IMG/VR virus record: IMGVR_UViG_3300009709_000007
Span: 1 to 46,787 of that record
DNA: 46,787 nt
From: a virus
Reading direction: 5' to 3' (one strand)
Shown here: in pieces, positions 1 to 46,787 of the stretch
Position numbering within the stretch: the stretch's first letter is position 1
How the letters are laid out: each line of letters begins with the position of its first letter
Position numbers and translations under genes: made by a program
Notes under the pieces: generated by a model
Databases searched by the model: none
The model's input: the letters and a program-made list of their open reading frames with translations, nothing else
What the model was told of the DNA's origin: nothing

Positions 1-123
1 TATATATACAGGTGTTTTCGCATATAGAGAAAAGTTTGAAGAATCGTCATCTGTCCTCTGTTCGTCTGTTCGTCTGTTACATTTGAAACTAATTCAAACA
101 CGCGTTTGAGACCAAAGTAGTGA
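1..123. repeat. Terminal redundancy (1-123 identical to 46665-46787); it is the right half of the AT-rich junction element
   Basis: Base-by-base comparison. Both stretches read tatatatacaggtgttttcg...gagaccaaagtagtga with no mismatch. This indicates a circular-assembly overlap or a direct terminal repeat. Confidence 0.95.
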
Positions 124-146
124 TTTTCCGACGTGTTTGGTACAGT
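118..146 (+). promoter_or_regulatory. Candidate rightward promoter of module 1: weak -35 tagtga, 17-nt spacer, -10 TACAGT ending 7 nt before ATG 154
   Basis: Hexamers and spacing read from the sequence. The same geometry occurs at 29761-29789 before ATG 29796. Neither ATG has a Shine-Dalgarno. Confidence 0.3.
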
Positions 147-153
147 CCGCGCC

Positions 154-636
154 ATGGCATCCGAGCATGACATCCAACCCATAAAGGCTTCGCTAGTCGC
201 AGACCTGGTGGGACTCATCAACATCAACTTGGCCGACCTACTGTCGATCAAGGCGATTGCATGCCCGACGTGCGACGGCGCTTGTCAGGTGGGCACGATG
301 CAGGATGAGACCTTGACCACCTGTGCTACCTGCGGCGGCGTGGGGGCGGTCGAGCAGTTTGTCTTCGATATGCCGATGCTGAAGTCGATCCGGTTCGGCC
401 GATTGATCGAGGGCTGGGACGTCAAACAGGGCCAAATCGTCCCCAAGATGCGCAGTAAAACCGCTGCCTACGCCACGTTGGTCAAGCTGTTGGGCTTCGA
501 CAAGGCTGTGCTGGAAATCGCCAACGGTGCCGATTTCGCCGAATCGCTGTCCGAAGCCCAACGTGCCGCATACGTGGAGCAGCTGAAAGAGCTAGCCGCA
601 GCGGGCGCGCTTGATCAGATGGGTAAGCGCGCATGA
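154..636 (+). CDS. terS: Putative terminase small subunit with a CxxC...CxxCxGxG zinc-finger motif
   Basis: First gene of the structural operon, upstream of terL. The C-terminal MRSKTAAYATLVKLLGF resembles small terminases (recall only). Motifs CPTCDGAC and CATCGGVG are present. I trimmed the track start GTG 133 to ATG 154 by analogy with the paralogous junction at 29796. Confidence 0.55.
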   Translation: MASEHDIQPIKASLVADLVGLININLADLLSIKAIACPTCDGACQVGTMQDETLTTCATCGGVGAVEQFVFDMPMLKSIRFGRLIEGWDVKQGQIVPKMRSKTAAYATLVKLLGFDKAVLEIANGADFAESLSEAQRAAYVEQLKELAAAGALDQMGKRA

Positions 637-678
637 GTACGTCTTTGGTGTACATTATCGGTACAACAGAGAAGCCAC

Positions 679-1329
679 ATGAACATGAACCAGAGCGGCA
701 TTTACGCAATTCGGGCGCCTTCGGGAAAGCTGTACATCGGCAGCGCAGTGAACTTCCGTCGCCGTTGGAATGGTCATCGCACGCGGTTATCCCGCGGCAC
801 CCATCACTGCCCCGGGCTGCAAGCCGCGTACGTCAAGTACGGCATCGACCGCTTGCAGTTTGAGATATTGGAAGTTGTAGCAATTGAGAACCTCATCCTC
901 GCGGAGCAGACCTTCATGGATACGTTTCGCGGATCGCTGTACAACGCTAGCCCAACCGCCGGCTCGCGCTTGGGCGTGCCGCAGTCGGAAGCTACGCGAG
1001 TGAAGATTCGTGCGGGCCAGGTGGGCCGCAAACGTTCCGACACCACGCGAGCGCGCATGTCTGCCTCACAGCTAGGCCGTCAAGTATCTGCGGAGACCCG
1101 GTTGAAAATCGGTTTCACAAGTCGGGGCCGCGCGCAATCTGAAGCTACGCGCACCAAACGCGCGCAAAAGCTCAGAGGGCGAGTGCACAAAGACAACTTG
1201 ACGGGTTTCACGGGCGTAGGCCCGTTTCGTGGACGCTATCGCGCTCGCTGGGCGAATAACCACCTCGGGCTGTTCGACACGCCCGAGGCTGCCTACGCGG
1301 CGGTCTGTGCCGCCCGGGACCGCACGTGA
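679..1329 (+). CDS. GIY-YIG homing endonuclease with NUMOD3-like repeats and an AP2-like C-terminal domain
   Basis: GIYAIRAPSGKLYIGSAVNFRRRWNGH matches the GIY...YIG...R motif. Repeats SEATRVKI, SAETRLKI and SEATRTKR are present. C-terminal FTGVGPFRGRYRARW..FDTPEAAYAA looks AP2-like. The gene is inserted between terS and terL. Confidence 0.85.
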   Translation: MNMNQSGIYAIRAPSGKLYIGSAVNFRRRWNGHRTRLSRGTHHCPGLQAAYVKYGIDRLQFEILEVVAIENLILAEQTFMDTFRGSLYNASPTAGSRLGVPQSEATRVKIRAGQVGRKRSDTTRARMSASQLGRQVSAETRLKIGFTSRGRAQSEATRTKRAQKLRGRVHKDNLTGFTGVGPFRGRYRARWANNHLGLFDTPEAAYAAVCAARDRT

Positions 1330-2810
1330 ACACGGTGGTCGAGGTCGATCCGGTGCGCTTCCTGATCGAAGCCGCGCGGACCAACTACGCCGCGTTCGTC
1401 TCGGCCGTTCACCGGCCCCGCTTCATGCACAGCGCATTCTCACTGCGCGTGTGCGCGGCGGTCGATCAGTTCGTGGAAGCGGTGATACGCGGCGAGCGCC
1501 CCGTGCTTATGCTGACGGCGCCGCCACAGCATGGTAAGAGCAGCCTCATCTCTCGCTGTCTGGGGCCCTACCTGTTCGGACGCCTTGCCGGGCAGTTAGG
1601 CAACTCGGCCGATAGCGGCGTGCGCATCGCCTGCGCCTCCTACGCCCTGTCTCTGGCTCGGCGCAACGCACGCGACGCTAAGTCGATCATGGGCGAGCCG
1701 ATCTATCGAGAAATCTTTCCGCACGCCTCCCTGATCGGCTTCAAGGGCGTGAATACCGCCGAGGCCTTCGACGTGCCAGGCGGTGGTGGCCTGCGCGGCG
1801 TCGGCGTCGGCGGCTCGCTGACGGGCTTTTCCGTAGACGTCGCCTTGGTGGATGACCCGACCAAGGATCAGCTCGAGGCACTGTCCGCAGTGACCCAGGA
1901 CAACCTCGAGGCTTGGTACGACTCGGTACTGTCCACGCGTCTCCAGGAGCGATCGGGTATCGTCATCATCGGCACGCCCTGGTCCTCCAACGACCTGCTC
2001 GCGCGCGTGCGCCGCAAACTGGAGGGCGATCCGCGCTTCCAGTTGCTATCGTTCCCGGCGCTGAACCTGCCCGATGAGATTGGCTACGACCCCGAACTGC
2101 CCGAAGGTGCGCTGGTCCCCCAGCTGCACAGCCTGACCAAACTGCGCGAGATGCAGCGCCACATGGGCGAGTTCTGGTGGTCTGCGATGTTCCAGCAGGT
2201 GCCACTGTCCGAGTTCGGCGCGATCTTCAAGCGCGACAAGCTCAAGTATTACCGCCGAGCCGAGCTACCCAAGCAGTTCGTGCGCACGATCATGTCGGTA
2301 GACGCGACCTTCAAGGACGGCGACGCCTCGGACTACGTGTTCGTGGGCGTCTGGGGCAAGACCAAGGACGAGGACGTTTACCTCATTCACTGGCGCCGCG
2401 AGAAGCTCGCCTTTATGGCGACTGCGCGTGCTATCGCGGACCTGAAGACCGACCACCCAAGCGTGTCCCGCGTCTACATTGAAGAAGCGGCGAATGGCGC
2501 CGCGCTAATCGACATGCTCAAGAAGCACTTCCCGATGCTGGAGGGCGTCAAGCCTTTGGGCTCCAAGGAGGCCCGCGCACACGCCGTATCGTGGGTGTGG
2601 GATGCTGGTAAGGTCTACCTGCCGCACCCGGACGAGACACCAGGCATCAAGCCGGTGGTCGCCGAAATCACCAGCTTCCCGGACACCACCACGGGCCACG
2701 ACGACGCGGTGGACGGCATGACTATCGCCCTTCAGCAGTTGTGCCTACGTAACCCCATTTCGGCTATGATCAGTGCCGATATCCTTCGCGCCGCCGGAGT
2801 GCGCACCTGA
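1326..2810 (+). CDS. terL: Terminase large subunit
   Basis: 494 aa. Walker A-like LTAPPQHGKSS and Walker B-like VALVDDP are present, with a nuclease-like C-terminal half. It lies directly upstream of the portal gene. The GTG start overlaps the preceding stop. Confidence 0.9.
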   Translation: MNTVVEVDPVRFLIEAARTNYAAFVSAVHRPRFMHSAFSLRVCAAVDQFVEAVIRGERPVLMLTAPPQHGKSSLISRCLGPYLFGRLAGQLGNSADSGVRIACASYALSLARRNARDAKSIMGEPIYREIFPHASLIGFKGVNTAEAFDVPGGGGLRGVGVGGSLTGFSVDVALVDDPTKDQLEALSAVTQDNLEAWYDSVLSTRLQERSGIVIIGTPWSSNDLLARVRRKLEGDPRFQLLSFPALNLPDEIGYDPELPEGALVPQLHSLTKLREMQRHMGEFWWSAMFQQVPLSEFGAIFKRDKLKYYRRAELPKQFVRTIMSVDATFKDGDASDYVFVGVWGKTKDEDVYLIHWRREKLAFMATARAIADLKTDHPSVSRVYIEEAANGAALIDMLKKHFPMLEGVKPLGSKEARAHAVSWVWDAGKVYLPHPDETPGIKPVVAEITSFPDTTTGHDDAVDGMTIALQQLCLRNPISAMISADILRAAGVRT

Positions 2811-4471
2811 TGACCGACGACAAGCCGAAGCGTTACCGCCGCACGAAGGCCCAAATGGCGGCTGATCGGGCCGAAGCCACACGGCTCGCAGGCGCGACCC
2901 CGGCTACGACGCTACCCCCTCTCGGTTCTAACGAGACGCGGCGCGCGGGCTTGGCCGCGGCCGTCCTGAATGCCCCCGCGGCCGGGCCTACGCCCAGCGT
3001 TGCCGCGGCGACGGGGTTCCACGTGGAACCCGAACACTACTCCAAGCGTGAGCGGGCGCAGGCCCATATGGCGATGGACTTCAACGGCGCCAGCATGAAC
3101 GCATTGTCGTTCGTGGAGGCTTCGGGCTGGCCCGGTTTCTCCACGCTCGCTCTCTTGGGTCAGCTGGCCGAATATCGGGTGATGCACGAGGCACTGGCCG
3201 ACGAGTGCGTGCGTAAGTGGGGCCGCGTGGTCACTTCCGGTAACTCGGACCCGCAGCGCATTCGGGACATTGAGGCCGAACTTGAGCGTCTTAACCTGAA
3301 GGCCGTGGTTCGTCAGATGGTTGTGGATGATCAGGCCTACGGCGGCGCCCATGCGTTCTTCAAGATGAAGGGCGACGATGGCGACGTGGTGAGCAAGAAA
3401 GGTCGCGAGGAGTCCGTGCGCGAGTTGCCACTGGTCGCCAAGCCGTACACGGTGCGAAAGGGCTCGTTCGAGGCCATTCGGGTCGTCGAGCCTCGCCATG
3501 TCACTCCGAACGACTACAACGCAATCGACCCGACCCGTGCGGACTTCTACAAGCCGGTCAGTTGGTGGGTGCTATCGGTCAAGGTGCACGCCTCGCGCCT
3601 GTACACGATCGTGTCGCGCCCCGTATCGGACATGTTGAAGCCGACCTACTCGTTTCGCGGCATCTCCCTGACCCAGCTGGCGATGCCCTACGTGGACAAC
3701 TGGCTGCGCACGCGTCAGAGCGTGTCAGATACCACCAAACAGTTTTCCGTATCGGGCATTCAGACCGACCTGGCCCAGCAGCTCACACCAGGCGCCGGTA
3801 CTGACCTTCAGATGCGTGCCGCGCTTATCAATGCCTACAAAGACAACCGCAACCTGTTGCTACTGGACAAGGCCACGGAAGAATTCTTTCAGGTCAACAC
3901 GCCGCTGACCGGTCTGGACGCGCTCCAGGCGCAGTCCCAGGAGCACATGTCGGCGGTGAGCCAGACACCCCTAGTCAAGCTGACCGGCATCACCCCGGCA
4001 GGTCTCAACGCCTCCAGCGACGGCGAAATTCGCGTCTGGTACGACCGCGTGGGCGGTTACTGCAAGAACGTGCTGGGACCCTTCATCGCGCGCGTGCTGG
4101 AGCTGGTCCAGCTGTCGCTGGATAGCGTCATCGACGAGCACCTGTCATGGGACTGGAACCCGCTGCACGAGCTGACCGCGCTGGAGGAGGCCGATCGCCG
4201 AGCGAAGGACGCCGACACGGCGGCCAAGTACATCGAAGCCACGGTCATCACGCCCGAGCAGGAAGCCGAACGGCTGGCGAACGATCCGACCAGCGGCTAT
4301 GCCGGCATCCTGAACAGGCCAGCGACGCCGGACGACTTCGACGACACTGACGTCCAAGGCATCGTCAACGAATTGCTTGAGCCTATGGCCGAGGAAGCTG
4401 CAAATGGAACTACGGATGCCGGGCAAGCGGTCCAAGACCCTGCCACCGATCCCGTCCAGCCACTCGGCTGA
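2810..4471 (+). CDS. Portal protein
   Basis: 553-aa ORF immediately after terL (TGATG stop/start overlap). Size and position are typical, it has an acidic C-terminus, and it resembles DUF1073-type portals by recall. Confidence 0.8.
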   Translation: MTDDKPKRYRRTKAQMAADRAEATRLAGATPATTLPPLGSNETRRAGLAAAVLNAPAAGPTPSVAAATGFHVEPEHYSKRERAQAHMAMDFNGASMNALSFVEASGWPGFSTLALLGQLAEYRVMHEALADECVRKWGRVVTSGNSDPQRIRDIEAELERLNLKAVVRQMVVDDQAYGGAHAFFKMKGDDGDVVSKKGREESVRELPLVAKPYTVRKGSFEAIRVVEPRHVTPNDYNAIDPTRADFYKPVSWWVLSVKVHASRLYTIVSRPVSDMLKPTYSFRGISLTQLAMPYVDNWLRTRQSVSDTTKQFSVSGIQTDLAQQLTPGAGTDLQMRAALINAYKDNRNLLLLDKATEEFFQVNTPLTGLDALQAQSQEHMSAVSQTPLVKLTGITPAGLNASSDGEIRVWYDRVGGYCKNVLGPFIARVLELVQLSLDSVIDEHLSWDWNPLHELTALEEADRRAKDADTAAKYIEATVITPEQEAERLANDPTSGYAGILNRPATPDDFDDTDVQGIVNELLEPMAEEAANGTTDAGQAVQDPATDPVQPLG

Positions 4472-5345
4472 AACGGCCTACCGCGAGAAGCTCCAAGCGG
4501 CCGTGCGCCTCATGACGCGCAGCTACCAGTATTGGCTGGGCGCGCGTTACCGCGAGGCGATGGACGAGAACATCGACGCCGGCATCGTCCCGGACAATGG
4601 CGACCTGGCTTCCGACGCCGCGCCGAAGTGGTCGCGCAACCGGCTGTTCAAGGAGCTGGACCGCCTGCGGAAGTACTGGGACGGGCATTTCGCCGACCTG
4701 GCCCGGAAGCTCGCCATCGATGCGACGCAGGCGCTGTACAAGGCCAACAAGACCGCGTGGGCGGCGCAGGTGCGCAAGGCGGGGTTTGATATCCCGATGC
4801 AACTCACGGCGCCACAGCAGGCTATCCTCGACTTGTCCGTGCGTGAGAACGTCTCGCTGATCAAGTCCATACCGCAGCAGTTCCACACCTCGATTGAGGG
4901 CGTCGTTGCGCGCGGCTTCGTCGCCGGTCGAGACTTGAACGCGATCGCTACGGAGATTGTCAAACACGAAGGCATCACCACGCGCCGCGCCGCGACGATT
5001 GCGCGCGATCAGGCCAACAAGCTCACCGCACAGATGAACTCGGCGCGTCAGGAACAGCTAGGGTTGAAGTGGGCCGTTTGGCGCCACTCGAGCGCAGGCA
5101 AGGAGCCACGTGCTGCGCACGTGCGCGCCAGTCGCGAGGAGTGGATTTATGACACGCAGGTAGGCATCGACTTCGGCGACGGATTTGGCTACGTGCTGCC
5201 CGGCGGGGGCGCAATTAACTGCCGCTGTGGGGGCCGCACGCTCATCCCGTCAATTGCCCGCGGGCTCACCTCGGGCAAGCAGTTCGATCCGTCCAAGCTG
5301 GTTGCCGTCCCTGGCTTCCCGGGCGCTTACAAGATGGCCGCTTAG
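4404..5345 (+). CDS. Head morphogenesis protein (SPP1 gp7 / Mu F-like)
   Basis: Follows the portal. WAVWRHSSAGKEPRAAHVRASREEWIYD and INCRCGG resemble the gp7/F family (recall). I chose ATG 4404 because gaggaa lies 7 nt upstream. TTG 4377 and ATG 4416 are alternatives. Confidence 0.7.
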   Translation: MELRMPGKRSKTLPPIPSSHSAETAYREKLQAAVRLMTRSYQYWLGARYREAMDENIDAGIVPDNGDLASDAAPKWSRNRLFKELDRLRKYWDGHFADLARKLAIDATQALYKANKTAWAAQVRKAGFDIPMQLTAPQQAILDLSVRENVSLIKSIPQQFHTSIEGVVARGFVAGRDLNAIATEIVKHEGITTRRAATIARDQANKLTAQMNSARQEQLGLKWAVWRHSSAGKEPRAAHVRASREEWIYDTQVGIDFGDGFGYVLPGGGAINCRCGGRTLIPSIARGLTSGKQFDPSKLVAVPGFPGAYKMAA

Positions 5346-5443
5346 TTACCAACAGAACCAGTAACCACAGCCCGGAGCCTTGCAGGCAACACCACCACCC
5401 CGAGACGGTGACAACTGAGCGCCACAGTCGGGGCAAGGGTCAT

Positions 5444-5644
5444 CTACTGCGTCAGCAACCGCAGGCCCTTGCATGGCTCTCTCTGCCGCCCCATCGCATA
5501 GCCCGTTGCCGAGTGCCAGAGAAGAATCGCGGCACGCTTATCCAGGGGACCGAATTCGCTGGCGACTTCAAATGCTTGGTTGAAGGCTCGCAACTCATGG
5601 CGCAGCTGTGCGGGAGATTCATCAAAAGGATACTTGTCGGACAT
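5444..5644 (-). CDS. Hypothetical small protein (accessory cassette 1)
   Basis: 66-aa minus-strand ORF, last gene of a three-gene minus cassette driven by the promoter at 6227-6255. Confidence 0.45.
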   Translation of the reverse strand: MSDKYPFDESPAQLRHELRAFNQAFEVASEFGPLDKRAAILLWHSATGYAMGRQREPCKGLRLLTQ

Positions 5645-5662
5645 GTGGGTGCCTCGGTGAGG

Positions 5663-5818
5663 TTAAAGGCGGTGCGTGAGCGCCAGCACGACGACCACGA
5701 CTAGGATCAGCAGCACGATGCTGGACGGGCCATAGCCCCAGCCCGCGCTGTAACCCCAGGTCGGCAGGCCGCCCAGCAGGGCCAGGATCAACACGACGAT
5801 CAGAATGGTCATCAACAT
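5663..5818 (-). CDS. Small membrane protein, DUF3309-like
   Basis: Hand-translated 51-aa ORF, below the track cutoff: MLMTILIVVLILALLGGLPTWGYSAGWGYGPSSIVLLILVVVVVLALTHRL. It has two hydrophobic segments around a PTWGYSxxWGYGP core, typical of DUF3309 (recall). Confidence 0.65.
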   Translation of the reverse strand: MLMTILIVVLILALLGGLPTWGYSAGWGYGPSSIVLLILVVVVVLALTHRL

Positions 5819-5874
5819 GGCTGGCGCTCCGGCGGTTTAGGTGGGCGCAGTACGCGCCGCGAAATGTGAAGACA

Positions 5875-6195
5875 CTACGCCACGTAGCCGGACATCTCGT
5901 CGAAGATACGGACAGCCTCGAACCCATCATATTCGCTGATCTCAAAGGTGTACCCTTGCGGCACCCACTCCACCGACAGCGGCACGCCGAGCGTGCACAC
6001 GTATTCCTCATTTGCCCACACCCGCTCGATCACGGCCAGCTGTGTCTCGCCAGTTTCGCCAAGTGCAGCGGCAACGAGATCGGGGCAGAAAACCGCCTCC
6101 TCGCCGAGGCATCCGTTCCAGGTAGACCATCCCGCACCGTAACCAGGTGAATATAGAACGGCAACCTTGCCGTCGCGTACAACTTTGTCCGTCAT
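5875..6195 (-). CDS. Hypothetical protein (KVAVLYSPGYGAGWSTW family)
   Basis: Start trimmed to ATG 6195 (MTDKVV), which has ggag upstream. The track start 6258 lies inside the promoter. The motifs recall a widespread uncharacterised phage/plasmid family. Confidence 0.6.
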   Translation of the reverse strand: MTDKVVRDGKVAVLYSPGYGAGWSTWNGCLGEEAVFCPDLVAAALGETGETQLAVIERVWANEEYVCTLGVPLSVEWVPQGYTFEISEYDGFEAVRIFDEMSGYVA

Positions 6196-6226
6196 TTCGA
6201 TAACTCCAGTGGGTAGGTGTAGGTCT

Positions 6227-6255
6227 ATCTTACTTACTTCTCGATTACCTGTCAA
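6227..6255 (-). promoter_or_regulatory. Sigma70-like promoter for cassette 1
   Basis: The reverse complement reads TTGACA-ggtaatcgagaagtaag(17)-TAAGAT. The spacer contains GGTAATCG, which is the family core CGATTACC in inverted orientation. Confidence 0.65.
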
Positions 6256-6303
6256 CAATGTGTTGTGTAGCAGGTCTCGCTTTGTCTACTATGCAGCAAG
6301 TCC

Positions 6304-7710
6304 GTGATAACGCCCGAATTTATGACCGACAATCGCGTCACCTTCGCCTTCGACAAAGCTAGTGCCCGCTCGCGGGACGCTGACGGTCGCATGCGCGTGA
6401 AGGACTGCGTGCTGTCCACCGCCGAAGTGAACCCTTACCGCGGCAACGAAATTCCGGGTTGGCAAGAACTCGGGTTGGACCCAAACCGCATTTACGAGCT
6501 GTACCGCGATCCAGACGAGTTAGAGAAGTCGGTCCCGACCTTTGAAGCTAACCCGATCATGGTCAAGCACATCCCCCAGACCGCGGATGAGCCGCGCAAG
6601 GAATGGATGGGCGGCGCGGTGCATTCCATCCGCTTCGAAGGCAAGCACCTACGCGGTGACTTGCTAGTCATGGATGGTAAGGCTATCGAGCTGATCGAGT
6701 CGGGTGAACTGGCGGACCTCTCGTGCGGTTACCGCTATACGCCGGACATGACCCCGCGCACCGTCAATGGCCGTGAGGTTGATGGTACGATGCGCAATAT
6801 TCAGGGCAACCATGTTGCCCTGGTGGACGACGGTCGCGCGAGTGGGGCGCATGTGGCCGACCGTGCTTTGCAAGACCCCCAATCGCTTACCTGTGGAGAC
6901 ATGGCAATGACCGATATCACCAAGCCGGCCGTCCCGGCAACGCCGGCCGCGCCCGCGGCCGACGCCAATCCGCCCGCTGCGGCTGCTCCGGCTGCGGCTC
7001 CTGCTGCACCCGCCGCGCCCGCGGCTGATCCCAACCTGGCCTCCATTGGCGAGGGCTTGAAGCACATCGCGACCATGCTTCAGAGCATGATGGAAGGCAT
7101 GCCGAAGGCTGAACCCAAGCCCGAAGAAGCTGCGCCTGCGCAGGACAAGGCGGATGGCGATCCGACCGAGAATGGCAATCCGTATGACGACGCCACGGGT
7201 GGTGCGATGGACCTGGAACTCCAAGAAACCGTGCCCAACTCAGGCGGCCTGAACGCCAGCGATGATGTCGACCCGCTGGCCGCCCCGGGCGAGACTGAAC
7301 TGCCGCGCCAGGCGCGCCAGGAAGGCACGACCGCGCGCGGTAATGCGTCGCCGGTAGGTGCGATGGACGCGGCGACGGTGCAACGCCACGTGGCTTCGGC
7401 GGTCGCCGCTGAACGGCGCCGGGCGCATGAAGTGGACGAAGCCAAGCGCGCGGTACGCGGCGTGCTGGGCGATGTGTACGGCATGGACAACGCCGGCCAG
7501 ATTTACCGCGAAGCACTCAAGGCGCAGGGCATCGACACCAGCGGCATCCCCCGCGGCATGGCGAAGCTGGCTTGGCAGTCACACGTGCAGACGGTTACCC
7601 AGTCCCGCGGTGCGCGTTCGCAGTCGGACATGGCGATGGACGCCGACGCGATCGGCCAGACGCAGAAAGACTTGCTTGCCACCCTCGGCAGCATCAAGAC
7701 CCTCGGCTAA
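6304..7710 (+). CDS. Putative head scaffolding/maturation protein (DUF2213-like) with an Ala/Pro-rich linker
   Basis: Lies between the morphogenesis and capsid genes. N-terminal motifs (NPIMVKH, LSCGYRY, GNHVALV) resemble DUF2213 by recall. A low-complexity PAAPAA linker is present. ATG 6322 is an alternative start. Confidence 0.55.
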   Translation: MITPEFMTDNRVTFAFDKASARSRDADGRMRVKDCVLSTAEVNPYRGNEIPGWQELGLDPNRIYELYRDPDELEKSVPTFEANPIMVKHIPQTADEPRKEWMGGAVHSIRFEGKHLRGDLLVMDGKAIELIESGELADLSCGYRYTPDMTPRTVNGREVDGTMRNIQGNHVALVDDGRASGAHVADRALQDPQSLTCGDMAMTDITKPAVPATPAAPAADANPPAAAAPAAAPAAPAAPAADPNLASIGEGLKHIATMLQSMMEGMPKAEPKPEEAAPAQDKADGDPTENGNPYDDATGGAMDLELQETVPNSGGLNASDDVDPLAAPGETELPRQARQEGTTARGNASPVGAMDAATVQRHVASAVAAERRRAHEVDEAKRAVRGVLGDVYGMDNAGQIYREALKAQGIDTSGIPRGMAKLAWQSHVQTVTQSRGARSQSDMAMDADAIGQTQKDLLATLGSIKTLG

Positions 7711-7725
7711 TCGGAGAACACTACC

Positions 7726-8232
7726 ATGTTCCAGAATCAGGTTTACATCACTCCGGCCGTGGCCGTCCCGGGCGATTTCGCCTCCACTAACTACGGCATC
7801 TACAAGGTGTCCAGCACCGGCAAGATGGTCGCCGACGCGGCTGGCGTCACCGTGGGTCGCTTCTGCGTCCTCAACGCTGACGGTACCGTGACCTCCATCC
7901 CGGGCGCAGCCCCGACTGGCGGTCTGTCGCGTATCGGTTTCGTGTCGCGCAGCTTCGGTGTCGCGCAGATCACCACGTACCTGGACGAGTACGGCAACAC
8001 GATCCAGGTCGGGCAGCCGGTCCCGGCGTGGGGCGCGGGCGACTGGTTTGTCAATGTGGATGCCATCACCGGCACGCCGTCTCGCGGTGCCGCCGTTCTG
8101 TGGGACACCACTACCGGCCTCATCAATATTGGCGGCACGGCCACGGCCACGCTGATCGACACTGGCTACGAGATGCTCAGCGAGTCGGCCACGGTCGGCA
8201 CCACTGTCATCATTTCCAACCTCGGCGCGTAA
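7726..8232 (+). CDS. Putative head decoration/cement protein
   Basis: 168 aa, with ggaga RBS, immediately upstream of the major capsid gene. The composition is beta-rich and Gly/Thr-rich. Confidence 0.45.
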   Translation: MFQNQVYITPAVAVPGDFASTNYGIYKVSSTGKMVADAAGVTVGRFCVLNADGTVTSIPGAAPTGGLSRIGFVSRSFGVAQITTYLDEYGNTIQVGQPVPAWGAGDWFVNVDAITGTPSRGAAVLWDTTTGLINIGGTATATLIDTGYEMLSESATVGTTVIISNLGA

Positions 8233-8250
8233 GCGAACAGGAGCACAGCA

Positions 8251-9258
8251 ATGAACGATCGTCAGCTTATCGCGTCGTTGGCTAACAAGGGCGTCATTCT
8301 GCCCTCGTCGGTCAGCAACATTTCCATCCCGGCAGACCAGTACGCCATGGACGCCGCGTCCCTGGCCCCGACGCTGGTCACCAATGCCAACTCGGGCATT
8401 CCGTCGTTCCTTACCACCTTCGTCGATCCGAAGGTGATCAAGGTCCTGGTCGCCCCCATGGCCGCCGTCGAACTCGTTGGCGAAGCCAAGAAGGGCGACT
8501 GGACCACGCTCAACGCCGCATTCATCGTGGCCGAGCCGCTGACCCGTGTCGCTACCTATGGCGATTACAGCAACGACGGCACGTCCAACACGAACGTGAA
8601 CTACCCGGAGCGCCAGTCCTACTTCTTCCAGACGTGGACCCGTTGGGGCGAGCGTGAACTCGAAATGGCCGGTGCCGGCCGTATCGACCTGGCGGCGCAG
8701 CTGGACTACGCTTCGGCCCTTGGCCTGGCGAAGTTCTTGAACCAGTCCTACCTGTTCGGCGTAGCCGGTCTGCGTAACTACGGCCTCATGAACGACCCGC
8801 GCCTTCCGGCTCCAGTCGCCGGTACGGTCAACTGGGCGACGGCCGCTCCGGAAGCCATCTTCAACGACATCGTGGACACCTTCACGCAGTTGCTGTCGCA
8901 GTCGCAGGGCCTCATCAAGCAGAGTGACGAGCTGACCCTGGGCCTGCCCCCGACCGCCGTGGGTAACTACAACCGTACCAACTCGTACGGCCTGTCGGCG
9001 GCGAAGCTGCTCAAGGATGCCTTCCCGCGCATCCGCATCGTGGAAGTGCCGGAGTTCGACACGGCCACCGGTCGTCTCATGCAGATGTGGGCGCCGGAAG
9101 TTGAGGGCCAGCAGACCGCGACCTGCGCGTTCACCGAGAAGATGCGCGCCCACGCCGTGGAACGTTACAGCTCCTACTTCCGTCAGAAGAAGTCGGCCGG
9201 TACCTGGGGTGCGGTGATCTTCCAGCCGCTCGCCGTAGCGCAGAAACTGGGCATCTGA
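8251..9258 (+). CDS. Major capsid protein
   Basis: 335 aa with a strong aggag RBS. Its position after the scaffold/decoration genes and a strong terminator just downstream fit a capsid gene. It resembles DUF2184-type capsid proteins by recall. Confidence 0.75.
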   Translation: MNDRQLIASLANKGVILPSSVSNISIPADQYAMDAASLAPTLVTNANSGIPSFLTTFVDPKVIKVLVAPMAAVELVGEAKKGDWTTLNAAFIVAEPLTRVATYGDYSNDGTSNTNVNYPERQSYFFQTWTRWGERELEMAGAGRIDLAAQLDYASALGLAKFLNQSYLFGVAGLRNYGLMNDPRLPAPVAGTVNWATAAPEAIFNDIVDTFTQLLSQSQGLIKQSDELTLGLPPTAVGNYNRTNSYGLSAAKLLKDAFPRIRIVEVPEFDTATGRLMQMWAPEVEGQQTATCAFTEKMRAHAVERYSSYFRQKKSAGTWGAVIFQPLAVAQKLGI

Positions 9259-9293
9259 CCTTGGATCGGGGCACGACTGACTGCTAGACCGAA

Positions 9294-9325
9294 AGGCCCG
9301 GATCATTCCGGGCCTTTTTCTTTTG
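9294..9325. terminator. Rho-independent terminator after the capsid gene (bidirectional hairpin)
   Basis: Stem aggcccgga, loop tcat, stem tccgggcct, followed by tttttctttt. It overlaps the 3' end of the convergent minus ORF 9303-9524. Confidence 0.85.
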
Positions 9326-9524
9326 CGGTCTTGGCAATCTGGTGCTTCCAGAAGTCGCGCTCGCCGCGAAGCATCTGGCCGACCGGGTTGCTTGCCGGGA
9401 AGCCCTTGATCGTGCTGTTGAGGTTCCGCAACGCGTCTTGCGCGATGTCCACGCCGTACTTCTCCAGTGCCTTGCGGCCCTCGATGATGCCGTTGCAGTA
9501 GTGCTCGCTGGCAGTGCTGGGCAT
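9303..9524 (-). CDS. Hypothetical small protein (single-gene antisense accessory unit)
   Basis: 73-aa ORF with gaggaa RBS and its own promoter at 9554-9582. It ends in the terminator hairpin. Confidence 0.6.
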   Translation of the reverse strand: MPSTASEHYCNGIIEGRKALEKYGVDIAQDALRNLNSTIKGFPASNPVGQMLRGERDFWKHQIAKTAKEKGPE

Positions 9525-9553
9525 GGGCAGTTCCTCAATGGGTTAGTGGGGTC

Positions 9554-9582
9554 ATCTTATCGCTAGGTAATCGCGTTGTCAA
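9554..9582 (-). promoter_or_regulatory. Sigma70-like promoter, conserved-spacer family
   Basis: The reverse complement reads gtgTTGACAacgcGATTACCTAGCGATAAGAT (17-nt spacer). Confidence 0.75.
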
Positions 9583-9652
9583 CACTTGAGGCGCGTTGCC
9601 GTGCAGTCAGTGTGAGGCTGCTAAAACCGTGCGGTAACGAATGGAGCCACGC

Positions 9653-10117
9653 ATGACCACGAACGTTCAATACGACCTGACCGCAACCAATCTCGCACCT
9701 GGCTCCGCGCCGCAATCGGTCCTTCTGACCGCCGTGGTCAATCCGGACGGTTCGGCTATCAGTGCCGGCGCGAGCGGTGGATCGTCAGGTGCTACGTCTT
9801 TCGCCAGTGAGTTCGTGACTTCGGATACACCCGTGGACATCAAGGTGCCCGCGGGCGCCATGAGTGTCCTAAAGTCCTTGCGGGCTACCGCTTACGATCC
9901 ACAAGCCGCTCAAGCAGGGACTGGCGTACTCCACTTGATCATCGACAGCGTGGTCTATTCGTTACCTTACGCGGCGGCCAGTGCGTCCACCAACAACGTG
10001 TTCGAGCTGGCTTACCTCGAAAACCTCAACATGCCGATCACCGGGAACGCGATCCAAGCTCAGCTAGGGAGTGCGCTAACTGGCGGCGGGATCGTTGTCA
10101 CCGCGACATTTGCTTAA
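9653..10117 (+). CDS. Hypothetical protein (possible virion protein)
   Basis: ATG 9653 is preceded by ggag. The plus-strand ORF lies between the capsid gene and the minus cassette, and its composition is Ala/Ser/Gly/Thr-rich. Confidence 0.5.
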   Translation: MTTNVQYDLTATNLAPGSAPQSVLLTAVVNPDGSAISAGASGGSSGATSFASEFVTSDTPVDIKVPAGAMSVLKSLRATAYDPQAAQAGTGVLHLIIDSVVYSLPYAAASASTNNVFELAYLENLNMPITGNAIQAQLGSALTGGGIVVTATFA

Positions 10118-10476
10118 CGCGGGTGCCACCAGGTTTCCGAACCATGCTGCGCCATGCAGTTTTCAAAGGCGCCTTGGGCAATCTGATCAGGCGTGGACAT
10201 CATCCATCCACCGTAGTGGTAGACCATGGTGAGGTTCACTTCGTTGTCCGCTGCGAGACGCGGATTAGTGGTGTTGGCCGGACCCCGCCGAAGAATGGTC
10301 AGCAGCGCTTGTTCTTTGAACCCATCGTCGCGGTAACCGGCTAGCGTCCCCGCCACGCCAGCAACACCGACGCAGTATTCAAAGAGCGGGCGAGTGTACG
10401 CAGTGTTTTCGTAGCGTTCGGCCATCACGGGCGCCGCGATCAGCACGAGCAGTGCAGTAGCTAGTAATCGTTTCAT
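10114..10476 (-). CDS. Secreted/periplasmic hypothetical protein
   Basis: The start MKRLLATALLVLIAAPVMA looks like a Sec signal peptide. ggag RBS is present. I trimmed the track start 10500 to 10476. Confidence 0.6.
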   Translation of the reverse strand: MKRLLATALLVLIAAPVMAERYENTAYTRPLFEYCVGVAGVAGTLAGYRDDGFKEQALLTILRRGPANTTNPRLAADNEVNLTMVYHYGGWMMSTPDQIAQGAFENCMAQHGSETWWHPR

Positions 10477-10631
10477 ACTCCGTCCCTCGCTTTGAGCCAA
10501 CCCTTGATGAAAGCCCTACGCTCGTCCGAACCGAGCGGCCATTTCAACGCTAAGCAATCAGCTACCAGGGGGGCGTCGCCCGAGCGTAACCCACAACTCT
10601 AGGTAGCTATTGTAACCCTGTTCTTCCGGGG

Positions 10632-11462
10632 TCATGACTTACCTCCGGCGCGCTCGAGTGCGGCAAAAAGGGCATCGCGCTCGCTACACCACGCCGCCGA
10701 CCGCGCCGACTCCGCCGCCGCCGACCGCGCCGACCACGCCGACCACGCCGCCGACCGCGCCGCCGACCACGCCGACCGCGCCGCCGACCGCGCCGCCGAC
10801 CGCGCCGACGCCGCCGACGCCGCCGCCGACCACGCCGCCGCCGACTCCGCCGCCGACTCCGCCGCCGACTCCGCCGCCGCCGACCACGCCGACCGCGCCG
10901 CCGACCGCGCCGCCGACCGCGCCGCCGACCGCGCCGCCGACAATTCGCATGTGTTGCCACCGGCGGCGGCCTCGTGTGCGCGGCGACCGACACCCAGCGC
11001 GGCGATAACGCCTTCGATTGCCTCATGCACGCCGTGGTCATGCTTCTTTTTCAGGAGCTCACTCAACGTGCCGAACTGCCGGTCAATACGATCAATGGCG
11101 ATCCAGTGCTGGACAGGCTCAAGATCAGCTCCCACCGGGATCCGCTTAGCCAGGTCAACATGGAAGTTGGCCCTGAGCTCCTGCGGAAGACCTTCGAACA
11201 TCGAATCCTGAAGGCGGATCAACCAGACGGGGAGTCCACGCGCTCCTGCCACCACCTCGTGCCAGTTGGCACCCGTGGTCGGTTCGATCTCGTGAGCAAA
11301 GCAGCCAACCGAGCAGCCCCGGAACTGGCCGGCGTCTACGTCACCGAACGTGCCGGCGACCAACATGTCAGCAGCAGCGTGCCGCTCGGCCTGGGCAACG
11401 TGAGTCGCCTTCAGCGCGGCATCGCCGAAGAAAGACAAATGGGACTTATTGGTAGTGGTCAT
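10632..11462 (-). CDS. Hypothetical protein: ~170-aa N-terminal domain plus ~85 residues of SAAX tetrapeptide repeats
   Basis: This is the only frame with a coherent non-repeat N-terminus, an RBS (aggaaa) and its own promoter (11491-11519). The repeat region reads SAARSAARSAARSAARSAWSAAAESAAESAAESAAAWSAA... Confidence 0.7.
   Translation of the reverse strand: MTTTNKSHLSFFGDAALKATHVAQAERHAAADMLVAGTFGDVDAGQFRGCSVGCFAHEIEPTTGANWHEVVAGARGLPVWLIRLQDSMFEGLPQELRANFHVDLAKRIPVGADLEPVQHWIAIDRIDRQFGTLSELLKKKHDHGVHEAIEGVIAALGVGRRAHEAAAGGNTCELSAARSAARSAARSAARSAWSAAAESAAESAAESAAAWSAAASAASARSAARSAARSAWSAARSAAWSAWSARSAAAESARSAAWCSERDALFAALERAGGKS
10684..10945. repeat. Tandem 12-bp (some 9-bp) GC-rich coding repeats
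   Basis: Units such as gccgccgaccgc repeat about 22 times. On the coding strand each unit is tcggcggcgcgg, which encodes SAAR. The track shows ORFs in four frames across the region because the repeats lack stop codons. Confidence 0.9.
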
Positions 11463-11490
11463 GGGGTTTCCTGTCTGTGAGTGTGTGACT

Positions 11491-11519
11491 ACTTTATCGA
11501 AAGGTAACTGCTATGTCAA
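11491..11519 (-). promoter_or_regulatory. Sigma70-like promoter, conserved-spacer family (drives the SAAX-repeat gene)
   Basis: The reverse complement reads gtgTTGACAtagcAGTTACCTTTCGATAAAGT (17-nt spacer). Confidence 0.7.
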
Positions 11520-11522
11520 CAC

Positions 11523-11696
11523 TTATTTCGTGGTCGGGACGCAGCGCACAAATACTGGACCCTCCTGGCGCAGTTCACGTGTGCCCAACGCGGCGATCCG
11601 GCACGCAGTAGGGCTAGCGTACAGCTTGGCGACGTAGTTCACGCACTGCATCGACTGCATGCTGCACAGGGTGAAGACAAGCGCGGTCAGGTTCAT
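11523..11696 (-). CDS. Hypothetical small protein
   Basis: 57 aa. Its ATG overlaps the upstream stop as ATGA (11693-11696). Confidence 0.45.
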   Translation of the reverse strand: MNLTALVFTLCSMQSMQCVNYVAKLYASPTACRIAALGTRELRQEGPVFVRCVPTTK

Positions 11697-11917
11697 GAAC
11701 CGTCTCCAGGCAGCGCGGTCACCAACGACCGCACGTAGCAATGGGTGATGTAGCGCGAGCCGTCCGAGTGTTGCCACACGCGGCACCAGCGATTGGCGTA
11801 GTAGATCATGAAACGCGTCGGGAGCCGGATGGCGCCATGCATGGACTTGGACTGCGGAACGGGCGTCGTACGTACGCGCACGGTGCGCGTCTCGTCTTTC
11901 AGGTGCAGAAGGGCCAT
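11693..11917 (-). CDS. Hypothetical small protein
   Basis: 74 aa (MALLHLKDETRTV...). ATGA overlap with the upstream gene at 11914-11917... precisely, the ATG occupies 11915-11917 and the upstream TGA occupies 11917-11919. Confidence 0.5.
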   Translation of the reverse strand: MALLHLKDETRTVRVRTTPVPQSKSMHGAIRLPTRFMIYYANRWCRVWQHSDGSRYITHCYVRSLVTALPGDGS

Positions 11918-12177
11918 CACTCCCCCTGCCGCAGGTGCATGCGCGCCTGCTTCAGTCGGCCGGCGCGGCAATCCAGGTCCACGAGCCGCTTGACGAGATT
12001 GTCGTAGATAGCGGCTAGCTGCGTCTCGGCCGCGGTGATCGCGTCGCTAGCCTTCGCATAGACATCGGCCTTCAGGACCTTGCGCCGCCCCGTGAGCCAG
12101 TAGTCGGGCGCATCCAGAGCCGGCCGCAGGTTCACCGCTTGGACGCGTAGGGAGGGTGTCACGATGTAGCCCTTCAT
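11917..12177 (-). CDS. Hypothetical small protein
   Basis: 86 aa (MKGYIVTPSLRV...). ATGA overlap with the upstream gene at 12174-12177. Confidence 0.55.
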   Translation of the reverse strand: MKGYIVTPSLRVQAVNLRPALDAPDYWLTGRRKVLKADVYAKASDAITAAETQLAAIYDNLVKRLVDLDCRAGRLKQARMHLRQGE

Positions 12178-12353
12178 GCCCAAGTATCCAGACTAGGTGT
12201 CAGCGGTTTGACCTCAAGGATGACGACGTAGTGGCCTTCGCCGCGGTCGTGCTCGCGAGCCAGTCCCGCGATACGGTCGGACAGCAGGTCCGTCGTGAGG
12301 CAGTCATCGGTGAATTGCACGCCGTTGATGGTATAGGTGAGGTTGTAGAACAT
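12174..12353 (-). CDS. Hypothetical small protein
   Basis: Hand-translated 59-aa ORF, below the track cutoff: MFYNLTYTINGVQFTDDCLTTDLLSDRIAGLAREHDRGEGHYVVILEVKPLTPSLDTWA. It starts 2 nt after the upstream stop. Confidence 0.5.
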   Translation of the reverse strand: MFYNLTYTINGVQFTDDCLTTDLLSDRIAGLAREHDRGEGHYVVILEVKPLTPSLDTWA

Positions 12354-12355
12354 GG

Positions 12356-12550
12356 TCAGACCTCCAGTCCAGTGATCAAGCCCACTACAAACTGATCGAG
12401 TTCAAGGCGCGCCGCCATCAATTCGGCTGCAATTGCTTGAGCCTCACCGGGCGGCTGCGCGCCGCTCCATGCTTCGTCCGCGGCAGCTTCGATGAGTCGA
12501 TTTCTTAGCATGTTGTACTTCGCGGCCTTATCCTGATTCGATGTGTTCAT
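12356..12550 (-). CDS. Hypothetical small protein, first gene of accessory cassette 2
   Basis: 64-aa ORF downstream of the promoter at 12583-12611. Confidence 0.55.
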   Translation of the reverse strand: MNTSNQDKAAKYNMLRNRLIEAAADEAWSGAQPPGEAQAIAAELMAARLELDQFVVGLITGLEV

Positions 12551-12582
12551 TGTGGGGGCGTCTAGCAGGTGAGTGTGGGCGT

Positions 12583-12611
12583 AGCTTACCGCTAGGTAAT
12601 CGGCATGTCAA
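12583..12611 (-). promoter_or_regulatory. Sigma70-like promoter, conserved-spacer family (drives cassette 2)
   Basis: The reverse complement reads gtgTTGACAtgccGATTACCTAGCGGTAAGCT. It has a 17-nt spacer and a perfect TTACC-tagc-GGTAA dyad. Confidence 0.75.
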
Positions 12612-12678
12612 CACCCCTAGAGCGCGGCATCGTGATATTCTCCCACTACATCAACCTTTAGCCCTTTGGAGCACCCTC

Positions 12679-13065
12679 ATGGCAAAAAATGACACCAAGC
12701 GTTCCGCTACGACCGTTACCGTCGCCTGCAAGCTCCCGATGGGCCTCGCCGTGAAGCTTCCCGATGGTTCGCACCTGCACCTGCATGGCGCGAATTCACC
12801 GTGGGCCGTGGCCGGCTTCGGCCTGACCCAGGGCGTCAGCTCGGACACCTGGGACTTCATCAAGCAGGAACACGCTGGCGCCAAATGGCTTGTCAACGGC
12901 TTCGTCTTCGCGCAGAGCGAGCACGACTCGGCAGTGGATCAGGCGAAGGACGAAGCCGAGCGTAAAGCGGGCTTCGAGCCGATCGACCCGAACAACCTGC
13001 CCAAGGGCGTGCAGAACGGCGGGGGCAACATCGGCAAGGAAGGCCGCGACCCGTTCGCGGGCTAA
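12679..13065 (+). CDS. Hypothetical protein (head/neck module)
   Basis: ATG 12679 is preceded by ggag. 128 aa. I trimmed the track start 12541 because it lies in the divergent promoter region. Confidence 0.55.
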   Translation: MAKNDTKRSATTVTVACKLPMGLAVKLPDGSHLHLHGANSPWAVAGFGLTQGVSSDTWDFIKQEHAGAKWLVNGFVFAQSEHDSAVDQAKDEAERKAGFEPIDPNNLPKGVQNGGGNIGKEGRDPFAG

Positions 13066-13083
13066 CCGCAGGAGCCCGCAGTC

Positions 13084-13554
13084 ATGGCTATCGTCGTTTT
13101 TGACCCAACCGCCTTCAAGACGATCTACCCGGAGTTCACCACGTACCCGGATGCGCGGTGCGTGGCGATGTTTGGCCTGGCTGCGGGTGCCCTTCTGGAC
13201 AACACGGACAACTCGCCCGTGATGTCTCTGGACGTGCGCACGAACCTGTTCTATCTGCTCGTTGCGCATCTGCTGACACTGTTCGGTGCGGGCGGTATCA
13301 AGCCGGGTTCGGGCGCGCCCCCGGGACGCCTGTCCACGGCCACGCAGGGCAGCGTCACGGCGGGGTTCGAGTACCAGATTCCGCAAGGCTCCATGTTGGC
13401 GCCCTGGTTCCTCCAGACGCCCTACGGCGCCCTCTACTGGACGGCCATCGCGCCGTACCGCAGCGCGCGCTACGTCGCTAATGGCGACAGCGGCATCGGC
13501 TTCTCGCGCAACTACGATCGGCCCTACTGGCCGCGCGTCCCGGGCGGCATATGA
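13084..13554 (+). CDS. Putative head-tail connector (DUF4054-like)
   Basis: aggag RBS. The N-terminal FKTIYPEFTTY motif is typical of DUF4054 by recall. Its position before the neck, sheath and tube genes fits. Confidence 0.55.
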   Translation: MAIVVFDPTAFKTIYPEFTTYPDARCVAMFGLAAGALLDNTDNSPVMSLDVRTNLFYLLVAHLLTLFGAGGIKPGSGAPPGRLSTATQGSVTAGFEYQIPQGSMLAPWFLQTPYGALYWTAIAPYRSARYVANGDSGIGFSRNYDRPYWPRVPGGI

Positions 13555-14027
13555 GCGTCTCGCGCCGCGGTGTCCGTATGCCGGCCTTCGCCAAGCGCCT
13601 GTTCAAGACAGGTACGGTGAAGGCTGGCGTCCTGTCGGGCGCGACGTATCCGGCTGACATGCTGACCGATGCGCGCACAGGCGAACAAATGCCGGACAAG
13701 CGTGAAGGCATGCCCGTCGCTTCCATCGCCATGGCGCTGGAGTACGGCCACGGGCAGAACCATCCCCGGCCTTTCATGCAGAACTCTGTCGCCAACCACG
13801 GGCCGGAATGGGCGGAAGCCTTGCGGACACTGGTCAAGGGCGGCGATGGAGCGGACGAAGCGCTTCTAACCGTAGGCCAGGTCATGAAGGAAGACATCCA
13901 GGAAACGATTCGCTCTTGGCCGCAGGACAATGCTAAGTCGTGGGCGGACTTCAAGGGCTTTTCGCATGGCTTGATATTTACGGGGCACTTGCTAAACTCC
14001 ATCGCATCCGAAATAGAGGGCGAGTGA
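13551..14027 (+). CDS. Putative neck/head-tail joining protein
   Basis: 158 aa, ATGA-coupled to the upstream gene, and positioned in the connector block. Confidence 0.45.
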   Translation: MSVSRRGVRMPAFAKRLFKTGTVKAGVLSGATYPADMLTDARTGEQMPDKREGMPVASIAMALEYGHGQNHPRPFMQNSVANHGPEWAEALRTLVKGGDGADEALLTVGQVMKEDIQETIRSWPQDNAKSWADFKGFSHGLIFTGHLLNSIASEIEGE

Positions 14028-14028
14028 C

Positions 14029-14592
14029 GTGTCAGAATGGCGGCCTGTTGTGGGTTTTGAAGATCAGTATCTCGTCAGTGACTGCGGCCGCGTCCTGCGC
14101 CGCGAGCGCGTTATCGAGCGCAGCAATGGCCACCACTACACGGCGAAGGAAATGGAGCTGGCACAGGTTGCCTACGGTCACACCCGCGAGTACCTGGGGG
14201 TGGGTTTCAAGGTGGCCCGAAAGACCAATCGCGTGTTTCTGGTGCATCGATTGGTTGCAGCGGCTTTTTTGCCGAATCCTGACGGGCTTCCCGAGGTAAA
14301 CCACAAAGACCTAGACAAGCGCAACAATAACGTAGCGAATTTAGAGTGGTGCGGTAAGGTTGCCAATCAGGAGCATGCCGCTAAGCGTGGACGCTTTCAT
14401 GGGCGCACTAACCCGAACGCCCGCTTTAAGCTTCAACCCGAGCAGGTAGATGCCATCTTGGCGCGGCTTTCTGCGGGCGAGAAAGGTGTAGACCTAGCCG
14501 CAGAATTTAACATCTCGCCGAGCATGGTTTACATGATCCGCAAGGGGGCAACTTGGGCCGATCCCGCGAAGGTGTATGCACATGTCGCGTAG
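14029..14592 (+). CDS. HNH homing endonuclease (NUMOD4 + HNH_3 type)
   Basis: SEWRPVVGFEDQYLVSDCGRVL matches the NUMOD4 motif, and VNHKDLDKRNNNVANLEW matches an HNH core. A C-terminal HTH-like segment is present. GC content is visibly lower than in the neighbouring genes. Confidence 0.85.
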   Translation: MSEWRPVVGFEDQYLVSDCGRVLRRERVIERSNGHHYTAKEMELAQVAYGHTREYLGVGFKVARKTNRVFLVHRLVAAAFLPNPDGLPEVNHKDLDKRNNNVANLEWCGKVANQEHAAKRGRFHGRTNPNARFKLQPEQVDAILARLSAGEKGVDLAAEFNISPSMVYMIRKGATWADPAKVYAHVA

Positions 14593-14607
14593 TAAGGAAG
14601 GTGCCGA

Positions 14608-15048
14608 ATGACCCTCGATATGCACGGCATCGTCCGCGGCGCGATCCAGTCGGTGAATACCGACATCCCGGGCACGGTGTACGTCTCCACCGGCTACACC
14701 AACGTGCGTGGCATCCTGACGCCGACCTTCGCCGCGGCGAACGTGGACTTTCAGGTGCAAGCCGACACGCACGACAAGCTGTGGCATGAGCGCTCGCTGG
14801 CCTACACGGTCGGGCACACCATCGTCTACGCCTACGGCAACCTGTCGGACCTCAACCGTCCCGAGGGTAAGGGCGGCGATATCTTGTACTATAATGGTAA
14901 CTGGCAGGTAATTACACAGGTCCAGGAATGGTGGAGCACGTGGTGCTGCGTGTCCGTCTCGCAGCAGCTGGACGCCGCCACGCTCGACGCGCTGCTGGCG
15001 CTGATCAAGAATGGCGACGTCGCAACGCCACAGGGTTTCACGCCATGA
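14608..15048 (+). CDS. Hypothetical neck/tail completion protein
   Basis: 146 aa with aaggaagg RBS. It lies in the connector block. Confidence 0.45.
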   Translation: MTLDMHGIVRGAIQSVNTDIPGTVYVSTGYTNVRGILTPTFAAANVDFQVQADTHDKLWHERSLAYTVGHTIVYAYGNLSDLNRPEGKGGDILYYNGNWQVITQVQEWWSTWCCVSVSQQLDAATLDALLALIKNGDVATPQGFTP

Positions 15049-15578
15049 CCGCCGTGCTCACCCCCACCGAGGATCAGGTGTTCGGCCAGGTCTGGGACCT
15101 AATCGCCGCCTACTTCGATCCGTCGGTGCAGCAGGTCATCTTCAAGGGCTTCCAGAACCTGACCGCGACGCCTAAGGGTAGCTACATCGTCATCTCCCCG
15201 GGCGTGAACGTCCGGCAGAATCAGCTTGAGCGCGGTTACGACCCGGTAACGGGCATGCAAATCTTGACCCGCCGCACGACCTACAGCTATCAGGTGGACT
15301 GTTATGGGCCGATGGGTCCGGATTGGGCCAACACGATCGCTATCGCCTGGCCTTCCCTGTGGTCGATCGACAATAGCGACCAGCCGCCCATGATCACCCC
15401 CCTGTACGCTGACGAGCCTCAGCAGCTGAACATCGTCAACGGCGAGTTGCAGTGGGAGCAGCGCTTCATGTGCAAGCTCTACGGACAAGTCAACCACCGG
15501 GTGGCGTTGCCGCAGACGTTCTTCACCGATCCGCCCGCTATCGGGCTCGTTGTCGCTGACGACCTGCCCGTGGTGTAA
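15045..15578 (+). CDS. Putative tail terminator/neck protein
   Basis: ATG 15045 overlaps the upstream stop as ATGA. 177 aa, immediately upstream of the sheath-like gene. Confidence 0.45.
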   Translation: MTAVLTPTEDQVFGQVWDLIAAYFDPSVQQVIFKGFQNLTATPKGSYIVISPGVNVRQNQLERGYDPVTGMQILTRRTTYSYQVDCYGPMGPDWANTIAIAWPSLWSIDNSDQPPMITPLYADEPQQLNIVNGELQWEQRFMCKLYGQVNHRVALPQTFFTDPPAIGLVVADDLPVV

Positions 15579-15636
15579 TGCGCCAGCAAGACCCTGAAAC
15601 TGTTAGAATCCCAGCACGTCAACCCGGAGTCGCGGC

Positions 15637-17127
15637 ATGAACACGATCCCTATTAGTCAAATCTCCCGGGTTGTACCGGGTGTCATCGCAGCGGGCGGTC
15701 AGGCGTCGCGCCTCACTGGTCTGCTGCTCTCGCAGGATGCTTCCGTTCCGCCCGGCCAGGGACTGGATTTCTTCGATGCGCCCACCATGACCAACTGGTT
15801 CGGTCCCTCGGCCCCTGAAGCCACGGCTGCGGCCAGCTACTTCCCGGGCATCAACAATGGCGGTCAGCTCCCGTTTGACCTGAAGGTCGTGCGTTACGCG
15901 CTCGCGGCGACGCCTGCGGGCTCGTACGGTGCGCCCGTGCCGTCCACGCTCTCGCAGCTTCAAGCGCTGTCCGGCACGCTGATCGTGACCACCAACGGCA
16001 CGCAGAAGACCTCCAGCACGATCAACCTCGCCACGGCCACGAGCTACGCCAATGCGGCGACGCTCATGACTGCGGGCTTCACGACGCCGGACTTCGCCAT
16101 CACCTGGGACGCCCAGCGTGGTCGATTCCTACTGCTGACGACCACTACCGGCATCGCGGCTACCTCGACCGACGTGTCGGGCACGCTTGCCGCGCCTGTC
16201 GGCCTGTCGGCGGCCTCTGGTGCTTACATCCAGCAGACGGGCGTCGCAGCCGATACGCCGGCTTCCGCTATGGCCCGTGCCGTGACCTTCTCGGACAACT
16301 GGGGTGCGTTCACCACCGCTTGGCAGGCAACGCTGGCCGATCGACTGGCCTTCCATGCATGGAACACCACGCAGAACTCGCAGTTTTGGTATGTGGGCTG
16401 GGACCAGGATGCCGCTTCGACGCAGGTCAACAACGCACTGTCGTTCGGTGCGCAGGCCTTCGCCTCGCAGGGTAACGGCACGATTCCCATCTATGGCGAC
16501 CTCGCCATTGCAGGCGGCGCGCTGGCCTATGCTGCGTCCCTGAACTTCAATGTGGCGAACGGCCGCACAACCCTCATGGGGCGTACTCTGTCGGCCTCCG
16601 TGGCGCCTAGCTGCACGGACCTGGCGACCGCTAACGCGCTGCTGTCAAACAACTACACGTACTACGGCGCCTACGCCAACGCCGCGAACAACTACCTGAT
16701 CTTCGAGGACGGCAAGACCTCCGGCCAGTTCCTGTGGGCCGATACCTACCTCGACCAGATTTACCTGAATCGTGAGCTTCAGCGCGCCGGCTTCGAGACG
16801 ATGCTGGCCTACAACTCGCTGCCCTACAACCAGGATGGTTACGACGCGTTCTACCGCGCCTGGGCCGACGTGGCCGAAGCGGCGAAGACCTCGGGCATCA
16901 TTCGCGCCGGCGTCACGCTGTCGGCGTCGCAGGTTGCTCAGGTCAACAACAAGGCCGGTCGCGACGTGGCGAGTGTTGTCAGCACCCGCGGCTGGTATCT
17001 GCTGATCACCGACGCAGCGAATGCGGCTCAGGCGCGCCAGAATCGCACGAGCCCGCAGGCGACGTTCTTCTACTGCGACGGCGGCTCGATCCAGCAGATT
17101 TCCCTCAACTCGATTGCCGTCATCTAA
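15637..17127 (+). CDS. Tail sheath-like protein (DUF3383-like)
   Basis: 496 aa, followed by a small tube-like gene. Size and order are typical of DUF3383/DUF3277 contractile-tail clusters (recall). Confidence 0.6.
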   Translation: MNTIPISQISRVVPGVIAAGGQASRLTGLLLSQDASVPPGQGLDFFDAPTMTNWFGPSAPEATAAASYFPGINNGGQLPFDLKVVRYALAATPAGSYGAPVPSTLSQLQALSGTLIVTTNGTQKTSSTINLATATSYANAATLMTAGFTTPDFAITWDAQRGRFLLLTTTTGIAATSTDVSGTLAAPVGLSAASGAYIQQTGVAADTPASAMARAVTFSDNWGAFTTAWQATLADRLAFHAWNTTQNSQFWYVGWDQDAASTQVNNALSFGAQAFASQGNGTIPIYGDLAIAGGALAYAASLNFNVANGRTTLMGRTLSASVAPSCTDLATANALLSNNYTYYGAYANAANNYLIFEDGKTSGQFLWADTYLDQIYLNRELQRAGFETMLAYNSLPYNQDGYDAFYRAWADVAEAAKTSGIIRAGVTLSASQVAQVNNKAGRDVASVVSTRGWYLLITDAANAAQARQNRTSPQATFFYCDGGSIQQISLNSIAVI

Positions 17128-17138
17128 GGAGAACGACA

Positions 17139-17570
17139 ATGGCCGGTACACTTACCGTTGCGAACTCTACCTTGACGCTCACGGTAGAGGCGCTTTTCCC
17201 CCAGGCTCAGCGCATTCAGGGTTACTCCGCGGACGACGCGTTTGACTTCGAGAACGTGGAGAACGGCGAATACTCCATGGGCATCGACGGCAACCTGTCG
17301 GCGGGCTTCGTGTTCAACGAAATCCCGTTCACGTGGACGCTCCAGGCCGATAGCCCATCGCTGGCGATGTTCGAGCAGATCTGGAACTACGAGGTCAGCA
17401 ACCGCACCAAGCTGCGCCTCGATGCCACCCTGTCGCTCGTGAGCAATGGCCGCCGCTACGACCTGGTGCAGGGCTACCTGCGCCAGTACAAGGCGCCCAG
17501 CGGCAAGAAGATTCTACAGCCGGCCGTCGTGTCGGGCGTCTTCTCCCGACTGGTGCCGTCGCCGCTGTAA
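17139..17570 (+). CDS. Tail tube protein (DUF3277-like)
   Basis: 143 aa with ggaga RBS. It directly follows the sheath-like gene and is the last gene before the module 1 terminator. Confidence 0.55.
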   Translation: MAGTLTVANSTLTLTVEALFPQAQRIQGYSADDAFDFENVENGEYSMGIDGNLSAGFVFNEIPFTWTLQADSPSLAMFEQIWNYEVSNRTKLRLDATLSLVSNGRRYDLVQGYLRQYKAPSGKKILQPAVVSGVFSRLVPSPL

Positions 17571-17598
17571 CGCTCGGACCTACAAGCTGCACAAAGAG

Positions 17599-17626
17599 AA
17601 ACCCCGCCAATTGGCGGGGTTTGTCG
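17599..17626. terminator. Bidirectional rho-independent terminator between convergent modules 1 and 2
   Basis: Stem aaaccccgcc, loop aatt, stem ggcggggttt, with T-rich tails on both strands. Confidence 0.8.
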
Positions 17627-17884
17627 TTAGGGTCGAATCTCCGTCTTGTCGCGGAGCAGCCACAGGGCTAGTCGCTCCCGCCAAGTCAAACGTCGCCAGC
17701 CAGGTTGTCCGGCCGCACCAATCACCATGTGGCGACCTTCGCGCTTGATGATGACCTGGCCCTTGGAGATTAGCGTCGCCGCCTCGTGCAGCTGCTGCTT
17801 CAAGATGCCTTGGTCGCTGTGGTAGCGCAGACTGGCTGCGTAGTTACGCAGCCAGTCCACCAGTTCCCGCGCGTTGCGGTCCAC
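17627..17884 (-). CDS. Hypothetical protein
   Basis: 85-aa ORF, last gene of the replication module. Confidence 0.5.
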   Translation of the reverse strand: MDRNARELVDWLRNYAASLRYHSDQGILKQQLHEAATLISKGQVIIKREGRHMVIGAAGQPGWRRLTWRERLALWLLRDKTEIRP

Positions 17885-17886
17885 GA

Positions 17887-18654
17887 TCAGGACGCCATCA
17901 GGTGCGCGATGGCCGCGCGGTGCAGTTTTACCTGCTCATCGCTGTAGGTCTGGATGGCGCTTTCCAAGCCGAGACCCTTGATGGTCGCCAGGTACTTACC
18001 ATAGCCGTGCTTGGAGATTGCCTCGCGGCCTTCCTTCAGGTGCGCGGTGCGGTCAGCTTCAAACAGCTCGGCCTGGGCCTTCAGCGACTCAACCAGCTCG
18101 GCAGGGTAGTCGCCGGCCGTCGCGGCCGGCTCGACCGGGTTGCTAGCTTCGGATTCGACCACTTTGACATCCGAAGCTTCTAGCTGCGGCACAAAACCTA
18201 CGGGCAACTCCCCAGCTTCCGGTTCCGGCGCTTCGAGAACCGTGCCATCCGTATCCTGACGAGCCGCTTCGGCAACTTCATCCGCGGCGATTTCGGCCTT
18301 GGTACGGCACTTGCGTTTGGTCTTCGGCGCTTCAGCGTCCGGGTCGGCATCGGGAAGGTCGATGCGCTCATGCACGACGTCCTGGACTTCCGGATGGCGC
18401 TCGGGGTTGCCCTTGTTCGCGCCCGCAACCAGTTCTTCTTCCGTCAGACCCGTATCGGCCCTGACGCAGTTCAGCACTTCGCGCGGGAGCCGGTCAAACG
18501 CTTCACCGGGTTTAAGTTCAACGGCCAGCTCGCCGATCACCGTAGGCGACGCCTTCAGCTCGAGGCGTTGACCGGCGAGTTGGGCCTGCCGGCCCAGCAG
18601 ATAGAGGTAAGCAAAATCGGCAAAACGACCTTCATCATCAAATGCGACGTGCAT
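17887..18654 (-). CDS. Hypothetical acidic protein
   Basis: 255 aa with a strongly acidic central region (DLPDADPDAEAP, EAPEPEAGE). Confidence 0.6.
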   Translation of the reverse strand: MHVAFDDEGRFADFAYLYLLGRQAQLAGQRLELKASPTVIGELAVELKPGEAFDRLPREVLNCVRADTGLTEEELVAGANKGNPERHPEVQDVVHERIDLPDADPDAEAPKTKRKCRTKAEIAADEVAEAARQDTDGTVLEAPEPEAGELPVGFVPQLEASDVKVVESEASNPVEPAATAGDYPAELVESLKAQAELFEADRTAHLKEGREAISKHGYGKYLATIKGLGLESAIQTYSDEQVKLHRAAIAHLMAS

Positions 18655-18671
18655 GGGTAGCTCCAGGTGGG

Positions 18672-18941
18672 TTAGGCGACCGCGACGCGGTTAGCATCAC
18701 GATTGCGGAGGGCAACGAGCTTGCTGCGGCACTCAGTTTCGTTGGCTCGCACCGCATCAATCAAACGCATCAACCGGGCGCGGCCGATGATCGACTTGTT
18801 GCGGGAGGTGTAGAGCGAGCGCCGGGTGGAATTCAGGAGCTTGACGGACGCGTCCACGCCCAGGGCGTCGGTCAGGTCGCGCACCGTCCACTGCTCGATC
18901 GGCAGGGTGAAGTAGTCGCCAGGGGCGTGTTTCGGGCTCAT
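18672..18941 (-). CDS. Hypothetical protein, possible HTH DNA-binding protein
   Basis: I chose ATG 18941 (MSPKHAPGDY). The segment TVRDLTDALGVDASVKLLNSTRRSLY looks like a helix-turn-helix. No search was possible. Confidence 0.4.
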   Translation of the reverse strand: MSPKHAPGDYFTLPIEQWTVRDLTDALGVDASVKLLNSTRRSLYTSRNKSIIGRARLMRLIDAVRANETECRSKLVALRNRDANRVAVA

Positions 18942-18976
18942 ATCGTCAACTCGTGTAAAGGTAAGTGGAGCGTAAC

Positions 18977-19255
18977 TCAATTATTGGCTTTGTTCAATCT
19001 TTCGCACAGTTCCTCGCCGAGCGTGGCGTAGCCGGCGATGTCGTGCCAATTGTCGGCGTAGAGCGGGTCGCCGTTGATGATGCGGGACACCTTGTCCATG
19101 ATGATGTCCAAGGCCTGTTGGTGGCCTGCGGCAAGGGCTGCATGGCTCGGGTGGTTGCGCAGACAGCGCTTCAGTCCAGATGCGAGGATCGAGCCTAGTT
19201 CGAAATCGCCGTAACGCTCTCCGCGCTGCTTGAGGGTGTTCTGTACATCGTCCAT
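18977..19255 (-). CDS. Hypothetical protein (DUF6378-like by recall)
   Basis: 92 aa. RGERYGDF...MDKVSRI...D.W.DIAGYA resembles a common small phage family found next to replication genes. Confidence 0.5.
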   Translation of the reverse strand: MDDVQNTLKQRGERYGDFELGSILASGLKRCLRNHPSHAALAAGHQQALDIIMDKVSRIINGDPLYADNWHDIAGYATLGEELCERLNKANN

Positions 19256-19295
19256 TTCTTCAATCCTTTCAATAGGTTGTTATGTGAGTAGGAAA

Positions 19296-21260
19296 CTACT
19301 TGCGCCACCGGAATGAGATGTGCCCTTCGGCCTCTAGCGGCAAGCCGGGTGCCCAGCTGGTACCGCGTTTCATGCGGTTGAGGAATTGGCCCAGGCGTTC
19401 TTCGGCTCGGGCGGCTGGAACGTCCAGCAGGGCCTCGTCGTAGACCGAATGCACGACCTGCTCGACGCGCTCGGCGTCCAGCAGCACCTCCCAGAAATAG
19501 TCGCGGGCCAGACCCTGGGTCATGTTGTTGGACAGGATCTTCCGGTCCAAAGTCTCGATGTACCCCTCGGGCTTGTCGTAGATCGCTAGCGGAGCGCTGG
19601 AGCCGGGCTCCAGGTGCAGGCGTGCGTTGTGGTAACTGATCGCGCGCCCGGACGGCAGATGCATGCGCAGCGCGCGGTGATCGCGCACAAAGGTGACGTG
19701 GCTGCACTCGCCGCGGCCTACAGGCACCTTCACTTCCTTGCCCGGCTGGTCCAGCGCGATCAGCACGGCGTACTCAAGCATCGACCACCAGCGCTCGAAC
19801 GCCGGTCGCGCCTCGCGCCACTTCCACACGATGTCCGAGACCTGCTCGGGCGGCAAGTGCACGCCATAGTTCGCGGCCATGTTGCCGAACGCTCCATCGC
19901 CGCCGCCGAAGCCCAGAGACAGGTCAGCCACCTTGCCCACCTGGCGCATGTCCTTGGTCACGTCCTCGTAGGCTACGCCGTAGATCGACATAGCGGCCTT
20001 CTTGTAGCCATCCACGCCGTTCTCGAAGTCGTGCAGCTTTTCCTCGTCGTTAGCGAGCCATGCGGCCATACGCGCTTCAATGCCCGACAGGTCGGCCTGC
20101 ACGAGCAGGTTACCTTCGGAGGCCGTCACCAGCGAACGCTGGGCGTCGGCCAGCGCCGCTAGTACGGGGCCGTGCTCGGGCTCGGACAGGTAGGCATAGT
20201 CGCGCCGCTTGGCCGCTTCCAGATAGGACTCGCACAGCTCGGAGGTCTTGCCCGGCCGTGGCCTGGCGAAGTTGAGTGCCTGCAAGCCGCCAGCGCCGCG
20301 CGCGGTGGAGCGGCCGGACAGCGCGCCATGGTAGACGGTGGTGTGCTGCATACGACCGCCCGTATGGGCGCGCAGGACGGCGATCGACTTCTTCGGCGCA
20401 CGGGAGGCGTCCAGGCGCAGCGTGAGAACGTCACGCAGGTGCTGCGGCAGGTCGTCGCGCGCGGTGAGCGTCTTCAGCGTCTCGCGCCCAGCGTCGTCCA
20501 GTTCCTCGCCGTGCGTCGCCGCGTAGGTCTTGATCTTCGCCACCTCGGATGCGGCGAGCACGCCACCTTCAGTCAGCACGGCTAGCTCGTAGTCCAGCGC
20601 CGCGTTGGCGTAGTCCTTGACCTCCTCCATGGCCGTCGCGCCCTCGACGTCCACCGCGAAGCCGCGGTGGTTGATCACCATGTCCAGCTCGAAGTAGCGC
20701 TGCTCCTGCGCCGGCAGTGGCACCGTGGCGTTCCACAGGCCGAACATGGCGTTGGTGTCGATCAGGGCGTACTTGTACAGCCGGGCGTGCTCGGCCGGAT
20801 GCGTGGCAGGCGTGAACTCCGGGTTGGTCGCCAGCAGCATCATGTTGGCCTTGCCGTCCACGTCTTTCTGGACTTCCAGTTCCATCGCTTCGCAGGCGTC
20901 GGCCAAGGAACCCGGCAGGCCGTTGTAGCGCGCCCGGGCCGCCGAGCAACGCACCTGGCTCACCTGCAACTCGGGCAACGTCTCGTAGCCGGCCATGCGG
21001 CGCAGCACGATGTTCCAGATGTGGAAGTCGAACGGGGCGTTGTGGGCCACGAACGGCAGGCACGCCGTCATATGCTGCACGATGCGCGGCGACATCGGCT
21101 GACCGATTTCCCACAGCTCCGCCGCCGGCATGTCCGGGAACCTCCACGTCATGCACTTAACGATCGTGGACGGGTCGGCCAGATAACGGCCGAGCCCGTT
21201 CGCGCCCAGGTCTTCGTGTGAGGCGGTTTCAAAGTCTAAAAACAGCAGATGGTCAGTCAT
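19296..21260 (-). CDS. DNA polymerase, family A, with N-terminal 3'-5' exonuclease domain
   Basis: Exo I LFLDFETAS. Motif A DLSGIEARMAAW. Motif B RQVGKVADLSLGFGGG. Motif C-like SVYDEALL. 654 aa. Confidence 0.93.
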   Translation of the reverse strand: MTDHLLFLDFETASHEDLGANGLGRYLADPSTIVKCMTWRFPDMPAAELWEIGQPMSPRIVQHMTACLPFVAHNAPFDFHIWNIVLRRMAGYETLPELQVSQVRCSAARARYNGLPGSLADACEAMELEVQKDVDGKANMMLLATNPEFTPATHPAEHARLYKYALIDTNAMFGLWNATVPLPAQEQRYFELDMVINHRGFAVDVEGATAMEEVKDYANAALDYELAVLTEGGVLAASEVAKIKTYAATHGEELDDAGRETLKTLTARDDLPQHLRDVLTLRLDASRAPKKSIAVLRAHTGGRMQHTTVYHGALSGRSTARGAGGLQALNFARPRPGKTSELCESYLEAAKRRDYAYLSEPEHGPVLAALADAQRSLVTASEGNLLVQADLSGIEARMAAWLANDEEKLHDFENGVDGYKKAAMSIYGVAYEDVTKDMRQVGKVADLSLGFGGGDGAFGNMAANYGVHLPPEQVSDIVWKWREARPAFERWWSMLEYAVLIALDQPGKEVKVPVGRGECSHVTFVRDHRALRMHLPSGRAISYHNARLHLEPGSSAPLAIYDKPEGYIETLDRKILSNNMTQGLARDYFWEVLLDAERVEQVVHSVYDEALLDVPAARAEERLGQFLNRMKRGTSWAPGLPLEAEGHISFRWRK

Positions 21261-21445
21261 TGGTCAATAGTACCCACATCGGCAGCGATAGCGCCAGCGA
21301 TCCACGCATCGAACAACAGCTTGCGCTGCGGCGCGGGCACGGTGGTAATTGCCATGCCGGCAATCTCCACCGTGATGCGATCGAATATTCGTAGCATCTC
21401 CCGGTAGCGCATGCCGTCCTGCTCCAGTTCGGTCAACTCGCTCAC
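21257..21445 (-). CDS. Hypothetical small protein
   Basis: 62 aa with a GTG start. Both of its ends overlap the neighbouring genes by 4 nt (GTGA upstream, ATGA downstream). Confidence 0.5.
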   Translation of the reverse strand: MSELTELEQDGMRYREMLRIFDRITVEIAGMAITTVPAPQRKLLFDAWIAGAIAADVGTIDQ

Positions 21446-21522
21446 GCGCCACCATCCTTACGCATCGCCTGCATGAAGACGCCCACCAGTTCGGACGGGT
21501 TGAGCTGGCGCAGCATGATCAT
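21442..21522 (-). CDS. Possible 26-aa micro-ORF linking coupled genes
   Basis: MIMLRQLNPSELVGVFMQAMRKDGGA. ATGA overlap with the upstream stop and GTGA overlap with the downstream start. Too short to verify from sequence alone. Confidence 0.25.
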   Translation of the reverse strand: MIMLRQLNPSELVGVFMQAMRKDGGA

Positions 21523-21809
21523 GCCCCACCATCCTTGCCAGCATTGACATGGCCCTTTGCCATCAACGCACCGAACGCGCTGGCCGTCTGGTCCAGATTC
21601 GGCCGAAACAGCACGTACTGTGCGGCATGCAGGGCGCGATCGGCCCACACAATTTCCGGGTAACGTGCGCAAGCCAACTCCATCGCCGCGACGGCGATAT
21701 GGTCGCTGCGCTCGCAGACCGGGGCGCCGGGCAGTGGCATGCCGGTCGCGTCGCACTCGGTGAACGACACTGTGGCGCGGATGTAACGACGATCAATAGG
21801 TTGGGTCAT
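21519..21809 (-). CDS. Hypothetical protein
   Basis: 96 aa from ATG 21809 (MTQPIDRRY). It overlaps the helicase 3' end by 17 nt. Confidence 0.5.
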   Translation of the reverse strand: MTQPIDRRYIRATVSFTECDATGMPLPGAPVCERSDHIAVAAMELACARYPEIVWADRALHAAQYVLFRPNLDQTASAFGALMAKGHVNAGKDGGA

Positions 21810-23628
21810 AGCGGAAACTCCGTAGGGTGCCTTCATGAAGGAAGCGTACTTCGGTCAGAAATACACGGCCATCTTCGTATTTGGTAAGCGTAATGTCAAT
21901 GGGCTGCGGGATCAGCTCGCGCTGGAGAATCACGCGGTAGGCCTCGGTCGGCACCTTGCGCCCGGTGGCCGCTTCGAAGAACTTGCGCGCCTGGGCGTAG
22001 AAGCGGTTGTCCGCCGTGGTGCGATCAAAGTCCAGCCGTAGCGGGTGGATACCCGCGTCGGTCTCGTACTCGAATAGCAGCACGCTGTTGGCGGACGGCG
22101 TGACGCGCATGCCGCGCACTTCGAGCGTGCGAGTCTCCCGGCATAGCTCGTCGCGCAGGACCACCGCATCCTCGTCGTGCAGCTCGTAGCTGTCGCTGTC
22201 ACCCAAGATGCTAGGTTCGGTAGGTCCGCGACGGACACGGGTCGCCATGAAGCCCTGGCGTGGCCGGCCGCACTGCCTACAGGTCAAATGCTCGGCGTCG
22301 TTGAGATAACCGCAGGGCGGCGTGTCGGGCTCCATGAGACCCAGCACCAGCCGCAGGTCCGTTTCGGGCTGGCCCGGGTTGTTGACCGGGAACCGAATGG
22401 CCGACTTCTCGCGCAGCGACGTGCTGACCGTCTTGCGCCCGGCCTCGATCGGCGCGGTGACGTGCTCGTCGGAGCAGGCCCACAGGCCCGCGCGTGAGTC
22501 ACCCACGTCCACCGGCGCGTTGATCGGTCCGTGGCGCGTGAAGTTCCCGCCGGCGTCCAGCACCAGGCAATTCTCCTTGCCCGGGTAGACCCGGAAGCCA
22601 CGACCGACGATCTGGCGGAACAGCGGCAGGGATTTGGTAGGGCGCAGGATGACCAAGCAGTCCACGAACTTCGCGTTGAAGCCCGTCGTCAACATAGCGA
22701 CGCTGACCACATGCCGGTGCTGCTTAGACAGGTAGGCGTCGATGCCCTCGACGCGCTCACCCTTCTCCAGGTCGCCATGGATCAGCACCGCCGACTCGCC
22801 GCGGTCGATCAGCGCCTTGTGGATCATCCGGGCGTGCTCGACGTTGACCGCGAACCACATGAAGTGCTTGCGGTCGGGCGTGTGCTCCAGCGCGATGGCG
22901 ACGCACTGCTGCGTGACCTCCATGGCCCGCCGGGCGAGTTCGGCCTCGTCGAAGTCCCCGCCCTTGGTCTTGACGCCCTCGGTGTCGATCTGCGGGAACC
23001 GGATGGTGGGGGCGACGATCGGGGCGATGACGCCCTCGCGCACCAGCCGGTTGAATTTCCTCCCGCTGGTCAGGTCGTACACGCGCGTGTCGAACAGGCC
23101 GCACTGCGTCAGCGGCACCACCTTGGCGCCCTTCATCCGGTAATCGGTGGCAGTCAGGCCGATGAACAGCACCTTGGGGTTGTTCGCGCGCAGGCCGTCC
23201 ACGATGGACTTGCCGGTCTTGGTCGACACGTCGAAGGTGTGCGCCTCGTCCACCACCACGAAGTCGATGCGCCCAAAGCGCGCGACCTGCCGCGCGACCG
23301 ACTGCGGCGAGCCGTAGATGATCTGCGACTGCCGGTCCTTCATCTTGAGGCCGGCGCAGTACACGCCCAGGCGCGACACCAGGCCCGGCGCCCAGAATCC
23401 CGTGGCCTCCTCGACGTTCTGCGCCACCAGCTCCATCGAGGGCGCCAGCACCATGATGCGGGCCTTGGGCCAGTGCTGGAGGATGTTCTCGACCAGCATG
23501 GCCGCGATCAGCGCCTTGCCGCCGCCGGTGACGATCGCCGCGATGGGGTTGACGTTCGAGGCGGCGATCAGCGTAGAGACGACAGCCGCGTCGGCCTCCC
23601 GCTGATACCAGTAGGGGGTGAGGCGCAT
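21793..23628 (-). CDS. SF2 DEAD/DEAH-box DNA helicase
   Basis: Walker A TGGGKALIA, DEAH box VVDEAHTF, and helicase C-domain motifs (VAMLTTGFNA, QIVGRGFR). A CRQCGRP zinc-ribbon-like segment is present. Start trimmed to ATG 23628, which has an aaggaa RBS. Confidence 0.9.
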   Translation of the reverse strand: MRLTPYWYQREADAAVVSTLIAASNVNPIAAIVTGGGKALIAAMLVENILQHWPKARIMVLAPSMELVAQNVEEATGFWAPGLVSRLGVYCAGLKMKDRQSQIIYGSPQSVARQVARFGRIDFVVVDEAHTFDVSTKTGKSIVDGLRANNPKVLFIGLTATDYRMKGAKVVPLTQCGLFDTRVYDLTSGRKFNRLVREGVIAPIVAPTIRFPQIDTEGVKTKGGDFDEAELARRAMEVTQQCVAIALEHTPDRKHFMWFAVNVEHARMIHKALIDRGESAVLIHGDLEKGERVEGIDAYLSKQHRHVVSVAMLTTGFNAKFVDCLVILRPTKSLPLFRQIVGRGFRVYPGKENCLVLDAGGNFTRHGPINAPVDVGDSRAGLWACSDEHVTAPIEAGRKTVSTSLREKSAIRFPVNNPGQPETDLRLVLGLMEPDTPPCGYLNDAEHLTCRQCGRPRQGFMATRVRRGPTEPSILGDSDSYELHDEDAVVLRDELCRETRTLEVRGMRVTPSANSVLLFEYETDAGIHPLRLDFDRTTADNRFYAQARKFFEAATGRKVPTEAYRVILQRELIPQPIDITLTKYEDGRVFLTEVRFLHEGTLRSFRYDPTY

Positions 23629-23643
23629 GTGGGTTCCTTTGTA

Positions 23644-23678
23644 AGCAAAAACGCTATGGCATGTTACTGCCATAGCGT
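23644..23678 (-). terminator. Intra-operon hairpin/terminator between the methyltransferase and helicase genes
   Basis: The 11-bp stem acgctatggca / tgccatagcgt has a 6-nt loop. On the minus strand it is followed by ttttgctt. Confidence 0.6.
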
Positions 23679-23689
23679 CGGATTTGCAA

Positions 23690-24643
23690 TTAGCGCATGC
23701 GCAGTTTGGCGGCGATGGAAGCGACCCGCTCAGGTACCAGCGCGGCGTATTCCGGATTCAGCTCGCACAGGATCGCATCACGTCCGTGAGCCAGCGCAAC
23801 GCCTGCGGTTGTGCCGCTGCCGCCGAACGGGTCCAAAACAATGTCACCCGGTTCGCTGCCGGCCAGGATGCAAGGCTCGATCAGATCGGGCGGGAACGTC
23901 GCGAAGTGTGCGCCCTTGTAGGGACGTGTCGCGACGCTCCAAACGGAGCGCCTGTTCCGCGTGTCGTGGTAAGCAACTTCAGCACGGTCAACACGATGCT
24001 GAACGGGTTTGCCGGGCGGTGGTGTGGTCTGCGTAACGCGCGCAAAGCTATGCGAATTTCCTCTAGGCGAGCTCACCGCAGGTTCTTTGATGGCTTCGTG
24101 GTCGAAGTAGTACCGCTCTGACTTCGACAGCAGGAATACATACTCGTGCGCCTTAGTGCAGCGGTCGGTCACGCTTTCGGGCATCGGGTTCGGCTTGTTC
24201 CAGATGATGTCCTGGCGCAGGTACCAACCGTCGGCGCGCAGTGCGAAGGCCAGCATCCACGGAATGCCAATCAGGTCTTTGTGCTTCAGCCCTTCGAGTC
24301 GTCCAGTAGCCTTTCGCCCGACGCTGCGGTTGCTTTTCGCTTGGTTAGCTTGACCGCCCCCGAGTGTGGAACCGCCTAGGCCGCCACTCGCACCGCTGTT
24401 GTAACTATCCCCGATGTTGAGCCATAGCGTGCCGTCGTCGGTCAGCATGTCGCGCACGCAGCGGAAAACCTCGACCATGTTGGCAACGTACTCCTCGGGC
24501 GTCTGTTCCAGCCCCAGCTGGCCCTCGTGCCCATAGTCCCGCAGGCCAAAGTAAGGCGGGCTGGTGACGCATGTCCTAGCCTTGTAGCCAAGCCCAGAAA
24601 GGGCTCGCATGATGTCTCGGCAGTCGCCGACGTGGGTTTGCAT
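23690..24643 (-). CDS. DNA methyltransferase (N6-adenine/N4-cytosine type, beta-class motif order)
   Basis: Motif IV CVTSPPYFG lies upstream of motif I DIVLDPFGGSGTTAGVA. Start trimmed to ATG 24643 (MQTHVGDC). No cognate restriction gene is visible. Confidence 0.88.
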   Translation of the reverse strand: MQTHVGDCRDIMRALSGLGYKARTCVTSPPYFGLRDYGHEGQLGLEQTPEEYVANMVEVFRCVRDMLTDDGTLWLNIGDSYNSGASGGLGGSTLGGGQANQAKSNRSVGRKATGRLEGLKHKDLIGIPWMLAFALRADGWYLRQDIIWNKPNPMPESVTDRCTKAHEYVFLLSKSERYYFDHEAIKEPAVSSPRGNSHSFARVTQTTPPPGKPVQHRVDRAEVAYHDTRNRRSVWSVATRPYKGAHFATFPPDLIEPCILAGSEPGDIVLDPFGGSGTTAGVALAHGRDAILCELNPEYAALVPERVASIAAKLRMR

Positions 24644-24648
24644 GTGGG

Positions 24649-24927
24649 TCACGCGTATCGCTCCCGGTCCTGTAGCATCTCCGGCGTCAGCGCCGGATTG
24701 TGATCGCACCACTTCGACCCGGGCCGATGTGGGAAGGAATAACCGTAGCAGTTGCAGGGCCGCTGCTGGCGCTCGTGCGCGAGTCGCCAAGCGTCGATGC
24801 GCAGGCGACTGCCACACCGCTTGCACTTGGGCTCACGGACGTACTCGTGCACCGCCCGGTTCAGCCGCTGGCGCTGCTTGCAGCACTCACGGGTGCAACG
24901 CGCCGGCCAAGGCATCAAAGCTGCCAA
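24649..24927 (-). CDS. Cys-rich (zinc-finger-like) small protein
   Basis: Contains CTRECC, CKRCGS, CNC and HRPGSKWCDH clusters. The start is either TTG 24927 or ATG 24915. Confidence 0.5.
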   Translation of the reverse strand: MAALMPWPARCTRECCKQRQRLNRAVHEYVREPKCKRCGSRLRIDAWRLAHERQQRPCNCYGYSFPHRPGSKWCDHNPALTPEMLQDRERYA

Positions 24928-25119
24928 TTAGCCATGGCCGAGCACCCAGCGGACGAAGTGCGAGGCCAGCGGCAGTATGAAGGCCGTCGCCGCAGCGACG
25001 ACGACCACCCAGCACACACCGGCGCAGGCCAGCAACCACAGCGGGACCGGCTCAGGTTCGGGCGTGTATCCGCGGCCCTGCGGGAACTTGAAATCGGGGT
25101 GGCGATCGCGGTGGTTCAT
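24928..25119 (-). CDS. Small membrane protein
   Basis: 63 aa with a hydrophobic segment LWLLACAGVCWVVVVAAATAFILPL. ATGA-type coupling with the upstream gene. Confidence 0.5.
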   Translation of the reverse strand: MNHRDRHPDFKFPQGRGYTPEPEPVPLWLLACAGVCWVVVVAAATAFILPLASHFVRWVLGHG

Positions 25120-25355
25120 GCGTGGGTGTCTCCGGCGGTGGGTGGGCGGATCATCTCGGCGGCGTCGTGGCGATGGTCGCCGCGGGACAGGTAGTAGCCG
25201 TGGGCGGCCAGCAGCAGGAAGGCGATCAGCTTGCGGTGCTCGTGCAGGGCCTGGTCGGCGCGATTGGCGAAGTGCCAGGCCCGGCGAAGGTCCGCGACAG
25301 CCTGCTGGTCGATCCAGGAGGCAAGGCCGTGCCGCAACGTGGTGATCGTCTTCAT
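25116..25355 (-). CDS. Hypothetical protein, candidate leaderless gene
   Basis: ATG 25355 (MKTITTL) lies 6 nt downstream of the -10 of promoter 25362-25390. No Shine-Dalgarno is present. Confidence 0.5.
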   Translation of the reverse strand: MKTITTLRHGLASWIDQQAVADLRRAWHFANRADQALHEHRKLIAFLLLAAHGYYLSRGDHRHDAAEMIRPPTAGDTHA

Positions 25356-25361
25356 GGGCAA

Positions 25362-25390
25362 AGGATAGTCCTAGGTAACCGGGATGTCAA
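25362..25390 (-). promoter_or_regulatory. Sigma70-like promoter, conserved-spacer family (internal to the replication module)
   Basis: The reverse complement reads gtgTTGACAtcccGGTTACCTAGGACTATCCT (17-nt spacer), then ttgccc, then ATG. Confidence 0.7.
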
Positions 25391-25440
25391 CACTTAGCGC
25401 GAACGGATCGCACCGCCGCGCCGAGTGTAGACGAACGCCC

Positions 25441-25656
25441 TCACATGTCGTTGACGTTCTGTTCAGCCTGTTCAGCGAGGCGCAGGTTCCGTGCTGCACG
25501 CTTAGCACGCTTCTTCTCGGCCTTGGTCTGCCGTTCCGGGTTGGGTACCGTCCCGCGCCGCGGCGTGATGGGTCCGACGAGCGCGCGCAATGCGTGCTCG
25601 TCGCCTTCGATCGCTGCCGTCGCCAGCAGCATGGCGGCCAGTCCGACGCCGCGCAT
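25441..25656 (-). CDS. Hypothetical basic small protein
   Basis: 71 aa with a Lys/Arg-rich C-terminal half. TAATG stop/start overlap with the upstream gene. Confidence 0.45.
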   Translation of the reverse strand: MRGVGLAAMLLATAAIEGDEHALRALVGPITPRRGTVPNPERQTKAEKKRAKRAARNLRLAEQAEQNVNDM

Positions 25657-25934
25657 TACGACTGCGCTCCCGGCACGGGCGGCAGGAAGTTGCGCGTGTC
25701 CGGGTTGGAGCCGAACACCTCACGGATCACCTCGGCCGTGTAAGTCTTCTCCTGCGGCCAGGGCTTGTCGGGGGTCGGCTTGTAGCCCGTCGGGGTCTTC
25801 CAGATACGGGTGACCAGCGAGCAGTCCTTGCCGAGCTTCTGGAGCAGCGGCAGCGGGACCGGCTGGGCGCAGGTCAGCCAGCGGCTGGCCTCCTCGACGG
25901 TGTACAGCTTCGGGGTTTCGGTGGGTGCGTTCAC
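25656..25934 (-). CDS. Hypothetical protein
   Basis: 92-aa ORF, coupled to the upstream gene by a 4-nt overlap. Confidence 0.5.
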   Translation of the reverse strand: MNAPTETPKLYTVEEASRWLTCAQPVPLPLLQKLGKDCSLVTRIWKTPTGYKPTPDKPWPQEKTYTAEVIREVFGSNPDTRNFLPPVPGAQS

Positions 25935-26158
25935 AGGATCAGCTCCAGTTCGTTGCGTTGCATTGCCCAGTTGCGGCGATCAGTTTCCTTGCAGTAGCGC
26001 AGGCGATCGTCCCACTCCACGTTGATGCGATGGCTACCGGGAAAATCTTCCACGGGTACAAACGTCACCGTGCCCTCGGCGTTGGGCTTGGGCGACACGT
26101 AGAACGGCGTGTAGCCGCCGACGTAGCGCACGCGGTCGCCGACCTTGAAGGCGCTCAC
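25931..26158 (-). CDS. Small FKVGDRVR-motif protein (paralog B)
   Basis: MSAFKVGDRVRYV...VEWDD...ELELIL. It shares its N-terminal motif, length and C-terminal ELI with the adjacent gene. Confidence 0.6.
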   Translation of the reverse strand: MSAFKVGDRVRYVGGYTPFYVSPKPNAEGTVTFVPVEDFPGSHRINVEWDDRLRYCKETDRRNWAMQRNELELIL

Positions 26159-26379
26159 GGGATCAGCTCCAGCAGGTCAGCATCTACCGCGCAGACGTCA
26201 TACTCGCCGACGCCGCGCAGGCGGGAGCGCGGTTCTACCACATCCCACCGTACATCGGGCAACGTGGCATCGTCGTCTATAATGGTGCCGATAGCGCCTT
26301 TAGGGACAATAGCCTCGCAACTGAGATATTCGAGGTGGCGTAGTAATCGTACCCGGTCACCGACCTTGAAGACGTTCAT
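26155..26379 (-). CDS. Small FKVGDRVR-motif protein (paralog A)
   Basis: MNVFKVGDRVRLL...VRWDV...LLELIP. It is a tandem paralog of 25931-26158. Confidence 0.6.
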   Translation of the reverse strand: MNVFKVGDRVRLLRHLEYLSCEAIVPKGAIGTIIDDDATLPDVRWDVVEPRSRLRGVGEYDVCAVDADLLELIP

Positions 26380-26600
26380 GCGTCACCCCGCGGCACATAG
26401 GGTATCAGCAACTCCACGAATTCCTTAGCGTTCTCTCGCAAGCAGGAAATCAGCGAATCTTCATCGATTTCACCGTACACGGTGATCGATCCGAGCAGCG
26501 CGCGGAACTTGGCATCTTCAGCCAGCTGCGCCGCTTTCTTCGCGTCCAGCAGCTCTCGCAGCTTGTCTTCCTGCGCTACGGTCCAACGATCCTCAGCCAT
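26376..26600 (-). CDS. Hypothetical small protein
   Basis: Start trimmed to ATG 26600 (MAEDRWTV), which has a gaggtg RBS and lies downstream of the promoter at 26636-26663. Confidence 0.55.
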   Translation of the reverse strand: MAEDRWTVAQEDKLRELLDAKKAAQLAEDAKFRALLGSITVYGEIDEDSLISCLRENAKEFVELLIPYVPRGDA

Positions 26601-29085
26601 ATTGCACCTCGTTTGTGGGTTGTTCGGTAAGCGCGATCTTAGCATTTTCTTGCAGCATGTCAACAAAGGCCGGCGGGGCTTCGTAATAGCGCATACCCTT
26701 GGCATCGCAGCCCGCCTGCCAGCCGCGGGCCTTGAGCCAGCGGGCGACCTCCTGGGCCGAGAAGCGGCGCCCGGTGATCTGCACGTCCAGCGCGACGCGC
26801 AAGGCGGCGGACAGCACGCGCCAGTGGTTGCTGACGCGTGCGGCGGAGCGCTCGAGGATCGGCGGGAGGATGTCGTCCAGGTCCGACACCGGCAGGCCCA
26901 CGCCGTTGCGCATGGCCTCCTCGTTGAAGGCGCGCACCGCGTCGGAAGCTTCGCGCACGAGGGCCAGGTAATGCTCGTAGTCGGTGCAGAACCGCGCCTT
27001 AGCCTCGGCGACGATCTGGGCGACGTCCACGGCCCAGTTCGGGCTGGGCGACTGCATGACCCAGACGGGCATCAGGCGGCGCTCGCCGGTCTCGTCGCGG
27101 TAAATCTCCGGCTTGTTGGCCGTGCCGACCAGCGCGAAGCGGCGCGGGTGCGACTGCTCTTTTCGGCCGTAGGGCGTGCGGAAGACGTCCTGCGTGTCGG
27201 TGATCCAGTGCTTGACCTCTTCCACGTCGCGCTTGCCGTGCCCAGCCATCTCGGCGAGCTCGGCCACCGGGGAGCGCGCGGCGGCCATGGACATGCGACG
27301 CACGTCGCCGAACGGGAGCTCGGTCGGTGCCGGGAAACCCAGCGTCGTCGCGAACTGCTTGACCCACAGGCTTTTGCCCGGGCCCTGCTTGCCGATCAGC
27401 ACCGGCACGATAGGCGCTGGCGCGCCCGGGCGCAGCTGGCGCATGACCATGCCGGCGACGAACGCGCGTGCGGCGTAGGTCAGCGCCGTGCTGGGCAACG
27501 CGCCGAAAATGTCGGAGAACATCTCGTCCAGCCGATCCACGCCGTCCCACTGCGGCAGGGCCAGGATGGCATCCTTCCACGGGTCCACCGGATTGCTGGC
27601 AGCCAGGTGGTCGCGGGCGCGCTCCACGGTACCGTCGGAGACCTGCGAACAGCCCACGTGCGTCAGCGCGGCCAGCCACGCCGAGACGGAGGGGCCATCG
27701 GTAGGCAGCACCTCCTCGAGGCACACGTCCAGCGCCAGCTCGATATCGGCGGCACGCGCCAGGTGGTCCATGGCGAACATCACGTTGCGCAGCGAGTTAC
27801 GTTTCTTGTCGCCGCGGTCGGGCCATTCCTCGAAGGTGCCGCGCAGGCGCTCGGCGGCCAGTTCGAGCGGCGTGGATGGCTCATGCGCATGCGCGTCGGC
27901 GAACTCGAAGAATTCCTGAAGCTTGTGCGACCAGATGCCGGGCTTGCCGCGCATCGTGACGATTTCGGCCTTGCCAAGGTGTCCGGGCTTCAGGTCCGGG
28001 CGGAAGGTGTCGAAGGGGTCGGCGCACGTGCGCCCGAGCGCGCTGGAAAGGTTGTCCAGCACCTGCTCGACGGTGATAACCGGCTCGACGCCCGCGACGC
28101 GCAGCGGCCAGGACAGTGGCAGGCGGCGGTCACCCAGCGCGCGCAGCGCCAGCACGCCCAGGCGGTCGCCATCCTCGCGCCCAGCGGCCAGCGCGTTGCC
28201 GCGGTGATAGTCCAGCGCGACACGCTTGGCCTCCACGCGCAGGCGATCCTTGGCCTGGCGCACGGCCGCGTCGAAGCGACGGCGGGCGATGTCGGTAACG
28301 GCAGGCAGTTCCTGCACGTCCAGCCAGCCCTCGGGTGTCTTGTACCTGGCGACCTTGGTCAGGACTTCCGGTGCGCGGTGCACCCACGCCTGATCGGCGG
28401 GCACGTCACGCACGACACCCTCGGCCAGCTTGGGATGGGCTTCGAACATCAGCCGCGAGGACTGGTAGACCGTTGCGTCCGACAACTGGCGCACCAAGAG
28501 GGCACCCGAACGGCTGATCACGATGCGGCCGCGTCCGGCCGCCCACTGGTCCAGCTGGATACGCTTGCCCAGATCGGGAATGTCGGACCCCCGAGTCACG
28601 GGCACGTAGACATGCACGCCGCGTAGGCCGCGGCCACCGACGAACGACGAGGACGAGGGGCGCGCGGCGCGCGCGACGTGGCGCAGCCACGGTGAGGTGG
28701 CCTCCAAGGCGTCCAGAACGTCCGCAACCGTGTTGTAGACACCCGTGTCGGTGTCCACGTCGATTGGGAAGAATGCAGGCCCATCGAGGTAGCGAAAGGC
28801 TTCATTGGTCCGAGCGACGGCCTGAGGATTGAAGTCGGCGCCCTTGCGCGTCGTCAGCGGCGTGTCGCCCACGAGCGGCACGCCCAGGGTGATAGCCTGG
28901 TGGTCCGTAAGGGAGTCCAGCAGTGTGCGCAGACCGTCCAAGTCGGGCACTTCGCGAATGCTCGCGTGGCCCTGGGTCATGTGGGCAATGGCGGAACTCG
29001 TAATGTTTCCGCTGTCGTTCAGTTCAAAAGTTTTGGTCATCTCGCAGGAAGCGGAGGTGACGACTGTCAAGCGTGGGCTTGCCAT
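26593..29085 (-). CDS. DNA primase/helicase, VirE (virulence-associated protein E)-like
   Basis: 830 aa. P-loop LIGKQGPGKSLW lies in the C-terminal half, and a large N-terminal domain is present. The size and its co-occurrence with PolA, DUF2815 and DUF2800-like genes fit VirE-type primases (recall). Confidence 0.75.
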   Translation of the reverse strand: MASPRLTVVTSASCEMTKTFELNDSGNITSSAIAHMTQGHASIREVPDLDGLRTLLDSLTDHQAITLGVPLVGDTPLTTRKGADFNPQAVARTNEAFRYLDGPAFFPIDVDTDTGVYNTVADVLDALEATSPWLRHVARAARPSSSSFVGGRGLRGVHVYVPVTRGSDIPDLGKRIQLDQWAAGRGRIVISRSGALLVRQLSDATVYQSSRLMFEAHPKLAEGVVRDVPADQAWVHRAPEVLTKVARYKTPEGWLDVQELPAVTDIARRRFDAAVRQAKDRLRVEAKRVALDYHRGNALAAGREDGDRLGVLALRALGDRRLPLSWPLRVAGVEPVITVEQVLDNLSSALGRTCADPFDTFRPDLKPGHLGKAEIVTMRGKPGIWSHKLQEFFEFADAHAHEPSTPLELAAERLRGTFEEWPDRGDKKRNSLRNVMFAMDHLARAADIELALDVCLEEVLPTDGPSVSAWLAALTHVGCSQVSDGTVERARDHLAASNPVDPWKDAILALPQWDGVDRLDEMFSDIFGALPSTALTYAARAFVAGMVMRQLRPGAPAPIVPVLIGKQGPGKSLWVKQFATTLGFPAPTELPFGDVRRMSMAAARSPVAELAEMAGHGKRDVEEVKHWITDTQDVFRTPYGRKEQSHPRRFALVGTANKPEIYRDETGERRLMPVWVMQSPSPNWAVDVAQIVAEAKARFCTDYEHYLALVREASDAVRAFNEEAMRNGVGLPVSDLDDILPPILERSAARVSNHWRVLSAALRVALDVQITGRRFSAQEVARWLKARGWQAGCDAKGMRYYEAPPAFVDMLQENAKIALTEQPTNEVQYG
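26636..26663 (-). promoter_or_regulatory. Sigma70-like promoter embedded in the 3' end of the primase gene
   Basis: The reverse complement reads TTGACA-tgctgcaagaaaatgc(16)-TAAGAT. It lacks the conserved TTACC spacer motif. Confidence 0.55.
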
Positions 29086-29115
29086 GGTGGGTCCTGTGGC
29101 ATGTGGGTGGGTAGC

Positions 29116-29439
29116 TTAGCTCAGATTGCCGGGCGTCTGGTCAAGTCCGATGAAATAGTAGCCTGTAGGGCCGCGACGTTGTACGGGAAAGACTTTGGCG
29201 AGTTGTCGCCCTAGGTTGACCAGTTCGCCGTGCGTCGCGCGTCGCTGGCGAATAGCCTCGAACAGCGACTTGGCGGTAAACCAGCCGTGCACGTTGGCTC
29301 GCAATTTGTCCAGTTCGTGAGGTTGAAACACAGCAGCGCTGCAAGCGCCTTTGTTGGCGATCAGATAGTGACCACCGTGTGTGCGGTTGAACGCTGCGGC
29401 CGTCTCGATCGCCTGCGCGAGGATGTCGGTAGTTTCCAT
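29116..29439 (-). CDS. Hypothetical protein, first gene of the replication module
   Basis: Start trimmed to ATG 29439 (METTDIL), which has an aaggac RBS and lies downstream of the promoter at 29467-29495. Confidence 0.55.
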   Translation of the reverse strand: METTDILAQAIETAAAFNRTHGGHYLIANKGACSAAVFQPHELDKLRANVHGWFTAKSLFEAIRQRRATHGELVNLGRQLAKVFPVQRRGPTGYYFIGLDQTPGNLS

Positions 29440-29466
29440 AGGAGTCCTTGGTTTGAGTGCGCGATT

Positions 29467-29495
29467 ACAATACATGCAACCATCTTAGCGGTCAA
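29467..29495 (-). promoter_or_regulatory. Sigma70-like leftward promoter of the replication module
   Basis: The reverse complement reads TTGACC-gctaagatggttgcatg(17)-TATTGT. It lies just left of the AT-rich element. Confidence 0.6.
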
Positions 29496-29504
29496 CCACG
29501 TAAC

Positions 29505-29761
29505 CGTCTCGTCTATCGTGAACTTCCATCTCATCACCATCTTGACCAAATCTTTAGGAAAGACAGAGGAACAGAGGATATTTTCTACTTTCTTATATTT
29601 AATATATTTCTATAAATAGTAGTGTAGGGATAGATATTTATATATATACAGGTGTTTTCGCATATAGAGAAAAGTTTGAAGAATCGTCATCTGTCCTCTG
29701 TTCGTCTGTTCGTCTGTTACATTTGAAACTAATTCAAACACGCGTTTGAGACCAAAGTAGT
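29505..29761. repeat. AT-rich junction element, copy 1 (~257 bp, ~32% GC by hand count)
   Basis: Aligns without gaps to 46531-46785. Positions 29540-29761 are identical to 46566-46785 except for one extra TA. It contains inverted 8-mer iterons, a (TA)5 run and a TTTGAA-N5-TTCAAA dyad. Confidence 0.95.
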
Positions 29762-29789
29762 AGCTTCTGACGCCCGGCACGGATACGAT
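29761..29789 (+). promoter_or_regulatory. Candidate rightward promoter of module 3: weak -35 tagctt, 17-nt spacer, -10 TACGAT ending 6 nt before ATG 29796
   Basis: Same geometry as 118-146. No Shine-Dalgarno precedes the ATG. Confidence 0.3.
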
Positions 29790-29795
29790 TGGCGC

Positions 29796-30179
29796 ATGGA
29801 CACCCTGCGCCTCGACAACGACTCTTGGGACCTCACGCTGGACGTCTGGGGCAACCTGGCGACGGCCGGTGACGCTACACCCGAGTCAGAGAGCACAGGA
29901 CCGGGCATGCGTCTCGCGCAAGACGTCGCCTGTCGCGTGCGGTCGTGGAAGGGCGAGGTGTATTTCGACACGGCACAGGGCATTGACTATCCGCGCTACC
30001 TCGGCGGCCCGCCCAACCTGTCACTGCTTCAGGCGGCCTTCGCGCAGGAAGCGCTCAACGTGCCCGGCTGCTTGACCGCGTTGCCCGACTTCCACTTCAT
30101 CGGCGGATCGGATCGAGCGGTCACAGGCACCATCACACTATCCGATACGGCCGGCAACGGCTCGCAGGTGACGCTATGA
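29796..30179 (+). CDS. Putative baseplate/tail protein
   Basis: 127 aa, first gene of the tail module. The N-terminal pattern (DNDSWDLTLD..GNLA..) resembles small baseplate proteins by recall. Confidence 0.4.
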   Translation: MDTLRLDNDSWDLTLDVWGNLATAGDATPESESTGPGMRLAQDVACRVRSWKGEVYFDTAQGIDYPRYLGGPPNLSLLQAAFAQEALNVPGCLTALPDFHFIGGSDRAVTGTITLSDTAGNGSQVTL

Positions 30180-30505
30180 GCTTCACCGAGATTCCCGTGC
30201 AGGCGGTGCCGACGCAAGCGTTCTCCGCCACACTGGACAACGGAACGGCGCAGATCACTCTGACGACCACCGAAGTCGGCCTGCTAGCCGACGTGTTGTA
30301 CGAGGGCGTCCCGGTCGCCAACGGTCGGCTGTGTCTGGATCGCACGAACATCAACCCGGCAACCTATCTAGGCCTACCGCGAGGGCTGTACTTCGTAGAC
30401 CTGCGCGGCACGTCCGATCCGCAATGGGCCGACATGGGGCCTGGCAAGCGCTTCCGGCTGTACTACGGCGACCCCGGTACAGAAGGTGGTACGACCGTCG
30501 CGTGA
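30176..30505 (+). CDS. Putative baseplate/tail protein
   Basis: 109 aa, ATGA-coupled. The IPVQAVPTQAFSATLDN...YFVDLRGTSDP pattern resembles a phage tail/baseplate family by recall. Confidence 0.4.
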   Translation: MSFTEIPVQAVPTQAFSATLDNGTAQITLTTTEVGLLADVLYEGVPVANGRLCLDRTNINPATYLGLPRGLYFVDLRGTSDPQWADMGPGKRFRLYYGDPGTEGGTTVA

Positions 30506-30555
30506 GTGGTAGGCTAGCTGTCGCCGGACTTCCCGGCCTCATAAAGGCTACGACC

Positions 30556-30888
30556 ATGAGCGATAACGACATCGAGCAGTCCATCCAGCACGCCGGCAAG
30601 ACGGCTGCGCGCGTAACACCGCAACAGATCGAAGACACGATCGTAGGTGAGTATTTCGTCACAGGTGCACAGGCAACGTCGGGCTGTCCGCAGCTGCCTG
30701 CGCTGGCTTGCCTGACTATTTGCATTTTGGTGCTGAAGAACGGCTTTACCGTTACTGGCGAGTCGGCGTGCGTTAGCCCTGAGAACTTTGATGAAGCCAT
30801 CGGCCAGCGCATCGCTCGCGAGAATGCGAAGCGCAAAATCTGGCTACTGGAAGGCTACCTGCTGCGGGAGCGCCTCTCGGGCGCTTGA
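30556..30888 (+). CDS. Gp49/Sf6 gp66-like phage protein
   Basis: Starts at ATG 30556 (MSDNDIEQ). The pattern CILVLKNGFTVTGESACVSPENFD..G..IA..NA..KIW.LEGY matches my recollection of the Phage_gp49_66 family. Confidence 0.5.
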   Translation: MSDNDIEQSIQHAGKTAARVTPQQIEDTIVGEYFVTGAQATSGCPQLPALACLTICILVLKNGFTVTGESACVSPENFDEAIGQRIARENAKRKIWLLEGYLLRERLSGA

Positions 30889-30895
30889 CAGCCTC

Positions 30896-30913
30896 GTGTT
30901 CCACGTGGAACAC
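30896..30913. repeat. Perfect 18-bp palindrome gtgttccacgtggaacac
   Basis: Read directly from the sequence. It is centred on CACGTG, 8 nt after the stop at 30888 and upstream of the terminator at 30961. Confidence 0.9.
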
Positions 30914-30960
30914 TTCGCCCTGAGGTATGTGGGTGCCTCGCGTGGGTAGGTATGGGACGA

Positions 30961-31000
30961 GGGCCAAGAAGTCACTCCTTGCTTCTTGGCCCTTTTCTTT
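30961..31000 (+). terminator. Rho-independent terminator
   Basis: Stem gggccaagaag, 10-nt loop, stem cttcttggccc, followed by ttttcttt. Confidence 0.8.
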
Positions 31001-31010
31001 GTCCAGCCTA

Positions 31011-31039
31011 TTGACATGCCGATTACCTACAAGTATCGT
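31011..31039 (+). promoter_or_regulatory. Sigma70-like promoter, conserved-spacer family (plus strand)
   Basis: TTGACAtgccGATTACCTACAAGTATCGT (17-nt spacer), followed by an aaggaa RBS and ATG 31067. Confidence 0.7.
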
Positions 31040-31066
31040 TATCACACCTACAACAAGGAAACACAC

Positions 31067-31687
31067 ATGACCGACAAGACCAGCGCCGCGCCCGTAATGT
31101 CGTTGGACGAACTAGTGGCTATCGAGGGGTACGCCGATGAGTACGGCACAGTAACCGACGAAATGTTGACTAAGCTATTCGACGTCGCAAACGCCCACCT
31201 CAACGCCGCGCCCGTGATCCACATTGAGCGATCAACGCTTGAGTGGTGGCTACAGCTCGTTACGCTGAATCCAAATGATCTGATTCCTCGAATTCAGAGC
31301 AGGCTAGACGCCCCCACCCCCGATGTAGTAGGCGGGGATGTGGAACGCGCGCTCCAGTGGCTGCACGTCCTGGTCACCTCTTCCCATAACCACGACTGGA
31401 AGCGCAACCGCGAGGAATGGGCCGTAATTCGCAGAGCCCTCGCCGCATACAAGAACCTTGCTTCTGCTGCCCCGCGACAGGCTGTGCCGGGTGGGTGGGT
31501 GGAAACCATCCGCGCAGTCGTCGATGCTTTGGACAAAGCCACGGGCGACAGCGATCCGAACATGGATGACGACCTCACCGACGATGAGGTGCGCGAGGAA
31601 TTTCCCGAGGTGTGGGCGATGCAGCAGCTATCCGCCATGCTCGCCGCCGCCCCGTCAGCCGGGCGGATGGGGGTGGATCAATGCTGA
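31067..31687 (+). CDS. Hypothetical acidic protein (promoter-equipped accessory gene)
   Basis: 206 aa from ATG 31067. It lies between a terminator/promoter pair and the tail chaperone candidates. Confidence 0.6.
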   Translation: MTDKTSAAPVMSLDELVAIEGYADEYGTVTDEMLTKLFDVANAHLNAAPVIHIERSTLEWWLQLVTLNPNDLIPRIQSRLDAPTPDVVGGDVERALQWLHVLVTSSHNHDWKRNREEWAVIRRALAAYKNLASAAPRQAVPGGWVETIRAVVDALDKATGDSDPNMDDDLTDDEVREEFPEVWAMQQLSAMLAAAPSAGRMGVDQC

Positions 31688-32232
31688 AGTCCCAGGCCTT
31701 CGAGCTTGGCGGTAAGGACGAGGGCGTCATCGTCGCCCTTACTGAATTGCCTGCACTGGTCGCGGACCGACACGCTAGGCTCACCCTTAAGGCCGTGGAC
31801 GAAGACCCGGCCGGTGGCGTCGTCGCTCTAGCCCTTCATCACATGAAGGCCGTGCGCGACCTTGGCGAGGCCTCCCTGCGGCTGCTTCAGCCCTTCGTGC
31901 AAGGGGTGGACCTGTTCACCCTCAAGGACTGGCGATCAGTCGAGCGGCTCCAGCAGGCCGCGCTCTACCTGCACGTGGGCTTCCTGATTGGCCGGGAGGC
32001 GCTGGAGATTCCCGTTACCCTGACCGCACAGATGCTCACTTCTCCGGTGGCAGACATTCACGTCACCTGGTGCTCGCCCCACATCGCCGCGGTGCTACAC
32101 TCTGGCAAGGCGTCCTACCGCGAGCTGGAGACCGTGTTGAGCACCGAGGACGTGTACAACCTGGTCGAACTGATCAACGTGGACGCGATCCGCGAGTGGA
32201 AACTTTCCCAACAAAAGGCACCCAACCCATGA
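31681..32232 (+). CDS. Hypothetical protein, possible tail assembly chaperone
   Basis: ATG 31681 overlaps the upstream stop. 183 aa, positioned upstream of the tape measure gene. Confidence 0.4.
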   Translation: MLKSQAFELGGKDEGVIVALTELPALVADRHARLTLKAVDEDPAGGVVALALHHMKAVRDLGEASLRLLQPFVQGVDLFTLKDWRSVERLQQAALYLHVGFLIGREALEIPVTLTAQMLTSPVADIHVTWCSPHIAAVLHSGKASYRELETVLSTEDVYNLVELINVDAIREWKLSQQKAPNP

Positions 32233-32534
32233 GTAATGTTAACCCTGAAATTTTGCAGTCAAACATCGAAAAGGCACTCATCGATTCTGGGGTGGCGTCG
32301 GACGTCGTGGCCCGGCTGTCCGCGCACATGGCGACAGAACCTGTAATGGTTCTCCGTTATGCGATGCGTACGGAAAAACACTACGCAGACGGACGTGTGG
32401 TCGTGGAGGGGCTTCGAGAAACTACGCTACGCGCGGATTTGGTCCAAGCCATAAATAACGGCGATGCTGATCGTCGTACGCGCGAATATCGCCAGCTCGT
32501 TCAGGCAGTTAAAGATTTGGACCGCTTGGCATGA
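32229..32534 (+). CDS. Hypothetical protein (lower-GC insert)
   Basis: ATG 32229 overlaps the upstream stop as ATGA. 101 aa. GC content is visibly lower (about 50% by eye) than in the flanking genes. Confidence 0.5.
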   Translation: MSNVNPEILQSNIEKALIDSGVASDVVARLSAHMATEPVMVLRYAMRTEKHYADGRVVVEGLRETTLRADLVQAINNGDADRRTREYRQLVQAVKDLDRLA

Positions 32535-32950
32535 CCGACATGACTATTACCGCCGTATCTGGCCGAGACGCAGGCAAGCGCTTCCGCTTCCCGGAACTGG
32601 ACCCGCTGTTCCTCGCCGGGCTGGCCCTGCGCCTGGTCTCGGCGCTGAAAATCCCCAGTTTCGATGCGCTGCGCCAGTTGGCCGCGCCGGCCGATCTTGA
32701 TGCACCAGCGGACGAGCCGGACGAAAGCAAGCTGGACGCCCTGCTGGCGATCCTGCGCGGCTGCGACCCAGTGGCCGTGCACACGCTGGTGACCGAAATC
32801 CTGGGCTACGTGCAGATCGCGCCCGATCCGAAGCACCCCGAGGCGTGGCGTCCTGTCATGGTCGGTCCGGACGGGGACATCAAGGAACTGAAGACGCTGG
32901 GGTCGGTCGTCATGACTTTCGCTAGCGCTCGCCTGTCGCTCGGGGGTTAA
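32531..32950 (+). CDS. Hypothetical protein, possible tail assembly chaperone
   Basis: 139 aa, ATGA-coupled, acidic in the middle, and two genes upstream of the tape measure gene. Confidence 0.4.
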   Translation: MTDMTITAVSGRDAGKRFRFPELDPLFLAGLALRLVSALKIPSFDALRQLAAPADLDAPADEPDESKLDALLAILRGCDPVAVHTLVTEILGYVQIAPDPKHPEAWRPVMVGPDGDIKELKTLGSVVMTFASARLSLGG

Positions 32951-32952
32951 TC

Positions 32953-33546
32953 ATGGTCGCGTCGGTGGCAATTCTAAACGGCCTGGCGGTCATCGCCTCG
33001 CGTCTGCCCAACCTGAACCCACCGACGCCCATCTATGCCATCGTGGGGTCCGACGATGGCATTCCGCTGACGATCCCTTCGTCCTGGGGCGAGTTCAGCC
33101 CGTCGCGTGAGTCGCTGGTGTCGGACTACCCGGTAGAGGCAGGCGGCTTCGCCGGCTACAACAAGGTGCGTCGCCCGTCTACCGTCTTCGTGCAGATGAT
33201 CAAGACCGGTTCGGACCTGGCCCGCTTTGCGTGGCTGTCGGCGATCCAGCAGCTAGAGGACACCCAGCCGACGAAGTTGTACACCCTGATTTCGCCCCAG
33301 GGGGTCTACATCGACTACACGCTGGTAGGCATCCGCAACACAACGCGGCCGGATCGCGGCTCGAACATGCTGTACCTTGAGCTGCAATTCCAGCAGGTGC
33401 CGCAGATCGAGTCGAGCGCAGGAATCTACACGAACGTCGCCGAAGCGCCAGCGTCGCCGGTGCAGCAGGTCGGACGGGTGTTCACAACGGTAGTCAGTAG
33501 GGCCCAGGCGACGGTTGCTAATGCTGCCAAGTACATCACCGGTTGA
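32953..33546 (+). CDS. Putative tail/baseplate structural protein
   Basis: 197 aa. The pattern SDYPVEAGGFAGYNKV...LYLELQFQQV resembles Dit-like/baseplate N-terminal domains by recall. Confidence 0.4.
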   Translation: MVASVAILNGLAVIASRLPNLNPPTPIYAIVGSDDGIPLTIPSSWGEFSPSRESLVSDYPVEAGGFAGYNKVRRPSTVFVQMIKTGSDLARFAWLSAIQQLEDTQPTKLYTLISPQGVYIDYTLVGIRNTTRPDRGSNMLYLELQFQQVPQIESSAGIYTNVAEAPASPVQQVGRVFTTVVSRAQATVANAAKYITG

Positions 33547-33552
33547 TAGATA

Positions 33553-35355
33553 ATGGCTAATGAGAACGTTGTCGATGAACTGGTAGTTAAGCTTCGTCTT
33601 GATGCGGAATCCTATGAGGACGCGCAGGCCGAAGTAGATGCGCGCGCGGCTGGCACCGAGAAAAAAGAGAAGAACAAGGAGGCCCAGCGCAAGACGCGCG
33701 AACGTGACCAGTCCTCGCGCATGAAAGGTCTCACATCGACAGCCAAAAGCTTAGGCGTAGCGCTCGCTGCGGTTGCCGGGTTCGTCGTCGCTGTAGGCGC
33801 GGCCGTGGTCGGCTCGTTGACGGGGCTGAACGCGTTCGAGGTGGGCCTGCGCCGTCAAGGCGTGGCTACCGGGCTGTCCAACCGCGAGATGCAGGCCTGG
33901 GGCTCGACAGCACGCCGACTGGGCGCAGACGCCGACGCAGGCGCCTCGGCGATCGCGGACTTGGCCCGCGAACAGAAGAACTTCAACCTGACGGGCGACG
34001 CACCGACCATGCAGGCGCTCGCGCGCATTGGTGTGAACGTCGGTCCGAACGTGCCGCTGCAAGACATGCTCGCCCAGGCACAGCAGACCTACCGTAACGC
34101 ACCTACGGCACAGAAGCAGCAGATCGAATCGGTTCTATCGACATCTGGCGCCAGTGCGGACCTGATCGTCATGATCAAGTCCGAGACCGACGTGCGCGAG
34201 GCATTTAACAAGTCGCTCCAGCAGGCCACTGCGGAGAACACCAAGGCGCTGTCTGAGTTTAACGACGCGGTGGCGTCCGCCAAGGACAACGCGATCAGCA
34301 TCGCAAACACAATGGCCGGCATCCTTGAGCCAGGGATAAAGAGCGCTGCGGCGTGGTTGAATACCTTTGCCGTTGATGCCCAACGCTTTGGGGAACGTGT
34401 CACTGCCGCAGGCGGCGGCATAGACGGCTTCATGAAGGTGCTCAACGAGGAATCGCCCACCGTCGCGAAGTCGCTTCGCGGGCTAGCCGATGTCATCGAC
34501 GTCATTATCTTCGGATTCAAGAAGATAGGCGAAGTTATTGACGAGATACGGGGTAAGGGAGGCTGGGGGGATCGTTTCAACCAGCGGGTACAGACAGAAG
34601 TCAACAAGACGAGCCACAGTCCTTTTTGGGGACTCGTTGCCTCAGGCCAGAACATTGGCAAGTCGATCGTCAGCAAAGTGTCCGGCATTTGGGGCGAGAC
34701 CGTAGACAACGCCCACGCCGATGGTATCGATGTCCTGAAGGCATCGCCGCCTAGTCCGGCTGCGGGCACGTCCACAGGCACGTCCACAGGCACGCCCGCG
34801 GGCGATATGCAACAGGCTGTCATGGGCCAGTTGATCAGCAAATATGGGCTCTCCGTGCCCGATGCCGCCGCCCTCACCGCCAACCTGCAAGCCGAGTCAG
34901 GGCTGCGTCCGAATGCCTACAACTCGGCCGGAGGCGGTCAGGGGGCGCGAGGCATCGCCCAATGGCGCGGCGAGCGCATCGATGCGTTCCGCAAGCGCTA
35001 TGGTATGAACCCGGATGCTGCCACGCTCGACCAGCAGATCGAGTTCATGATGACCGACCCCTACGAACGCGCACTGCTCGCTCGCGCCTTTGCAAGTGCC
35101 GGTCCTGGCGCCTCGGCCGGCGAGCGCGGGGTGGCCGTGTCACGCACCTACGAGGCTCACGGCGTACTGGCGGAGGACAACCTGCGCGGCTACGCTGCGG
35201 CCAAGTTGGCAGCGCAGTACGATACGAATGCAGGCAGCACGCCGCCTGTACAGATATCTGGACCGGTAACGGTGATCGCTAACAACCCGCAGGAATTGGC
35301 GACGAATATTCAGCGGGTCAGCAACGTACAAAATCAGAACTCGGCGGTTCGGTAA
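33553..35355 (+). CDS. Tail tape measure protein with C-terminal lysozyme-like (tail lysozyme) domain
   Basis: 600 aa. It has a charged coiled N-terminus, a hydrophobic segment LGVALAAVAGFVVAVGAAVVG and Ala-rich helices. C-terminal LQAESGLRPNAYNSAGGGQGARGIAQWRGERIDAFRKRYG is glycosidase-like. Confidence 0.8.
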   Translation: MANENVVDELVVKLRLDAESYEDAQAEVDARAAGTEKKEKNKEAQRKTRERDQSSRMKGLTSTAKSLGVALAAVAGFVVAVGAAVVGSLTGLNAFEVGLRRQGVATGLSNREMQAWGSTARRLGADADAGASAIADLAREQKNFNLTGDAPTMQALARIGVNVGPNVPLQDMLAQAQQTYRNAPTAQKQQIESVLSTSGASADLIVMIKSETDVREAFNKSLQQATAENTKALSEFNDAVASAKDNAISIANTMAGILEPGIKSAAAWLNTFAVDAQRFGERVTAAGGGIDGFMKVLNEESPTVAKSLRGLADVIDVIIFGFKKIGEVIDEIRGKGGWGDRFNQRVQTEVNKTSHSPFWGLVASGQNIGKSIVSKVSGIWGETVDNAHADGIDVLKASPPSPAAGTSTGTSTGTPAGDMQQAVMGQLISKYGLSVPDAAALTANLQAESGLRPNAYNSAGGGQGARGIAQWRGERIDAFRKRYGMNPDAATLDQQIEFMMTDPYERALLARAFASAGPGASAGERGVAVSRTYEAHGVLAEDNLRGYAAAKLAAQYDTNAGSTPPVQISGPVTVIANNPQELATNIQRVSNVQNQNSAVR

Positions 35356-36251
35356 TGCCCTTTCAGCCCTATCAAATCCGACGCGCTCAGGTTGTCGTGA
35401 CAATCCAGCGCCCTGACACAGCGGGCGACGTGCAGCCGCAAACTTACACGTTCGAGCAGCACCGTATGCGCATCCAGGTGCGCCAAGGCGGTAAGCAGTA
35501 CGGCAACGCCAAAGTGCAGGTCTACGGTGTTCCGCTCGCGACCATGAACCAGATCGCACGCCTATGGCTTGAGGCGCTGACGCCGCAGAATACGGACACC
35601 GTTCAGATCAACGTATGGGACGGCCAGGGCTTTATTCCGTTCTTCGATGGGGTGATCACCTGGTCGGCGGTCAATGCCTCGCAGATGCCCCAGGTCTATC
35701 TGGACATCGAGGCCAACGCAGCAATGCAGGGCATGAACTCAACGGCTAGCCCCTACGCCAACCCGGGCCCCGTGGCACTGACATCGGCGCTGAATGCCAT
35801 AGCTACGCCGGCGGGACTCACTGTCAACTTTGACACCAGCGCTCAGGATTACCAACTGGTCCAGCAGCGCGCGGTCGGAACCCCTGTACAGCAGATTACG
35901 CAGGTGATGAACCAGTTTCCCAATCTCACCTGGTTCATCAACCTTCAGCAGCTCGTGGTGCGTGATGCCTTGGCGCCTTTGAACTCGCCAGCTATCCGGG
36001 TTGCAAAGGATACCGGAATGATCGGATATCCGGTATATTCCACCAGCGGGTTAACTGTCAGTACGCTGTTCGACCCGAGGATTCGCCCGGGTCTGGCATT
36101 GGATGTAGAAACTGAATTCGATTTCGTCAACCGCACCGTATGGGTGGCTTCAGTCCTGGCTCATACCTTGGATGTAAATTTGCCGGGCGGCCAGTGGATG
36201 ACGCAGGCCGCGGCAAATTCTTTTGGACCCAAAGGAAACGACAATGGCTGA
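35355..36251 (+). CDS. Putative baseplate hub protein
   Basis: 298 aa, immediately after the tape measure gene (stop/start overlap) and before the spike gene. Confidence 0.45.
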   Translation: MPFQPYQIRRAQVVVTIQRPDTAGDVQPQTYTFEQHRMRIQVRQGGKQYGNAKVQVYGVPLATMNQIARLWLEALTPQNTDTVQINVWDGQGFIPFFDGVITWSAVNASQMPQVYLDIEANAAMQGMNSTASPYANPGPVALTSALNAIATPAGLTVNFDTSAQDYQLVQQRAVGTPVQQITQVMNQFPNLTWFINLQQLVVRDALAPLNSPAIRVAKDTGMIGYPVYSTSGLTVSTLFDPRIRPGLALDVETEFDFVNRTVWVASVLAHTLDVNLPGGQWMTQAAANSFGPKGNDNG

Positions 36252-36483
36252 CGAAACCGATCCGACCGAACCCCAGATCATCAATTACGTGTGCTTCTTC
36301 AGCTACCCCGGCCGCCCGGGCCGCTACGGAGCAATCAATGCCTACAACTTGGACCAGGCTTGGGATATCGCTTGGGCTAGCTGCGCGGGCACGCAGTGGG
36401 TTCCGGTTCGTATCTTCCTGCAACCGGTGTGGACAGGTAACAGCGTAGGCCCTGAAGGCGAAGGTAGTGTCTCAGAGTTCTAA
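36244..36483 (+). CDS. Hypothetical small protein
   Basis: 79 aa from ATG 36244, overlapping the upstream stop. Confidence 0.4.
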   Translation: MADETDPTEPQIINYVCFFSYPGRPGRYGAINAYNLDQAWDIAWASCAGTQWVPVRIFLQPVWTGNSVGPEGEGSVSEF

Positions 36484-37120
36484 GTACGATGCGCCCTTCG
36501 AGGCGCAATTCGATCCGGACCGGGCGCAGGAGTTCATCATCCTGCGCCTTCTTCGGAACATCCACACGGCGACGCCTGTCAAGGTGCTCGCCGTGCATGA
36601 ATTGACCAACCGCAGCGGCACAGTCGATGTCCAGCCCTTGATCTTGGATCAAGACACCAAGGGCCGTGTCATACCGCAATCTCCGGCGTACGGTTTGCCC
36701 TTTTTGCGCGTACAAGGGGGACGCTCGGCGGTCAAGTGCGACCCCGTGGTGGGCGACATTGGTATCGCAGTCTTTGCCGAACGTGATACGTCCAATGTCG
36801 TGCGCACCTTCAAGGAGGGCGCGGCCCCCACCGATCGAACCTACTCGAGCGCGGACGGTTGGTATCTGGGCGGCTTTCTCAATGCTGCTGCTACTCAATA
36901 CCTGACGCTGGACGAGGATGGCATTGCCATCTTCACTCCGGATACGTTAGAAATTGAAGCAAAACAAGGGGCTACGGTCAAAGCCCCCCTGCTGACTGTG
37001 ACCGCCGAAGTCGTGACAAGTGCGAATGTAAAGGTGGGGACGGGAGCGAGCGGGTCATTTACGACGCCTACGGGGCAGACTGTGACCGTACAAGATGGCA
37101 TCATTACGAATATCTACTAA
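36467..37120 (+). CDS. Baseplate spike / assembly protein V-like (Mu gp45 / P2 gpV type)
   Basis: The GTG start gives MSQSSKYD. The pattern ATPVKVLAVH...GTVDVQPLI...LPFLRVQGG..AV...VGDIGIAVFAERD is typical of the gpV OB-fold N-domain (recall). Confidence 0.65.
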   Translation: MSQSSKYDAPFEAQFDPDRAQEFIILRLLRNIHTATPVKVLAVHELTNRSGTVDVQPLILDQDTKGRVIPQSPAYGLPFLRVQGGRSAVKCDPVVGDIGIAVFAERDTSNVVRTFKEGAAPTDRTYSSADGWYLGGFLNAAATQYLTLDEDGIAIFTPDTLEIEAKQGATVKAPLLTVTAEVVTSANVKVGTGASGSFTTPTGQTVTVQDGIITNIY

Positions 37121-37132
37121 GGCAAACGCGCC

Positions 37133-37537
37133 ATGATCCCTCAAGGCCAGGCACCCATTAATCTGTCGTACTTCGAAGGGCTACAACAGCGCATCGAAGG
37201 CTGCTCGTCTTGCGATCAGTTGACCGAAGTGGTGAACGATCTATACGCCTCGGTCGAGGCCAACATCACAGCGATCAATGCTCAGATCGCAGCGCTAGCG
37301 CCCTTGCTGTCGCTGCTTGAGGCGCCGGCCGTCAACCCGCAAGCGATCGTGACGTGGATCACTGGGTTCATTACGAACTTCCTGACGCCTTACCTCAAAC
37401 CCTATACCATTTACCCGGTGCAGTTGACGCAGATCAGCGCACAAATGGCACAGTTGCCGCCACTTATCGAAGCTAAAATGGCGCAGTTCCCTAGCTGTAA
37501 TGTCCCGATCCCGCCGCTTCCCGGATTGCCCACTTAG
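37133..37537 (+). CDS. Hypothetical baseplate-module protein
   Basis: 134 aa, lying between the V-like and J-like genes. Confidence 0.4.
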   Translation: MIPQGQAPINLSYFEGLQQRIEGCSSCDQLTEVVNDLYASVEANITAINAQIAALAPLLSLLEAPAVNPQAIVTWITGFITNFLTPYLKPYTIYPVQLTQISAQMAQLPPLIEAKMAQFPSCNVPIPPLPGLPT

Positions 37538-37553
37538 CAGGTAGACTGCGACT

Positions 37554-38825
37554 ATGGAAACCAATGTCCCCGTCCCGACATTCACCTCTGCCGGCCTGGC
37601 AGTCCCTGACGCGCAGTCGGTACTGACTGGCGTACAGCAGGACTGGACGGGCAGTTTCGCTTTGGTAGGCAAGACGCTCAATACAGCGCTGACGACTCCT
37701 CAAGGCCAGTTACAGACTGCGCAAAGCTTTATGCTGTCCGAAGCCTACGCACTGATGGCGCAGTTAGTTGCCAACGTTGACCCTATGACGTCTCAAGGGG
37801 CGTTTCAAGACGCCTTGGGCCGCATTTACTTCCTCACACGACAGCCTGCGACGTTCAGCACCGTTGTCGCCGTCGTGACAGGTACCGTGGGGCAGCTTCT
37901 CCCCGCTGGCGCCCAGGCGCGCTCTACGGCGGACGGTTCTCTGTGGGCGTCGCAGAACGATGTCACCTTTGGCCCTTCCGGTAGCGCCACAGTGACGTTC
38001 CAAGCGCTAGTTGCTGGTGCAGCGCCCACTGCGGCCGTCAATTCGCTACGCATCTACCAACAGTTGCCGGGCTGGGAAGGCATCACGAACGCAGTCGCGT
38101 CGTCGCCGGGGGTGGACGTCGAAGGTCGTCAAGCCTTCGAACAGCGTCGTGCGGAGTCTGTCTCCATTGGCGGCAACGGAACGGCCAGCGCCGTGCGTGC
38201 CGCCGTGGCAAACGTTTCGGGCGTGTCAGACGTCTACGTCTACAACAACGGTTCCGACAGCGCCATCACCTACGGTGCCACTAACTACCCCATACCCGCG
38301 CACTCCATCGCGGTGTGTGTGACGGGGGGATCAGACGCCGACGTCGCAACGGCGATCAACGCCAAGTTGGACTGTGGTTGCGGGCTACCGACTGCCGCAG
38401 GCCAAGGTTCCTTGGTCAGTTACACCGTGCAGGATACGGTCAACTACTCGGCGCCGTATCCATCTTACGTTGTGCGGTTTGTGCGCGCAGCTGCAAAACA
38501 GGTGTATTTCACCATTCAGGTAGCCAATGTTTCTACGCTGCCCGCAAATTTTCAATCCCTGGTGCAGACCGCAGTGGCAAACGCATTCGCCACGGGGTAC
38601 ACGTCGCAAGACGGTACGATTGTACTGCCGCGGGCGCGGCTTGGTGCCGAAATCATCGCGGCCGGCTACGCGGCGCCCATTTTGGCTTTGGGTAATGTCA
38701 CGCCCGTCAATCTGTACATAAGCTACACAGCGTCGCCTACCAGTGGTGCCTCCGTCACACTGGGCATCGACCAGCAGCCCGTGTGCGTCGTCGCTAACAT
38801 CAATGTGGTGGCTGTTAGCGTATGA
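37554..38825 (+). CDS. Baseplate J-like protein
   Basis: 423 aa. Its position after the V-like gene, its size and its Ala/Val/Thr-rich composition fit gpJ/gp47-type wedge proteins (recall). Confidence 0.6.
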   Translation: METNVPVPTFTSAGLAVPDAQSVLTGVQQDWTGSFALVGKTLNTALTTPQGQLQTAQSFMLSEAYALMAQLVANVDPMTSQGAFQDALGRIYFLTRQPATFSTVVAVVTGTVGQLLPAGAQARSTADGSLWASQNDVTFGPSGSATVTFQALVAGAAPTAAVNSLRIYQQLPGWEGITNAVASSPGVDVEGRQAFEQRRAESVSIGGNGTASAVRAAVANVSGVSDVYVYNNGSDSAITYGATNYPIPAHSIAVCVTGGSDADVATAINAKLDCGCGLPTAAGQGSLVSYTVQDTVNYSAPYPSYVVRFVRAAAKQVYFTIQVANVSTLPANFQSLVQTAVANAFATGYTSQDGTIVLPRARLGAEIIAAGYAAPILALGNVTPVNLYISYTASPTSGASVTLGIDQQPVCVVANINVVAVSV

Positions 38826-39505
38826 GCGCGTATCTGTCGAAAACGATACAAAAACAGTACAGCAACAGCCCGGTCCTGTTGGCCCTTTTGGACGATTTCT
38901 CCCAGTGGGTGGACATGTCCAAGTTTACTGCCGACTTCCTTCGCACCGTTTGGGACATATCGACCGCGGAGGGCTTCGGCTTAGACATTTGGGGGCGAAT
39001 CCTAGGGCGTTCGCGCTACATTGTTGCAGCACAGGTTCCAGGCAATAACTTTGGTTTCAATATTAACGGTGCGGCAGGCACACCGTGGAAAGCGTTCGGA
39101 CAGGCGCCCTTCTTCAACGGTGCTCCGTCAGGTGCCGTCAGCTACCTGCTGTCAGATGAAGACTACCGACAGCTTTTACTGGTTAAAGCCGCCGCGAACA
39201 TTGCCAGTTGTGATTGTCCATCACTGAATTATCTGTTGCGGGCGATGTTCGGCAATCGCGGCAAGTGCTACGTGGGCTATGATCCGGCCACGCCGATGCA
39301 CATAGGTTATCACTTTGAATTTACGCCTACTGCTATTGAGCAGGCTATTATTGAATCGAACTTATTTCCCGTGCCTGCGGGCATGACGGTGGTATATATT
39401 TACTTGACGCTTGCCTATGCGCCTTTCGGCTTTGCTGGCGCTAACACGGGTGCCAACCCTCGTGCTGTAACAGGTTTCAATCAAAACCCGTTTTATCAAC
39501 CCTGA
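38822..39505 (+). CDS. Baseplate/tail-fibre-associated protein (DUF2612-like)
   Basis: 227 aa, ATGA-coupled after the J-like gene. The N-terminal pattern YLSKTIQKQYSNSPVLLALLD..F resembles DUF2612 by recall. GC content is lower. Confidence 0.5.
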   Translation: MSAYLSKTIQKQYSNSPVLLALLDDFSQWVDMSKFTADFLRTVWDISTAEGFGLDIWGRILGRSRYIVAAQVPGNNFGFNINGAAGTPWKAFGQAPFFNGAPSGAVSYLLSDEDYRQLLLVKAAANIASCDCPSLNYLLRAMFGNRGKCYVGYDPATPMHIGYHFEFTPTAIEQAIIESNLFPVPAGMTVVYIYLTLAYAPFGFAGANTGANPRAVTGFNQNPFYQP

Positions 39506-39516
39506 CGGCCCAGCAT

Positions 39517-40923
39517 ATGCAATCTATCAACATTCCCGCCAAGTTCCTTGTTCCTTTCGCGAACAACGACAATGCGCGCGTCGAACTGCCAGTGACCACC
39601 GCAACTGCCGGCCGCGCGTCGCAGTCGCTAGGTTTTCCACCAATAACCGGGCAGCCTCCAGAAGCAGGCGGCCAGCCGCCGCAGCTCGAAGATTTCAACG
39701 GCGCAATGAATCAGATAGCGCGTGTGAGTTGGTGGGCGCAGCTTGGCGGCAAGTTCAATTATGATGTTACCTTTGCGACCAGTGCGGCTATCGGAGGGTA
39801 CCCGGCGGGTGCCGAGCTAAACGCTGCCGACAATCAAGGTGCATGGTTGAACCTGGCCGAAAATAACACAGCCAACCCTGATACAGACGGTAGCAACTGG
39901 GCGCCCACCCGCGCTTATGGTGTTCTGAATCTTGCTCAGATGACTGGCGGGGTTATAACGCTTTCGCCGGCTCAGGCGATGAAGCGCCGGATTCTACTGA
40001 CAGGCGTGCTGTCCAGCGATCTGACGTTGATAGTTCCTTCTTGGCTCTATTCTTGGGACGTCACCAACAGCACGAGCGGCAGCTTCAATGTCGTGATGAA
40101 AACATCGGCGGGAGCTGGTGCGGTAATTCCCCAGAATGGCGCGCCTACTCCACTGGTGGGGGACGGTACGAACATCACCCAGCCTGCGGCTAATGTACCT
40201 GCGGCTACGAGCCCCACTCAAGCCATGCAGTTCGGTCAAGCAACTGGGCGGCTGTTAGGCGTACGGGTATTCAATGTGGTAGGAAGTTCTACTTACATCG
40301 CAAGTCCCGGCACTCGGTTTGTCATCGTCGATTTGCAGTGTGCCGGCGCAGCCGGTGCAGGCACCGTGGCGGCACTCTCCGGAAACGCGGCAGTTGGTGG
40401 CGGTGGCGGTGGCGGTGGTCGGGCTGTCGTCTTGTTATCCAGCAGCTTCACGAATACAAGTGTCACTGTCGGCGCAGGCGGTGTTACGGGCGGCGCGGGT
40501 AATCCGGGCGGCGCGGGCGCGGTCACTTCTTTTGGTGCGCTTATTGTGGGCCCTGGTGCACCTTCTGTTCCGCAAGGACAAGGGACTCCCGGCCCGAGCT
40601 ACCAAGCGCCGGGTATCGGAGGGGCGGCTCCGACTATCGCTACGGGCCCAAATGTGCAAGCACTTGCTATTTCCAGTGGTCAACAGGGTGCAGCAGGAAT
40701 CATACTGTCTACTAACGTAGTTATTGCCGGTAGTGGCGGAAACGCCCCATATGGCGCCGGCGCAGTAGCACCGGGCAGCTCAGCTGTCGGCCAGACCGGC
40801 ACGGGTCTGCCAGGCGCTGGCCGTGGCGCGGGTGGCGCGGGTGGCTTCAGTACCGCGGGCGGCAATCCGGGCGGTGGCGGTTCCGGCGCCGCGGGTTTAG
40901 TTCTCGTTTACGAGTACAGCTAA
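39517..40923 (+). CDS. Tail fibre protein with glycine-rich C-terminal domain
   Basis: 468 aa. N-terminal PAKFLVPFANNDNA is typical of fibre N-termini. The C-terminal GGGGGGGG, GGAGNPGGAG and GGGGSGAAGLVLVYEYS repeats are glycine-rich. Confidence 0.7.
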   Translation: MQSINIPAKFLVPFANNDNARVELPVTTATAGRASQSLGFPPITGQPPEAGGQPPQLEDFNGAMNQIARVSWWAQLGGKFNYDVTFATSAAIGGYPAGAELNAADNQGAWLNLAENNTANPDTDGSNWAPTRAYGVLNLAQMTGGVITLSPAQAMKRRILLTGVLSSDLTLIVPSWLYSWDVTNSTSGSFNVVMKTSAGAGAVIPQNGAPTPLVGDGTNITQPAANVPAATSPTQAMQFGQATGRLLGVRVFNVVGSSTYIASPGTRFVIVDLQCAGAAGAGTVAALSGNAAVGGGGGGGGRAVVLLSSSFTNTSVTVGAGGVTGGAGNPGGAGAVTSFGALIVGPGAPSVPQGQGTPGPSYQAPGIGGAAPTIATGPNVQALAISSGQQGAAGIILSTNVVIAGSGGNAPYGAGAVAPGSSAVGQTGTGLPGAGRGAGGAGGFSTAGGNPGGGGSGAAGLVLVYEYS

Positions 40924-40925
40924 TC

Positions 40926-41273
40926 GTGGCTTGGGACCGGGAGTCGCTTATAGCTAGCGCGGCGCAAGCCGCGCTAGCCGCGTTTGGCGGCCTGATTGGC
41001 GGCCTTCAGCGAAAGGAGTACGCCACCCTCGGCCAGTCGGTCATCGGGGCCCTCGGCGCGGGCTTCGTAGGCATCCTCGTCGCCAAGTTTTGCCACGGCT
41101 CAGGTATGAGCGATGACACTACCTTTGTCTGCGTAGCCGTTGCGGGCTGGATGGGGGCCTCCCGCACGATCGACATCCTGCAACGTGCTTTCGCGAGGAC
41201 GCCGCTAGGCGCGAAGCTCGGGGTTGAACCCGAGGCGCCCTCCGAAGACCCGAAGGAACCCCCGAAGCCATGA
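40926..41273 (+). CDS. Putative holin
   Basis: 115 aa with a GTG start. It has 2-3 hydrophobic segments (AALAAFGGLIGGL, VIGALGAGFVGILVA, FVCVAVAGWMGA) and a charged C-terminus. It lies adjacent and convergent to the endolysin gene. Confidence 0.55.
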   Translation: MAWDRESLIASAAQAALAAFGGLIGGLQRKEYATLGQSVIGALGAGFVGILVAKFCHGSGMSDDTTFVCVAVAGWMGASRTIDILQRAFARTPLGAKLGVEPEAPSEDPKEPPKP

Positions 41274-41533
41274 ATTACACAGACCAGCTCGCACGTCGTA
41301 CCGTCATTCTGTTGATGTTGCTGACGCTCGCCAACCTATGGGCGTCCTACAAGACGGCAGAAAATGTCCACGCTATGCGGGACATGATGGAGAAGCAAGT
41401 CGCCGCCACGGCGGCTACCGCGCAGCAAGCAAAGGTGGCTTCATCGACCATTAATGAGGCAGCACAATCCTTGTGCGCCTCATCCCACGTCGATTGCAAA
41501 GCGACTAGCGAGCCGCCGCGAAAGCCGCAGTGA
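41270..41533 (+). CDS. Membrane-anchored small protein (possible antiholin/holin partner)
   Basis: 87 aa with an N-terminal TM segment TVILLMLLTLANLW. It is ATGA-coupled to the holin candidate, and its 3' end overlaps the endolysin 3' end by 29 bp. Confidence 0.4.
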   Translation: MNYTDQLARRTVILLMLLTLANLWASYKTAENVHAMRDMMEKQVAATAATAQQAKVASSTINEAAQSLCASSHVDCKATSEPPRKPQ

Positions 41534-42215
41534 GCTTCGTGTCGTAACCCTGCTGGGCCGGACCGTTGTATAGCTTGGCTACCGTCAACCAGTCGTGAGC
41601 GTTGATCGCGGCCTTGAGTCCGGCCTTGGTCACGATGAACGCAGCCATCTGCTCAAGCTGCTTGCTTTCACAGCGGCCTGCGCGAAGCATCATCAACTGC
41701 GGGCTTTGCTCACCGATGGTTTGCCAGTTGTCGCCCATGACCTGCCCCAAGCCCCACGACACCGAGCGGATCGCCAGGTCAAGATCGACCGCGGCGACGA
41801 TCTCGAACCGATCCCACTGGTTCGCACCCGGCGCGCCATACCCGCCCGCCGTGGGGTAGCACACCGTCGCCGGCAGCGCAGCGCGCTGCTTAGGCGTAGC
41901 AAGCCGGTAGACGTAGTGGCGCTCAAGCAGGATCTTCGGGCGGCCATCATCCAGAAAGCCGCTACCCGAGGTTTCTACCTCGATGATCGCCTGGAAGGCG
42001 AGCGGATCAAGACCGAACTCCTTCGCCACGACTTTGACCGCATCCGGCGTGCGCCACGTCATCGCCCGATTGGTGATCGGGCCGTAAATGCCGTCCGCTT
42101 TCAGGCCGTGAGCCTGCTGCCACGCGGTGATGGCCTGCGCAAGCGAAGGCGTCTCCTTGCCCGTTGCGGGCAACCCTAGGCGATTCTGAAGGAAGGCCAG
42201 AGACCGCGGGTTCAC
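41505..42215 (-). CDS. Endolysin: peptidoglycan-binding domain plus N-acetylmuramidase-like domain
   Basis: The PG_binding_1-like segment is GLPATGKETPSLAQAITAWQQAHGLKADGIYGPIT. The catalytic-like region is EVETSGSGF...SWGLGQVMG...YNGPAQQGYDTKL (PF11860-like by recall). Confidence 0.85.
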   Translation of the reverse strand: MNPRSLAFLQNRLGLPATGKETPSLAQAITAWQQAHGLKADGIYGPITNRAMTWRTPDAVKVVAKEFGLDPLAFQAIIEVETSGSGFLDDGRPKILLERHYVYRLATPKQRAALPATVCYPTAGGYGAPGANQWDRFEIVAAVDLDLAIRSVSWGLGQVMGDNWQTIGEQSPQLMMLRAGRCESKQLEQMAAFIVTKAGLKAAINAHDWLTVAKLYNGPAQQGYDTKLTAAFAAAR

Positions 42216-42628
42216 GCCTGCGCCTCGGGCTTCTGGAAGGCCTCCTGCGCGGCGTCCACAACCGCCTCCACGCCATGCTCGACTGCCTGGGCGTTGTTAG
42301 CCGGGCCACCGGCCAGAACGTCATCCACGGCCAGCACAGCCTGCTCGGCAGCCGGCTGGAACTTCGCTGGAAGGTGAGCACGGGCGAAGGCGATCAGCAG
42401 CGCAGCCATGCCGGTTTGGTAGGCGGCCAGGGCGTGGTCTGCGTAGTTCGGGACGCCGCCGTTATTGCCTTGTGCCTGAGCCGCGGCGATGGCCGCCTGT
42501 TCACTTGCGCCGCGGTTTACTTCGGCACCGGCTGCGGCGAGCTTGGTGGTCAAGACGTTGAGTTCCACCTCGGCGCCAGCGTGAAGATCGGCAAGGGCGT
42601 CGGGCTTGATGTCGTTCGTGTCGGTCAT
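42212..42628 (-). CDS. Hypothetical Ala-rich protein
   Basis: 138 aa from ATG 42628, which overlaps the o-spanin stop as ATGA. Confidence 0.45.
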   Translation of the reverse strand: MTDTNDIKPDALADLHAGAEVELNVLTTKLAAAGAEVNRGASEQAAIAAAQAQGNNGGVPNYADHALAAYQTGMAALLIAFARAHLPAKFQPAAEQAVLAVDDVLAGGPANNAQAVEHGVEAVVDAAQEAFQKPEAQA

Positions 42629-42939
42629 GGCTTCTTCTCGGTAGGAGGGCCGCACAACGCGTCCCATTTGTCGATGTAGGCGCTAATGGCCTCGCGGGTT
42701 GCCAGTGTATCCTGCCGGCTCGCCTGCAAGCGAGGGAGGGCCGTGCAGCCCGTCACGATGACCTGCGGCACACGAGACGGCTTCGGCGGCGATGTGCAAG
42801 CTACAAGGGCAATCGCCGTGACGGCCAGCCACAGCGGGGATGATATCCATACCCACGCACCGCCCGCGCGATAGTTCACAAGTCCGGGAAAGTCAGTCAC
42901 GGAGGCCACCCTTTCGCGCAAGTTCGGCATTGATAGCAT
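42625..42939 (-). CDS. o-spanin (Rz1-like outer-membrane lipoprotein)
   Basis: Lipobox ALVAC followed by the Pro-rich mature region TSPPKPSRVPQ. The start (ATG 42939 or 42930) lies inside the 3' end of the i-spanin gene in another frame. Confidence 0.65.
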   Translation of the reverse strand: MLSMPNLRERVASVTDFPGLVNYRAGGAWVWISSPLWLAVTAIALVACTSPPKPSRVPQVIVTGCTALPRLQASRQDTLATREAISAYIDKWDALCGPPTEKKP

Positions 42940-43195
42940 CGTCCCCCTGAGCGGCGATAGACGCCGCACGGGCGTCGGCCTGGACGGCGACGGCGCGTGC
43001 GGAGGCCTCGGCCTGCTGAACGGCCGCAGCGGACTCCGCAGCGACGTCCTGACGCGTCTGGGTAGCGGTGTCGGCCTTGGCTTGTGCAACTGCCTTAGCG
43101 CCCTGCTGCTTGGTCCACCAGCGCGTGACGAAGGCGGCCAGGATGCCGCCGATGGCGATCAGGTAGGGCCAGACGGCGGTCAGGATTGCGGTCAT
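42893..43195 (-). CDS. i-spanin (Rz-like)
   Basis: 100 aa with an N-terminal TM segment LTAVWPYLIAIGGILAAFV followed by an Ala/Gln-rich coiled-coil-like region. It overlaps the Rz1-like ORF. Confidence 0.65.
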   Translation of the reverse strand: MTAILTAVWPYLIAIGGILAAFVTRWWTKQQGAKAVAQAKADTATQTRQDVAAESAAAVQQAEASARAVAVQADARAASIAAQGDDAINAELARKGGLRD

Positions 43196-43446
43196 GCGAG
43201 CGCCCTCTTGTCTCGTTCGGCCATAAAACGATCGAGTAACCCGTGGGCACGATCCATATCCGTGATGAATTTGATGGCGGCCAGTGCCGAGGCGTAGGCG
43301 ATTTCGCGATCAAAGCGAGACGTGTCGGCCAAACCGCTGCCGCTTGTTTGGGCTTCCGTCAGGACCTCGCCAGAGGTGCGATCGACTTCCTGGAGCGTGA
43401 GTTGCACTCGGAACTCACGATCAGCCCGTTCAGTAATATCGTTCAT
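43192..43446 (-). CDS. Hypothetical protein
   Basis: 84 aa, ATGA-coupled at both ends. Confidence 0.5.
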   Translation of the reverse strand: MNDITERADREFRVQLTLQEVDRTSGEVLTEAQTSGSGLADTSRFDREIAYASALAAIKFITDMDRAHGLLDRFMAERDKRALA

Positions 43447-43823
43447 GTGGATATCTCGGTGATAGTGACAACGGCTAGGCCGTTGGGGTGATCGGGCAGG
43501 TGCCCGCGGCGGTAGACGTGGAGCTCATCGATTTGCGCGTCGTCCCGCCAAATGCGCTGCTTGGTCAAGGCGTCGCAGGTGATTTTCTCGCGGTTTGCCG
43601 CATCATACCCCCGCACGTCCAGCTTGTGGGGCGGGTGCAGGTCCATGGTGAAGCTGACCCATCCAGTGATCGGATCGACCGGTAGGCCGACCAGTACATT
43701 GTTCACGCGCTTGTGGAACGATCTCGCCTCGGCTGATAACAGTATGCGGGAGTTGACTGCGCGCCAGATGCGATTAAGCGATGGCGGCCAAGGCAGCGCG
43801 AGTTTAAGCGTTCGCAGAGTCAT
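43443..43823 (-). CDS. rusA: RusA-like Holliday junction resolvase
   Basis: LPWPPSLNRIWR at the N-terminus and DAANREKITCDALTKQRIWRDDAQIDEL match the RusA signature (D..N..K...DAL....DD.QI). Confidence 0.8.
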   Translation of the reverse strand: MTLRTLKLALPWPPSLNRIWRAVNSRILLSAEARSFHKRVNNVLVGLPVDPITGWVSFTMDLHPPHKLDVRGYDAANREKITCDALTKQRIWRDDAQIDELHVYRRGHLPDHPNGLAVVTITEIST

Positions 43824-43987
43824 AACTCTTGCTCCCGGTCTTCCATCTCGGTAATCGCGACCGACAGCTTGTCACGCAGTGCCTTGGCCGAGGCCAGTTC
43901 CATACGCTGGTGACGACCGCCGACGAACACCCACACGTGGCCGTCGATGACGGCCACCTCGGGTCGCTTGGTGCACAAGCCTGTCAT
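43820..43987 (-). CDS. Hypothetical small protein
   Basis: Hand-translated 55-aa ORF: MTGLCTKRPEVAVIDGHVWVFVGGRHQRMELASAKALRDKLSVAITEMEDREQEL. ATGA overlaps at both ends. Confidence 0.45.
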   Translation of the reverse strand: MTGLCTKRPEVAVIDGHVWVFVGGRHQRMELASAKALRDKLSVAITEMEDREQEL

Positions 43988-44244
43988 GCCAGGAACCCAA
44001 GCCAGTGTTCGCGGTAATCGCTCAGATATCTACCGCCGCGCAACGCGAACCGGTGCAGGCGATAGGTCAGCGTCGTAGTCGTTTGCACCGGCGAATCGGC
44101 GTCCCAATAGCGCAACGGGCCAGCGTCTCGCAATTGGCCTACTTGGACGAGGAAGCCGTCCTGACGCTCGATGGTGAGTACTTTGCGCTGGAGCGCCAGC
44201 GGCCCGTCCATGAAGGTGACGGTGGTTGCGATGGGCTCGCTCAT
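43984..44244 (-). CDS. Hypothetical protein
   Basis: 86 aa from ATG 44244 (MSEPIATTV). The longer track ORF (to 44568) has an Arg/Pro-rich N-terminus that overlaps the SSB gene and is likely spurious. Confidence 0.5.
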   Translation of the reverse strand: MSEPIATTVTFMDGPLALQRKVLTIERQDGFLVQVGQLRDAGPLRYWDADSPVQTTTTLTYRLHRFALRGGRYLSDYREHWLGFLA

Positions 44245-44339
44245 GGGCCGCGGTCCTCCAGGAACAATCCGATCAGCGCCCGGACCAGCAGCACGGGGAC
44301 GGCCAGCACGAGCAGCAGCGCGATGCCAAGGGTTTTCAT
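44241..44339 (-). CDS. Possible 32-aa membrane peptide
   Basis: MKTLGIALLLVLAVPVLLVRALIGLFLEDRGP. aggacc lies upstream, and it has an ATGA overlap with the next gene. Too short to verify. Confidence 0.3.
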   Translation of the reverse strand: MKTLGIALLLVLAVPVLLVRALIGLFLEDRGP

Positions 44340-44355
44340 AGGTGTGGTCCTGTGG

Positions 44356-44383
44356 ATAGAGAAAGGGCGCCCGAAGGCGCCCT
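44356..44383 (-). terminator. Rho-independent terminator after the SSB gene
   Basis: Stem agggcgcc, loop cgaa, stem ggcgccct. On the minus strand it is followed by tttctct. Confidence 0.65.
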
Positions 44384-44389
44384 TGTGGA

Positions 44390-45082
44390 TCAGCCGAACG
44401 GGTTATCCGCGCCAGCGCCGGACTGCTGGAAGGGGTTGTCGGTCTTTGGCGCACCCACCGTACCATCCGCCACGATGGCCGTGGTGGCCGTACCCGCAAC
44501 AACCGTGTTGCCGAACGGGTTGTCCTGGCCGCTGCTGGCCTTGCCCGTCTGGTCCGGGGCAGACGCATCGGCGTACTGCGCGAAGGCGTTGGTCACGACC
44601 GCCTCGGTGCCGATGTTCATGCGCTCACCGTCGCCGGCGTCCATGACGCCCGTCAGGTTGAACGACACGCCGTTCTTCTTGTCGTAGGTCCACGCGAAGG
44701 CGGACAGGATGACGCGCACGCGGCGCCCCGGGTAGAACGCGGCCTTGATCGCAGCCTTGTGCGTTTCCTGGTCCAGGCGGTCGCCGTTGCGGGCGATGAC
44801 GGCCGGAGCGAACTGCGTGCTGGCGCGCACGACGAGCCAGTCATCCGGGATACCCGGGATCGGCGATTCGGTCCTGGCGTTGGGCTTGACACCCATCTGA
44901 AGGCCGGTGGTGTTGCCACCCGGCGCGACGGACTTCACGAGTTCGAGAAGGTCGCTGCCGGCTTCCGGCGGAAATGCCACCTTGGCGTAGAACTGGAGCG
45001 GGTTGCCGGGTTTCTTCTTGTTCGGCGTGGCCTCGGCGAGCGAGGAGTGGGTCAGAATCGCGAGATGGTCTTGCAGTGCCAT
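44390..45082 (-). CDS. ssDNA-binding protein (DUF2815-like)
   Basis: 230 aa with a Gly/Ala/Thr-rich flexible C-terminus ending in repeated DNPF(G/Q) motifs. It is paired with a DUF2800-like nuclease, as in PolA/VirE phage modules (recall). Confidence 0.65.
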   Translation of the reverse strand: MALQDHLAILTHSSLAEATPNKKKPGNPLQFYAKVAFPPEAGSDLLELVKSVAPGGNTTGLQMGVKPNARTESPIPGIPDDWLVVRASTQFAPAVIARNGDRLDQETHKAAIKAAFYPGRRVRVILSAFAWTYDKKNGVSFNLTGVMDAGDGERMNIGTEAVVTNAFAQYADASAPDQTGKASSGQDNPFGNTVVAGTATTAIVADGTVGAPKTDNPFQQSGAGADNPFG

Positions 45083-45252
45083 AGTGTTTGCCTTTTGGTT
45101 GATAGATCAGTTAGTTAAGTTGGATCGATCCGAAAACTGAGCATCTAGTCATTAGGGCGGTGATGATCCGCGTATCGCTTCGGCAGCGTCGTCCAGCAGA
45201 CGTCTTCCCTCGTAGAGCTATCCGTGCACCGCAGTGCAATCGATCCGTCGTT

Positions 45253-45281
45253 ATCTTGTCGGAATTGAATCGTCGCGTCAA
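45253..45281 (-). promoter_or_regulatory. Candidate promoter for the SSB gene
   Basis: The reverse complement reads TTGACG-cgacgattcaattccga(17)-CAAGAT. It overlaps the nuclease stop codon and would give a leader of about 160 nt. Confidence 0.35.
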
Positions 45282-46471
45282 GACTTATTCGCGTACTTTT
45301 CGAAGATCAGCGCAACGTCGCCCGGGTTGGACTTCGTGACGGCAGTGATCGTCTGCGACGACGCCGAGCGCTTGACCAGTGAGTCCCGCACCTCGGCAGG
45401 AATGGCATGTAAGGCGTCGGAAAGCGCGCAGGCGCGCAGCAGATCGGTGCGGCCAAGGGCTAGAAGGGTCAGGCCTGCATCCTTGTCGTTGATCCACATC
45501 TGGCGCCCCTGGGACGTCTTCAGGGTCAGTCCGGCATGGCCGGTCTTGACCAAGGCGGCTACGCGTTCCTCAATGTCCTCCTGGAAGTTCTTGAAGGCCG
45601 TGCGCATCGACCACAGGGTGACTACCTCGTCGTCGGTCATGTCGTGCAGGCTCGTCGGCTCGGCGTAGGCCTTCAGCGCGGCGGCGGCGAACTGGTTGAC
45701 CACGCCGCAGCGCGCCTTGGCTCGGCAGTAGCGACAATGGTCGCCCGGCACAGGTGTCGTGTGGTTCGGGTCGCTGGCTGTGGCCCGATCGACATGATCC
45801 GCTTCAATGGCGAGCCGGCCGCGCGCGTCCTCTAGCCAGGTCCCAGGCAGTTCCAGCACTACACCCGGCGTGCCGATGTGGCAGCGGGGCTGGTACACGG
45901 CGAGCAACACGCGCTCGGGCGTGAGGCCCGTCTGCTCGATAGCAGCGATGGCGTAGGCCTCAAGCTGCTTGTTCGGCGACTCGACAGTCCCGACGTCCAC
46001 GCTGGCGAACCCGTACTTGTAGTCCACCACAATCAGCGTCTTGGTGCTGGCGATCCAGATCAGGCAATCAGCCGTACCGAACAGTTGATCGTGAATGGAC
46101 GGCGCGGCCACCTTGTGCTCGACCGTGACAAAAGCATCGGCCGCCGACCCGATCAGCCCGATGATGAAGTCCCGGTAGCCCATGCCATGCCGGCGCAGGT
46201 CGGCGTCCCATTCTTCGAGCGTCTGCCCTTTGGGATCGAAGCCCTCCGGGAAGGCTTTGCGCGGCGGCACGTCTCCACGCTGGTGCCCCGGGAGCCGAAA
46301 GTGCTGCTTGACGTAGAACTCGGCGACCTCGTGGGCCTCCGTCCCTTCCGCTGCCGCAGGTGACGGCTTGTCGGGCATTCCTGCACTAAGGGGTACAGAA
46401 ACGGGGCATATCGCCCAACGTGCGCGTGACGAAAACGAGAGCTGGGAGTGGGTCGGTGCGGGATGGGTCAT
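45278..46471 (-). CDS. PD-(D/E)XK nuclease, DUF2800/Cas4-like
   Basis: 397 aa. GTADCLIW...VVDYKYG matches a D...(D/E)xK core. The C-terminal Cys cluster is CRYCRAKARC. It is the first gene of module 4. Confidence 0.75.
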   Translation of the reverse strand: MTHPAPTHSQLSFSSRARWAICPVSVPLSAGMPDKPSPAAAEGTEAHEVAEFYVKQHFRLPGHQRGDVPPRKAFPEGFDPKGQTLEEWDADLRRHGMGYRDFIIGLIGSAADAFVTVEHKVAAPSIHDQLFGTADCLIWIASTKTLIVVDYKYGFASVDVGTVESPNKQLEAYAIAAIEQTGLTPERVLLAVYQPRCHIGTPGVVLELPGTWLEDARGRLAIEADHVDRATASDPNHTTPVPGDHCRYCRAKARCGVVNQFAAAALKAYAEPTSLHDMTDDEVVTLWSMRTAFKNFQEDIEERVAALVKTGHAGLTLKTSQGRQMWINDKDAGLTLLALGRTDLLRACALSDALHAIPAEVRDSLVKRSASSQTITAVTKSNPGDVALIFEKYANKS

Positions 46472-46512
46472 AGGGATGGCCTGTTTATGGTTATAGAGAT
46501 CGCCGTATGCGT

Positions 46513-46541
46513 AGTGTACTCGTTCCTTATCGTCTCGTCAA
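46513..46541 (-). promoter_or_regulatory. Sigma70-like leftward promoter of module 4
   Basis: The reverse complement reads TTGACG-agacgataaggaacgag(17)-TACACT. The -35 lies in the divergent left edge of the AT-rich element. Confidence 0.55.
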
Positions 46542-46785
46542 TCATGAATCGCCATCTTAGCACCTTCTTGACCAAATCTTTAGGAAAGACAGAGGAACAG
46601 AGGATATTTTCTACTTTCTTATATTTAATATATTTCTATAAATAGTAGTGTAGGGATAGATATTTATATATACAGGTGTTTTCGCATATAGAGAAAAGTT
46701 TGAAGAATCGTCATCTGTCCTCTGTTCGTCTGTTCGTCTGTTACATTTGAAACTAATTCAAACACGCGTTTGAGACCAAAGTAGT
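46531..46785. repeat. AT-rich junction element, copy 2 (255 bp; its right half is repeated as bases 1-121)
   Basis: Gap-free alignment to 29505-29761 at offset 17026, changing to 17024 after a (TA)4 versus (TA)5 difference. The last ~220 bp are otherwise identical. Confidence 0.95.
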
Positions 46786-46787
46786 GA

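Follow-up and report, generated by a model that had tools for sequence, protein, structure and literature searches.

A promoter family with a conserved spacer block precedes fast-changing accessory genes in an uncultivated Bcep781-like myophage

Lambdoid and other temperate phages carry morons, extra genes that are inserted between conserved structural genes and bring a promoter, in some cases also a terminator, of their own; they were reportedly described by Juhala et al. and by Hendrix et al., both in 2000. The early promoters of T4 have an AT-rich consensus that extends beyond the hexamers, together with an UP element, and have no regulator assigned to them, and the operator/stoperator sites of L5-type mycobacteriophages include the -35 sequence TTGACA. 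In T4-type phages, the PeSL cassettes are repeated near-consensus sigma70 promoters that lie beside ORFans differing between close relatives, and they form recombination boundaries (PMC2839356, PMC4122927). The acr-aca operons have to be kept repressed, as read-through does harm (PMC9410906, PMC8633003). The promoter family described below resembles each of these systems in part. No promoter analysis of Bcep781-like phages was found in the literature searched.

The window, that is, the whole stretch of DNA analysed (46,787 bp, 62% GC), is the complete-looking genome of an uncultivated myophage from the metagenome assembly Logan SRR5829574. Its two ends (1-123 and 46665-46787) are identical over 123 bp, pointing to an assembly that is circular or terminally redundant and has ~46,664 bp of unique sequence. 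Megablast of the region against phage records gave no close nucleotide match; the large terminase is 75% identical to those of the Burkholderia phages Bcep781, Bcep43, Bcep1 and BcepNY3, and 66% identical to that of the Ralstonia phage PQ43W, and the gene order is collinear with that of both the Bcep781 group and PQ43W. Head and neck genes (133-17570, + strand) are followed by replication genes (17627-29475, - strand), tail and holin genes (29796-41273, + strand) and lysis and recombination genes (41505-46471, - strand). Rfam and tRNA scans of the window returned no matches, and no shared late-promoter motif was seen upstream of the rightward operons on inspection by eye. Relatives were gathered through homologues of the major capsid protein (contigs L208-L211, 81-91% identity) and of the primase (contigs L212-L216, 76-85% identity); these, and L205, a metagenome fragment from a further relative, have the same architecture as the window. 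Exact-pattern scans of viral, metagenome and genome collections yielded almost only single chance matches, L205 being the sole true relative; a match in an Acidobacteriota MAG was rejected, as it is without homology to the window.

Five promoters in the window, P9582, P12611, P11519, P25390 and P31011, constitute one paralogous family, which we term class I. A sequence-only reading of this DNA had listed these five and a sixth, P6255, and all six of the sequences that it quoted are exact in position and strand, as are the GTG preceding four of the class-I promoters and the CTA preceding the fifth, 31011(+). It had also proposed that the family shares far more than its hexamers, and this is borne out; nor is the motif equally common at random positions. 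TTGACA-N6-TTACC has six exact matches in the window, where 0.00 are expected, and five of the six are the listed promoters; four of the five matches to CGATTACCTAG with at most one mismatch fall in promoters; an unguided repeat search of the window recovered four promoters as a 40-nt repeat family (D6); and the count of full members is exactly five both by a PWM scan and by an nhmmer profile, neither of which added any in the window or in 1.5 Mb of family loci beyond the closest clade. The sixth match to TTGACA-N6-TTACC (21883-21899, - strand) is not a promoter: it lies inside the helicase gene, is without a -10, and matches the homologous coding site in Bcep781. The spacer motif does not occur as a stand-alone operator either: at 43850 and 44013 it is ordinary coding sequence.

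All five class-I sites are intergenic and are oriented toward a downstream translatable gene. The geometry TTGACA-N17-TAnnnT is common to all of them and to the 17/17 family sites that include their orthologues (with TTGACT in one orthologue), and the consensus reads GTG-TTGACA-T-nn-CGaTTACCTA-nCnn-TAAnCT-nnnCnC-A(+1)CAnTCAC, where the spacer block CGaTTACCTA (-26 to -17) is also written as the CGATTACCTA block. In each of the six promoters of the window, an A preceded by C or T lies exactly 7 nt past the -10; this is the predicted +1 (A9547, A12576, A11484, A25355 and A31046 for P9582, P12611, P11519, P25390 and P31011, respectively, and A6220 for P6255), and the start codon follows 0-35 nt after it. 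Four class-I members have a C/A-rich leader of 22-26 nt and then an ATG, with a GGA-type Shine-Dalgarno sequence in three of the four; the ORFs behind these four have coding-type GC3, and the same downstream genes were called independently in public Logan assemblies. P25390 has its predicted +1 at the first base of the ATG at 25355, giving a predicted leaderless mRNA, and in each of its orthologues (L212 4048, L213 4385 and L214/L215 4235/4216), the ATG lies 6-7 nt past the -10, which places it at +1/+2. Of the in-silico evidence for the predicted promoters and start sites, this clade-wide leaderless arrangement is the strongest.

P9582 (9539-9585, - strand, corresponding to -38 to +9; GTG-TTGACA-acgc-GATTACCTAGCGA-TAAGAT) has orthologues at L208 9386, L209 6943, L210 8541 and L211 10121. 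Its cargo gene (9303-9524, - strand), which is also called in the Logan assembly, encodes a 73-aa ORFan with a GAGGAA Shine-Dalgarno sequence and no Pfam or PHROG match, and occupies a hypervariable slot between the promoter and a terminator hairpin. The latter (9291-9318) is bidirectional, with a 12-bp stem, a T tract on the + strand and a weaker TTTC tail viewed from the minus strand, and closes both the major capsid operon and the P9582 slot. A 16-nt block, ACTGCACGGCAACGCG (minus strand; 9590-9607, about -45 to -60 of P9582), is kept in all five phages compared and may be a control element of the divergent rightward gene starting at 9653.

P12611 (12568-12614, - strand; GTG-TTGACA-tgcc-GATTACCTAGCGG-TAAGCT) is the best nhmmer match and the only member in the window with a perfect TTACC-N4-GGTAA dyad; its orthologues are found in L205, L208, L209, L210 and L211. 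The cassette behind it (11523-12550, - strand) opens with a variable gene (12356-12550, 64 aa) and continues with a conserved core (12174-12353, 11917-12183, 11693-11971 and 11523-11786, - strand), the families running F11, then F2, F1, F4 and F3; none of the proteins has a functional match in Pfam or PHROGs. P11519 (11476-11522, - strand; GTG-TTGACA-tagc-AGTTACCTTTCGA-TAAAGT) abuts the stop codon of the same-strand upstream gene, and the one orthologue found is at L209 8763. Its cargo (10114-11462, - strand) comprises a 276-aa tandem-repeat protein (10632-11462) and then a conserved 120-aa secreted protein (10114-10476). The former is an ORFan whose C-terminal third derives from ~20 tandem 9/12-nt repeats (peptide SAARSAA/ESAA; repeat families D1/D2), and it is missing from the four relatives examined.

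P25390 (25355-25393, - strand; GTG-TTGACA-tccc-GGTTACCTAGGAC-TATCCT) is placed in the replication module, where its neighbours run in the same direction. The operon that it heads (23690-25355, - strand) encodes a helical protein of 79 aa (25116-25355), proteins of 63 aa and 92 aa, the latter being Cys-rich, and a DNA methyltransferase (23690-24826), and the 73-79-aa protein directly downstream of the promoter is kept in L212, L213 and L214/L215. AlphaFold2 models the 79-aa protein as one long helix (mean pLDDT 82). An invariant HGYYxSRxDxR motif is seen in this protein, which has only five close homologues among 5.8 billion proteins. P31011 (31008-31054, + strand; CTA-TTGACA-tgcc-GATTACCTACAAG-TATCGT) is situated 16 nt downstream of a strong terminator hairpin (30959-30994, + strand) and precedes the gene for a 206-aa acidic ORFan (31067-31687, + strand), where Bcep781 has a tail-fibre gene and gp48.

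P6255 (6212-6258, - strand; TTGACA-GGTAATCGagaagtaag-TAAGAT) is related to class I and forms a distinct class. The sequence-only reading took its spacer for the core of the family in inverted orientation; the inverted CGATTACC is indeed present, but it is not conserved, two orthologues reading GGTCATCG, and the orthologues (L208 5957, L209 3536 and L210 5271) have a conserved spacer of their own, GGT(A/C)ATCGnAATGTAAG. The cassette (5346-6195, - strand) consists of four small genes, whose products have 106, 51 (DUF3309), 66 and 42 aa (CxxC...CxxC), and is placed between the Mu-F-like head gene and the protease gene. Its last ORF (5346-5474, - strand; 42 aa) has two CxxC pairs, is zinc-ribbon-like and abuts the stop codon of the Mu-F-like gene; as no terminator follows it, transcripts of the cassette should run antisense into that gene. 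A further promoter, P26663 (26636-26663, - strand), has a perfect TTGACA, a 16-nt spacer without the TTACC block and a TG before TAAGAT; it lies within the 3' end of the primase gene, is kept in L214-L216 and drives the next small gene. Returning to the listed promoters, these drive small genes with no function assigned, none of which matches a known virion protein family, much as had been proposed. The accompanying claim that four of them run antisense in the structural region is correct for 6255, 9582, 11519 and 12611, but not for 25362-25390, given its co-directional position in the replication module.

Conservation was assessed over 17 sites, namely, the window members and their orthologues in five paralogue groups; as many of the sites are orthologous, the independent observations number nearer 5-8. 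Positions -38 to -29, -26 to -17, -12/-11/-7 and -3 to +8 are conserved, and those interspersed among them are random. In the upstream half, T-37, G-38/G-36, TTGACA, T-29, C-26, G-25, the TTA at -23 to -21, C-20, C-19, T-18 and A-17 are invariant or nearly so, as are T-12, A-11, T-7, C-3, C-1, A+1 and parts of +2 to +8 in the downstream half. The information content over the 17 sites is 1.1-2.4 bits at -26, -25, -23 to -17 and other conserved positions, and 0.1-0.2 bits at -28, -27, -16, -9, -5 and -4; the positions of the block are conserved in 15-17/17 sites. The post-capsid orthologues have acgc, gtac, aggc, cgac or tggt at -29 to -26, and the next 13 positions (-25 to -13) are kept. Since fixed and randomised positions alternate in this manner, both among paralogues and among orthologues, the block is, as judged from the alignments, under purifying selection and not merely inherited. 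It is not a generic sigma70 feature; nor can an overlapping promoter on the opposite strand explain it, since three of the five members lack a neighbouring gene in divergent orientation. Additionally, the promoter orthologues cluster more tightly than the paralogues, and thus nothing suggests that recombination is still homogenising the copies.

The full motif is confined, according to nhmmer, to the closest clade of the window, and a TTGACA-N6-TTAC core is found in Bcep781 (3 sites), Bcep1, Bcep43, PQ43W (2 sites) and some IMG/VR relatives. In these relatives, TTAC occupies spacer positions 7-10 in 11 promoter-like sites, compared with 0-3 sites at any other offset, and the sites also precede accessory inserts in structural modules, for example the gp12 methyltransferase of Bcep1. 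The TTAC-type promoters of Bcep781 (7219, 26253 and 29747, - strand) and Bcep1 (7769, - strand) have the common flanks TGC-TTGACA-T; in the Bcep781 group, promoters of this type precede small accessory genes or methyltransferases in the head and tail modules and point the same way as the late genes.

To compare the cargo, the cassette proteins of five phages were searched all against all. The gene directly after the P9582-type promoter encodes a different, non-homologous ORFan in each of the five. The P12611 cassette has a conserved core of F2-F1-F4-F3-F0, and what precedes this core varies: the window has F11, L209 has F6, L210 and L211 have F8 plus F6, and L208 has no such first gene. In L209, F0 directly follows the P11519-type promoter; in the window, the 276-aa repeat protein lies between the two and thus fills the promoter-proximal slot of P11519. 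The boundaries of nucleotide homology are equally sharp. In the P9582 region, homology extends through the capsid gene and the terminator to 9323, is lost over the cargo and is back at 9522-9531, at the start codon; at P12611, homology with the relatives begins exactly at 12568, which is +9. The breaks at the edges of the cargo, taken together with its replacement, imply that the promoter module is older and more stable than the genes it expresses, and this argues for the promoters acting as putative fixed expression slots at which genes are gained and replaced. What is new is that the promoter is stable, and the adjacent downstream ORFan differs in every relative.

On balance, we favour the interpretation that class I comprises host sigma70 promoters that serve as fixed slots for swappable accessory genes, with the spacer block being read by a factor. 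In such a mechanism, host sigma70 (RpoD) would read five sites of one old paralogous family, and each promoter would fire a short transcript, either C/A-rich or leaderless, into a small accessory cassette, presumably early in infection. The cassettes sit inside the conserved structural and replication modules of this Bcep781-like myophage, and most of them run antisense to these. The module from -38 to ~+9 would stay in place and the adjacent ORFan would be replaceable, giving slots for gene gain and replacement, and the 45-50 bp of conserved sequence may provide the homology for gene exchanges. Recombination on short homologies would be compatible with the gene content of the phage, which includes an exonuclease and an Enc34-type ssDNA-binding protein. 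The block at -26 to -17 would most likely be recognised by a trans-acting protein that modulates the promoters jointly, most plausibly by shut-off, and recognition would proceed mainly via the left block, which is asymmetric; any pseudo-dyad extending into the -10 would be weak. That a trans-acting factor of any kind reads the block is nonetheless a tentative proposal, to which we would give rather less than even weight.

The search for such a reader covered ~40 small proteins, namely, those of the cassettes and early regions of the window and of the cassettes of its relatives; no DNA-binding family (HTH, RHH or other) was found among them with Pfam and PHROGs, and three PDB sequence searches gave no DNA-binding match. 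A reader of novel fold, or one supplied by the host, may still exist. The candidate DNA-binding product named by the sequence-only reading (18672-18980; phrog_17223, a family with no assigned function) yielded a low-confidence model (pLDDT 57), too poor to be informative, and a literature word search for the dyad returned unrelated papers only. To our knowledge, the spacer block is not a convincing fit to sigma28, sigma54 or ECF promoters, to IHF, FNR/CRP, LexA, LysR or GntR boxes, or to the lambda cII repeats or the T7 A1 spacer (TAACCTA). Class I does resemble the T4 early promoters and L5 stoperators in its phage-wide conservation beyond the hexamers and in having an asymmetric conserved sequence beside the -35; stoperators differ, however, in that they are mostly not promoters and need a repressor gene, and no such gene was detected here.

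A doubtful alternative, albeit one with several points in its favour, is that the element is intrinsic to RNA polymerase: the block and the initial transcribed sequence would together tune binding, isomerisation or escape of the host enzyme, comparable to the extended consensus of T4 early promoters, such that the block could act via the polymerase itself, or via DNA shape, with no dedicated factor. The failure to detect a regulator accords with this, as do the asymmetric and contiguous nature of the block, the extent of the conservation, which spans the whole polymerase footprint (-38 to +8) and not just a 14-bp site, and the persistence of the TTAC core in relatives that infect different hosts (Burkholderia, Ralstonia). 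Nevertheless, P6255 and P26663, with a perfect TTGACA-N16/17, have different conserved spacers and no block, from which it follows that the block is not required for strong recognition in this host; moreover, we know of no sigma70 contact that reads 10 contiguous bases at -26 to -17.

The reading that we consider unlikely, and which the sequence-only reading had placed first, is that a phage or host dimer binds TTACC-N4-GGTAA, or the extended form G-N-TTACC-N4-GGTAA-N-C, centred at -16.5, occluding the -10 and silencing the cassettes together. TTAC-N6-GTAA (14 bp) has the geometry of a Cro/cI-type operator, and with at most one mismatch, TTACC-N4-GGTAA has four matches in the window, where 0.37 are expected, three of the four being promoters. 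Of the five copies, however, 12583-12611 alone has a perfect dyad; 9554-9582 and 11491-11519 match at 4/5, and in 25362-25390 and 31011-31039 the dyad is poor. Over the 17 sites, -16.5 is the highest-scoring axis of symmetry, although modestly so (52% complementary pairs, compared with <=44% elsewhere), and the bulk of the signal comes from TTA (-23 to -21) facing the TAA of the TAAnnT -10. Of the remaining pairs, G-25/C-8 are complementary in 10/17 sites, C-20/N-13 in 8/17 and C-19/N-14 in 10/17 (as C-19/G-14), and the G at -14 could equally be a partial extended -10.

Perfect dyads are seen in P12611, in its L205 and L209 orthologues and in L213 (TTACC-acaa-GGTAA), and PQ43W has TTACG-gaca-CGTAA in the same register, but their frequency is about that of a 1-in-16 chance per site, and we estimate the chance of a 4-5/5 complementary arm arising near a conserved 5-mer at ~0.15-0.4. 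Compensatory changes in the inner pairs are absent from the 17 sites: C-19 and C-20 are fixed and -14 and -13 vary (G, A or C), uncompensated examples being TTAAC..GATAA in L210, and TTACG..GATAA and TTACC..CGTAA in L211. In P25390 (TATCCT) and P31011 (TATCGT), the left block is intact and the right arm is destroyed by the -10. When the motif's confinement to promoters and the want of an HTH or RHH gene among the small proteins searched are also considered, the dimeric operator is not well supported: its axis is modest, its arms do not compensate, its right arm is missing in 2/5 members and no DNA-binding protein accompanies it. A dyad operator is thus possible, and the conserved unit appears to be essentially asymmetric.

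A quite speculative and, in our estimation, improbable version of the factor hypothesis is that the block is the operator of a non-HTH phage regulator that silences all of the ORFan slots, one candidate being the 79-aa helical protein, which would then regulate its own promoter, P25390. Were this true, the conserved promoter would act as a beacon in the genome, marking hypervariable early genes concerned with anti-defence or host takeover across an uncultivated clade. The idea, also raised by the sequence-only reading, that each moron brought its own copy of the promoter cassette, the shared spacer being unselected common descent, is very hard to sustain: although the paralogues are clearly of common ancestry (P12611 and P31011 are identical over 19 nt), the interspersed positions are randomised between them whereas the block is conserved, which requires selection, the same orthologous promoter is kept in five phages with the downstream gene replaced and with homology breaking at the cargo start codon or ~+9, so that promoter and cargo do not travel as one unit, and the duplication predates the split of phages that are ~20% different in capsid protein sequence.

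With class I taken as fixed sigma70 slots, the closest described counterparts are the PeSL cassettes. Both have repeated promoters (TTGACA-N17-TAnnnT here) and small ORFans that vary among close relatives, and in both a conserved motif marks the boundary of the replaced segment. The breakpoints coincide with module edges here, and recombination between copies of the PeSL kind (shuffling, mini-circles) may occur. The setting differs, in that this is a ~46.7 kb Bcep781-like phage with its cassettes mostly antisense inside structural operons, as does the stem-loop, which is not part of the repeated unit: an adjacent upstream hairpin accompanies 1/5 promoters, folding being significant at P31011 (z = -2.85) and not at the other four (z of -0.3 to +1.8). 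Since the upstream stem-loop is restricted to P31011, the analogy with PeSL is functional and not structural. Additionally, there is a 10-bp conserved spacer block here, and none is mentioned in the PeSL text consulted (PMC2839356, PMC4122927). The class-I slots are, by this comparison, best described as a PeSL analogue and not as a PeSL member.

The P9582 slot, with its promoter, 73-aa gene and hairpin between the capsid gene and the next late gene, is laid out as a moron would be. In contrast, the other slots have no clear terminator, and here a single promoter family holds fixed positions with the cargo turning over beneath it. We take the Bcep781 group to be virulent, and the published relative PQ43W is titled a lytic phage in its paper; as the published relatives are lytic, expression from a prophage is not the rationale, unlike for morons. 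The likeness to acr-aca operons extends to a strong promoter with a short inverted repeat, to hypervariable small cargo and to insertion in the head-morphogenesis region, where one slot lies here between the Mu-F-like gene and the protease gene. However, no HTH aca-like gene is found in or near the cassettes, the conserved families F0-F5 are without HTH matches, the dyad is weak and no cargo matches a known Acr family in Pfam.

In practical terms, the 47-bp signature marks where this phage clade keeps its fast-turning accessory genes, and the slots are good places in which to seek anti-defence and host-takeover genes among the ORFans. The notion that conserved promoter cassettes serve as sites of gene exchange, developed for T4-type phages, would with this family also take in the small Bcep781-like myophages, which have Burkholderia, Ralstonia and Xanthomonas-type hosts and several of which are under development for biocontrol. 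Moreover, it predicts a conserved leaderless gene, and the selected spacer element poses a tractable question of promoter biochemistry, that of a factor versus the polymerase.

Three further features of the genome were noted. A GIY-YIG/NUMOD3 homing-endonuclease gene (679-1329, + strand) lies between the small-terminase-like gene and the large terminase gene, and has no counterpart in Bcep781 or PQ43W. In the early region, two adjacent small genes (25931-26158 and 26155-26379, - strand) are paralogous, both having the N-terminus MxxFKVGDRVR, and look like a tandem duplication. Lastly, a ~260-bp AT-rich block with tctgttcg repeats and a very AT-rich core occurs twice in direct orientation (29505-29763, and 46531-46787, continuing into 1-123); the copies are 89-98% identical, and both sit where a leftward replication or recombination operon diverges from a rightward late operon. 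The duplicated block may be a regulatory or origin region. L216, one of the relatives, has its primase cluster connected to the terminase side, suggesting that the repeat permits alternative joins, which would represent either real isomers or assembly ambiguity.

Follow-up and report, generated by a model that had tools for sequence, protein, structure and literature searches.

The DNA analysed here (the window, 46,787 nt) belongs to an uncultured Bcep781/Kantovirinae-like myophage. Between its capsid and neck genes lies a 2.5-kb minus-strand block of small genes (10114-12611), which contains seven intact genes and one frameshifted gene (gS') behind two copies of a conserved promoter element. 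The block is laid out as a pair of opposite-strand operons, with promoter P1 ahead of g1 to g5 and promoter P2 ahead of g6, gS' and g7. Listed by position, the features are:

9653-10117, plus strand: gp11-like flanking gene, converging on g7
10114-10476, minus strand: g7, 120 aa, signal peptide and helical bundle, core gene
10473-10635, minus strand: gS', frameshifted, 53 aa after removal of one base
10632-11462, minus strand: g6, 276 aa, helical domain, SA(A)X repeat and tail
10688-10941, minus strand: 12-nt tandem repeat array, about 22 copies, encoding the SA(A)X tract of g6
11491-11519, minus strand: predicted promoter P2, TTGACA-17-TAAAGT, beginning 4 nt past the g5 stop codon
11523-11696, minus strand: g5, 57 aa, four invariant cysteines, core gene
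11693-11917, minus strand: g4, 74 aa, basic (pI 10.3), core gene
11917-12177, minus strand: g3, 86 aa, basic (pI 9.8), core gene
12174-12353, minus strand: g2, 59 aa, acidic, core gene
12356-12550, minus strand: g1, 64 aa, acidic (pI 4.4), without a Shine-Dalgarno sequence
12583-12611, minus strand: predicted promoter P1, TTGACA-17-TAAGCT, back-to-back with the plus-strand gp09-like gene
12679-13065, plus strand: gp09-like flanking gene (phrog_2085), first of the neck block and divergent from P1

Coding status and gene junctions

The coordinates stated in the first-pass annotation hold throughout; of the eight minus-strand genes that it had counted, seven are intact and the eighth, gS', is frameshifted in this assembly. 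The same annotation had read the last three junctions of the P1 operon as ATGA overlaps. This is correct for g2/g3 (12174-12177) and g4/g5 (11693-11696), whereas g3/g4 reads GTGATG, which gives a 1-nt TGATG overlap, or GTGA if the start is GTG. The gap between g1 and g2 is 2 nt. Every cassette ORF scores above its other five frames in codon usage, the overlapping plus-strand ORFs being negative, and on two Logan contigs of this sample an independent gene caller predicted the five small genes and g7 as well. The proposal of an autonomous, promoter-equipped block of genuine protein-coding genes on the opposite strand is supported. The codon-usage scores of the cassette ORFs are lower than those of core phage genes. 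Between 10 and 13 kb the GC content is 0.60-0.67, where the window as a whole has about 0.62; the single high value is due to the repeat. The lysis genes are located outside the cassette.

The reading frame of gS' is mended by dropping one base at about 10587-10589; the resulting 53-aa ORF shows ATGA coupling to both g6 and g7 and homology to a 54-aa gene of one relative (L017). Both assemblies of the sample give gS' with identical sequence. At the 3' end of the cassette, the g7 stop codon overlaps that of the convergent gp11-like gene (TTAA), a gene whose N-terminus is kept in relatives and whose length and C-terminus differ. No intrinsic terminator was detected at this junction in the window, where the folding z-scores are only -0.7 and -0.5 and no hairpin stands out, or in the relatives L019 and L021.

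A promoter family shared with replication operons

P1 and P2, predicted from sequence, each fit the sigma-70 consensus at 10 of 12 positions, and belong to a family with the consensus GTGTTGACAt..CG.TTACCTAgCg.TAagcTa..C.CACACTCAC. The family is over-represented: GTTGACATNNNNNTTACC, allowing up to two mismatches, gives seven matches against 0.43 expected, a number that none of 100 shuffles attained. The spacing from the -10 hexamer to the ATG is 27-35 nt in seven of nine family copies, with the g1 ATG 32 nt past the P1 hexamer. Beyond P1 and P2, copies of the family are found at:

6227-6255, minus strand: promoter of a second antisense cassette of the same design (5444-6255), between the head-morphogenesis and protease genes, with genes of 106 aa, 51 aa (DUF3309) and 66 aa
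9554-9582, minus strand: promoter of an antisense unit (9303-9582) containing gX (73 aa)
21900: looser match, before the DNA polymerase unit
26663: after the primase gene
29495: before the primase operon
31011, plus strand: before a gene of no assigned function, just upstream of the tail genes
46541: before the exonuclease gene

The copy at 31011, being near tail genes, means that the family is not strictly tied to replication genes. The gX unit ends in a strong hairpin (9291-9318), which follows the capsid gene, and the back-to-back promoter layout is present at three sites of the head module.

The consensus of about 45 nt is kept in relatives at the positions of P1, P2 and PX. A P1 homologue lies upstream of the cassette in L016, L019, L020, L021 and L022, and P2 homologues after g5 head different first genes in L015, L017, L018 and L021; in L019 P2 is absent and the g5-g7 spacing is 7 nt. 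Both promoters named in the first-pass annotation are present, as members of an over-represented family with homologous positions in relatives.

Core genes, cargo and the g6 family

Eight metagenomic sister-phage contigs (L015-L022), with major capsid proteins 81-91% identical to that of the window, carry an opposite-strand cassette in the same slot. Their shared core is g2-g3-g4-g5-g7, found in every one with enough sequence. Sampling has captured the clade repeatedly: one sister genome type has entries in 44 blocks of the sequence index. In comparisons with the two closest relatives, dN/dS is 0.14-0.22 for g2, 0.23-0.59 for g3, 0.09-0.30 for g4, 0.24-0.46 for g5 and 0.12-0.26 for g7, so that all core values fall within 0.09-0.46 except that of g3 versus L021 (0.59); the corresponding values are 0.27-0.40 for the gp09-like gene and 0.13-0.22 for the capsid protein. 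These ratios show, at the level of sequence divergence, that the core is under purifying selection, and in the same two comparisons it is about as constrained as the neighbouring virion gene. Six relatives share 75-83% identity with the window in g2, whose N-terminus (MFYNLTYTINGV) is invariant, and g4, the most conserved core gene, has an invariant block (ANRWCRVWQHSDGSRYIT).

The remaining content varies between related phages and comprises g1, g6 and the families f9-f12. We have seen g1 in this window only, relatives having an unrelated gene (f9) or nothing in its place. Gene content compared across relatives identifies g1, g6 and several genes interspersed in the block as exchangeable cargo. 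The term 'accessory', which had been applied to the whole block, fits this cargo but not the core, which is fixed in the sister phages with enough sequence. Across the wider Bcep781/Kantovirinae group, GenBank relatives show the post-capsid slot to be hypervariable, and no homologue of g1-g5 or g7 was found in the Bcep781, Naesvirus, Kantovirinae and Bakolyvirus phages compared. The first-pass annotation had named a lack of protein-level conservation as grounds for refutation; on the contrary, the genes are kept with dN/dS well below 1 in the sisters. The comparison of presence or absence that it had suggested finds the cassette in L015-L022, in a slot that proves hypervariable across the wider group.

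The g7 protein has a predicted Sec-type signal peptide (MKRLLATALLVLIAAPVMA, cleaved before ER) with an AxA-like cleavage site, followed by about 100 aa of helical bundle in which two cysteines are invariant. Its AlphaFold2 model (mean pLDDT 83) had no match in the fold search, and g7 was not found in 185,579 representative genomes or in IMG/VR. The g7 protein is predicted to be secreted and helical, and its distribution is restricted to this clade.

The N-terminal part of g6 is a conserved helical domain, about 175 aa long, in which H28, C50, C54, H68, W80, E90 and FEGL are invariant; after it come the SA(A)X repeat, in which X is W, R or E, and a conserved C-terminal tail (W.ERDALFAALERAG). 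We found 26 database homologues (E 6e-89 to 4e-29), among which the repeat ranges from about 2 to 27 or more units. Both short-read Logan contigs end inside the repeat, at 10787 and 10912, so the repeat number in g6 rests on a single assembly. Within this phage clade g6 is found in this window only; the family otherwise occurs in other phages and prophages, with seven loci in bacterial genomes. Its homologues adjoin the primase gene in Xanthomonas phages, and CI/Cro and ERF/YqaJ/SSB genes in temperate elements; judging by this gene context, g6 is a mobile gene of prophage and phage early regions. The family is absent from Pfam, PHROGs and NCBIfam. The AlphaFold2 model (mean pLDDT 75, above 90 in the N-terminal domain) matched no PDB fold and, in BFVD, a single uncharacterized phage protein.

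Interpretation and comparison with known systems

Searches with Pfam, PHROGs, NCBIfam, PADLOC, PDB sequences and Foldseek gave no significant match of known function. No helix-turn-helix or other Pfam domain and no NCBIfam domain was found in the cassette proteins, nor was there a match in PADLOC, which covers defence and not anti-defence families. The claim that no product resembles a virion or replication function agrees with this, since no significant match to virion, replication or lysis families was obtained. Takeover, anti-defence or exclusion roles, which had also been proposed, can be inferred from the architecture, but the homology and fold searches point to none of them.

We favour, with moderate confidence, an autonomous opposite-strand operon pair in a plastic capsid-neck slot, transcribed by the host RNA polymerase, probably early, and encoding small host-directed proteins. 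From promoter consensus and position, the host sigma-70 RNA polymerase would transcribe the block, using the family of promoters that also stands ahead of the replication and recombination operons; because the promoters match this family, early or middle expression is expected, independent of that of the late virion operon. The products, small and translationally coupled, would target the host cell, in takeover, anti-defence or exclusion, and not serve in virion building, and g7 may have a periplasmic role, such as superinfection exclusion or protection of the envelope. Since no terminator was detected at the 3' end of the cassette, collision with late transcription is expected: early minus-strand transcripts would run antisense into the gp11-like gene, and late plus-strand transcripts would then cross the cassette antisense and help to switch it off. 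Regulation by convergent transcription is plausible given the lack of a detected terminator at this junction.

Several observations count against the host-directed reading: the family copy at 31011 is near tail genes; the clade-wide fixation of the core and its place in the head module would suit a virion-related role too; g3 and g4 have the small size and basic charge of DNA-binding internal head proteins, and g3 faintly resembles P1 Hdf; and there is no match to a known takeover, anti-defence or exclusion protein. The core proteins, especially g3 and g4 with their pI of about 10, could accordingly be virion-associated, as internal head proteins or assembly factors packaged and ejected with the DNA, like P1 DarA/Hdf or T4 internal proteins. 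We regard this as unlikely. It would suit the position between capsid and neck genes and the fixation of the core, and a PDB sequence search with the g3 profile gave a match over 80 residues to the capsid-binding C-terminal helix domain of P1 Hdf, a DNA-binding protein located at the inside face of the capsid (PMC12810830). Composition by itself does not account for the match, as 2000 composition-preserving shuffles all scored below the real sequence, but it is not significant (E 0.13; hhalign probability 33% over 45 columns). Other features differ from the Dar system (PMC12810830) as well, beyond the faint resemblance of g3 and the adjoining head genes: there is no large DarA-like partner, and the cassette lies on the other strand, behind promoters of the family of the replication operons and not of the late operon. 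Further, more distant relatives build homologous virions without these genes, and g7 is predicted to be secreted.

Alternatively, the main selected function could be regulatory, with convergent antisense transcription over the gp11-like gene and the cassette timing or damping the late operon, and the proteins secondary. The overlapping stop codons, the lack of a detected terminator there in the window, L019 and L021, and the back-to-back promoters at three head-module sites are consistent with this. However, dN/dS well below 1 and invariant peptide motifs show selection on the proteins themselves, and a layout that stays constant while cargo varies is what any operon shows; we consider this explanation very improbable. 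Chance ORFs in GC-rich non-coding or decaying DNA, which the lower codon-usage scores, the absence of database family matches and the frameshift in gS' might suggest, are refuted by synteny and dN/dS: in every case the ORF's own frame outscores the other five, eight independent contigs carry syntenic homologues in which synonymous change greatly outweighs non-synonymous change, and start codons are kept at a fixed distance from conserved promoters.

The favoured host-directed operon pair resembles several known arrangements. The Bcep781, Naesvirus, Kantovirinae and Bakolyvirus phages carry lineage-specific, often minus-strand genes in the same two slots, post-capsid and head-morphogenesis/protease. 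GenBank annotations place gp15 (RusA-like) and the gp10 methylase of Bcep781 and six minus-strand ORFs of PQ43W in these slots, and give phiXaf18 gp09 a promoter and a bidirectional terminator; minus-strand genes occupy the head-morphogenesis/protease slot in PQ43W, Adzire, RS-CA1 and Bcep781. In contrast to the window, none of these phages has a homologue of g1-g5 or g7, and the post-capsid cassette described here (2.5 kb, eight genes, two promoters) is the largest at that site among the phages compared.

In Mu-like Pseudomonas phages, anti-CRISPR/Aca operons form blocks of small genes that lie within the head module and have promoters of their own. The cassette shares with them small coupled orphan genes, its own promoters, the location among head genes and variable cargo; it differs in the opposite orientation, in having no detected helix-turn-helix regulator of Aca type and in showing no similarity to known defence-related families. 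The early regions of T4 and T7 are host-polymerase early gene clusters of virulent phages, and T4 Imm and Sp are periplasmic or membrane exclusion proteins. As in such clusters, the cassette ORFs are small, tightly packed and translationally coupled, with strong predicted sigma-70 promoters and one product predicted to be exported, but they lie inside a late structural module and have no sequence or fold similarity to them. With its export signal and P2 upstream, g7 fits the periplasmic superinfection-exclusion class as a matter of compatibility only.

Morons are autonomous transcription units that tailed phages carry inserted among their late genes (Cumby et al. 2012, PMC3594210). Like them, the cassette has its own predicted sigma-70-type promoters between conserved virion genes, content that differs between related phages (g1, g6, f9-f12) and functions apparently unrelated to the flanking module. 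Presence and absence follow the moron pattern in part: g1, g6 and the interspersed genes vary and the whole cassette is missing in GenBank relatives, but the core is in all sisters with enough sequence. Unlike a moron, the cassette is a multi-gene opposite-strand operon and not a single gene, has no detected terminator, has the same base composition as the genome and keeps a five-gene core fixed across the clade, in a phage group described as virulent.

It is also conceivable, but quite unlikely in our judgement, that one cassette protein is the first of a new class of counter-defence or host-manipulation factors in phages, the candidates being the g6 family or the core g2-g5. In g6, the SA(A)X array that is fused to the Cys/His helical domain differs in length between close homologues (about 2 to more than 25 units) and could act as a tunable decoy or binding surface; g2-g5 could be a Dar-like capsid-internal set, ejected with the DNA and encoded antisense in the head module.

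The cassette is an ordinary kind of phage gene island, made of proteins without assignable function. It offers a clean, bounded and conserved experimental target, with five orphan protein families under selection in an uncultured phage clade. The shared promoter element of about 45 nt probably defines the host-polymerase regulon of the phage, and g6 represents a mobile early-region family with an unusual variable tetrapeptide repeat and no significant similarity to solved structures. If any cassette protein is an anti-defence or exclusion factor, it would constitute a new family; if not, the cassette would be a typical case of early-type genes parked by these phages in the gaps of their structural module.

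Coding capacity of the antisense cassette

The window, at 62% GC, is a myophage genome of Bcep781/Kantovirinae/Bakolyvirus type. The major capsid protein (8251-9258) shares 73% identity with its counterpart in Ralstonia phage PQ43W, 66-70% with the Adzire and Bcep781 proteins, and 55% with those of the Xanthomonas phages. At the DNA level (megablast, region plus first 24 kb) only the helicase gene matches GenBank phages (71-76%), and the cassette DNA gave no megablast match among them.

Elements of the cassette and its flanks
9653-10117, plus strand: gp11-like gene
10114-10476, minus strand: g7, signal-peptide protein
10473-10635, minus strand: gS', frameshifted gene
10632-11462, minus strand: g6, SA(A)X-repeat protein
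11491-11519, minus strand: promoter P2, heading g6-gS'-g7
11523-11696, minus strand: g5
11693-11917, minus strand: g4
11917-12177, minus strand: g3
12174-12353, minus strand: g2
12356-12550, minus strand: g1
12583-12611, minus strand: promoter P1, heading g1-g5
12679-13065, plus strand: gp09-like neck gene

The ORFs named in the first-pass annotation are present where it placed them, and the same genes were called by an independent gene caller. On a codon-usage score trained on eleven long genes of the window, each cassette ORF is positive and beats its five alternative frames (g1-g5 and g7 reach 0.21-0.48 bits per codon), while the plus-strand ORFs overlapping the cassette score negative. Of the junctions described as ATGA stop/start overlaps, the one between g3 and g4 reads GTGATG; g1 and g2 are separated by 2 nt. 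The eighth gene of the block, gS', is frameshifted in the assembly: deletion of one base near 10587-10589 gives an ORF of 53 aa that is ATGA-coupled at both ends, to g6 and g7, and that aligns over its full length with a 54-aa gene of the sister-phage contig L017. The frameshift is common to both assemblies of the sample: either the gene is truly a pseudogene or the reads share an error. Run SRR5829574 holds two Logan contigs, each 100% identical to the window, that stop within the 12-nt array of the g6 repeat, at 10787 and 10912; since these short-read contigs break inside the array, how many SA(A)X units the window has rests on a single assembly.

A conserved core and its promoters in sister phages

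Relatives were traced by looking up g4 and g7 by exact sequence and by profile, and their contigs were then retrieved. The same layout occurs in eight metagenomic contigs from other samples: capsid gene, strong hairpin, one antisense gene behind a promoter of the P1/P2 family, gp11-like gene, convergent antisense cassette, promoter P1 and divergent gp09-like neck gene. In the clustering matrix, a core of g2-g3-g4-g5-g7 is fixed in contigs L019, L021 and L020, whose capsid proteins are respectively 91%, 86% and 81% identical to that of the window, and parts of this core are present in the short contigs. Among the clade contigs compared, g1 and g6 occur in the window only, and the remaining cassette positions in the relatives are taken by exchangeable genes (families f9-f12 and several singletons). 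The earlier description of the cassette as accessory thus suits g1, g6 and the interspersed cargo, but not the five-gene core.

In comparisons with the two closest relatives, g4 has a dN/dS of 0.09-0.27, g2 of 0.14-0.22 and g5 of 0.24-0.46; the adjacent gp09-like virion gene has 0.27-0.40 and the capsid protein 0.13-0.22. For g7 the ratio is 0.12 against L021 (dS is saturated against L019), and for g3 and g7 it climbs to about 0.6 against more distant relatives. Lack of protein-level conservation had been named as grounds for rejecting the cassette; conservation is present, synonymous change far exceeding non-synonymous change in the sister phages, and the cassette is therefore real. The observation is better supported than the first-pass annotation could know. 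The L019 genome type is listed in 44 index blocks. IMG/VR scans with g4, g7 and the gp09-like gene found no relative, and a tblastn search of phage genomes with the concatenated g1-g5 and g7 proteins gave no match; the same search found homologues of gX, the antisense gene lying in 9303-9582, in Ralstonia podophages.

Both promoter sequences proposed for the cassette are present, and they belong to a family far more frequent than chance would give (7 matches, 0.43 expected). Alignment of 18 copies from the window and relatives gives a 45-nt element, GTGTTGACAt..CG.TTACCTAgCg.TAagcTa..C.CACACTCAC, in which not only the -35 and -10 hexamers but also the spacer TTACCTAGCG and the first transcribed bases CACACTCAC are conserved. 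This extended conservation, seen in the window copies at 6255, 9582, 11519, 12611, 25390 and 31011 and also in L015-L021, exceeds the needs of sigma-70 recognition and hints that a regulator, from the phage or the host, may bind there. In 7 of 9 window copies the start codon lies 27-35 nt past the -10 hexamer, usually with a GGAG- or AGGA-type ribosome-binding site. Window copies precede the primase operon (29495, minus strand), the gene after the primase gene and the exonuclease gene, and a looser copy precedes the DNA polymerase unit; others precede the slot-1 antisense cassette, gX and a plus-strand gene of unknown product at 31067. From this distribution we read the family as the host-polymerase regulon, probably early or middle. 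Next to the primase-operon promoter, in the divergent intergenic region towards the plus-strand gene 29796, an AT-rich core (29560-29720) lies between inverted repeats (ACAGAGGA(A)CAGAGGA / TCCTCTGTTCGTCTGT, at a spacing of 115-123 nt) and resembles a replication origin.

P1 stands upstream of the cassette in all relatives that cover the site. P2 follows g5 in L015, L017, L018 and L021, where the first gene after it differs (67 aa, 54 aa, 88 aa, or g7 directly), while L019 is without P2 and has g5 and g7 spaced by 7 nt. The site just 3' of P2 is therefore the cargo site, occupied in the window by g6.

Antisense genes in the structural module

The slot after the capsid gene has different content in each GenBank relative examined.

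Content of the post-capsid slot
Bcep781: gp11 and a methylase
PQ43W and Adzire: small plus-strand genes
RS-CA1: an endonuclease and mixed small genes
phiXaf18: one minus-strand gene, with annotated promoter and bidirectional terminator

In most relatives, as in the window, minus-strand genes also occupy the slot that separates the head-morphogenesis and protease genes.

Further antisense units of the window
5444-6255, minus strand: second antisense cassette, a family promoter followed by genes of 106 aa, 51 aa (DUF3309, small membrane protein family) and 66 aa
within 9303-9582, minus strand: gX, 73 aa, with its own family promoter, between the capsid-gene hairpin and the gp11-like gene

DUF3309 genes lie at the same place in L019 and L021. 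Given the minus-strand genes in the head modules of relatives, antisense blocks are a known, annotated trait of the group. Elsewhere in the module, a homing-endonuclease-like gene with a weak GIY-YIG match (679-1329) adjoins the terminase gene, and another with a weak HNH_3 match (14029-14592) lies between neck genes.

The gX product shares 56% identity with hypothetical proteins from Ralstonia phages RpY1 and DU_RP_II, and unrelated genes take its position in the sister phages. The gp11-like protein has a conserved N-terminus of about 40 aa, while its length (97-360 aa) and C-terminus vary among the sister phages and the protein is sometimes duplicated, a pattern that would suit a decoration or fibre protein anchored to the capsid.

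At the convergent junction, the g7 stop codon overlaps that of the gp11-like gene (TTAA). No intrinsic terminator was found at this end of the cassette, where neither strand folds better than shuffled sequence (z -0.7 and -0.5), and simple scans found none at the L019 and L021 junctions. One strong hairpin alone was found, 3' of the capsid gene at 9291-9318 (z -5.2 and -6.5): it has a GC-rich 12-bp stem with a U-run on the plus strand only, is kept in L018 and L021, and is where gX ends. It probably serves as an attenuating terminator, giving more mRNA for the capsid gene than for the genes that follow. Since no terminator closes the cassette, early minus-strand and late plus-strand transcripts would overlap across the gp11-like gene and the cassette.

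Cassette products and their possible roles

Searches of every product against Pfam, PHROGs, NCBIfam and PADLOC gave sub-threshold noise only (pNTSase1, E 0.009; on the repeat, adenylate kinase, E 0.019). Nothing significant came from searching PDB sequences with g2-g7 profiles, and Rfam and tRNA scans were empty. In the literature we found no description of such cassettes or of a SAAX-type repeat protein. The g1 and g2 products are acidic and those of g3 and g4 basic (pI about 10); g4 contains an invariant block, ANRWCRVWQHSDGSRYIT, and g5 four invariant cysteines.

The g7 protein has a Sec-type signal peptide and two invariant cysteines, and is modelled as a confident helical bundle (mean pLDDT 83) without a match in the PDB at E < 1 (Foldseek). 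An exhaustive HMMER search of 1.84 billion representative proteins returned four clusters of relatives only, all of about 120 aa with signal peptides, and no relative was found in 185,579 representative genomes. Two large matching proteins (P0042 and P0043), both repetitive, were set aside as spurious, and a match to mannuronate lyase (E 0.023) was discarded, no stretch of it passing alone.

Of the products, g6 alone has homologues further afield: 26 proteins, at E from 6e-89 to 4e-29. Every one has a helical N-domain of some 175 aa in which His and Cys residues (H28, C50, C54, H68) are invariant, then an SA(A)X array ranging from about 2 units to over 25, and a W.ERDALFAAL tail that is likewise conserved. 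Most members have W, R or E at position X, and two mainly Y, D, H or R. The N-domain is modelled with pLDDT > 90 and the mid-repeat poorly; Foldseek gave no PDB match at E < 1 and one match in BFVD, an uncharacterized phage protein. The family adjoins the primase gene in Xanthomonas phages; in Luteibacter, Lysobacter and related bacteria it has CI/Cro and ERF/YqaJ/SSB as neighbours within temperate elements. The IMG/VR phage contig L007 carries tandem paralogues on the same strand (628-1563 and 2292-3155, about 700 nt apart), each with its own long array. Judging from its early-region neighbours, g6 is a mobile early-region gene placed behind P2 in this one phage.

We favour, with moderate confidence, a reading of the cassette as a set of early, host-directed proteins with one periplasmic member. 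The sole functional lead points elsewhere, to a Dar-like role inside the virion: the g3 profile aligns across 80 residues (E 0.13) with the helix domain at the C-terminus of Hdf, an anti-restriction protein bound to the capsid of phage P1 (PMC12810830). At 17 bits the match scores above all 2000 shuffles of the Hdf fragment and so is not purely compositional, but it stays below significance (hhalign probability 33%), and Hdf sequences from GenBank phages vary too little for a sharper profile; we consider such a role unlikely. A primarily regulatory role of the antisense arrangement seems less likely again. A lysis cassette is ruled out, because the holin, endolysin and Rz-like spanin genes lie at 40.9-43.1 kb.

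The cassette is of a familiar kind, promoter-equipped small orphan genes in a plastic site of the structural module. Within its phage group it is set apart by how large the block is, by the conserved core and by the promoter family.

Follow-up and report, generated by a model that had tools for sequence, protein, structure and literature searches.

Stable helices built largely of alanine are known from (EAAAK)n-type peptides and linkers and from ER/K single alpha-helix domains, the latter with alternating blocks of E and R/K that make up well over half of the residues. Long Ala-rich helical hairpins also occur, as in Alacoil-type antiparallel packing and the type I antifreeze protein 'Maxi'. 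Among phage proteins, Gam, Abc, Ral, Lar, cIII and Kil are accessory proteins of the early-left (PL-type) operon of lambdoid phages; to our knowledge, none of them has an SAAX-type repeat. Imm5_like (PF21805) and Imm5 (PF14423) are predicted to act as immunity proteins in polymorphic toxin systems (Zhang et al. 2012, PMC3482391). The true homologues of the protein described here in named phages come from Kantovirinae Xanthomonas phages (KPhi1 K1pha_60, APQ41939.1; phiXaf18_37; the proteins of MYK3, BsXeu269p/3 and XapPhi1-6; NEB7 WHB31219.1), where they are annotated as hypothetical and none is characterised. Their N-terminal domains are ~61% identical to ours, and the common layout is this domain, an SAAX array and a W-x-E-R-D/A-A-L-F tail.

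The gene lies in a 46,787-nt stretch of viral DNA (IMG/VR record IMGVR_UViG_3300009709_000007), which we call the window. Its open reading frame gives the translation quoted in the initial annotation, with GCSVGCFAHE and the tail CSERDALFAALERAGGKS, and the protein consists of a 174-aa non-repetitive domain, 22 S-A(1-3)-X units (84 aa) and an 18-aa tail. The features of the locus are as follows.

10632..11462, minus strand: complete coding sequence, 276 aa plus stop (open-reading-frame list; homologue colinearity over the whole length)
10941..11462, minus strand: conserved all-alpha N-terminal domain, residues 1-174 (alignments A3 and A5, profile search, AlphaFold2)
10689..10940, minus strand: array of 22 S-A(1-3)-X units, residues 175-258 (unit parsing, Tandem Repeats Finder)
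10632..10688, minus strand: C-terminal helix CSERDALFAALERAGGKS plus stop (alignments A1/A2, AlphaFold2 pLDDT)
11467..11472, minus strand: Shine-Dalgarno-like AGGAAA, ending 4 nt upstream of the ATG at 11462 (direct sequence reading)
11483..11522, minus strand: promoter element of 40 nt, from a four-member family (promoter scan and direct-repeat family D6)

The promoter element reads GTGTTGACA...TTACCT...TAAAGT. On the minus strand, its -35 hexamer TTGACA starts at 11519 and its -10 hexamer TAAAGT ends at 11491, with a 17-nt spacer and 10 of 12 consensus matches in the promoter scan. Family D6 has four copies in the window (9546-9585, 11483-11522, 12575-12614 and 25354-25393), in agreement with the initial proposal that the gene has its own family promoter; this promoter is of the sigma-70 type. 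Just upstream of the phiXaf18 homologue, too, a promoter was annotated by the depositors.

Profile and alignment evidence indicates that the gene product is a member of a large, unannotated family of phages and prophages. A profile search with the N-terminal domain retrieved 2,699 cluster representatives (50% identity clusters) at E<=1e-3, and the window protein aligned with 26 relatives at 37-85% identity (E 2e-88 to 4e-29). Xanthomonas phages, Xanthomonadales prophages and numerous metagenomic phage contigs carry homologues; among GenBank phages, the family appears in only 13 records from 11 distinct Xanthomonas phages, divergent queries included. The array is a hallmark of the family and reaches at least 30 aa in 98 of 177 scanned sequences (the window protein, NEB7, KPhi1 and 174 database relatives). 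Similar (S/A)AA[WRE] arrays are present in several other protein families, in line with the initial remark on such tracts in uncharacterised bacterial proteins. Megablast of the locus against phages found no match; Pfam, PHROG, NCBIfam and PADLOC gave low-complexity noise but no family match for the window protein, distant members or 33 N-terminal domains; sequence-profile searches of the PDB returned Ala-rich noise or nothing; and Foldseek against the PDB, with the full model or a short-array relative, found nothing below E = 0.7. The single Foldseek match in BFVD is an uncharacterised phage protein, evidently a family member. Literature on peptide strings, Kantovirinae repeats and Ala-rich phage repeats yielded nothing relevant.

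The tandem units that first drew attention to the gene are real: 22 were counted by parsing, and Tandem Repeats Finder reports 22.2 copies of period 12 at 10688-10941 (78% matches, 7% indels), the sole high-scoring tandem repeat within the window. The pattern TCGGCGGCGNGG occurs nine times, always within the array, against 0.17 expected from shuffles. The strict period of four residues described initially does not hold, as 12 units have 4 residues, 7 have 3 and 3 have 5 (mean 3.82). Similarly, the DNA had been called a nearly pure 12-bp repeat, whereas it mixes 9-, 12- and 15-bp units, with a longest perfect period-12 tract of 54 bp (10887-10940), though it is 100% codon-homogeneous (TCG 22/22, GCG 42/42, CGG 10/10, TGG 6/6, GAG 4/4). 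The main Ala codon outside the array is GCC, in contrast to GCG inside. Ala and Ser account for 64 of the 84 residues, R for 10 and E for 4, and the array folds as single-stranded DNA at -98.9 kcal/mol (z = -3.8). We rejected two readings of the repeat. Since unit lengths within the coding sequence are multiples of three, slippage would alter the length of the protein but not its frame, which does not fit a phase-variable on/off contingency switch. A diversity-generating retroelement target was set aside because a direct-repeat search of the window found no second template copy of the array; array-like copies of direct-repeat family D2 lie within 10647-10969, the only others being two 26-mers that match by chance (77% identity).

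Across the family, the arrays obey a simple rule. Among 577 strict units from 52 proteins, 215 have 3 residues, 349 have 4, nine have 5 and four have 2. The two main sizes stand at ~38:62, and unit length averages 3.63 residues (per-protein median 3.645); the Fourier period of the bulky residues peaks at a median of 3.73. A mean unit of 3.63 residues would place one unit on each turn of an alpha-helix, so that the W/E/R residues form a nearly straight stripe rather than the slowly winding one envisaged from a four-residue period. The X position is shared about equally by W (164), E (158) and R (155), and in the Kantovirinae it also includes Q or D. Identical neighbouring X residues are weakly depleted (107 observed, 129 expected), and a search along the family arrays found no clear E-to-R ordering rule. 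Any one array encodes Ser and Ala with one codon set throughout, and the sets differ between lineages (TCG/GCG, TCC/GCC, AGT/GCG or TCT/GCT), with both families of Ser codons represented. One codon set per array, differing by lineage, points to selection of the pattern at the protein level combined with local in-frame amplification and loss of 9-, 12- and 15-bp units.

Array length turns over rapidly between relatives. The closest relatives found, with N-terminal domains 83-85% identical, have 3, 8 and 22 units, and family arrays range from 7 aa (P0007) to ~145 aa (NEB7; 103 aa in KPhi1). A non-repetitive segment or nearly no array occupies the same place in P0026, P0043, P0049 and P0007, and P0020 likewise has little or no array; the existence of such members indicates that the array is not essential to the fold. 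Three tandem paralogues have N-terminal domains with 98.4-100% nucleotide identity and tails riddled with indels, although all three come from one metagenomic contig and could reflect an assembly artefact. By contrast, the arrays of NEB7, XapPhi4 and XapPhi5 are identical, as are those of KPhi1, MYK3 and phiXaf18; within the KPhi1 group, BsXeu269p/3 has one extra codon and P0019 one SAAE unit fewer. Near-identical phages from different places or years share their arrays, with no sign of rapid variation within populations. The initial idea that copy number could change is supported between relatives, but among these isolates the array does not appear hypermutable over the short term. Three sequence records (L009, L037 and L040), one of a GenBank phage and the other two from IMG/VR, break off within the array, which makes mis-annotation or truncation of homologues likely.

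Nine residues are invariant in the broad family (H28, C50, C54, H68, W80, D86, F89, P109 and G111; alignments A3 and A5), and the window protein, the first sequence of A5, has all nine. None of 33 diverse members departs from H28, C50, C54 or H68, which suggests a candidate metal site formed by the His/Cys/Cys/His set. In the terminal helix, E261, R262, L265 and L269 are invariant within the clade (alignments A1/A2). AlphaFold2 predicts the N-terminal domain mostly at pLDDT 84-97, with a dip to 56/47 at residues 31-50, and the array as two helices (171-214 and 221-274), in keeping with the initial suggestion of a helical array. The predicted turn, at residues 212-218 (SAAA-SAA), falls at the array centre on the only two units without a bulky X. 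Residues 261-270 of the terminal helix have a block pLDDT of 97, and from the model we infer that this helix docks back onto the N-terminal domain. Because the array would be anchored on that domain at both ends, the predicted structure is a hairpin and not the free tail that had been assumed. The array is thus probably an antiparallel helical hairpin, although mid-array pLDDT values are low (43-70), at which a hairpin, a single long helix and a partly disordered segment are indistinguishable.

Such a hairpin has parallels among known Ala-rich helices. Like Ala-based peptides and linkers, the array is Ala-rich with charges one turn apart, and E-R pairs spaced i to i+3/4 can stabilise a helix; in contrast to them, about one-third of the X residues in the family are Trp, a Ser opens each unit and both ends are predicted to be anchored. 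Classification as an ER/K domain was rejected, as 10 R and 4 E in 84 residues amount to a far lower charge density. Alacoil-type structures and Maxi provide a precedent for a long Ala-rich antiparallel hairpin, which could pack very closely here as well. Antifreeze repeats, however, have an 11-residue period with Thr, unlike the array, and neither of two Foldseek searches of the PDB gave a match below E = 0.7. For a phage protein of the cytoplasm, ice binding is an implausible role.

Genomic context differs between the window and its relatives. The window gene is one of several small genes that form an island of their own between structural blocks, far away from the genes for polymerase, helicase and nuclease, whereas the Kantovirinae gene follows primase/VirE, and in lytic phages the gene adjoins primase or replication genes. 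In temperate phages of different bacterial classes, it is part of the early-left operon, adjacent to the repressor and to ERF, YqaJ, NinB, SSB and Lar genes. This is the niche of the lambdoid early-left accessory proteins, downstream of the repressor and amid recombination and anti-restriction genes, but the likeness is positional only. All 12 contexts examined are early regions of phages or prophages; a conserved downstream partner gene was sought across them, and none was found, as the neighbours differ. Its promoter and the contexts of its relatives suggest that the gene is an early accessory gene.

We propose that the protein is an early accessory protein whose length-variable W/E/R hairpin is a variable host-binding module, perhaps in counter-defence, and consider this proposal as a whole about evenly balanced between being right and wrong. 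The array would form an antiparallel helical hairpin, packed through its Ala residues, that stands out from the N-terminal domain and displays the W/E/R stripe, and replication slippage or unequal recombination could retune both the length and the surface of this hairpin. The N-terminal domain would bind metal, a step that we infer, and could be either a constant scaffold or an effector. In the least certain step, the hairpin would offer a variable surface for binding a host protein, with a role early in infection in host takeover or counter-defence. Homology searches gave no link to any function, and the host-binding role is our best guess.

Several alternatives bear on the array itself. The hairpin could be a rigid spacer, stalk or dimerisation rod, for which length and stiffness would matter and the W/E/R surface would not be a specific site. 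The predicted helicity, the spread of lengths from P0007 to NEB7 and the arrangement of one unit per turn with E and R on one face, as in self-stabilising Ala-based helices, would all suit such a part. We nevertheless consider it unlikely, as a ruler would be expected to have a set length, whereas the unit counts of the closest relatives are 3, 8 and 22; Trp makes up ~29% of the X residues, which is unusual in a solvent-exposed spacer; and with both array ends predicted to sit on one domain nothing would be held apart. It is similarly improbable that the array is a neutral low-complexity expansion, in which a GC-rich, slippage-prone tract in a tolerant loop would have no function of its own. 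Its homogeneous codons, perfect 54-bp tracts and strong single-stranded DNA hairpin are what such an expansion could produce, and it would accommodate the members with little or no array (P0007, P0020, P0026), the records that stop inside the array (L009, L037, L040) and P0056, which shifts to a GGV frame within it. By contrast, S-A-A-[W/E/R] recurs with unrelated codons (AGT as opposed to TCG/TCC/TCT for Ser; GCG in genomes of 35-41% GC), the mean unit of 3.63 residues fits the helix period and not the 4.0 expected for pure 12-bp slippage, identical neighbouring X residues are if anything depleted, and arrays of this type are also found in several further protein families. The reading that the repeat is non-coding, or translated in another frame (minus-strand RRRG/GGAV or plus-strand PPTA), is effectively refuted by comparison among homologues. 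All six frames are open across the array. However, no intact relative, be its array long or short, has the N-terminal domain and C-terminal helix in different frames; all indels are multiples of 3; and the amino-acid motif is kept with different codons. In the window protein, the array and the conserved terminal helix follow in the same frame, in which the N-terminal domain has GC1/GC2/GC3 of 0.68/0.45/0.71, and ~200 relatives keep domain, array and helix in one frame, confirming the frame chosen in the initial annotation.

Two further alternatives assign a function to the whole protein. A recombination or replication accessory, for example one that inhibits the RecBCD nuclease of the host as Gam or Abc do, would be at home in the six temperate contexts in which the gene lies in an operon upstream of ERF or another recombinase, YqaJ exonuclease, NinB, SSB or, in L027, only an Enc34-type ssDNA-binding protein, and in lytic relatives, where it follows primase. 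This is nonetheless very unlikely, as the window gene is in its separate island, well away from polymerase, helicase and nuclease genes; related Xanthomonadales prophages account for four of the temperate contexts, which are thus not independent; relatives differ in the net charge of the array, from positive to negative, which argues against DNA binding or mimicry; and the solved structures offer no similarity in sequence or fold. The protein could instead be a distant member of the Imm5/Imm5_like superfamily that neutralises a toxin, either an abortive-infection or a polymorphic-toxin effector. The two families are mostly alpha-helical, and P0237, a match to Imm5_like PF21805 at E = 8e-9, has the same kind of SAAW/SAAE array and ends in a helix (…RLIELLG) like that of our family; hhalign of the full-length family profile against P0237 gives a probability of 96.6%. 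Without the array, however, this value drops to 0.4-0.5%, and outside the array there is no detectable similarity between the families. We therefore reject homology to Imm5_like on the ground that the similarity disappears once the array is removed. The window protein, 10 full-length distant relatives and 33 N-terminal domains had no PF21805 or PF14423 match at E<=1 to 10, and the contexts are phage or prophage in 12 of 12 cases, not toxin or polyimmunity loci, leaving this reading highly improbable.

More broadly, the proposed host-binding hairpin could define a new class of counter-defence or host-takeover proteins, although we regard this extension as doubtful. In such a class, a minimal-alphabet hairpin (Ser/Ala plus one W, E or R per turn) would be rebuilt in each lineage by gain and loss of 9- and 12-bp units, creating repeat-based binding diversity unlike that of retroelements or point-mutation arms races, and Imm5_like immunity proteins would be among the other small proteins that reuse the module. 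Even without an assigned function, the one-unit-per-helical-turn rule with its equal W/E/R code is of note, and lineage-specific codons for one peptide provide a natural example of protein-level convergence and of concerted evolution of a coding repeat. There is also a practical implication, as the array breaks assemblies. The family has no entry in Pfam, PHROGs, NCBIfam, PADLOC or the PDB, and if the hairpin is a variable binding surface, its at least 2,699 clusters would constitute a large unexplored set of phage early proteins, in which repeat turnover would offer a simple route to fast retuning of a protein surface.

The gene under study encodes a protein of three parts: an N-domain (residues 1–174), a tandem array of S-A(1–3)-X units in which X is variable and usually bulky, and a terminal helix. 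Its translation matches exactly the protein sequence reported in the initial annotation, and its features in the window are as follows.

10632–11462, minus strand: studied ORF, 276 aa
10689–10940, minus strand: array, residues 175–258, 22 S-A(1–3)-X units
11519–11491, minus strand: TTGACA-17-TAAAGT promoter of the studied gene, within a 40-nt element found four times in the window
9546–9585, 11483–11522, 12575–12614 and 25354–25393, all minus strand: the four members of this 40-nt promoter element family, GTGTTGACA-N-TTACCT-N-TAAAGT/TAAGAT

An AGGAAA ribosome-binding site lies 5′ of the ATG, and the earlier claim that the gene has its own family promoter held up, as TTGACA-17-TAAAGT sits inside the four-copy element. 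A small-gene island at 9303–12550 contains three of the four family promoters and is driven by them.

The array region is open in all six frames, so the choice of frame must rest on homology. By tblastn, the N-terminal 170 residues find ~61% identity in 13 Xanthomonas phage records (Kantovirinae and relatives), and the annotated genes of phages NEB7, XapPhi5 and KPhi1 run in frame through SAAX arrays of differing length to a tail, W-I-E-E-R-D/A-A-L-F, common to the window protein. The three-part plan is kept in 26 database relatives from Luteibacter, Lysobacter, Xanthomonas and Vulcaniibacterium genomes and from metagenomes, and N-domain GC by codon position (0.68/0.45/0.71) fits the same frame. 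Because in-frame homologues, shared plan and codon-position GC agree, the SAAX frame chosen by the initial annotation is, on this comparative evidence, the coding frame. Non-coding status or translation in another frame is effectively excluded, since homologues keep N-domain, array and tail in one frame.

Tandem Repeats Finder reports the array (10688–10941, period 12, 22.2 copies, 78% matches, 7% indels) as the sole strong tandem repeat in the window. TCGGCGGCGNGG occurs nine times in the window, each time within the array, with 0.17 occurrences expected; the longest perfect tract spans 54 bp (10887–10940). Array codons are uniform throughout (Ser TCG, Ala GCG, Arg CGG, Glu GAG), and GCC is the Ala codon favored outside the array in the same gene. 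Although the tandem SAAX repeat is real, both its ‘nearly pure 12-bp’ DNA and its ‘strict period of four’ were overstated, as 12 of the 22 units have four residues, seven have three and three have five, giving a mix of 9-, 12- and 15-bp repeats. Elsewhere, a perfect 12-nt tandem repeat, GGCACGTCCACA, is present in 2.5 copies at 34765–34794, inside a 600-aa ORF (33553–35355).

Among 177 sequences scanned (the window protein, NEB7, KPhi1 and 174 database relatives), 98 carry an Ala/Ser-rich array of at least 30 residues between N-domain and terminal helix, a recurrence that marks the array as a family hallmark. The 52 proteins with at least six contiguous strict units contribute 577 units, with four residues in 349, three in 215, five in nine and two in four; position X is W in 164, E in 158 and R in 155, with D and Y minor. 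The family mean of 3.63 residues per unit (per-protein median 3.645, interquartile range 3.50–3.72; window array mean 3.82) amounts to one unit per α-helical turn across the family. X residues should then align on one face in a nearly straight stripe, rather than the ‘slowly winding stripe’ first envisaged, which would follow from a strict four-residue period. AlphaFold2 models the window protein with two long helices (171–214 and 221–274) and a turn on SAAA-SAA (residues 212–218), the only two units without a bulky X and also the array center; pLDDT is low (43–70) around this turn and reaches 97 in the terminal helix. The model of P0007, a relative whose array has just two units, is compact and has this terminal helix as well. 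From these models we infer that the terminal helix folds back to the N-domain and that the array probably forms an Ala-packed helical hairpin anchored at both ends.

Ser and Ala codon sets are uniform inside each array and different between lineages.

Ser and Ala codons of individual arrays
TCG / GCG: window, NEB7, Lysobacter and Luteibacter prophages
TCC / GCC: relatives L033 (= P0011) and P0224
AGT / GCG: two phage contigs of 35–41% GC (P0195, P0095)
AGC+TCG / GCG+GCA: relative P0216
TCT / GCT: metagenomic phage contig L006
TCA / GCA (mostly): relative L039

Because no single synonymous step joins the AGY and TCN classes of Ser codons, these lineage-specific sets argue that the S-A-A-X peptide is selected at the protein level and that each array grew by local amplification of a few founder units. 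Array length turns over fast between relatives (the initial annotation had noted that copy number could change): the window protein, relative P0001 and a Luteibacter prophage have 22, 3 and 8 units, respectively, with N-domains 83–85% identical in protein and about 75–76% in nucleotides and an almost identical tail, and the arrays of two Lysobacter-type prophages span 82 and 116 aa. At very short distances the array seems stable, being identical in NEB7, XapPhi4 and XapPhi5 and in KPhi1, MYK3 and phiXaf18; BsXeu269p/3 has one additional Ala codon, and a partial X. euvesicatoria sequence is without one SAAE unit. The 33.8-kb contig L006 carries three tandem paralogues (5427–7677), possibly an assembly artefact, whose N-domains are 98.4–100% identical in nucleotides and whose arrays differ by 81–160 gapped positions. 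Turnover probably proceeds by slippage or unequal recombination. As a single strand, the array DNA has a strong predicted fold (–98.9 kcal/mol, z = –3.8), consistent with slipped-strand intermediates, and as each unit spans a multiple of 3 bp, slippage would alter length and keep the frame. In the metagenomic member P0056, the tail shifts from SAAX to a GGVGG-type sequence, the +1 frame of the repeat, which points to a frameshift within the array, natural or a sequencing error. The XapPhi1 record (PP391659.1) and two IMG/VR contigs (L037, L040) stop inside the homologue’s array; evidently the repeat disrupts assembly and cuts annotations short.

Searched by itself, the N-domain profile matches 2,699 cluster representatives among 1.84 billion at E ≤ 1e-3 (1,176 at E ≤ 1e-10), mostly of 200–290 aa. 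Nine residues are invariant across 33 diverse members (H28, C50, C54, H68, W80, D86, F89, P109 and G111), and the His/Cys/Cys/His set suggests a putative metal site. Pfam, PHROGs, NCBIfam and PADLOC gave no match for the window protein, distant members or 33 N-domains, nor did PDB sequences match the family; Foldseek searches of the PDB with AlphaFold2 models (pLDDT 79 and 86) found no match (best E = 0.7), BFVD returned a single uncharacterized phage protein, and source names of relatives are all ‘hypothetical protein’. GenBank carriers are confined to 13 Xanthomonas phage records (11 distinct phages) among 50,697 phage records; the remainder are prophages and uncultivated phage contigs, with organism labels that include alphaproteobacterial, gammaproteobacterial, actinobacterial and Gemmatimonadaceae assemblies. 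The finding holds and extends further than the window alone could reveal, and neither the family nor its repeat rule seems to have been described in the literature and libraries searched.

The window, at ~46.7 kb, is a phage genome, complete or with a circular overlap, and encodes a family A DNA polymerase, DEAD-box helicase (a distant relative of Bcep781-like and Kantovirinae phage helicases), VapE-type primase, N6/N4 methylase and PD-(D/E)XK nuclease. Nucleotides 1–123 recur exactly at 46665–46787, indicating terminal redundancy or circular overlap. An AT-rich intergenic element of ~260 nt (46531–46787), containing TTGACC, two copies of ACAGAGGA and 2.8 of TCTGTTCG, has a near-exact third copy at 29505–29763, from which it differs by a 2-nt indel; both lie 5′ of plus-strand gene blocks in this 62% GC genome. 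The studied gene’s minus-strand island is flanked by plus-strand structural blocks. Directly 3′ (10473–10635, minus strand) are two tiny ORFs of 25 and 24 aa, the former overlapping the studied gene’s stop (ATGA) and the latter the next gene’s start; the pair could represent a single small gene that a frameshift has divided, and no homologues were seen downstream of relatives’ genes. The last gene of the transcription unit (10114–10476, minus strand) encodes 120 aa with a signal-peptide-like N-terminus, MKRLLATALLVLIAAPVMA, and no Pfam match.

Temperate relatives, drawn from more than one bacterial class, carry the gene in the early-left operon, just downstream of a cI-type repressor or a few small genes from it, and upstream of ERF or other recombinase, YqaJ exonuclease, NinB, SSB, Lar and methylase genes; lytic relatives have it after primase or replication genes. 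These neighbors would suit a rival reading, a recombination or anti-RecBCD accessory protein. No conserved downstream partner gene emerged among the contexts compared. A distant Imm5-type immunity protein is another rival. Searching with an idealized array recovered SAAW/SAAR/SAAE arrays between unrelated flanks in at least four other groups of small proteins (P0232–P0243), one ending ...PTV..LQ.SAL.L.D.M. Among them, P0237 matches Pfam Imm5_like (PF21805, E = 8e-9) and ends in a helix similar to the family’s terminal helix; Imm5 proteins have been predicted to provide immunity in polymorphic toxin systems (PMC3482391). By hhalign, the full-length family profile aligns to P0237 with 96.6% probability, which falls to 0.4–0.5% without the array, and no family member matches Imm5 models. 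We therefore reject Imm5 membership and treat the array as a shared module.

The array might instead be a neutral low-complexity expansion or a spacer in which only length matters. The genomic setting is a niche of early accessory, host-takeover and anti-defense genes. Relatives vary chiefly in the hairpin, around a constant N-domain; the hairpin is also the sole difference between the tandem paralogues, and W and R are residues typical of interfaces. On these grounds we tentatively propose, as a possibility well short of an even chance, that the hairpin is a variable surface for binding a host protein, which would serve counter-defense or host takeover.

Follow-up and report, generated by a model that had tools for sequence, protein, structure and literature searches.

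Near-identical AT-rich elements at both divergent junctions of a GC-rich phage genome: candidate paired replication origins

Why should a virulent phage with a GC-rich genome carry almost the same AT-rich stretch of intergenic DNA at both of the places where its leftward and rightward modules diverge? The window in which this question arises is the whole 46,787-nucleotide stretch of IMG/VR virus record IMGVR_UViG_3300009709_000007. An earlier note, made from the sequence alone, had pointed out the two copies and suggested three candidate roles for them: a control region shared by early leftward and late rightward genes, twin replication origins, or a packaging or terminus signal.

Two copies and the ends of the window

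The copies, and the terminal overlap that complicates their count, are as follows.

29505..29761, no strand assigned: copy A, at the primase/baseplate junction
46531..46785, no strand assigned: copy B, at the exonuclease/TerS-like junction; its right half recurs as 1-121 via the terminal overlap
1..123, no strand assigned: terminal overlap, an exact match to 46665-46787

BLASTN of the window, with a repeat search and rechecked counts, bore out the near-identity that had been claimed by hand: copies A and B agree at 247 of 257 positions with a single 2-nt gap (E = 3e-121). After removal of one TA (copy A has (TA)5 at 29639-29648, copy B (TA)4), 29540-29761 equals 46566-46785; the left 35 bp contain exactly the 8 mismatches reported, and past either end the surroundings of the two copies are unrelated, again as claimed. 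The hand count of about 32% G+C was also accurate (71 in the 220 nt at 29541-29760, or 32.3%), as was the contrast drawn between this 220-bp core and the rest of a genome with 62.1% GC. The two elements are the lowest-GC 100-nt windows of the genome (0.21 and 0.27; genome sd 0.065), and the flanking genes confirm that both sit at divergent junctions. Cumulative GC skew of the window tracks the coding strand (C > G on coding strands) and carries no origin signal; an Rfam search at a permissive threshold returned one chance-level snoRNA match, at 15 bits against a gathering score of 75, and no family.

The exact 123-nt match between 1-123 and 46665-46787 means that 1-121 is copy B again and that there is no third copy; the unit genome is 46,664 bp. 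The overlap begins at the first base of a 121-nt block that is exactly shared by A and B, the left edge of the longest such block, and is 2 nt longer than the block. It is a signature of assembly circularization, a physical DNA end at this position being improbable, and its length would be k-1 for an assembly with k = 124. In short-read assemblies, 23 of 24 contigs break inside the element; it breaks such assemblies and can produce false terminal repeats.

This bears on the suggested packaging role. The window starts and stops within copy B, and one copy invariably lies beside the gene in the TerS position, as might be expected if the element were a packaging (pac/cos) or genome-terminus signal. 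The overlap, however, starts just where the assembly graph branches, so that the ends of the window lie at an exact-repeat boundary and mark no defined DNA end within the element; public records of relatives begin at unrelated positions; and for one relative, phiXaF18, headful packaging of a circularly permuted, terminally redundant genome has been reported (PMC7163016). A packaging signal would also leave unexplained both the second copy, beside the primase, and the co-variation with the primase-helicase described below. The proposal is thus not supported, and such a role is very improbable.

Anatomy of the element and its neighboring promoters

Within each copy, the following features can be recognized.

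29563..29578, plus strand: left iteron-like array of copy A, two ACAGAGGA units in tandem, repeating every 8 bp (copy B, 46589-46604)
29579..29686, no strand assigned: AT-rich core of copy A, 108 bp, 23% GC, candidate DNA-unwinding element (copy B, 46605-46710, with (TA)4 at 46665-46672)
29654-29670: box GTTTTCGCATATAGAGA inside the copy A core, recurring beside one array in relatives
29687..29717, minus strand: iteron-like array on the right side of the copy A core, pointing opposite to the left one, with ACAGAGGA, ACAGACGA, ACAGACGA plus a fourth, degenerate unit at 29687-29695 (copy B, 46711-46741, occurring a second time as 47-77)
29722..29748, no strand assigned: a pair of short palindromes that overlap in the right arm, TTTGAA-N5-TTCAAA with CAAAC-N4-GTTTG (copy B, 46746-46772)

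Both copies have two plus-strand octamers, the AT core, and then three to four minus-strand octamers, with the consensus ACAGA(G/C)GA. All 13 matches to ACAGASGA in the window lie inside the copies (chance expectation 2.2; none of 100 shuffles reached 13). Both copies, like the elements of relatives, have the layout of a SaPI-type origin, with at least two short repeats on each side of an AT-rich region and in opposed directions. Scans for sigma70 promoters and terminators left the core empty, and the right-arm palindromes are not conserved in L025, an 85% relative.

Outside the shared sequence, both junctions are bordered by genes and promoter-like sequences in a similar arrangement.

26593..29085, minus strand: primase-helicase gene, 830 aa, left of copy A
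29116..29439, minus strand: nearest gene to copy A on its left, a small ORF (about 107 aa), no family match
29467..29495, minus strand: sigma70-like promoter TTGACC-17-TATTGT, just outside copy A, serving the small ORF/primase operon
29784..29798, plus strand: -10-like TACGAT, 6 nt before the baseplate wedge ATG and 20 bp beyond the right edge of copy A
29796-30179, plus strand: baseplate wedge gene, right of copy A
45278-46471, minus strand: PD-(D/E)XK exonuclease gene, left of copy B
46513..46541, minus strand: sigma70-like promoter TTGACG-17-TACACT, its -35 falling within copy B's degenerate left 35 bp, serving the exonuclease operon
141..156, plus strand: -10-like TACAGT, 7 nt, then ATG 154; 20 bp right of copy B, a putative promoter
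154-636, plus strand: TerS-position gene, right of copy B, with HNH endonuclease and TerL

ATG 154 is likely the true start of the TerS-position gene. The small ORF keeps its position in Xanthomonas-phage relatives and several metagenomic relatives, and is absent in Bcep781. On the late side, 29784..29798 may be a late promoter whose transcript would have no leader or a very short one; analogous TACACT-N6-7-ATG sequences are found upstream of late genes in Bcep781, PQ43W, phiXaf18 and lineage L012. At the TerS-position gene, right of copy B, GTTTGGTACAGTGCGCGAC-ATG is conserved in L025. From the right end of the element to the late start codon there are 34 nt for copy A and 32 nt for copy B, a constancy of spacing, at promoter sites, that an origin alone would not require.

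One possibility, then, is that the element is a shared bidirectional transcription-control region, its arrays being operators or activator sites (for a regulator that might be the primase-helicase itself) and its core an upstream or promoter element; such a cassette would coordinate four operons, and could do so alongside an origin function. The promoter layout of the window agrees with this part of the earlier note: each of the four operons has a copy at its 5' end, the leftward sigma70-like promoters adjoin or run into the copies at their left edges, and the -10-like boxes stand 6-7 nt before the late ATGs at near-equal spacing from the right edge. Some relatives point the same way, since the Bcep781 repeat spans the upstream region on the late side and reaches the start codons of its two late operons, the phiXaf18 record has predicted promoters annotated in its junction regions, and copy B of PhiXhv-1 keeps core sequence but no arrays. 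Against it, the shared sequence does not hold the outward -35/-10 pairs of a sigma70 bidirectional promoter: there is one consensus match per junction, at or outside the left edge, and none in the core. About 70-120 bp separate the arrays from the nearest promoter hexamers, Pfam finds no HTH or regulator domain in 24 proteins (20 small early-module ORFs and the 4 junction-flanking proteins), and the array motif co-varies with the C-terminus of the primase-helicase. The gene arrangements of relatives, considered next, weigh further against this explanation.

Turnover, concerted evolution and rearrangement in relatives

A search for the element in other phages, proposed in the earlier note, gave a divided answer. 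The sequence itself is not conserved, BLASTN in sensitive mode against 50,697 phage records finding no match; the layout and the two junction positions are conserved in relatives reached via the flanking genes. The element sequence is lineage-specific, and it was solely via these genes that homologous elements came to light. Every junction-spanning sequence inspected, from about 30 Bcep781/OP2/PQ43W-like isolate phages and metagenomic contigs, has the layout with lineage-specific motifs: inverted arrays around an AT-rich spacer of either about 105-125 bp or about 190-200 bp. Bcep781, PQ43W, XapPhi1, phiXaf18, OP2, XPP1 and about 20 metagenomic lineages each have their own motif, found largely or wholly inside the elements (14 of 15 matches in Bcep781, 6 of 7 in PQ43W, 5 of 5 in both OP2 and XPP1). 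Elements occupy both divergent junctions in all 8 complete genomes checked and in lineage L011, and partial contigs have a matching one at every single junction recovered; the copy number is always two, with no associated transposase or recombinase. The exceptional copy is PhiXhv-1 copy B, which retains 79 nt of core at 95% identity and no arrays, so that the core may have a role of its own.

DnaA boxes are absent from the window. Perfect ones (TTATCCACA) occur inside the junctions of PQ43W, phiXaf18 and lineages L018 and L030, and in the complete genomes of PQ43W and phiXaf18 they occur exclusively there, an observation in favor of an origin. The lack of a DnaA box in the window and the array-less PhiXhv-1 core are both observations that count against an origin. 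The junction regions are unannotated in the public records of Bcep781, OP2 and BcepNY3, and the repeat goes unmentioned in the available portions of the PQ43W, XapPhi and phiXaF18 papers.

Within a genome, the two copies evolve in concert. Paralogous copies are 99.4% identical in OP2 and 95.7% in XPP1; orthologues are 93-95% identical, and lineage-specific changes are common to both paralogues. Comparison of the window with L025 gives 75% identity for the element and 81% for coding DNA, which indicates that the identity of the copies within a genome reflects homogenization rather than constraint; to call the element “sequence-frozen”, as the earlier note did, is misleading. Here, clearly, non-coding DNA within a phage genome has evolved in concert.

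The copies are in direct orientation in the window, Bcep781, XapPhi1 and PQ43W, and inverted in OP2, XPP1, phiXaf18 and L011. The flanking modules vary as well, with exonuclease/TerS and primase/baseplate junctions in some lineages and exonuclease/primase and TerS/baseplate junctions in others, and each of these two arrangements is found both with direct and with inverted copies. By gene order, the pair of elements marks the sites at which genome quadrants were rearranged, its repeats coinciding with the breakpoints. The element is also quasi-symmetric: pairwise alignments exceed a shuffled null in both orientations (L011 is 76% identical to its own reverse complement), so no absolute polarity is assigned to the core across lineages.

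For a control region, these arrangements are awkward. In OP2, XPP1, phiXaf18 and L011 the shared sequence faces early genes once and late genes once, and PQ43W has one copy flanked solely by early modules and the other solely by late ones; the shared sequence therefore cannot be what sets early versus late. The early-left/late-right role that suits the window is not borne out in these relatives, and a control region remains a tenable but doubtful explanation. That copy orientation and flanking modules vary also makes the element independent of its flanking promoters, an observation in favor of an origin.

Could it be that recombination simply maintains the repeat, as a hot spot or a selfish cassette that gene conversion homogenizes in permissive intergenic DNA and that plays no part in replication? 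The concerted evolution of the OP2 and XPP1 copies, the lower identity of the element than of coding DNA in L025, the existence of all four arrangement and orientation combinations, and even the contig breaks in short-read assemblies would all be compatible with this. It would be harder to reconcile with an element present at both junctions of every complete genome checked, of L011, and at every junction in partial contigs; with an architecture that is kept while the sequence turns over; with motifs confined to the element that change along with a protein domain; or with a constant two copies unaccompanied by a transposase or recombinase. This explanation is accordingly improbable. Still less credible is an invertible genetic switch, in which inversion of the core, or of a genome segment, in the course of infection would redirect transcription. 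Inverted arrays do flank each core, and lineages do differ in copy orientation and module arrangement, but 17 OP2-group records (90-97% identity), with both junctions in one piece, are all collinear with OP2 and show no flip-flop polymorphism, so that the configuration is stable on that time scale; and neither the 24 Pfam-scanned proteins nor the annotated products of six relatives include an invertase or integrase.

The primase-helicase as candidate initiator, and known systems

The 830-aa protein encoded left of copy A is assigned by PHROG as a DNA primase and has a VapE-like SF3 helicase domain at residues 512-724 (Pfam PF05272, 5.8e-42). The helicase domain matches SaPI1 Rep1 (PDB 7PDS chain A; phmmer E = 4.5e-21, residues 492-720), the sole PDB homologue of the protein, and a profile search against 7PDS gave E = 1.9e-37. 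SaPI Reps are self-loading helicases whose C-terminal winged helix reads penta- or hexanucleotide iterons, the SaPI ori having an AT-rich center with at least two iterons per side, those of the two sides pointing opposite ways; SaPI5 has a fusion of pri and rep (PMC9371898). A C-terminal winged helix is predicted here too. The AF2 model of the last 115 aa (pLDDT 80) has the topology H-S-H-H-S-S, the putative winged helix being the last ~90 residues, encoded within 26596-26940, and most of its top Foldseek matches are winged-helix DNA binders, with probability about 0.9 but weak E values (0.05-0.3). The top 50 Foldseek matches include neither 7PDS nor P4 alpha (1KA8). Kinship with the origin-binding domain of P4 alpha was considered and rejected, 1KA8 being out of reach of the sequence profile as well.

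Does this segment follow the array motifs? Identity of the winged-helix segment is 0.51 among lineages with ACRGASGA-type motifs and 0.36 between these and TGACA-type lineages, while the rest of the protein is equally diverged in both comparisons (0.56 vs 0.54); the signal is to be read with caution, appearing solely once ACAGAGGA, ACGGAGGA and ACTGACGA, at first treated as narrow classes, were pooled as one. The wing type, G-x-D-x-x-G-M-R or R-T-A-x-A-R, matches the motif class in 8 further lineages. Altogether, in about 22 lineages, both the segment and the wing type go with the motif class, the pairs not being phylogenetically independent, and on an unbootstrapped NJ tree of the rest of the protein the motif classes are interspersed, L011 and L030 falling among lineages of the other class.

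Of the three roles first suggested, twin origins fit best: the element has the anatomy of SaPI Rep/PriRep origins, and a homologue of that initiator is encoded beside it. With somewhat more confidence than doubt, the pair can be seen as SaPI-type origin-like elements for the phage's own fused primase-helicase, comparable to oriL and oriR of SPP1. The C-terminal winged helix would read the ACAGA(G/C)GA octamers, and the opposed octamers, two on one side and three to four on the other, would load two helicase rings either side of the 108-bp core; the core would then melt, perhaps aided by negative supercoiling between the divergent promoters, and the fused primase would begin synthesis, as in the SaPI Rep/PriRep mechanism. 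Forks from either element would be co-directional with transcription through all four modules. The second copy might be a second origin or, as proposed for SPP1 oriR, an initiator-bound site of fork stalling, in which case stalled forks might be passed to the phage exonuclease, annealing protein and RusA resolvase. Gene conversion keeps the copies identical, and the short inverted arrays at their ends could be recombination substrates, inverting the core or the inter-copy segment with the divergent layout intact.

A bolder extension, and an unlikely one, is that the two elements organize the whole genome. One would fire, and the other, bound by the same initiator, would be a programmed fork barrier leading, through the exonuclease, annealing protein and RusA, to recombination-dependent synthesis of concatemers; the inverted arrays would be the substrates by which whole quadrants were inverted and re-joined time and again, and replication would be co-oriented with transcription in every arrangement seen.

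To our knowledge, none of the phages of this group, developed against Burkholderia, Xanthomonas and Ralstonia, has a mapped origin. If the elements are origins, the SaPI design, with its self-loading helicase, extends to a large group of virulent GC-rich myophages, and the octamers, winged helix and 108-bp core are directly testable. Origins at both divergent junctions would also mean that forks always follow transcription, giving a simple rule for the four-quadrant layout.

The likeness to SaPIs lies in the homologous SF3 helicase (SaPI1 Rep1), a primase-helicase fusion as in SaPI5 PriRep, the predicted C-terminal winged helix, opposed short repeats with at least two on each side of an AT-rich center, and a specificity that differs between lineages. 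The differences are octamers here rather than penta- or hexamers, two copies 17 kb apart per genome, and a virulent GC-rich myophage as bearer instead of a satellite island. Position differs as well, an observation that speaks against an origin: the SaPI ori is just downstream of rep, whereas the initiator operon has copy A on its upstream side and copy B at a distance of 17 kb.

SPP1, as described in the available portion of a review (PMC6316719), has two origins, oriL and oriR, organized as repeats plus an AT-rich region and both bound by one phage initiator, and a role in restarting forks that stall at the second origin is proposed for its recombination proteins; that portion makes no mention of near-identity of the origins by gene conversion. 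On this description, the two phages share two separated origin-type elements made of repeats and an AT-rich unwinding element, genomes of roughly 44-46 kb, and genes for an exonuclease, an annealing or ssDNA-binding protein and a Holliday-junction resolvase. On the same description, SPP1 differs in having gp38, a separate loader and a DnaB-type helicase, in its direct repeats, in the location of oriL inside gene 38, and in genes that are almost all on one strand, its origins not being at divergent junctions.

Phage P4 is similar in domain order, in octamer repeats, and in having two separated cis elements with the same repeats (ori and crr). Ziegelin and Lanka are said to have described the P4 octamer iterons and the requirement for crr in 1995. 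On P4 alpha, primase, SF3 helicase and C-terminal winged helix follow one another on one polypeptide (PMC2777425). The differences are that no sequence relation to the alpha winged helix is detectable here, and that ori and crr are not near-identical. Finally, the PeSL elements of T4-type phages are early promoters with stem-loops, repeated in many copies as intergenic cassettes at operon starts and associated with module shuffling. There as here, short intergenic repeats at operon starts coincide with rearrangement breakpoints; the phages considered here differ in having exactly two copies, with an anatomy of iterons and AT core, and in the re-joining of whole genome quadrants.

The repeat pair at the two divergent junctions

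Paired AT-rich repeats at the divergent junctions are a real, family-wide feature that lacks annotation in public records. In the window, BLASTN aligns the two copies with 247/257 identities and a single 2-nt gap, in agreement with the near-identity claimed in the earlier note. A script recount returned the same details: 8 mismatches in the left 35 bp, identity of 29540-29761 and 46566-46785 after dropping one TA from the (TA)5 run, 71 G+C in the 220 nt of 29541-29760, and unrelated flanks outside the repeat ends. The genome has 62% GC, and its lowest 100-nt GC windows (0.21 and 0.27) are the two elements. The divergent layout described for both copies is likewise supported by PHROG and Pfam matches of the flanking genes.

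Features of the junctions in the window
29505-29761, copy A: leftward, primase-helicase (26593-29085, minus strand) and a small ORF; rightward, baseplate wedge (PHROG, Pfam)
46531-46785, copy B: leftward, PD-(D/E)XK exonuclease; rightward, TerS-position gene, HNH endonuclease and TerL (PHROG, Pfam)
Left array, each copy, plus strand: two ACAGAGGA octamers, head-to-tail
Core, each copy: 108 bp, 23% GC, between the arrays
Right array, each copy, minus strand: three ACAGA(G/C)GA octamers and a degenerate fourth
Leftward promoter, copy A: TTGACC-17-TATTGT, immediately outside the repeat (consensus scan)
Leftward promoter, copy B: TTGACG-17-TACACT, -35 hexamer within the degenerate left 35 bp (consensus scan)

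With the left array on the plus strand and the right on the minus strand, the arrays face each other. All 13 ACAGASGA matches in the window lie inside the copies (2.2 expected by chance). The consensus scan found no sigma70 promoter in the core, and one leftward promoter per junction. On the rightward side, a -10-like hexamer precedes the start codon of each late operon by 6-7 nt and sits 20 bp past the repeat edge, the repeat end lying 34 nt (A) or 32 nt (B) from the ATG; these boxes may be activator-dependent promoters of leaderless or very-short-leader transcripts. The mechanical ORF start of the TerS-position gene (133-636) is GTG 133, and comparison with relatives points to ATG 154 as the likely real start; this codon lies just 7 nt past the -10-like TACAGT, suggesting that the transcript is leaderless. 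The TerS role of this gene is putative, assigned from position only; its product has CxxC...CxxC motifs, and the phiXaf18 counterpart is named “anti-TRAP”. An HNH/homing endonuclease gene (679-1329) separates it from TerL, a position that is empty in Bcep781, PhiXhv-1 and OP2.

Two other repeat types occur in the window. A 40-nt family (9546-9585, 11483-11522, 12575-12614, 25354-25393) reads on the minus strand as GTGTTGACA-N17-TAAGAT, a near-consensus sigma70 promoter with the conserved spacer GTTACCTAG; all copies are upstream of minus-strand genes, three of these embedded in the plus-strand head module, and phiXaf18 has an analogous 76-nt family (15464, 18445, 26048). A tandem array of 9- and 12-nt units with 83% GC (10647-10969) lies inside minus-strand ORF 10632-11462, and similar GC-rich arrays occur elsewhere in the genome in PQ43W (1190-1530), XapPhi1 (44730-44940) and phiXaf18 (25250-25558).

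Counterparts in related phages

The nearest isolates are the Bcep781 group, Ralstonia phage PQ43W and the OP2/phiXaf18/XapPhi/PhiXhv Xanthomonas phages, with primase identities of 52-59%. A BLASTN search of 50,697 phage records returned nothing matching the element itself; an AT-rich repeat pair nevertheless occupies both divergent junctions in every isolate relative compared. The public records of Bcep781, OP2 and BcepNY3 carry no annotation in these regions.

Repeat pairs of seven related phages (length, identity, relative orientation)
Bcep781: 377 nt, 91%, direct
PQ43W: at least 300 nt, 100%, direct
XapPhi1: 280 nt, 97%, direct
OP2: 326 nt, 99%, inverted
XPP1: 324 nt, 96%, inverted
phiXaf18: about 204 nt, inverted
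PhiXhv-1: 79 nt of core only (29387-29465 and 45968-46046), direct

The same plan recurs at 21 more metagenomic junctions, where a 7-10-nt motif specific to the lineage forms inverted arrays on the two sides of an AT-rich spacer of mostly 105-125 bp. Motifs across lineages include ACAGACGA, ACTGACGA, ACGGAGGA, CAGAGGC, TGACAGAT, ATGACA and TACGGTAGAG, and in complete genomes they are nearly restricted to the elements. Perfect DnaA boxes (TTATCCACA), of which the window has none, lie within junction elements of four relatives: PQ43W (both copies; 16943, 46893), phiXaf18 (28976), L018 (exonuclease-side junction) and L030 (primase junction; two, inverted). No further ones occur in the genomes of PQ43W and phiXaf18. 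In one relative (L029), an HTH_3 (Cro/CI-type) gene (518-916) separates the exonuclease from the element, and the junction spans 684 bp with 37% GC.

One possibility is that the element is a transcription-control region, which could coexist with an origin role; we regard this as the less likely reading. It is favoured by the location where operons begin, by a spacing to the start codon that is conserved for the two late operons, and by PhiXhv-1, where CAGAGG arrays lie on both sides of copy A, adjoining the primase, and are absent from the copy B core. The more specific proposal of a shared early-left/late-right control region suits the window but not its relatives: early genes adjoin the shared sequence in some places and late genes in others, and so it cannot encode temporal class.

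Nor does “sequence-frozen” describe the element well. Copies within a genome are 99.4% (OP2) or 95.7% (XPP1) identical, whereas orthologous copies are 93-95% identical, and the two paralogues of a phage have several substitutions in common. L025, a relative whose primase is 85% identical, has an element that matches the window's at only 75%, with indels, compared with 81% for the DNA of primase and TerS; arrays and AT-richness are kept, the right-arm palindromes are not. Both comparisons point to concerted evolution rather than constraint.

Arrangement, orientation and the window ends

The copies are mutually inverted in OP2, XPP1, phiXaf18 and L011. The exonuclease faces the primase in PQ43W and 9/13 IMG/VR loci, and TerS faces the baseplate in PQ43W, the sole genome of this type with both junctions represented in the comparison; inverting one inter-element segment converts this arrangement to that of the window. 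Both arrangements are found with both copy orientations, giving four combinations, and the exonuclease NJ tree, unbootstrapped, suggests two or more switches. Recombination between the inverted arrays that end each element could flip a core or an inter-copy segment while both junctions stay divergent, and this would explain the states seen. An active flip-flop is very unlikely, the configuration being stable within the OP2 group, where 17 records are collinear across both junctions.

In IMGVR_UViG_3300044946_000029 (L039 6889-7058, L040 1531-1700), of exonuclease/primase arrangement, the copies are inverted and 98% identical, and the element is quasi-palindromic (76% against its own reverse complement). 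A TerS/element/small ORF-primase junction occurs in one contig and nowhere else (L025/L038, Logan SRR31771853; element at L025 6077-6418). It may reflect chimeric assembly across the repeat, or it may be a genuine recombinant, e.g., a sub-circle or duplication expected of direct-repeat recombination.

The window ends have an exact 123-nt terminal overlap, so that 1-121 is copy B seen twice. The overlap and the 121-nt exact A/B block share their first base, the overlap running 2 nt further, which is the pattern expected of a de Bruijn assembler circularising across the repeat (our guess is k = 124). Together with the headful packaging and circular permutation reported for phiXaF18 (PMC7163016), and with Logan assemblies of the 85% relative, in which 23/24 contigs end within the element, this leaves the packaging/terminus signal proposed in the earlier note unsupported and makes its terminus reading very probably an assembly artefact. 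The deposited PhiXhv-1 genome contains an exact 127-nt tandem duplication (11012-11138, 11139-11265), probably also an artefact, since 127 nt is a common assembler k-mer.

A candidate initiator and known origins

The 830-aa primase-helicase has a VapE-like SF3 helicase domain (Pfam), and its only PDB homologue is 7PDS, SaPI1 Rep1. According to the paper on that structure (PMC9371898), SaPI Reps are initiators and self-loading helicases whose C-terminal winged helix recognises penta- or hexanucleotide iterons; in the SaPI origin, two or more iterons stand on either side of an AT-rich centre, in opposite directions, and SaPI5 has fused pri and rep. This description fits the window element, with its AT-rich centre, opposed arrays and fused primase-helicase. 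The last 115 residues of the protein are modelled with winged-helix topology (AF2, pLDDT 80), and most top Foldseek matches of this model are winged-helix DNA binders, at weak E-values. Pfam found no regulator domain in 24 proteins (20 small early-module ORFs and the 4 junction-flanking proteins).

With narrow motif classes, a first test gave no clear protein-site co-variation signal. When motifs one base apart were pooled, winged-helix identity was 0.51 within the ACRGASGA class vs 0.36 between ACRGASGA and TGACA, the rest of the protein being equally diverged. Eight further lineages agree, a G-x-D-x-x-G-M-R wing accompanying ACRGASGA-type motifs and an R-T-A-x-A-R wing accompanying TGACA-type motifs, and a tree of the protein minus the winged helix intermixes the classes (L011 and L030 fall among other-class lineages). 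Co-variation of winged helix and array motif is suggestive rather than conclusive, the pairs being non-independent and the deep tree branches short.

The best-supported mechanism, and in our judgment a fairly likely one, is that the elements are a pair of SaPI-type origins served by the fused primase-helicase and homogenised by gene conversion. Twin origins is accordingly the best supported of the roles first offered, by SaPI-like anatomy and a SaPI Rep1-homologous neighbour, with origin function itself predicted. SPP1 is a precedent for one phage with two origin-type elements, the second being proposed (PMC6316719) to act as a fork-stalling site from which recombination-dependent replication begins via an exonuclease, annealing protein and resolvase; the window encodes an equivalent set, adjoining copy B. 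In kind, the element would be a variant of origins already known, those of the iteron/AT-rich type. The novelty lies in where it sits, at both divergent junctions, and in its concerted evolution, free orientation and link to quadrant rearrangements.

Follow-up and report, generated by a model that had tools for sequence, protein, structure and literature searches.

Inverted iteron arrays around an AT-rich core at both divergent junctions of a Bcep781-like phage genome: a candidate replication origin for an SF3 primase-helicase

Why should a phage genome carry, between two divergent operons, a stretch of very AT-rich DNA bracketed by short repeats in opposite orientation? A preliminary description of this locus, made from the letters alone, offered two answers, an origin-like element or an operator array. 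The window (the whole stretch of 46,787 nt that was analysed) is a complete, circularly assembled phage genome of the Bcep781-like type (Kantovirinae). Its closest relatives are the Bcep781-like small myoviruses of that subfamily, which infect Xanthomonas (phages XapPhi, NEB7 and PhiXhv), Ralstonia (PQ43W) and Burkholderia (Bcep781, Bcep43, Bcep1 and BcepNY3); DNA identity to these named relatives is only ~70-75%, in the best-conserved genes. There are two junctions, from which the four gene blocks of the window diverge:

From 154, rightward: terminase/head block
From 29439, leftward: replication block
From 29796, rightward: baseplate/tail block
From 46471, leftward: exonuclease/lysis block

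Cumulative GC skew has maxima, not minima, at both junctions, opposite to a bacterial-type replication skew. Since skew follows gene orientation throughout the genome, it is uninformative on the position of origins.

The same element occupies both junctions as a direct repeat:

29505-29763: junction element copy 1, flanked by the replication operon (leftward) and the baseplate/tail operon (rightward); a direct repeat of 46531-46787/1-123
46531-46787: junction element copy 2, flanked by the exonuclease/lysis operon (leftward) and the terminase/head operon (rightward), at the place where the assembly wraps

Positions 1-123 at the assembly ends are an exact duplicate of 46665-46787. The two copies are near-identical across ~235 bp, the difference being one TA in a (TA)n run, while the leftmost 30 bp of the element have ~65% identity between copies. 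Being so similar, the copies amount to a single observation as far as this genome is concerned. The parts of the element are as follows:

29505-29514, plus strand: left-border degenerate iteron-like doublet CGTCTCGTCT, also kept in copy 2, the -35 of whose leftward promoter it overlaps
29562-29578, minus strand: left iteron array of copy 1, two units; the top strand reads ACAGAGGA ACAGAGGA at 29563-29578
29579-29686: AT-rich core, the proposed unwinding region and the GC minimum of the genome, with (TA)5 at 29639-29648, TATAAATAGTAGTG and an ATATAGA box at 29662-29668
29687-29719, plus strand: right iteron array of copy 1, four units TCATCTGTC, TCCTCTGTT, TCGTCTGTT and TCGTCTGTT, spaced by 7, 8 and 8 nt
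29722-29748: overlapping palindromes TTTGAA-N5-TTCAAA and CAAAC-N4-GTTTG, read from the sequence and identical in copy 2
46588-46604, minus strand: left iteron array of copy 2, placed by copy alignment and motif scan
46711-46743, plus strand: right iteron array of copy 2, with its terminal duplicate at 47-79

The left arm had been described as the imperfect reverse complement of the right one, and this holds: within 29562-29719 the arms, 16 nt each, are 94% complementary with 115 nt between them. The 8-mer units read in the preliminary description, two on the left and three in tandem on the right, are likewise present, the latter three (TCCTCTGTT, TCGTCTGTT, TCGTCTGTT) filling 29694-29718 at 8-nt spacing; our refinement is a degenerate fourth right unit, TCATCTGTC (29687-29695), ahead of them. 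Thus, on either side of a core of ~108 bp, two ACAGAGGA units are opposed to four TC(N)TCTGT units, the period being 8 nt. That the DNA between the arms is the most AT-rich of the window is borne out by a GC content of 0.33 over 29500-29699 and of 0.21 in the lowest 100 nt, against ~0.62 elsewhere in the genome. The related border sequence CGTCTCGTCT is also where it had been placed, and at the equivalent position Bcep781 has a full third array. The palindromes at 29722-29748 were seen in none of the relatives' junctions that were read. Folding of the element as single-strand DNA gave z = -3.35, which reflects only the inverted arms, and Rfam held no credible RNA family at the element.

Is the unit peculiar to these places? 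Over the whole genome there is no excess: the 7-mer STCTGTT has 13 matches where 8.0 ± 3.1 are expected, a number that 7 of 100 shuffles also attain. Enrichment in the element, which the preliminary description had proposed to look for, is another matter: the matches are strongly clustered, 11 of the 13 lying inside the element copies. When the genome is de-duplicated and the pattern [CG]TCTGT[TC] is used, 10 of 16 matches fall within the ~1% of sequence made up by the two elements. In Bcep781, 14 of the 15 matches to its own unit, TCTGTCA, are in the two elements (genome-wide expectation, 2.9). The number of inverted 6-mers observed at junction 1 was reached in none of 200 flank shuffles.

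Searching 50,697 phage records with the DNA of the element returned chance matches only. The element evolves too fast for homology to persist at the DNA level, and relatives were therefore reached via flanking proteins: their junctions were fetched through the flanking baseplate-wedge and primase genes (IMG/VR, JGI metagenomes). Scanning for loci with a single protein yielded no relatives' loci, and alignment was needed. Bcep781, XapPhi5 and PQ43W each have a two-copy junction element of 260-530 bp, 92-100% identical within the genome. More than 40 relatives share a common layout, namely 2-4 short units, ~100-130 bp of AT-rich DNA and 2-4 inverted units. Across 37 relatives' junctions the inner distance is mostly 92-130 bp, units are spaced by 7-9 nt (most commonly 8), and most of these junctions have at least two units per side in opposite orientation around the AT-rich centre. 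The element is a real feature, common to the whole phage family, and it is the junctions of relatives, compared as sequences, that truly replicate the pattern.

The sequence of the unit is lineage-specific, and both arms always carry the matching unit as its reverse complement. Several types were found, with further ones besides:

(C/G)TCTGT: the window, relative L046 and XapPhi5
CGTCTGTA: some relatives
CGTCAGT(AC), the TCAGT type: some relatives
TC(C/T)TCCGTAC, the TCCGTAC type: for example PQ43W
TGTCAT or TCTGTCA: for example Bcep781
GGTGGGAT: some relatives

Arms that change jointly in this way are the mark of a phage-encoded protein which binds DNA sequence-specifically and evolves with its sites. 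The AT core behaves differently across relatives: its length and AT-richness are kept and its sequence is not, which fits an unwinding element, unlike a pure operator. Just inside each arm the relatives have a conserved ATATAG(A/G)AA box, mirrored and reading outward. Perfect DnaA boxes (TTATCCACA) occur at the junctions of only three lineages (PQ43W, L043 and L049/L081) and nowhere in the window, and we rejected them as a general feature of the element. Contigs of many relatives end at the element, and its presence in two copies accounts for the assemblies of these phages breaking or opening there. In PQ43W-type genomes one half-genome is inverted with respect to the window type, with breakpoints in the two elements, so that one junction of PQ43W joins two early operons and the other two late operons. 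The PQ43W elements are nevertheless 100% identical across a 300-nt repeat core and 91% identical in a further 55-nt block. Identical elements at an early/early and a late/late junction argue that the element is not what sets early versus late expression.

Which protein might bind the arms? The preliminary description had recognised no obvious initiator in the genome. A candidate is the primase/helicase that it had itself listed:

26593-29085, minus strand: primase-helicase, 830 aa, the proposed initiator, with a VapE/SF3 helicase domain at residues 512-724
26671-26883, minus strand: predicted C-terminal winged-helix domain, approximately residues 735-805, with a recognition helix at 777-786 and a wing that includes C793 (codon 26707-26709)

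Residues 512-724 match PF05272 in Pfam (E 5.8e-42), and a phmmer search of the PDB gave a sole match, 7PDS (E 4.5e-21), the complex of SaPI1 Rep1 with DNA. The N-terminal half has no Pfam match; the name primase rests only on the annotation of the PHROG family of this protein as DNA primase. An AlphaFold2 model of the C-terminal 135 residues (696-830), built with 36 homologues, has a mean pLDDT of 87 and a helix-strand-helix-helix-hairpin order, that is, a winged-helix topology, in which residues 777-786 form the modelled recognition helix and residues 790-802 the beta-hairpin wing. When this model was compared with the PDB using Foldseek, the best matches were winged-helix DNA binders (MarR, PadR, ArsR, BlaI, forkhead and Cdt1) at weak E values of 0.03-0.2; the C-terminal domain of SaPI Rep was absent from the top 50 matches. 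Copy 1 of the element is upstream of the primase-helicase, 420 bp from its start and separated from it by a 107-aa gene, and copy 2 is 17 kb away; in Bcep781 the element is directly upstream of the primase-helicase gene. A Pfam scan of ten early proteins revealed no helix-turn-helix regulator and no O/Rep_3-like protein, and several small early proteins have no assigned function in Pfam or PHROG.

Units were aligned in the frame T-C-N-G-T, which leaves one variable base N, and labels for this base were compared with the primase-helicase alignment. Residue 793, the last residue of the first wing strand (translation WQAG-C-DAKG), was the sole perfect predictor of the variable base among 814-818 alignment columns. 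Base T goes with Cys, Thr, Ser, Gln or Leu at this residue, base A with Ala or Val, and base C with Lys. In the first set (818 columns) the MI of column 793 equals the label entropy of 1.58 bits, the next column reaching 1.39; in an extended set of 23 sequences it is still the sole perfect column, at 1.57 bits versus 1.18 for the next. Permutation of labels, free or within three clades, yielded a perfect column in none of 2000 trials. Primase clades II and III each contain all three base states, and clade I has T and A only; the co-variation is partly confounded by shared ancestry, the independent events being fewer than the 23 sequences. Where the arms are of the TGTCA type, the wing is shorter by 2 residues, and two genomes with K793 (L108 and L114) have mixed TCTGTA and TCCGTAC units.

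The rule was also applied prospectively, by taking further homologues from a protein database and then reading the arms on their contigs; P0039, P0090 and P0081, whose contigs end before the arms, were left out. All five look-ups with residues already in the rule fit:

P0003 and P0013: residue T, TCTGT
P0010: residue A, TCAGT
P0052 and P0074: residue K, TCCGT/CCGG

Leu was a residue new to the rule, and our guess on chemical grounds that it would pair with A was wrong: the homologue in question (L132) has CCTCTGT arms, that is, base T, which leaves the partition intact. One case with Val (P0088 / L138) is ambiguous. Two conserved early protein families near the primase were considered as arm binders in the same manner and rejected, one having no comparable predictive column and the other a perfect score that is trivial, with 11 residue types in 13 sequences. 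In view of the co-variation, the winged helix may read the iterons. Judged in silico, from the joint change of the arms, residue 793 and the five look-ups, the iteron sequence appears to be specific to its cognate initiator.

How does this arrangement compare with known origins? The preliminary description had named lambda ori and plasmid oriV as analogues, and with lambda ori and RK2 oriV the window does share initiator-binding repeats beside an AT-rich unwinding region. The iterons of lambda ori and of RK2 oriV and other Rep_3 systems are, however, 17-22 bp long and lie as four or more direct repeats on one side of the AT tract, and lambda O and TrfA, which have no helicase, recruit host DnaB. 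The window has short inverted units with an 8-nt period on both sides and no O/Rep_3-like protein among the ten early proteins, and this type of origin was rejected as a model. A further parallel is offered by pRN1 ORF904, SV40 large T antigen and papillomavirus E1, which are self-contained initiator-helicases. Such viral SF3 initiators read very short repeats arranged in inverted sets, and two hexamers load head to head beside AT-rich DNA. The origin-binding domains of SV40 and E1 are of a different kind, and their inverted repeats are contiguous, whereas those of the window are ~110 bp apart. In P4, octamer iterons (TGTTCACC) are found in two separated cis elements, ori and crr, both of which are needed; unlike the elements of the window, these are not identical copies and are not at divergent promoters. 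In contrast to the window protein, the primase of P4 alpha is of the DnaG type and its helicase of the D5 type, and no sequence-level match between the primase-helicase and P4 alpha was obtained. P4 alpha unites in a single polypeptide a primase, an SF3 helicase and, at the C-terminus, a winged helix that binds the origin (PMC2777425); in the window protein the SF3 helicase is supported by sequence, the winged helix is predicted and the primase is named from PHROG only. This putative order of domains, with the primase first and the winged helix last, is that of both P4 alpha and pRN1 ORF904, and pRN1 has a self-contained initiator-helicase of the kind proposed for the window (PMC2777425).

The best parallel, and the source of the window protein's sole sequence match in the PDB, is found in the SaPI/PICI elements, the pathogenicity islands of Staphylococcus aureus (PMC9371898, PDB 7PDS/7OLA), whose initiator is likewise an SF3/VapE-type helicase. 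SaPI Reps are self-loading helicases that are also initiators through a C-terminal winged helix, which recognises penta- or hexanucleotide iterons; 7PDS is the SaPI1 Rep1-DNA complex whose structure is described in the same work (PMC9371898). A SaPI ori has an AT-rich centre with iterons on both sides, the conserved feature being at least two per side in opposite directions, and in SaPI5 a primase is fused to Rep (PriRep5) (PMC9371898). The window has the following counterparts, some of them putative: a C-terminal winged helix (predicted), a primase-helicase fusion (the primase half named from PHROG only), at least two short repeats per side of an AT-rich centre in opposite orientation (2 + 4), and lineage-specific iterons that appear in silico to be matched to their own initiator, as SaPI iterons are to their own Rep. 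There are differences as well. SaPI repeats are of 5-6 nt, whereas window units have an 8-nt period (7-9 nt); the SaPI ori is just downstream of rep, whereas the element is upstream of the pri-rep operon and between divergent operons; unlike SaPI, the window has two identical copies per genome; and SaPI are satellites, whereas the window is a virulent myovirus of Gram-negative bacteria. In addition, the N-terminal half of the window protein has no Pfam match, and Foldseek did not recover the likeness of its C-terminal domain to SaPI Rep.

Taken together, we consider the element to be probably a replication origin for a self-loading SF3 helicase-initiator of the SaPI Rep and P4 alpha type, present in two copies, and put the probability of this at roughly 0.62. 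The 8-nt-period units on each side would be iterons read by the C-terminal winged helix of the 830-aa primase-helicase. Several protomers on each inverted array would then give two oppositely facing hexamers across the ~108-bp AT core; the core would melt, the helicases would move outward and the fused primase domain would prime, after which the phage polymerase, a second helicase and SSB could take over. With a near-identical copy at each of the two divergent-operon junctions, replication would run the same way as transcription in each of the four gene blocks. Of this scheme, we infer binding, melting, helicase loading and the firing of both copies from the conserved anatomy of the element, the joint change of its arms, the homology and predicted fold of the protein, and the residue-to-base co-variation. 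Several observations are left unexplained by an origin or count against it: GC skew lends no support, DnaA boxes occur in three lineages only, the position of the element is unlike that of SaPI origins, and the ATATAG(A/G)AA boxes are unaccounted for and could be a promoter element. The accessible literature on Bcep781, Naesvirus and Kantovirinae contains no experimental binding or initiation for any member of the phage family. Nor does the accessible literature, which does not include the original Bcep781 genome paper, describe the elements as origins; repeated intergenic regions may already be mentioned in that paper.

Predicted promoters and gene starts around the element are the following:

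29467-29495, minus strand: sigma-70-type promoter of the replication operon, TTGACC-17-TATTGT, outside the arms
46513-46541, minus strand: leftward promoter of copy 2, for the exonuclease operon, TTGACG-17-TACACT, a consensus match only
29784-29798, plus strand: -10-like TACGAT, then 6 nt, then the baseplate-wedge ATG (29796), with no Shine-Dalgarno sequence; outside the arms
141-156, plus strand: TACAGT, separated by 7 nt from the ATG (154) of the terminase-small-subunit-like gene, a probable leaderless start

Relatives have TTGACA-N17-TAnnnT at the place equivalent to the leftward promoter. A TAnnnT ending 6-7 nt before the ATG is found at 28 of 35 homologous first-late-gene starts, against a background of 2%; this spacing, with no Shine-Dalgarno sequence, suggests leaderless late mRNAs, and the starts at 29796 and 154 are probably leaderless, as judged from these sequence features. 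The recognisable predicted promoters are directed outward.

An operator array, in which a dedicated phage regulator other than the primase-helicase would bind the arms, loop the junction and time the divergent operons, is the second function that the preliminary description had suggested. The element does sit exactly between divergent operons at both junctions, its inverted sites are ~115-135 bp apart, which resembles repression loops such as those of gal and lac, and the conserved box and the arm after it, read outward on either side, could be a promoter followed by its operators; the small early proteins with no assigned function could supply a regulator. Yet the best sigma-70-like and leaderless promoters are 40-70 bp outside the arms, and matches to the arm motif are nearly all in the two elements, whereas further sites in the genome would be expected for the regulator of a regulon. 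Timing is not encoded in an element that PQ43W has in identical form at early/early and late/late junctions. The scan of the ten early proteins turned up no helix-turn-helix regulator, and the residue that co-varies with the arms is in the primase-helicase, the conserved small proteins nearby having no informative match. We regard an operator array as unlikely. Between the two functions originally suggested, the comparative evidence (wing-residue co-variation, confinement of the motif, promoters outside the arms) favours an origin, a preference drawn from sequence comparison. A related explanation, to which we give similarly low odds, is that the primase-helicase does bind the arms, but chiefly as an autoregulator or for copy control, for example by handcuffing between copies, with initiation elsewhere or by recombination. 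Many initiators repress their own promoter, one copy is upstream of the pri-rep operon, the presence of two identical copies is in keeping with such control, and the phage-encoded exonuclease and RusA suit recombination-dependent replication. Against this stand the core, conserved in length and composition and not in sequence, and the second copy, which governs operons unrelated to replication. Binding of the primase-helicase to the arms would in itself fit autoregulation equally well, and the same protein-DNA contacts may have a regulatory, autoregulatory or dual role.

Two other explanations were weighed. At a packaging (pac) site of the kind that P1 (pac) and SPP1 (pacL/pacR) have, the boxes would lie on both sides of the region to be cleaved and be bound by the small terminase subunit; copy 2 abuts a TerS-like gene, the layout is superficially similar to that of P1 pac, and the assembly opens inside the element. 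This last point is already explained by the two-copy repeat, the 123-bp overlap beginning at the (TA)n polymorphism and stopping where the repeat stops. Inspection of alignments showed that the TerS-like protein (start ATG at 154, with a zinc-ribbon insert) follows phylogeny, not arm class, and we rejected it as the arm binder; its conservation irrespective of arm class (e.g. L022/L023, window/L007) argues against a pac site, as do the co-variation of the arms with the primase-helicase and the oddity of two pac sites per genome. A pac site is therefore very improbable. Finally, dyad-symmetric repeats might exist as a recombination hotspot or inversion site that mediates module exchange or half-genome inversion, as the half-genome inversion between PQ43W-type and window-type genomes, with breakpoints in both elements, would suggest. 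Inversion is, however, a rare evolutionary event that any long repeat with internal dyad symmetry permits, no recombinase is associated with the element, and the lineage-specific joint change of the arms and the AT core would be left unexplained; we see scarcely any chance that this is what the element is for.

An origin for the SF3 primase-helicase, if true, would provide a defined origin and initiator for so far uncharacterised phages of Burkholderia, Xanthomonas and Ralstonia, several of which are in biocontrol development. It would also provide a natural series of matched initiator/iteron pairs in which one wing residue tracks one base, and winged-helix origin recognition by SF3 primase-helicases would thereby become directly testable: C793K is predicted to switch TCTGT to TCCGT. 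A broader proposal, tentative and in our estimate rather doubtful, is that Kantovirinae replicate from twin active, sequence-homogenised origins at both divergent junctions, co-directionally with transcription, that the dyad symmetry lets half-genomes invert without functional loss, and that the wing-residue code (Lys for base C, Ala or Val for base A, Thr, Ser, Cys or Gln for base T) could be re-engineered. Twin origins at divergent junctions would then offer a simple model of how conflicts between replication and transcription are avoided in a small genome, and the arrangement would also show how repeated origins stay identical.

The terminal overlap of the window (1-123 = 46665-46787) begins precisely where the (TA)n polymorphism lies within the junction element, the AT-rich repeat considered as a candidate replication origin, and its other limit is the point at which the two element copies diverge. 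Since the overlap is bounded by these two features, the genome 'ends' of the window are an artefact that the two-copy repeat produced during assembly. The element is a stopping point for metagenomic contigs of many relatives too (loci L129, L131, L133-L138 and L140).

The junctions, where divergent operons meet, are paired as primase/baseplate and exonuclease/TerS in the window (29440-29796 and 46471-46787), Bcep781 and XapPhi5, whereas PQ43W-type genomes carry exonuclease/primase and TerS/baseplate junctions (L003, 16654-17393 and 46590-47156/1-77). The two arrangements are related by a half-genome inversion with breakpoints inside the two elements. The two elements are still direct repeats.

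Perfect DnaA boxes (TTATCCACA) number five in total across 1.04 Mb of related loci, are limited to three lineages and are absent from the window. All five lie no more than 350 bp from an AT core (expected, 0.4):

L003 (PQ43W) 16943, perfect DnaA box
L003 46893, perfect DnaA box
L043 2219, perfect DnaA box
L049 2218 / L081 3108, perfect DnaA box

In Bcep781 (L001 36761-36792 and 16381-16412), the arms, inverted arrays of short units on either side of the AT core, have a third array beside them. It consists of three ATCTGTCA units, lies on the side of the inverted pair that faces the primase, and is oriented like the far arm; its window counterpart is a degenerate CGTCTCGTCT only. The PhiXhv-5 junction (L004 29925-30185) has a ~100-bp tandem duplication, and the duplicated stretch contains its own units (TACAAGG / CCTTGT) together with an AT-rich segment.

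Lying 5-25 nt inward of each arm is a conserved ATATAG(A/G)AA box (window 29662-29668; junctions of L005-L049), often with a G-run on its 5′ side. The boxes are mirror-symmetric, both reading outward. Because the final T is missing, they are a poor match to the sigma-70 -10 element. The stretch separating the right arm from the late promoter holds overlapping palindromes, identical in both element copies and not seen in relatives:

29722-29748, TTTGAA-N5-TTCAAA and CAAAC-N4-GTTTG
46746-46772, the same pair

Outside the element, a 40-nt repeat family has four copies:

9546-9585, minus strand, 40-nt repeat
11483-11522, minus strand, 40-nt repeat
12575-12614, minus strand, 40-nt repeat
25354-25393, minus strand, 40-nt repeat

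Its reverse complement, GTGTTGACA-N17-TAAGAT, is a sigma-70 promoter close to consensus, and CCTAGC is conserved in the spacer. Small minus-strand ORFs lie downstream of every copy, and three copies are inside the plus-strand structural block.

Some genes consist of 9-, 12- or 15-nt tandem repeats (GCCGACCGC-type) with Pro/Ala/Thr-rich products, and are found again in relatives at differing genome positions:

window 10632-11462, minus strand, tandem-repeat gene
L002 23829-24812, tandem-repeat gene
L003 853-1551, tandem-repeat gene
L003 40372-41172, tandem-repeat gene

The TerS-like protein (window 154-636) has an insert with four cysteines (CxxC...CxxC), whose loop is between 20 and 43 residues long, depending on the relative.

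In both late operons, the ATG of the first gene follows a TAnnnT hexamer at a distance of 6-7 nt (window 29784-29798 and 141-156), and there is no Shine-Dalgarno sequence. Such starts account for 28 of 35 homologous gene starts in relatives, against a background of 2%. This combination of a closely placed hexamer and no Shine-Dalgarno sequence suggests that the structural operons are expressed from leaderless mRNAs throughout the family.
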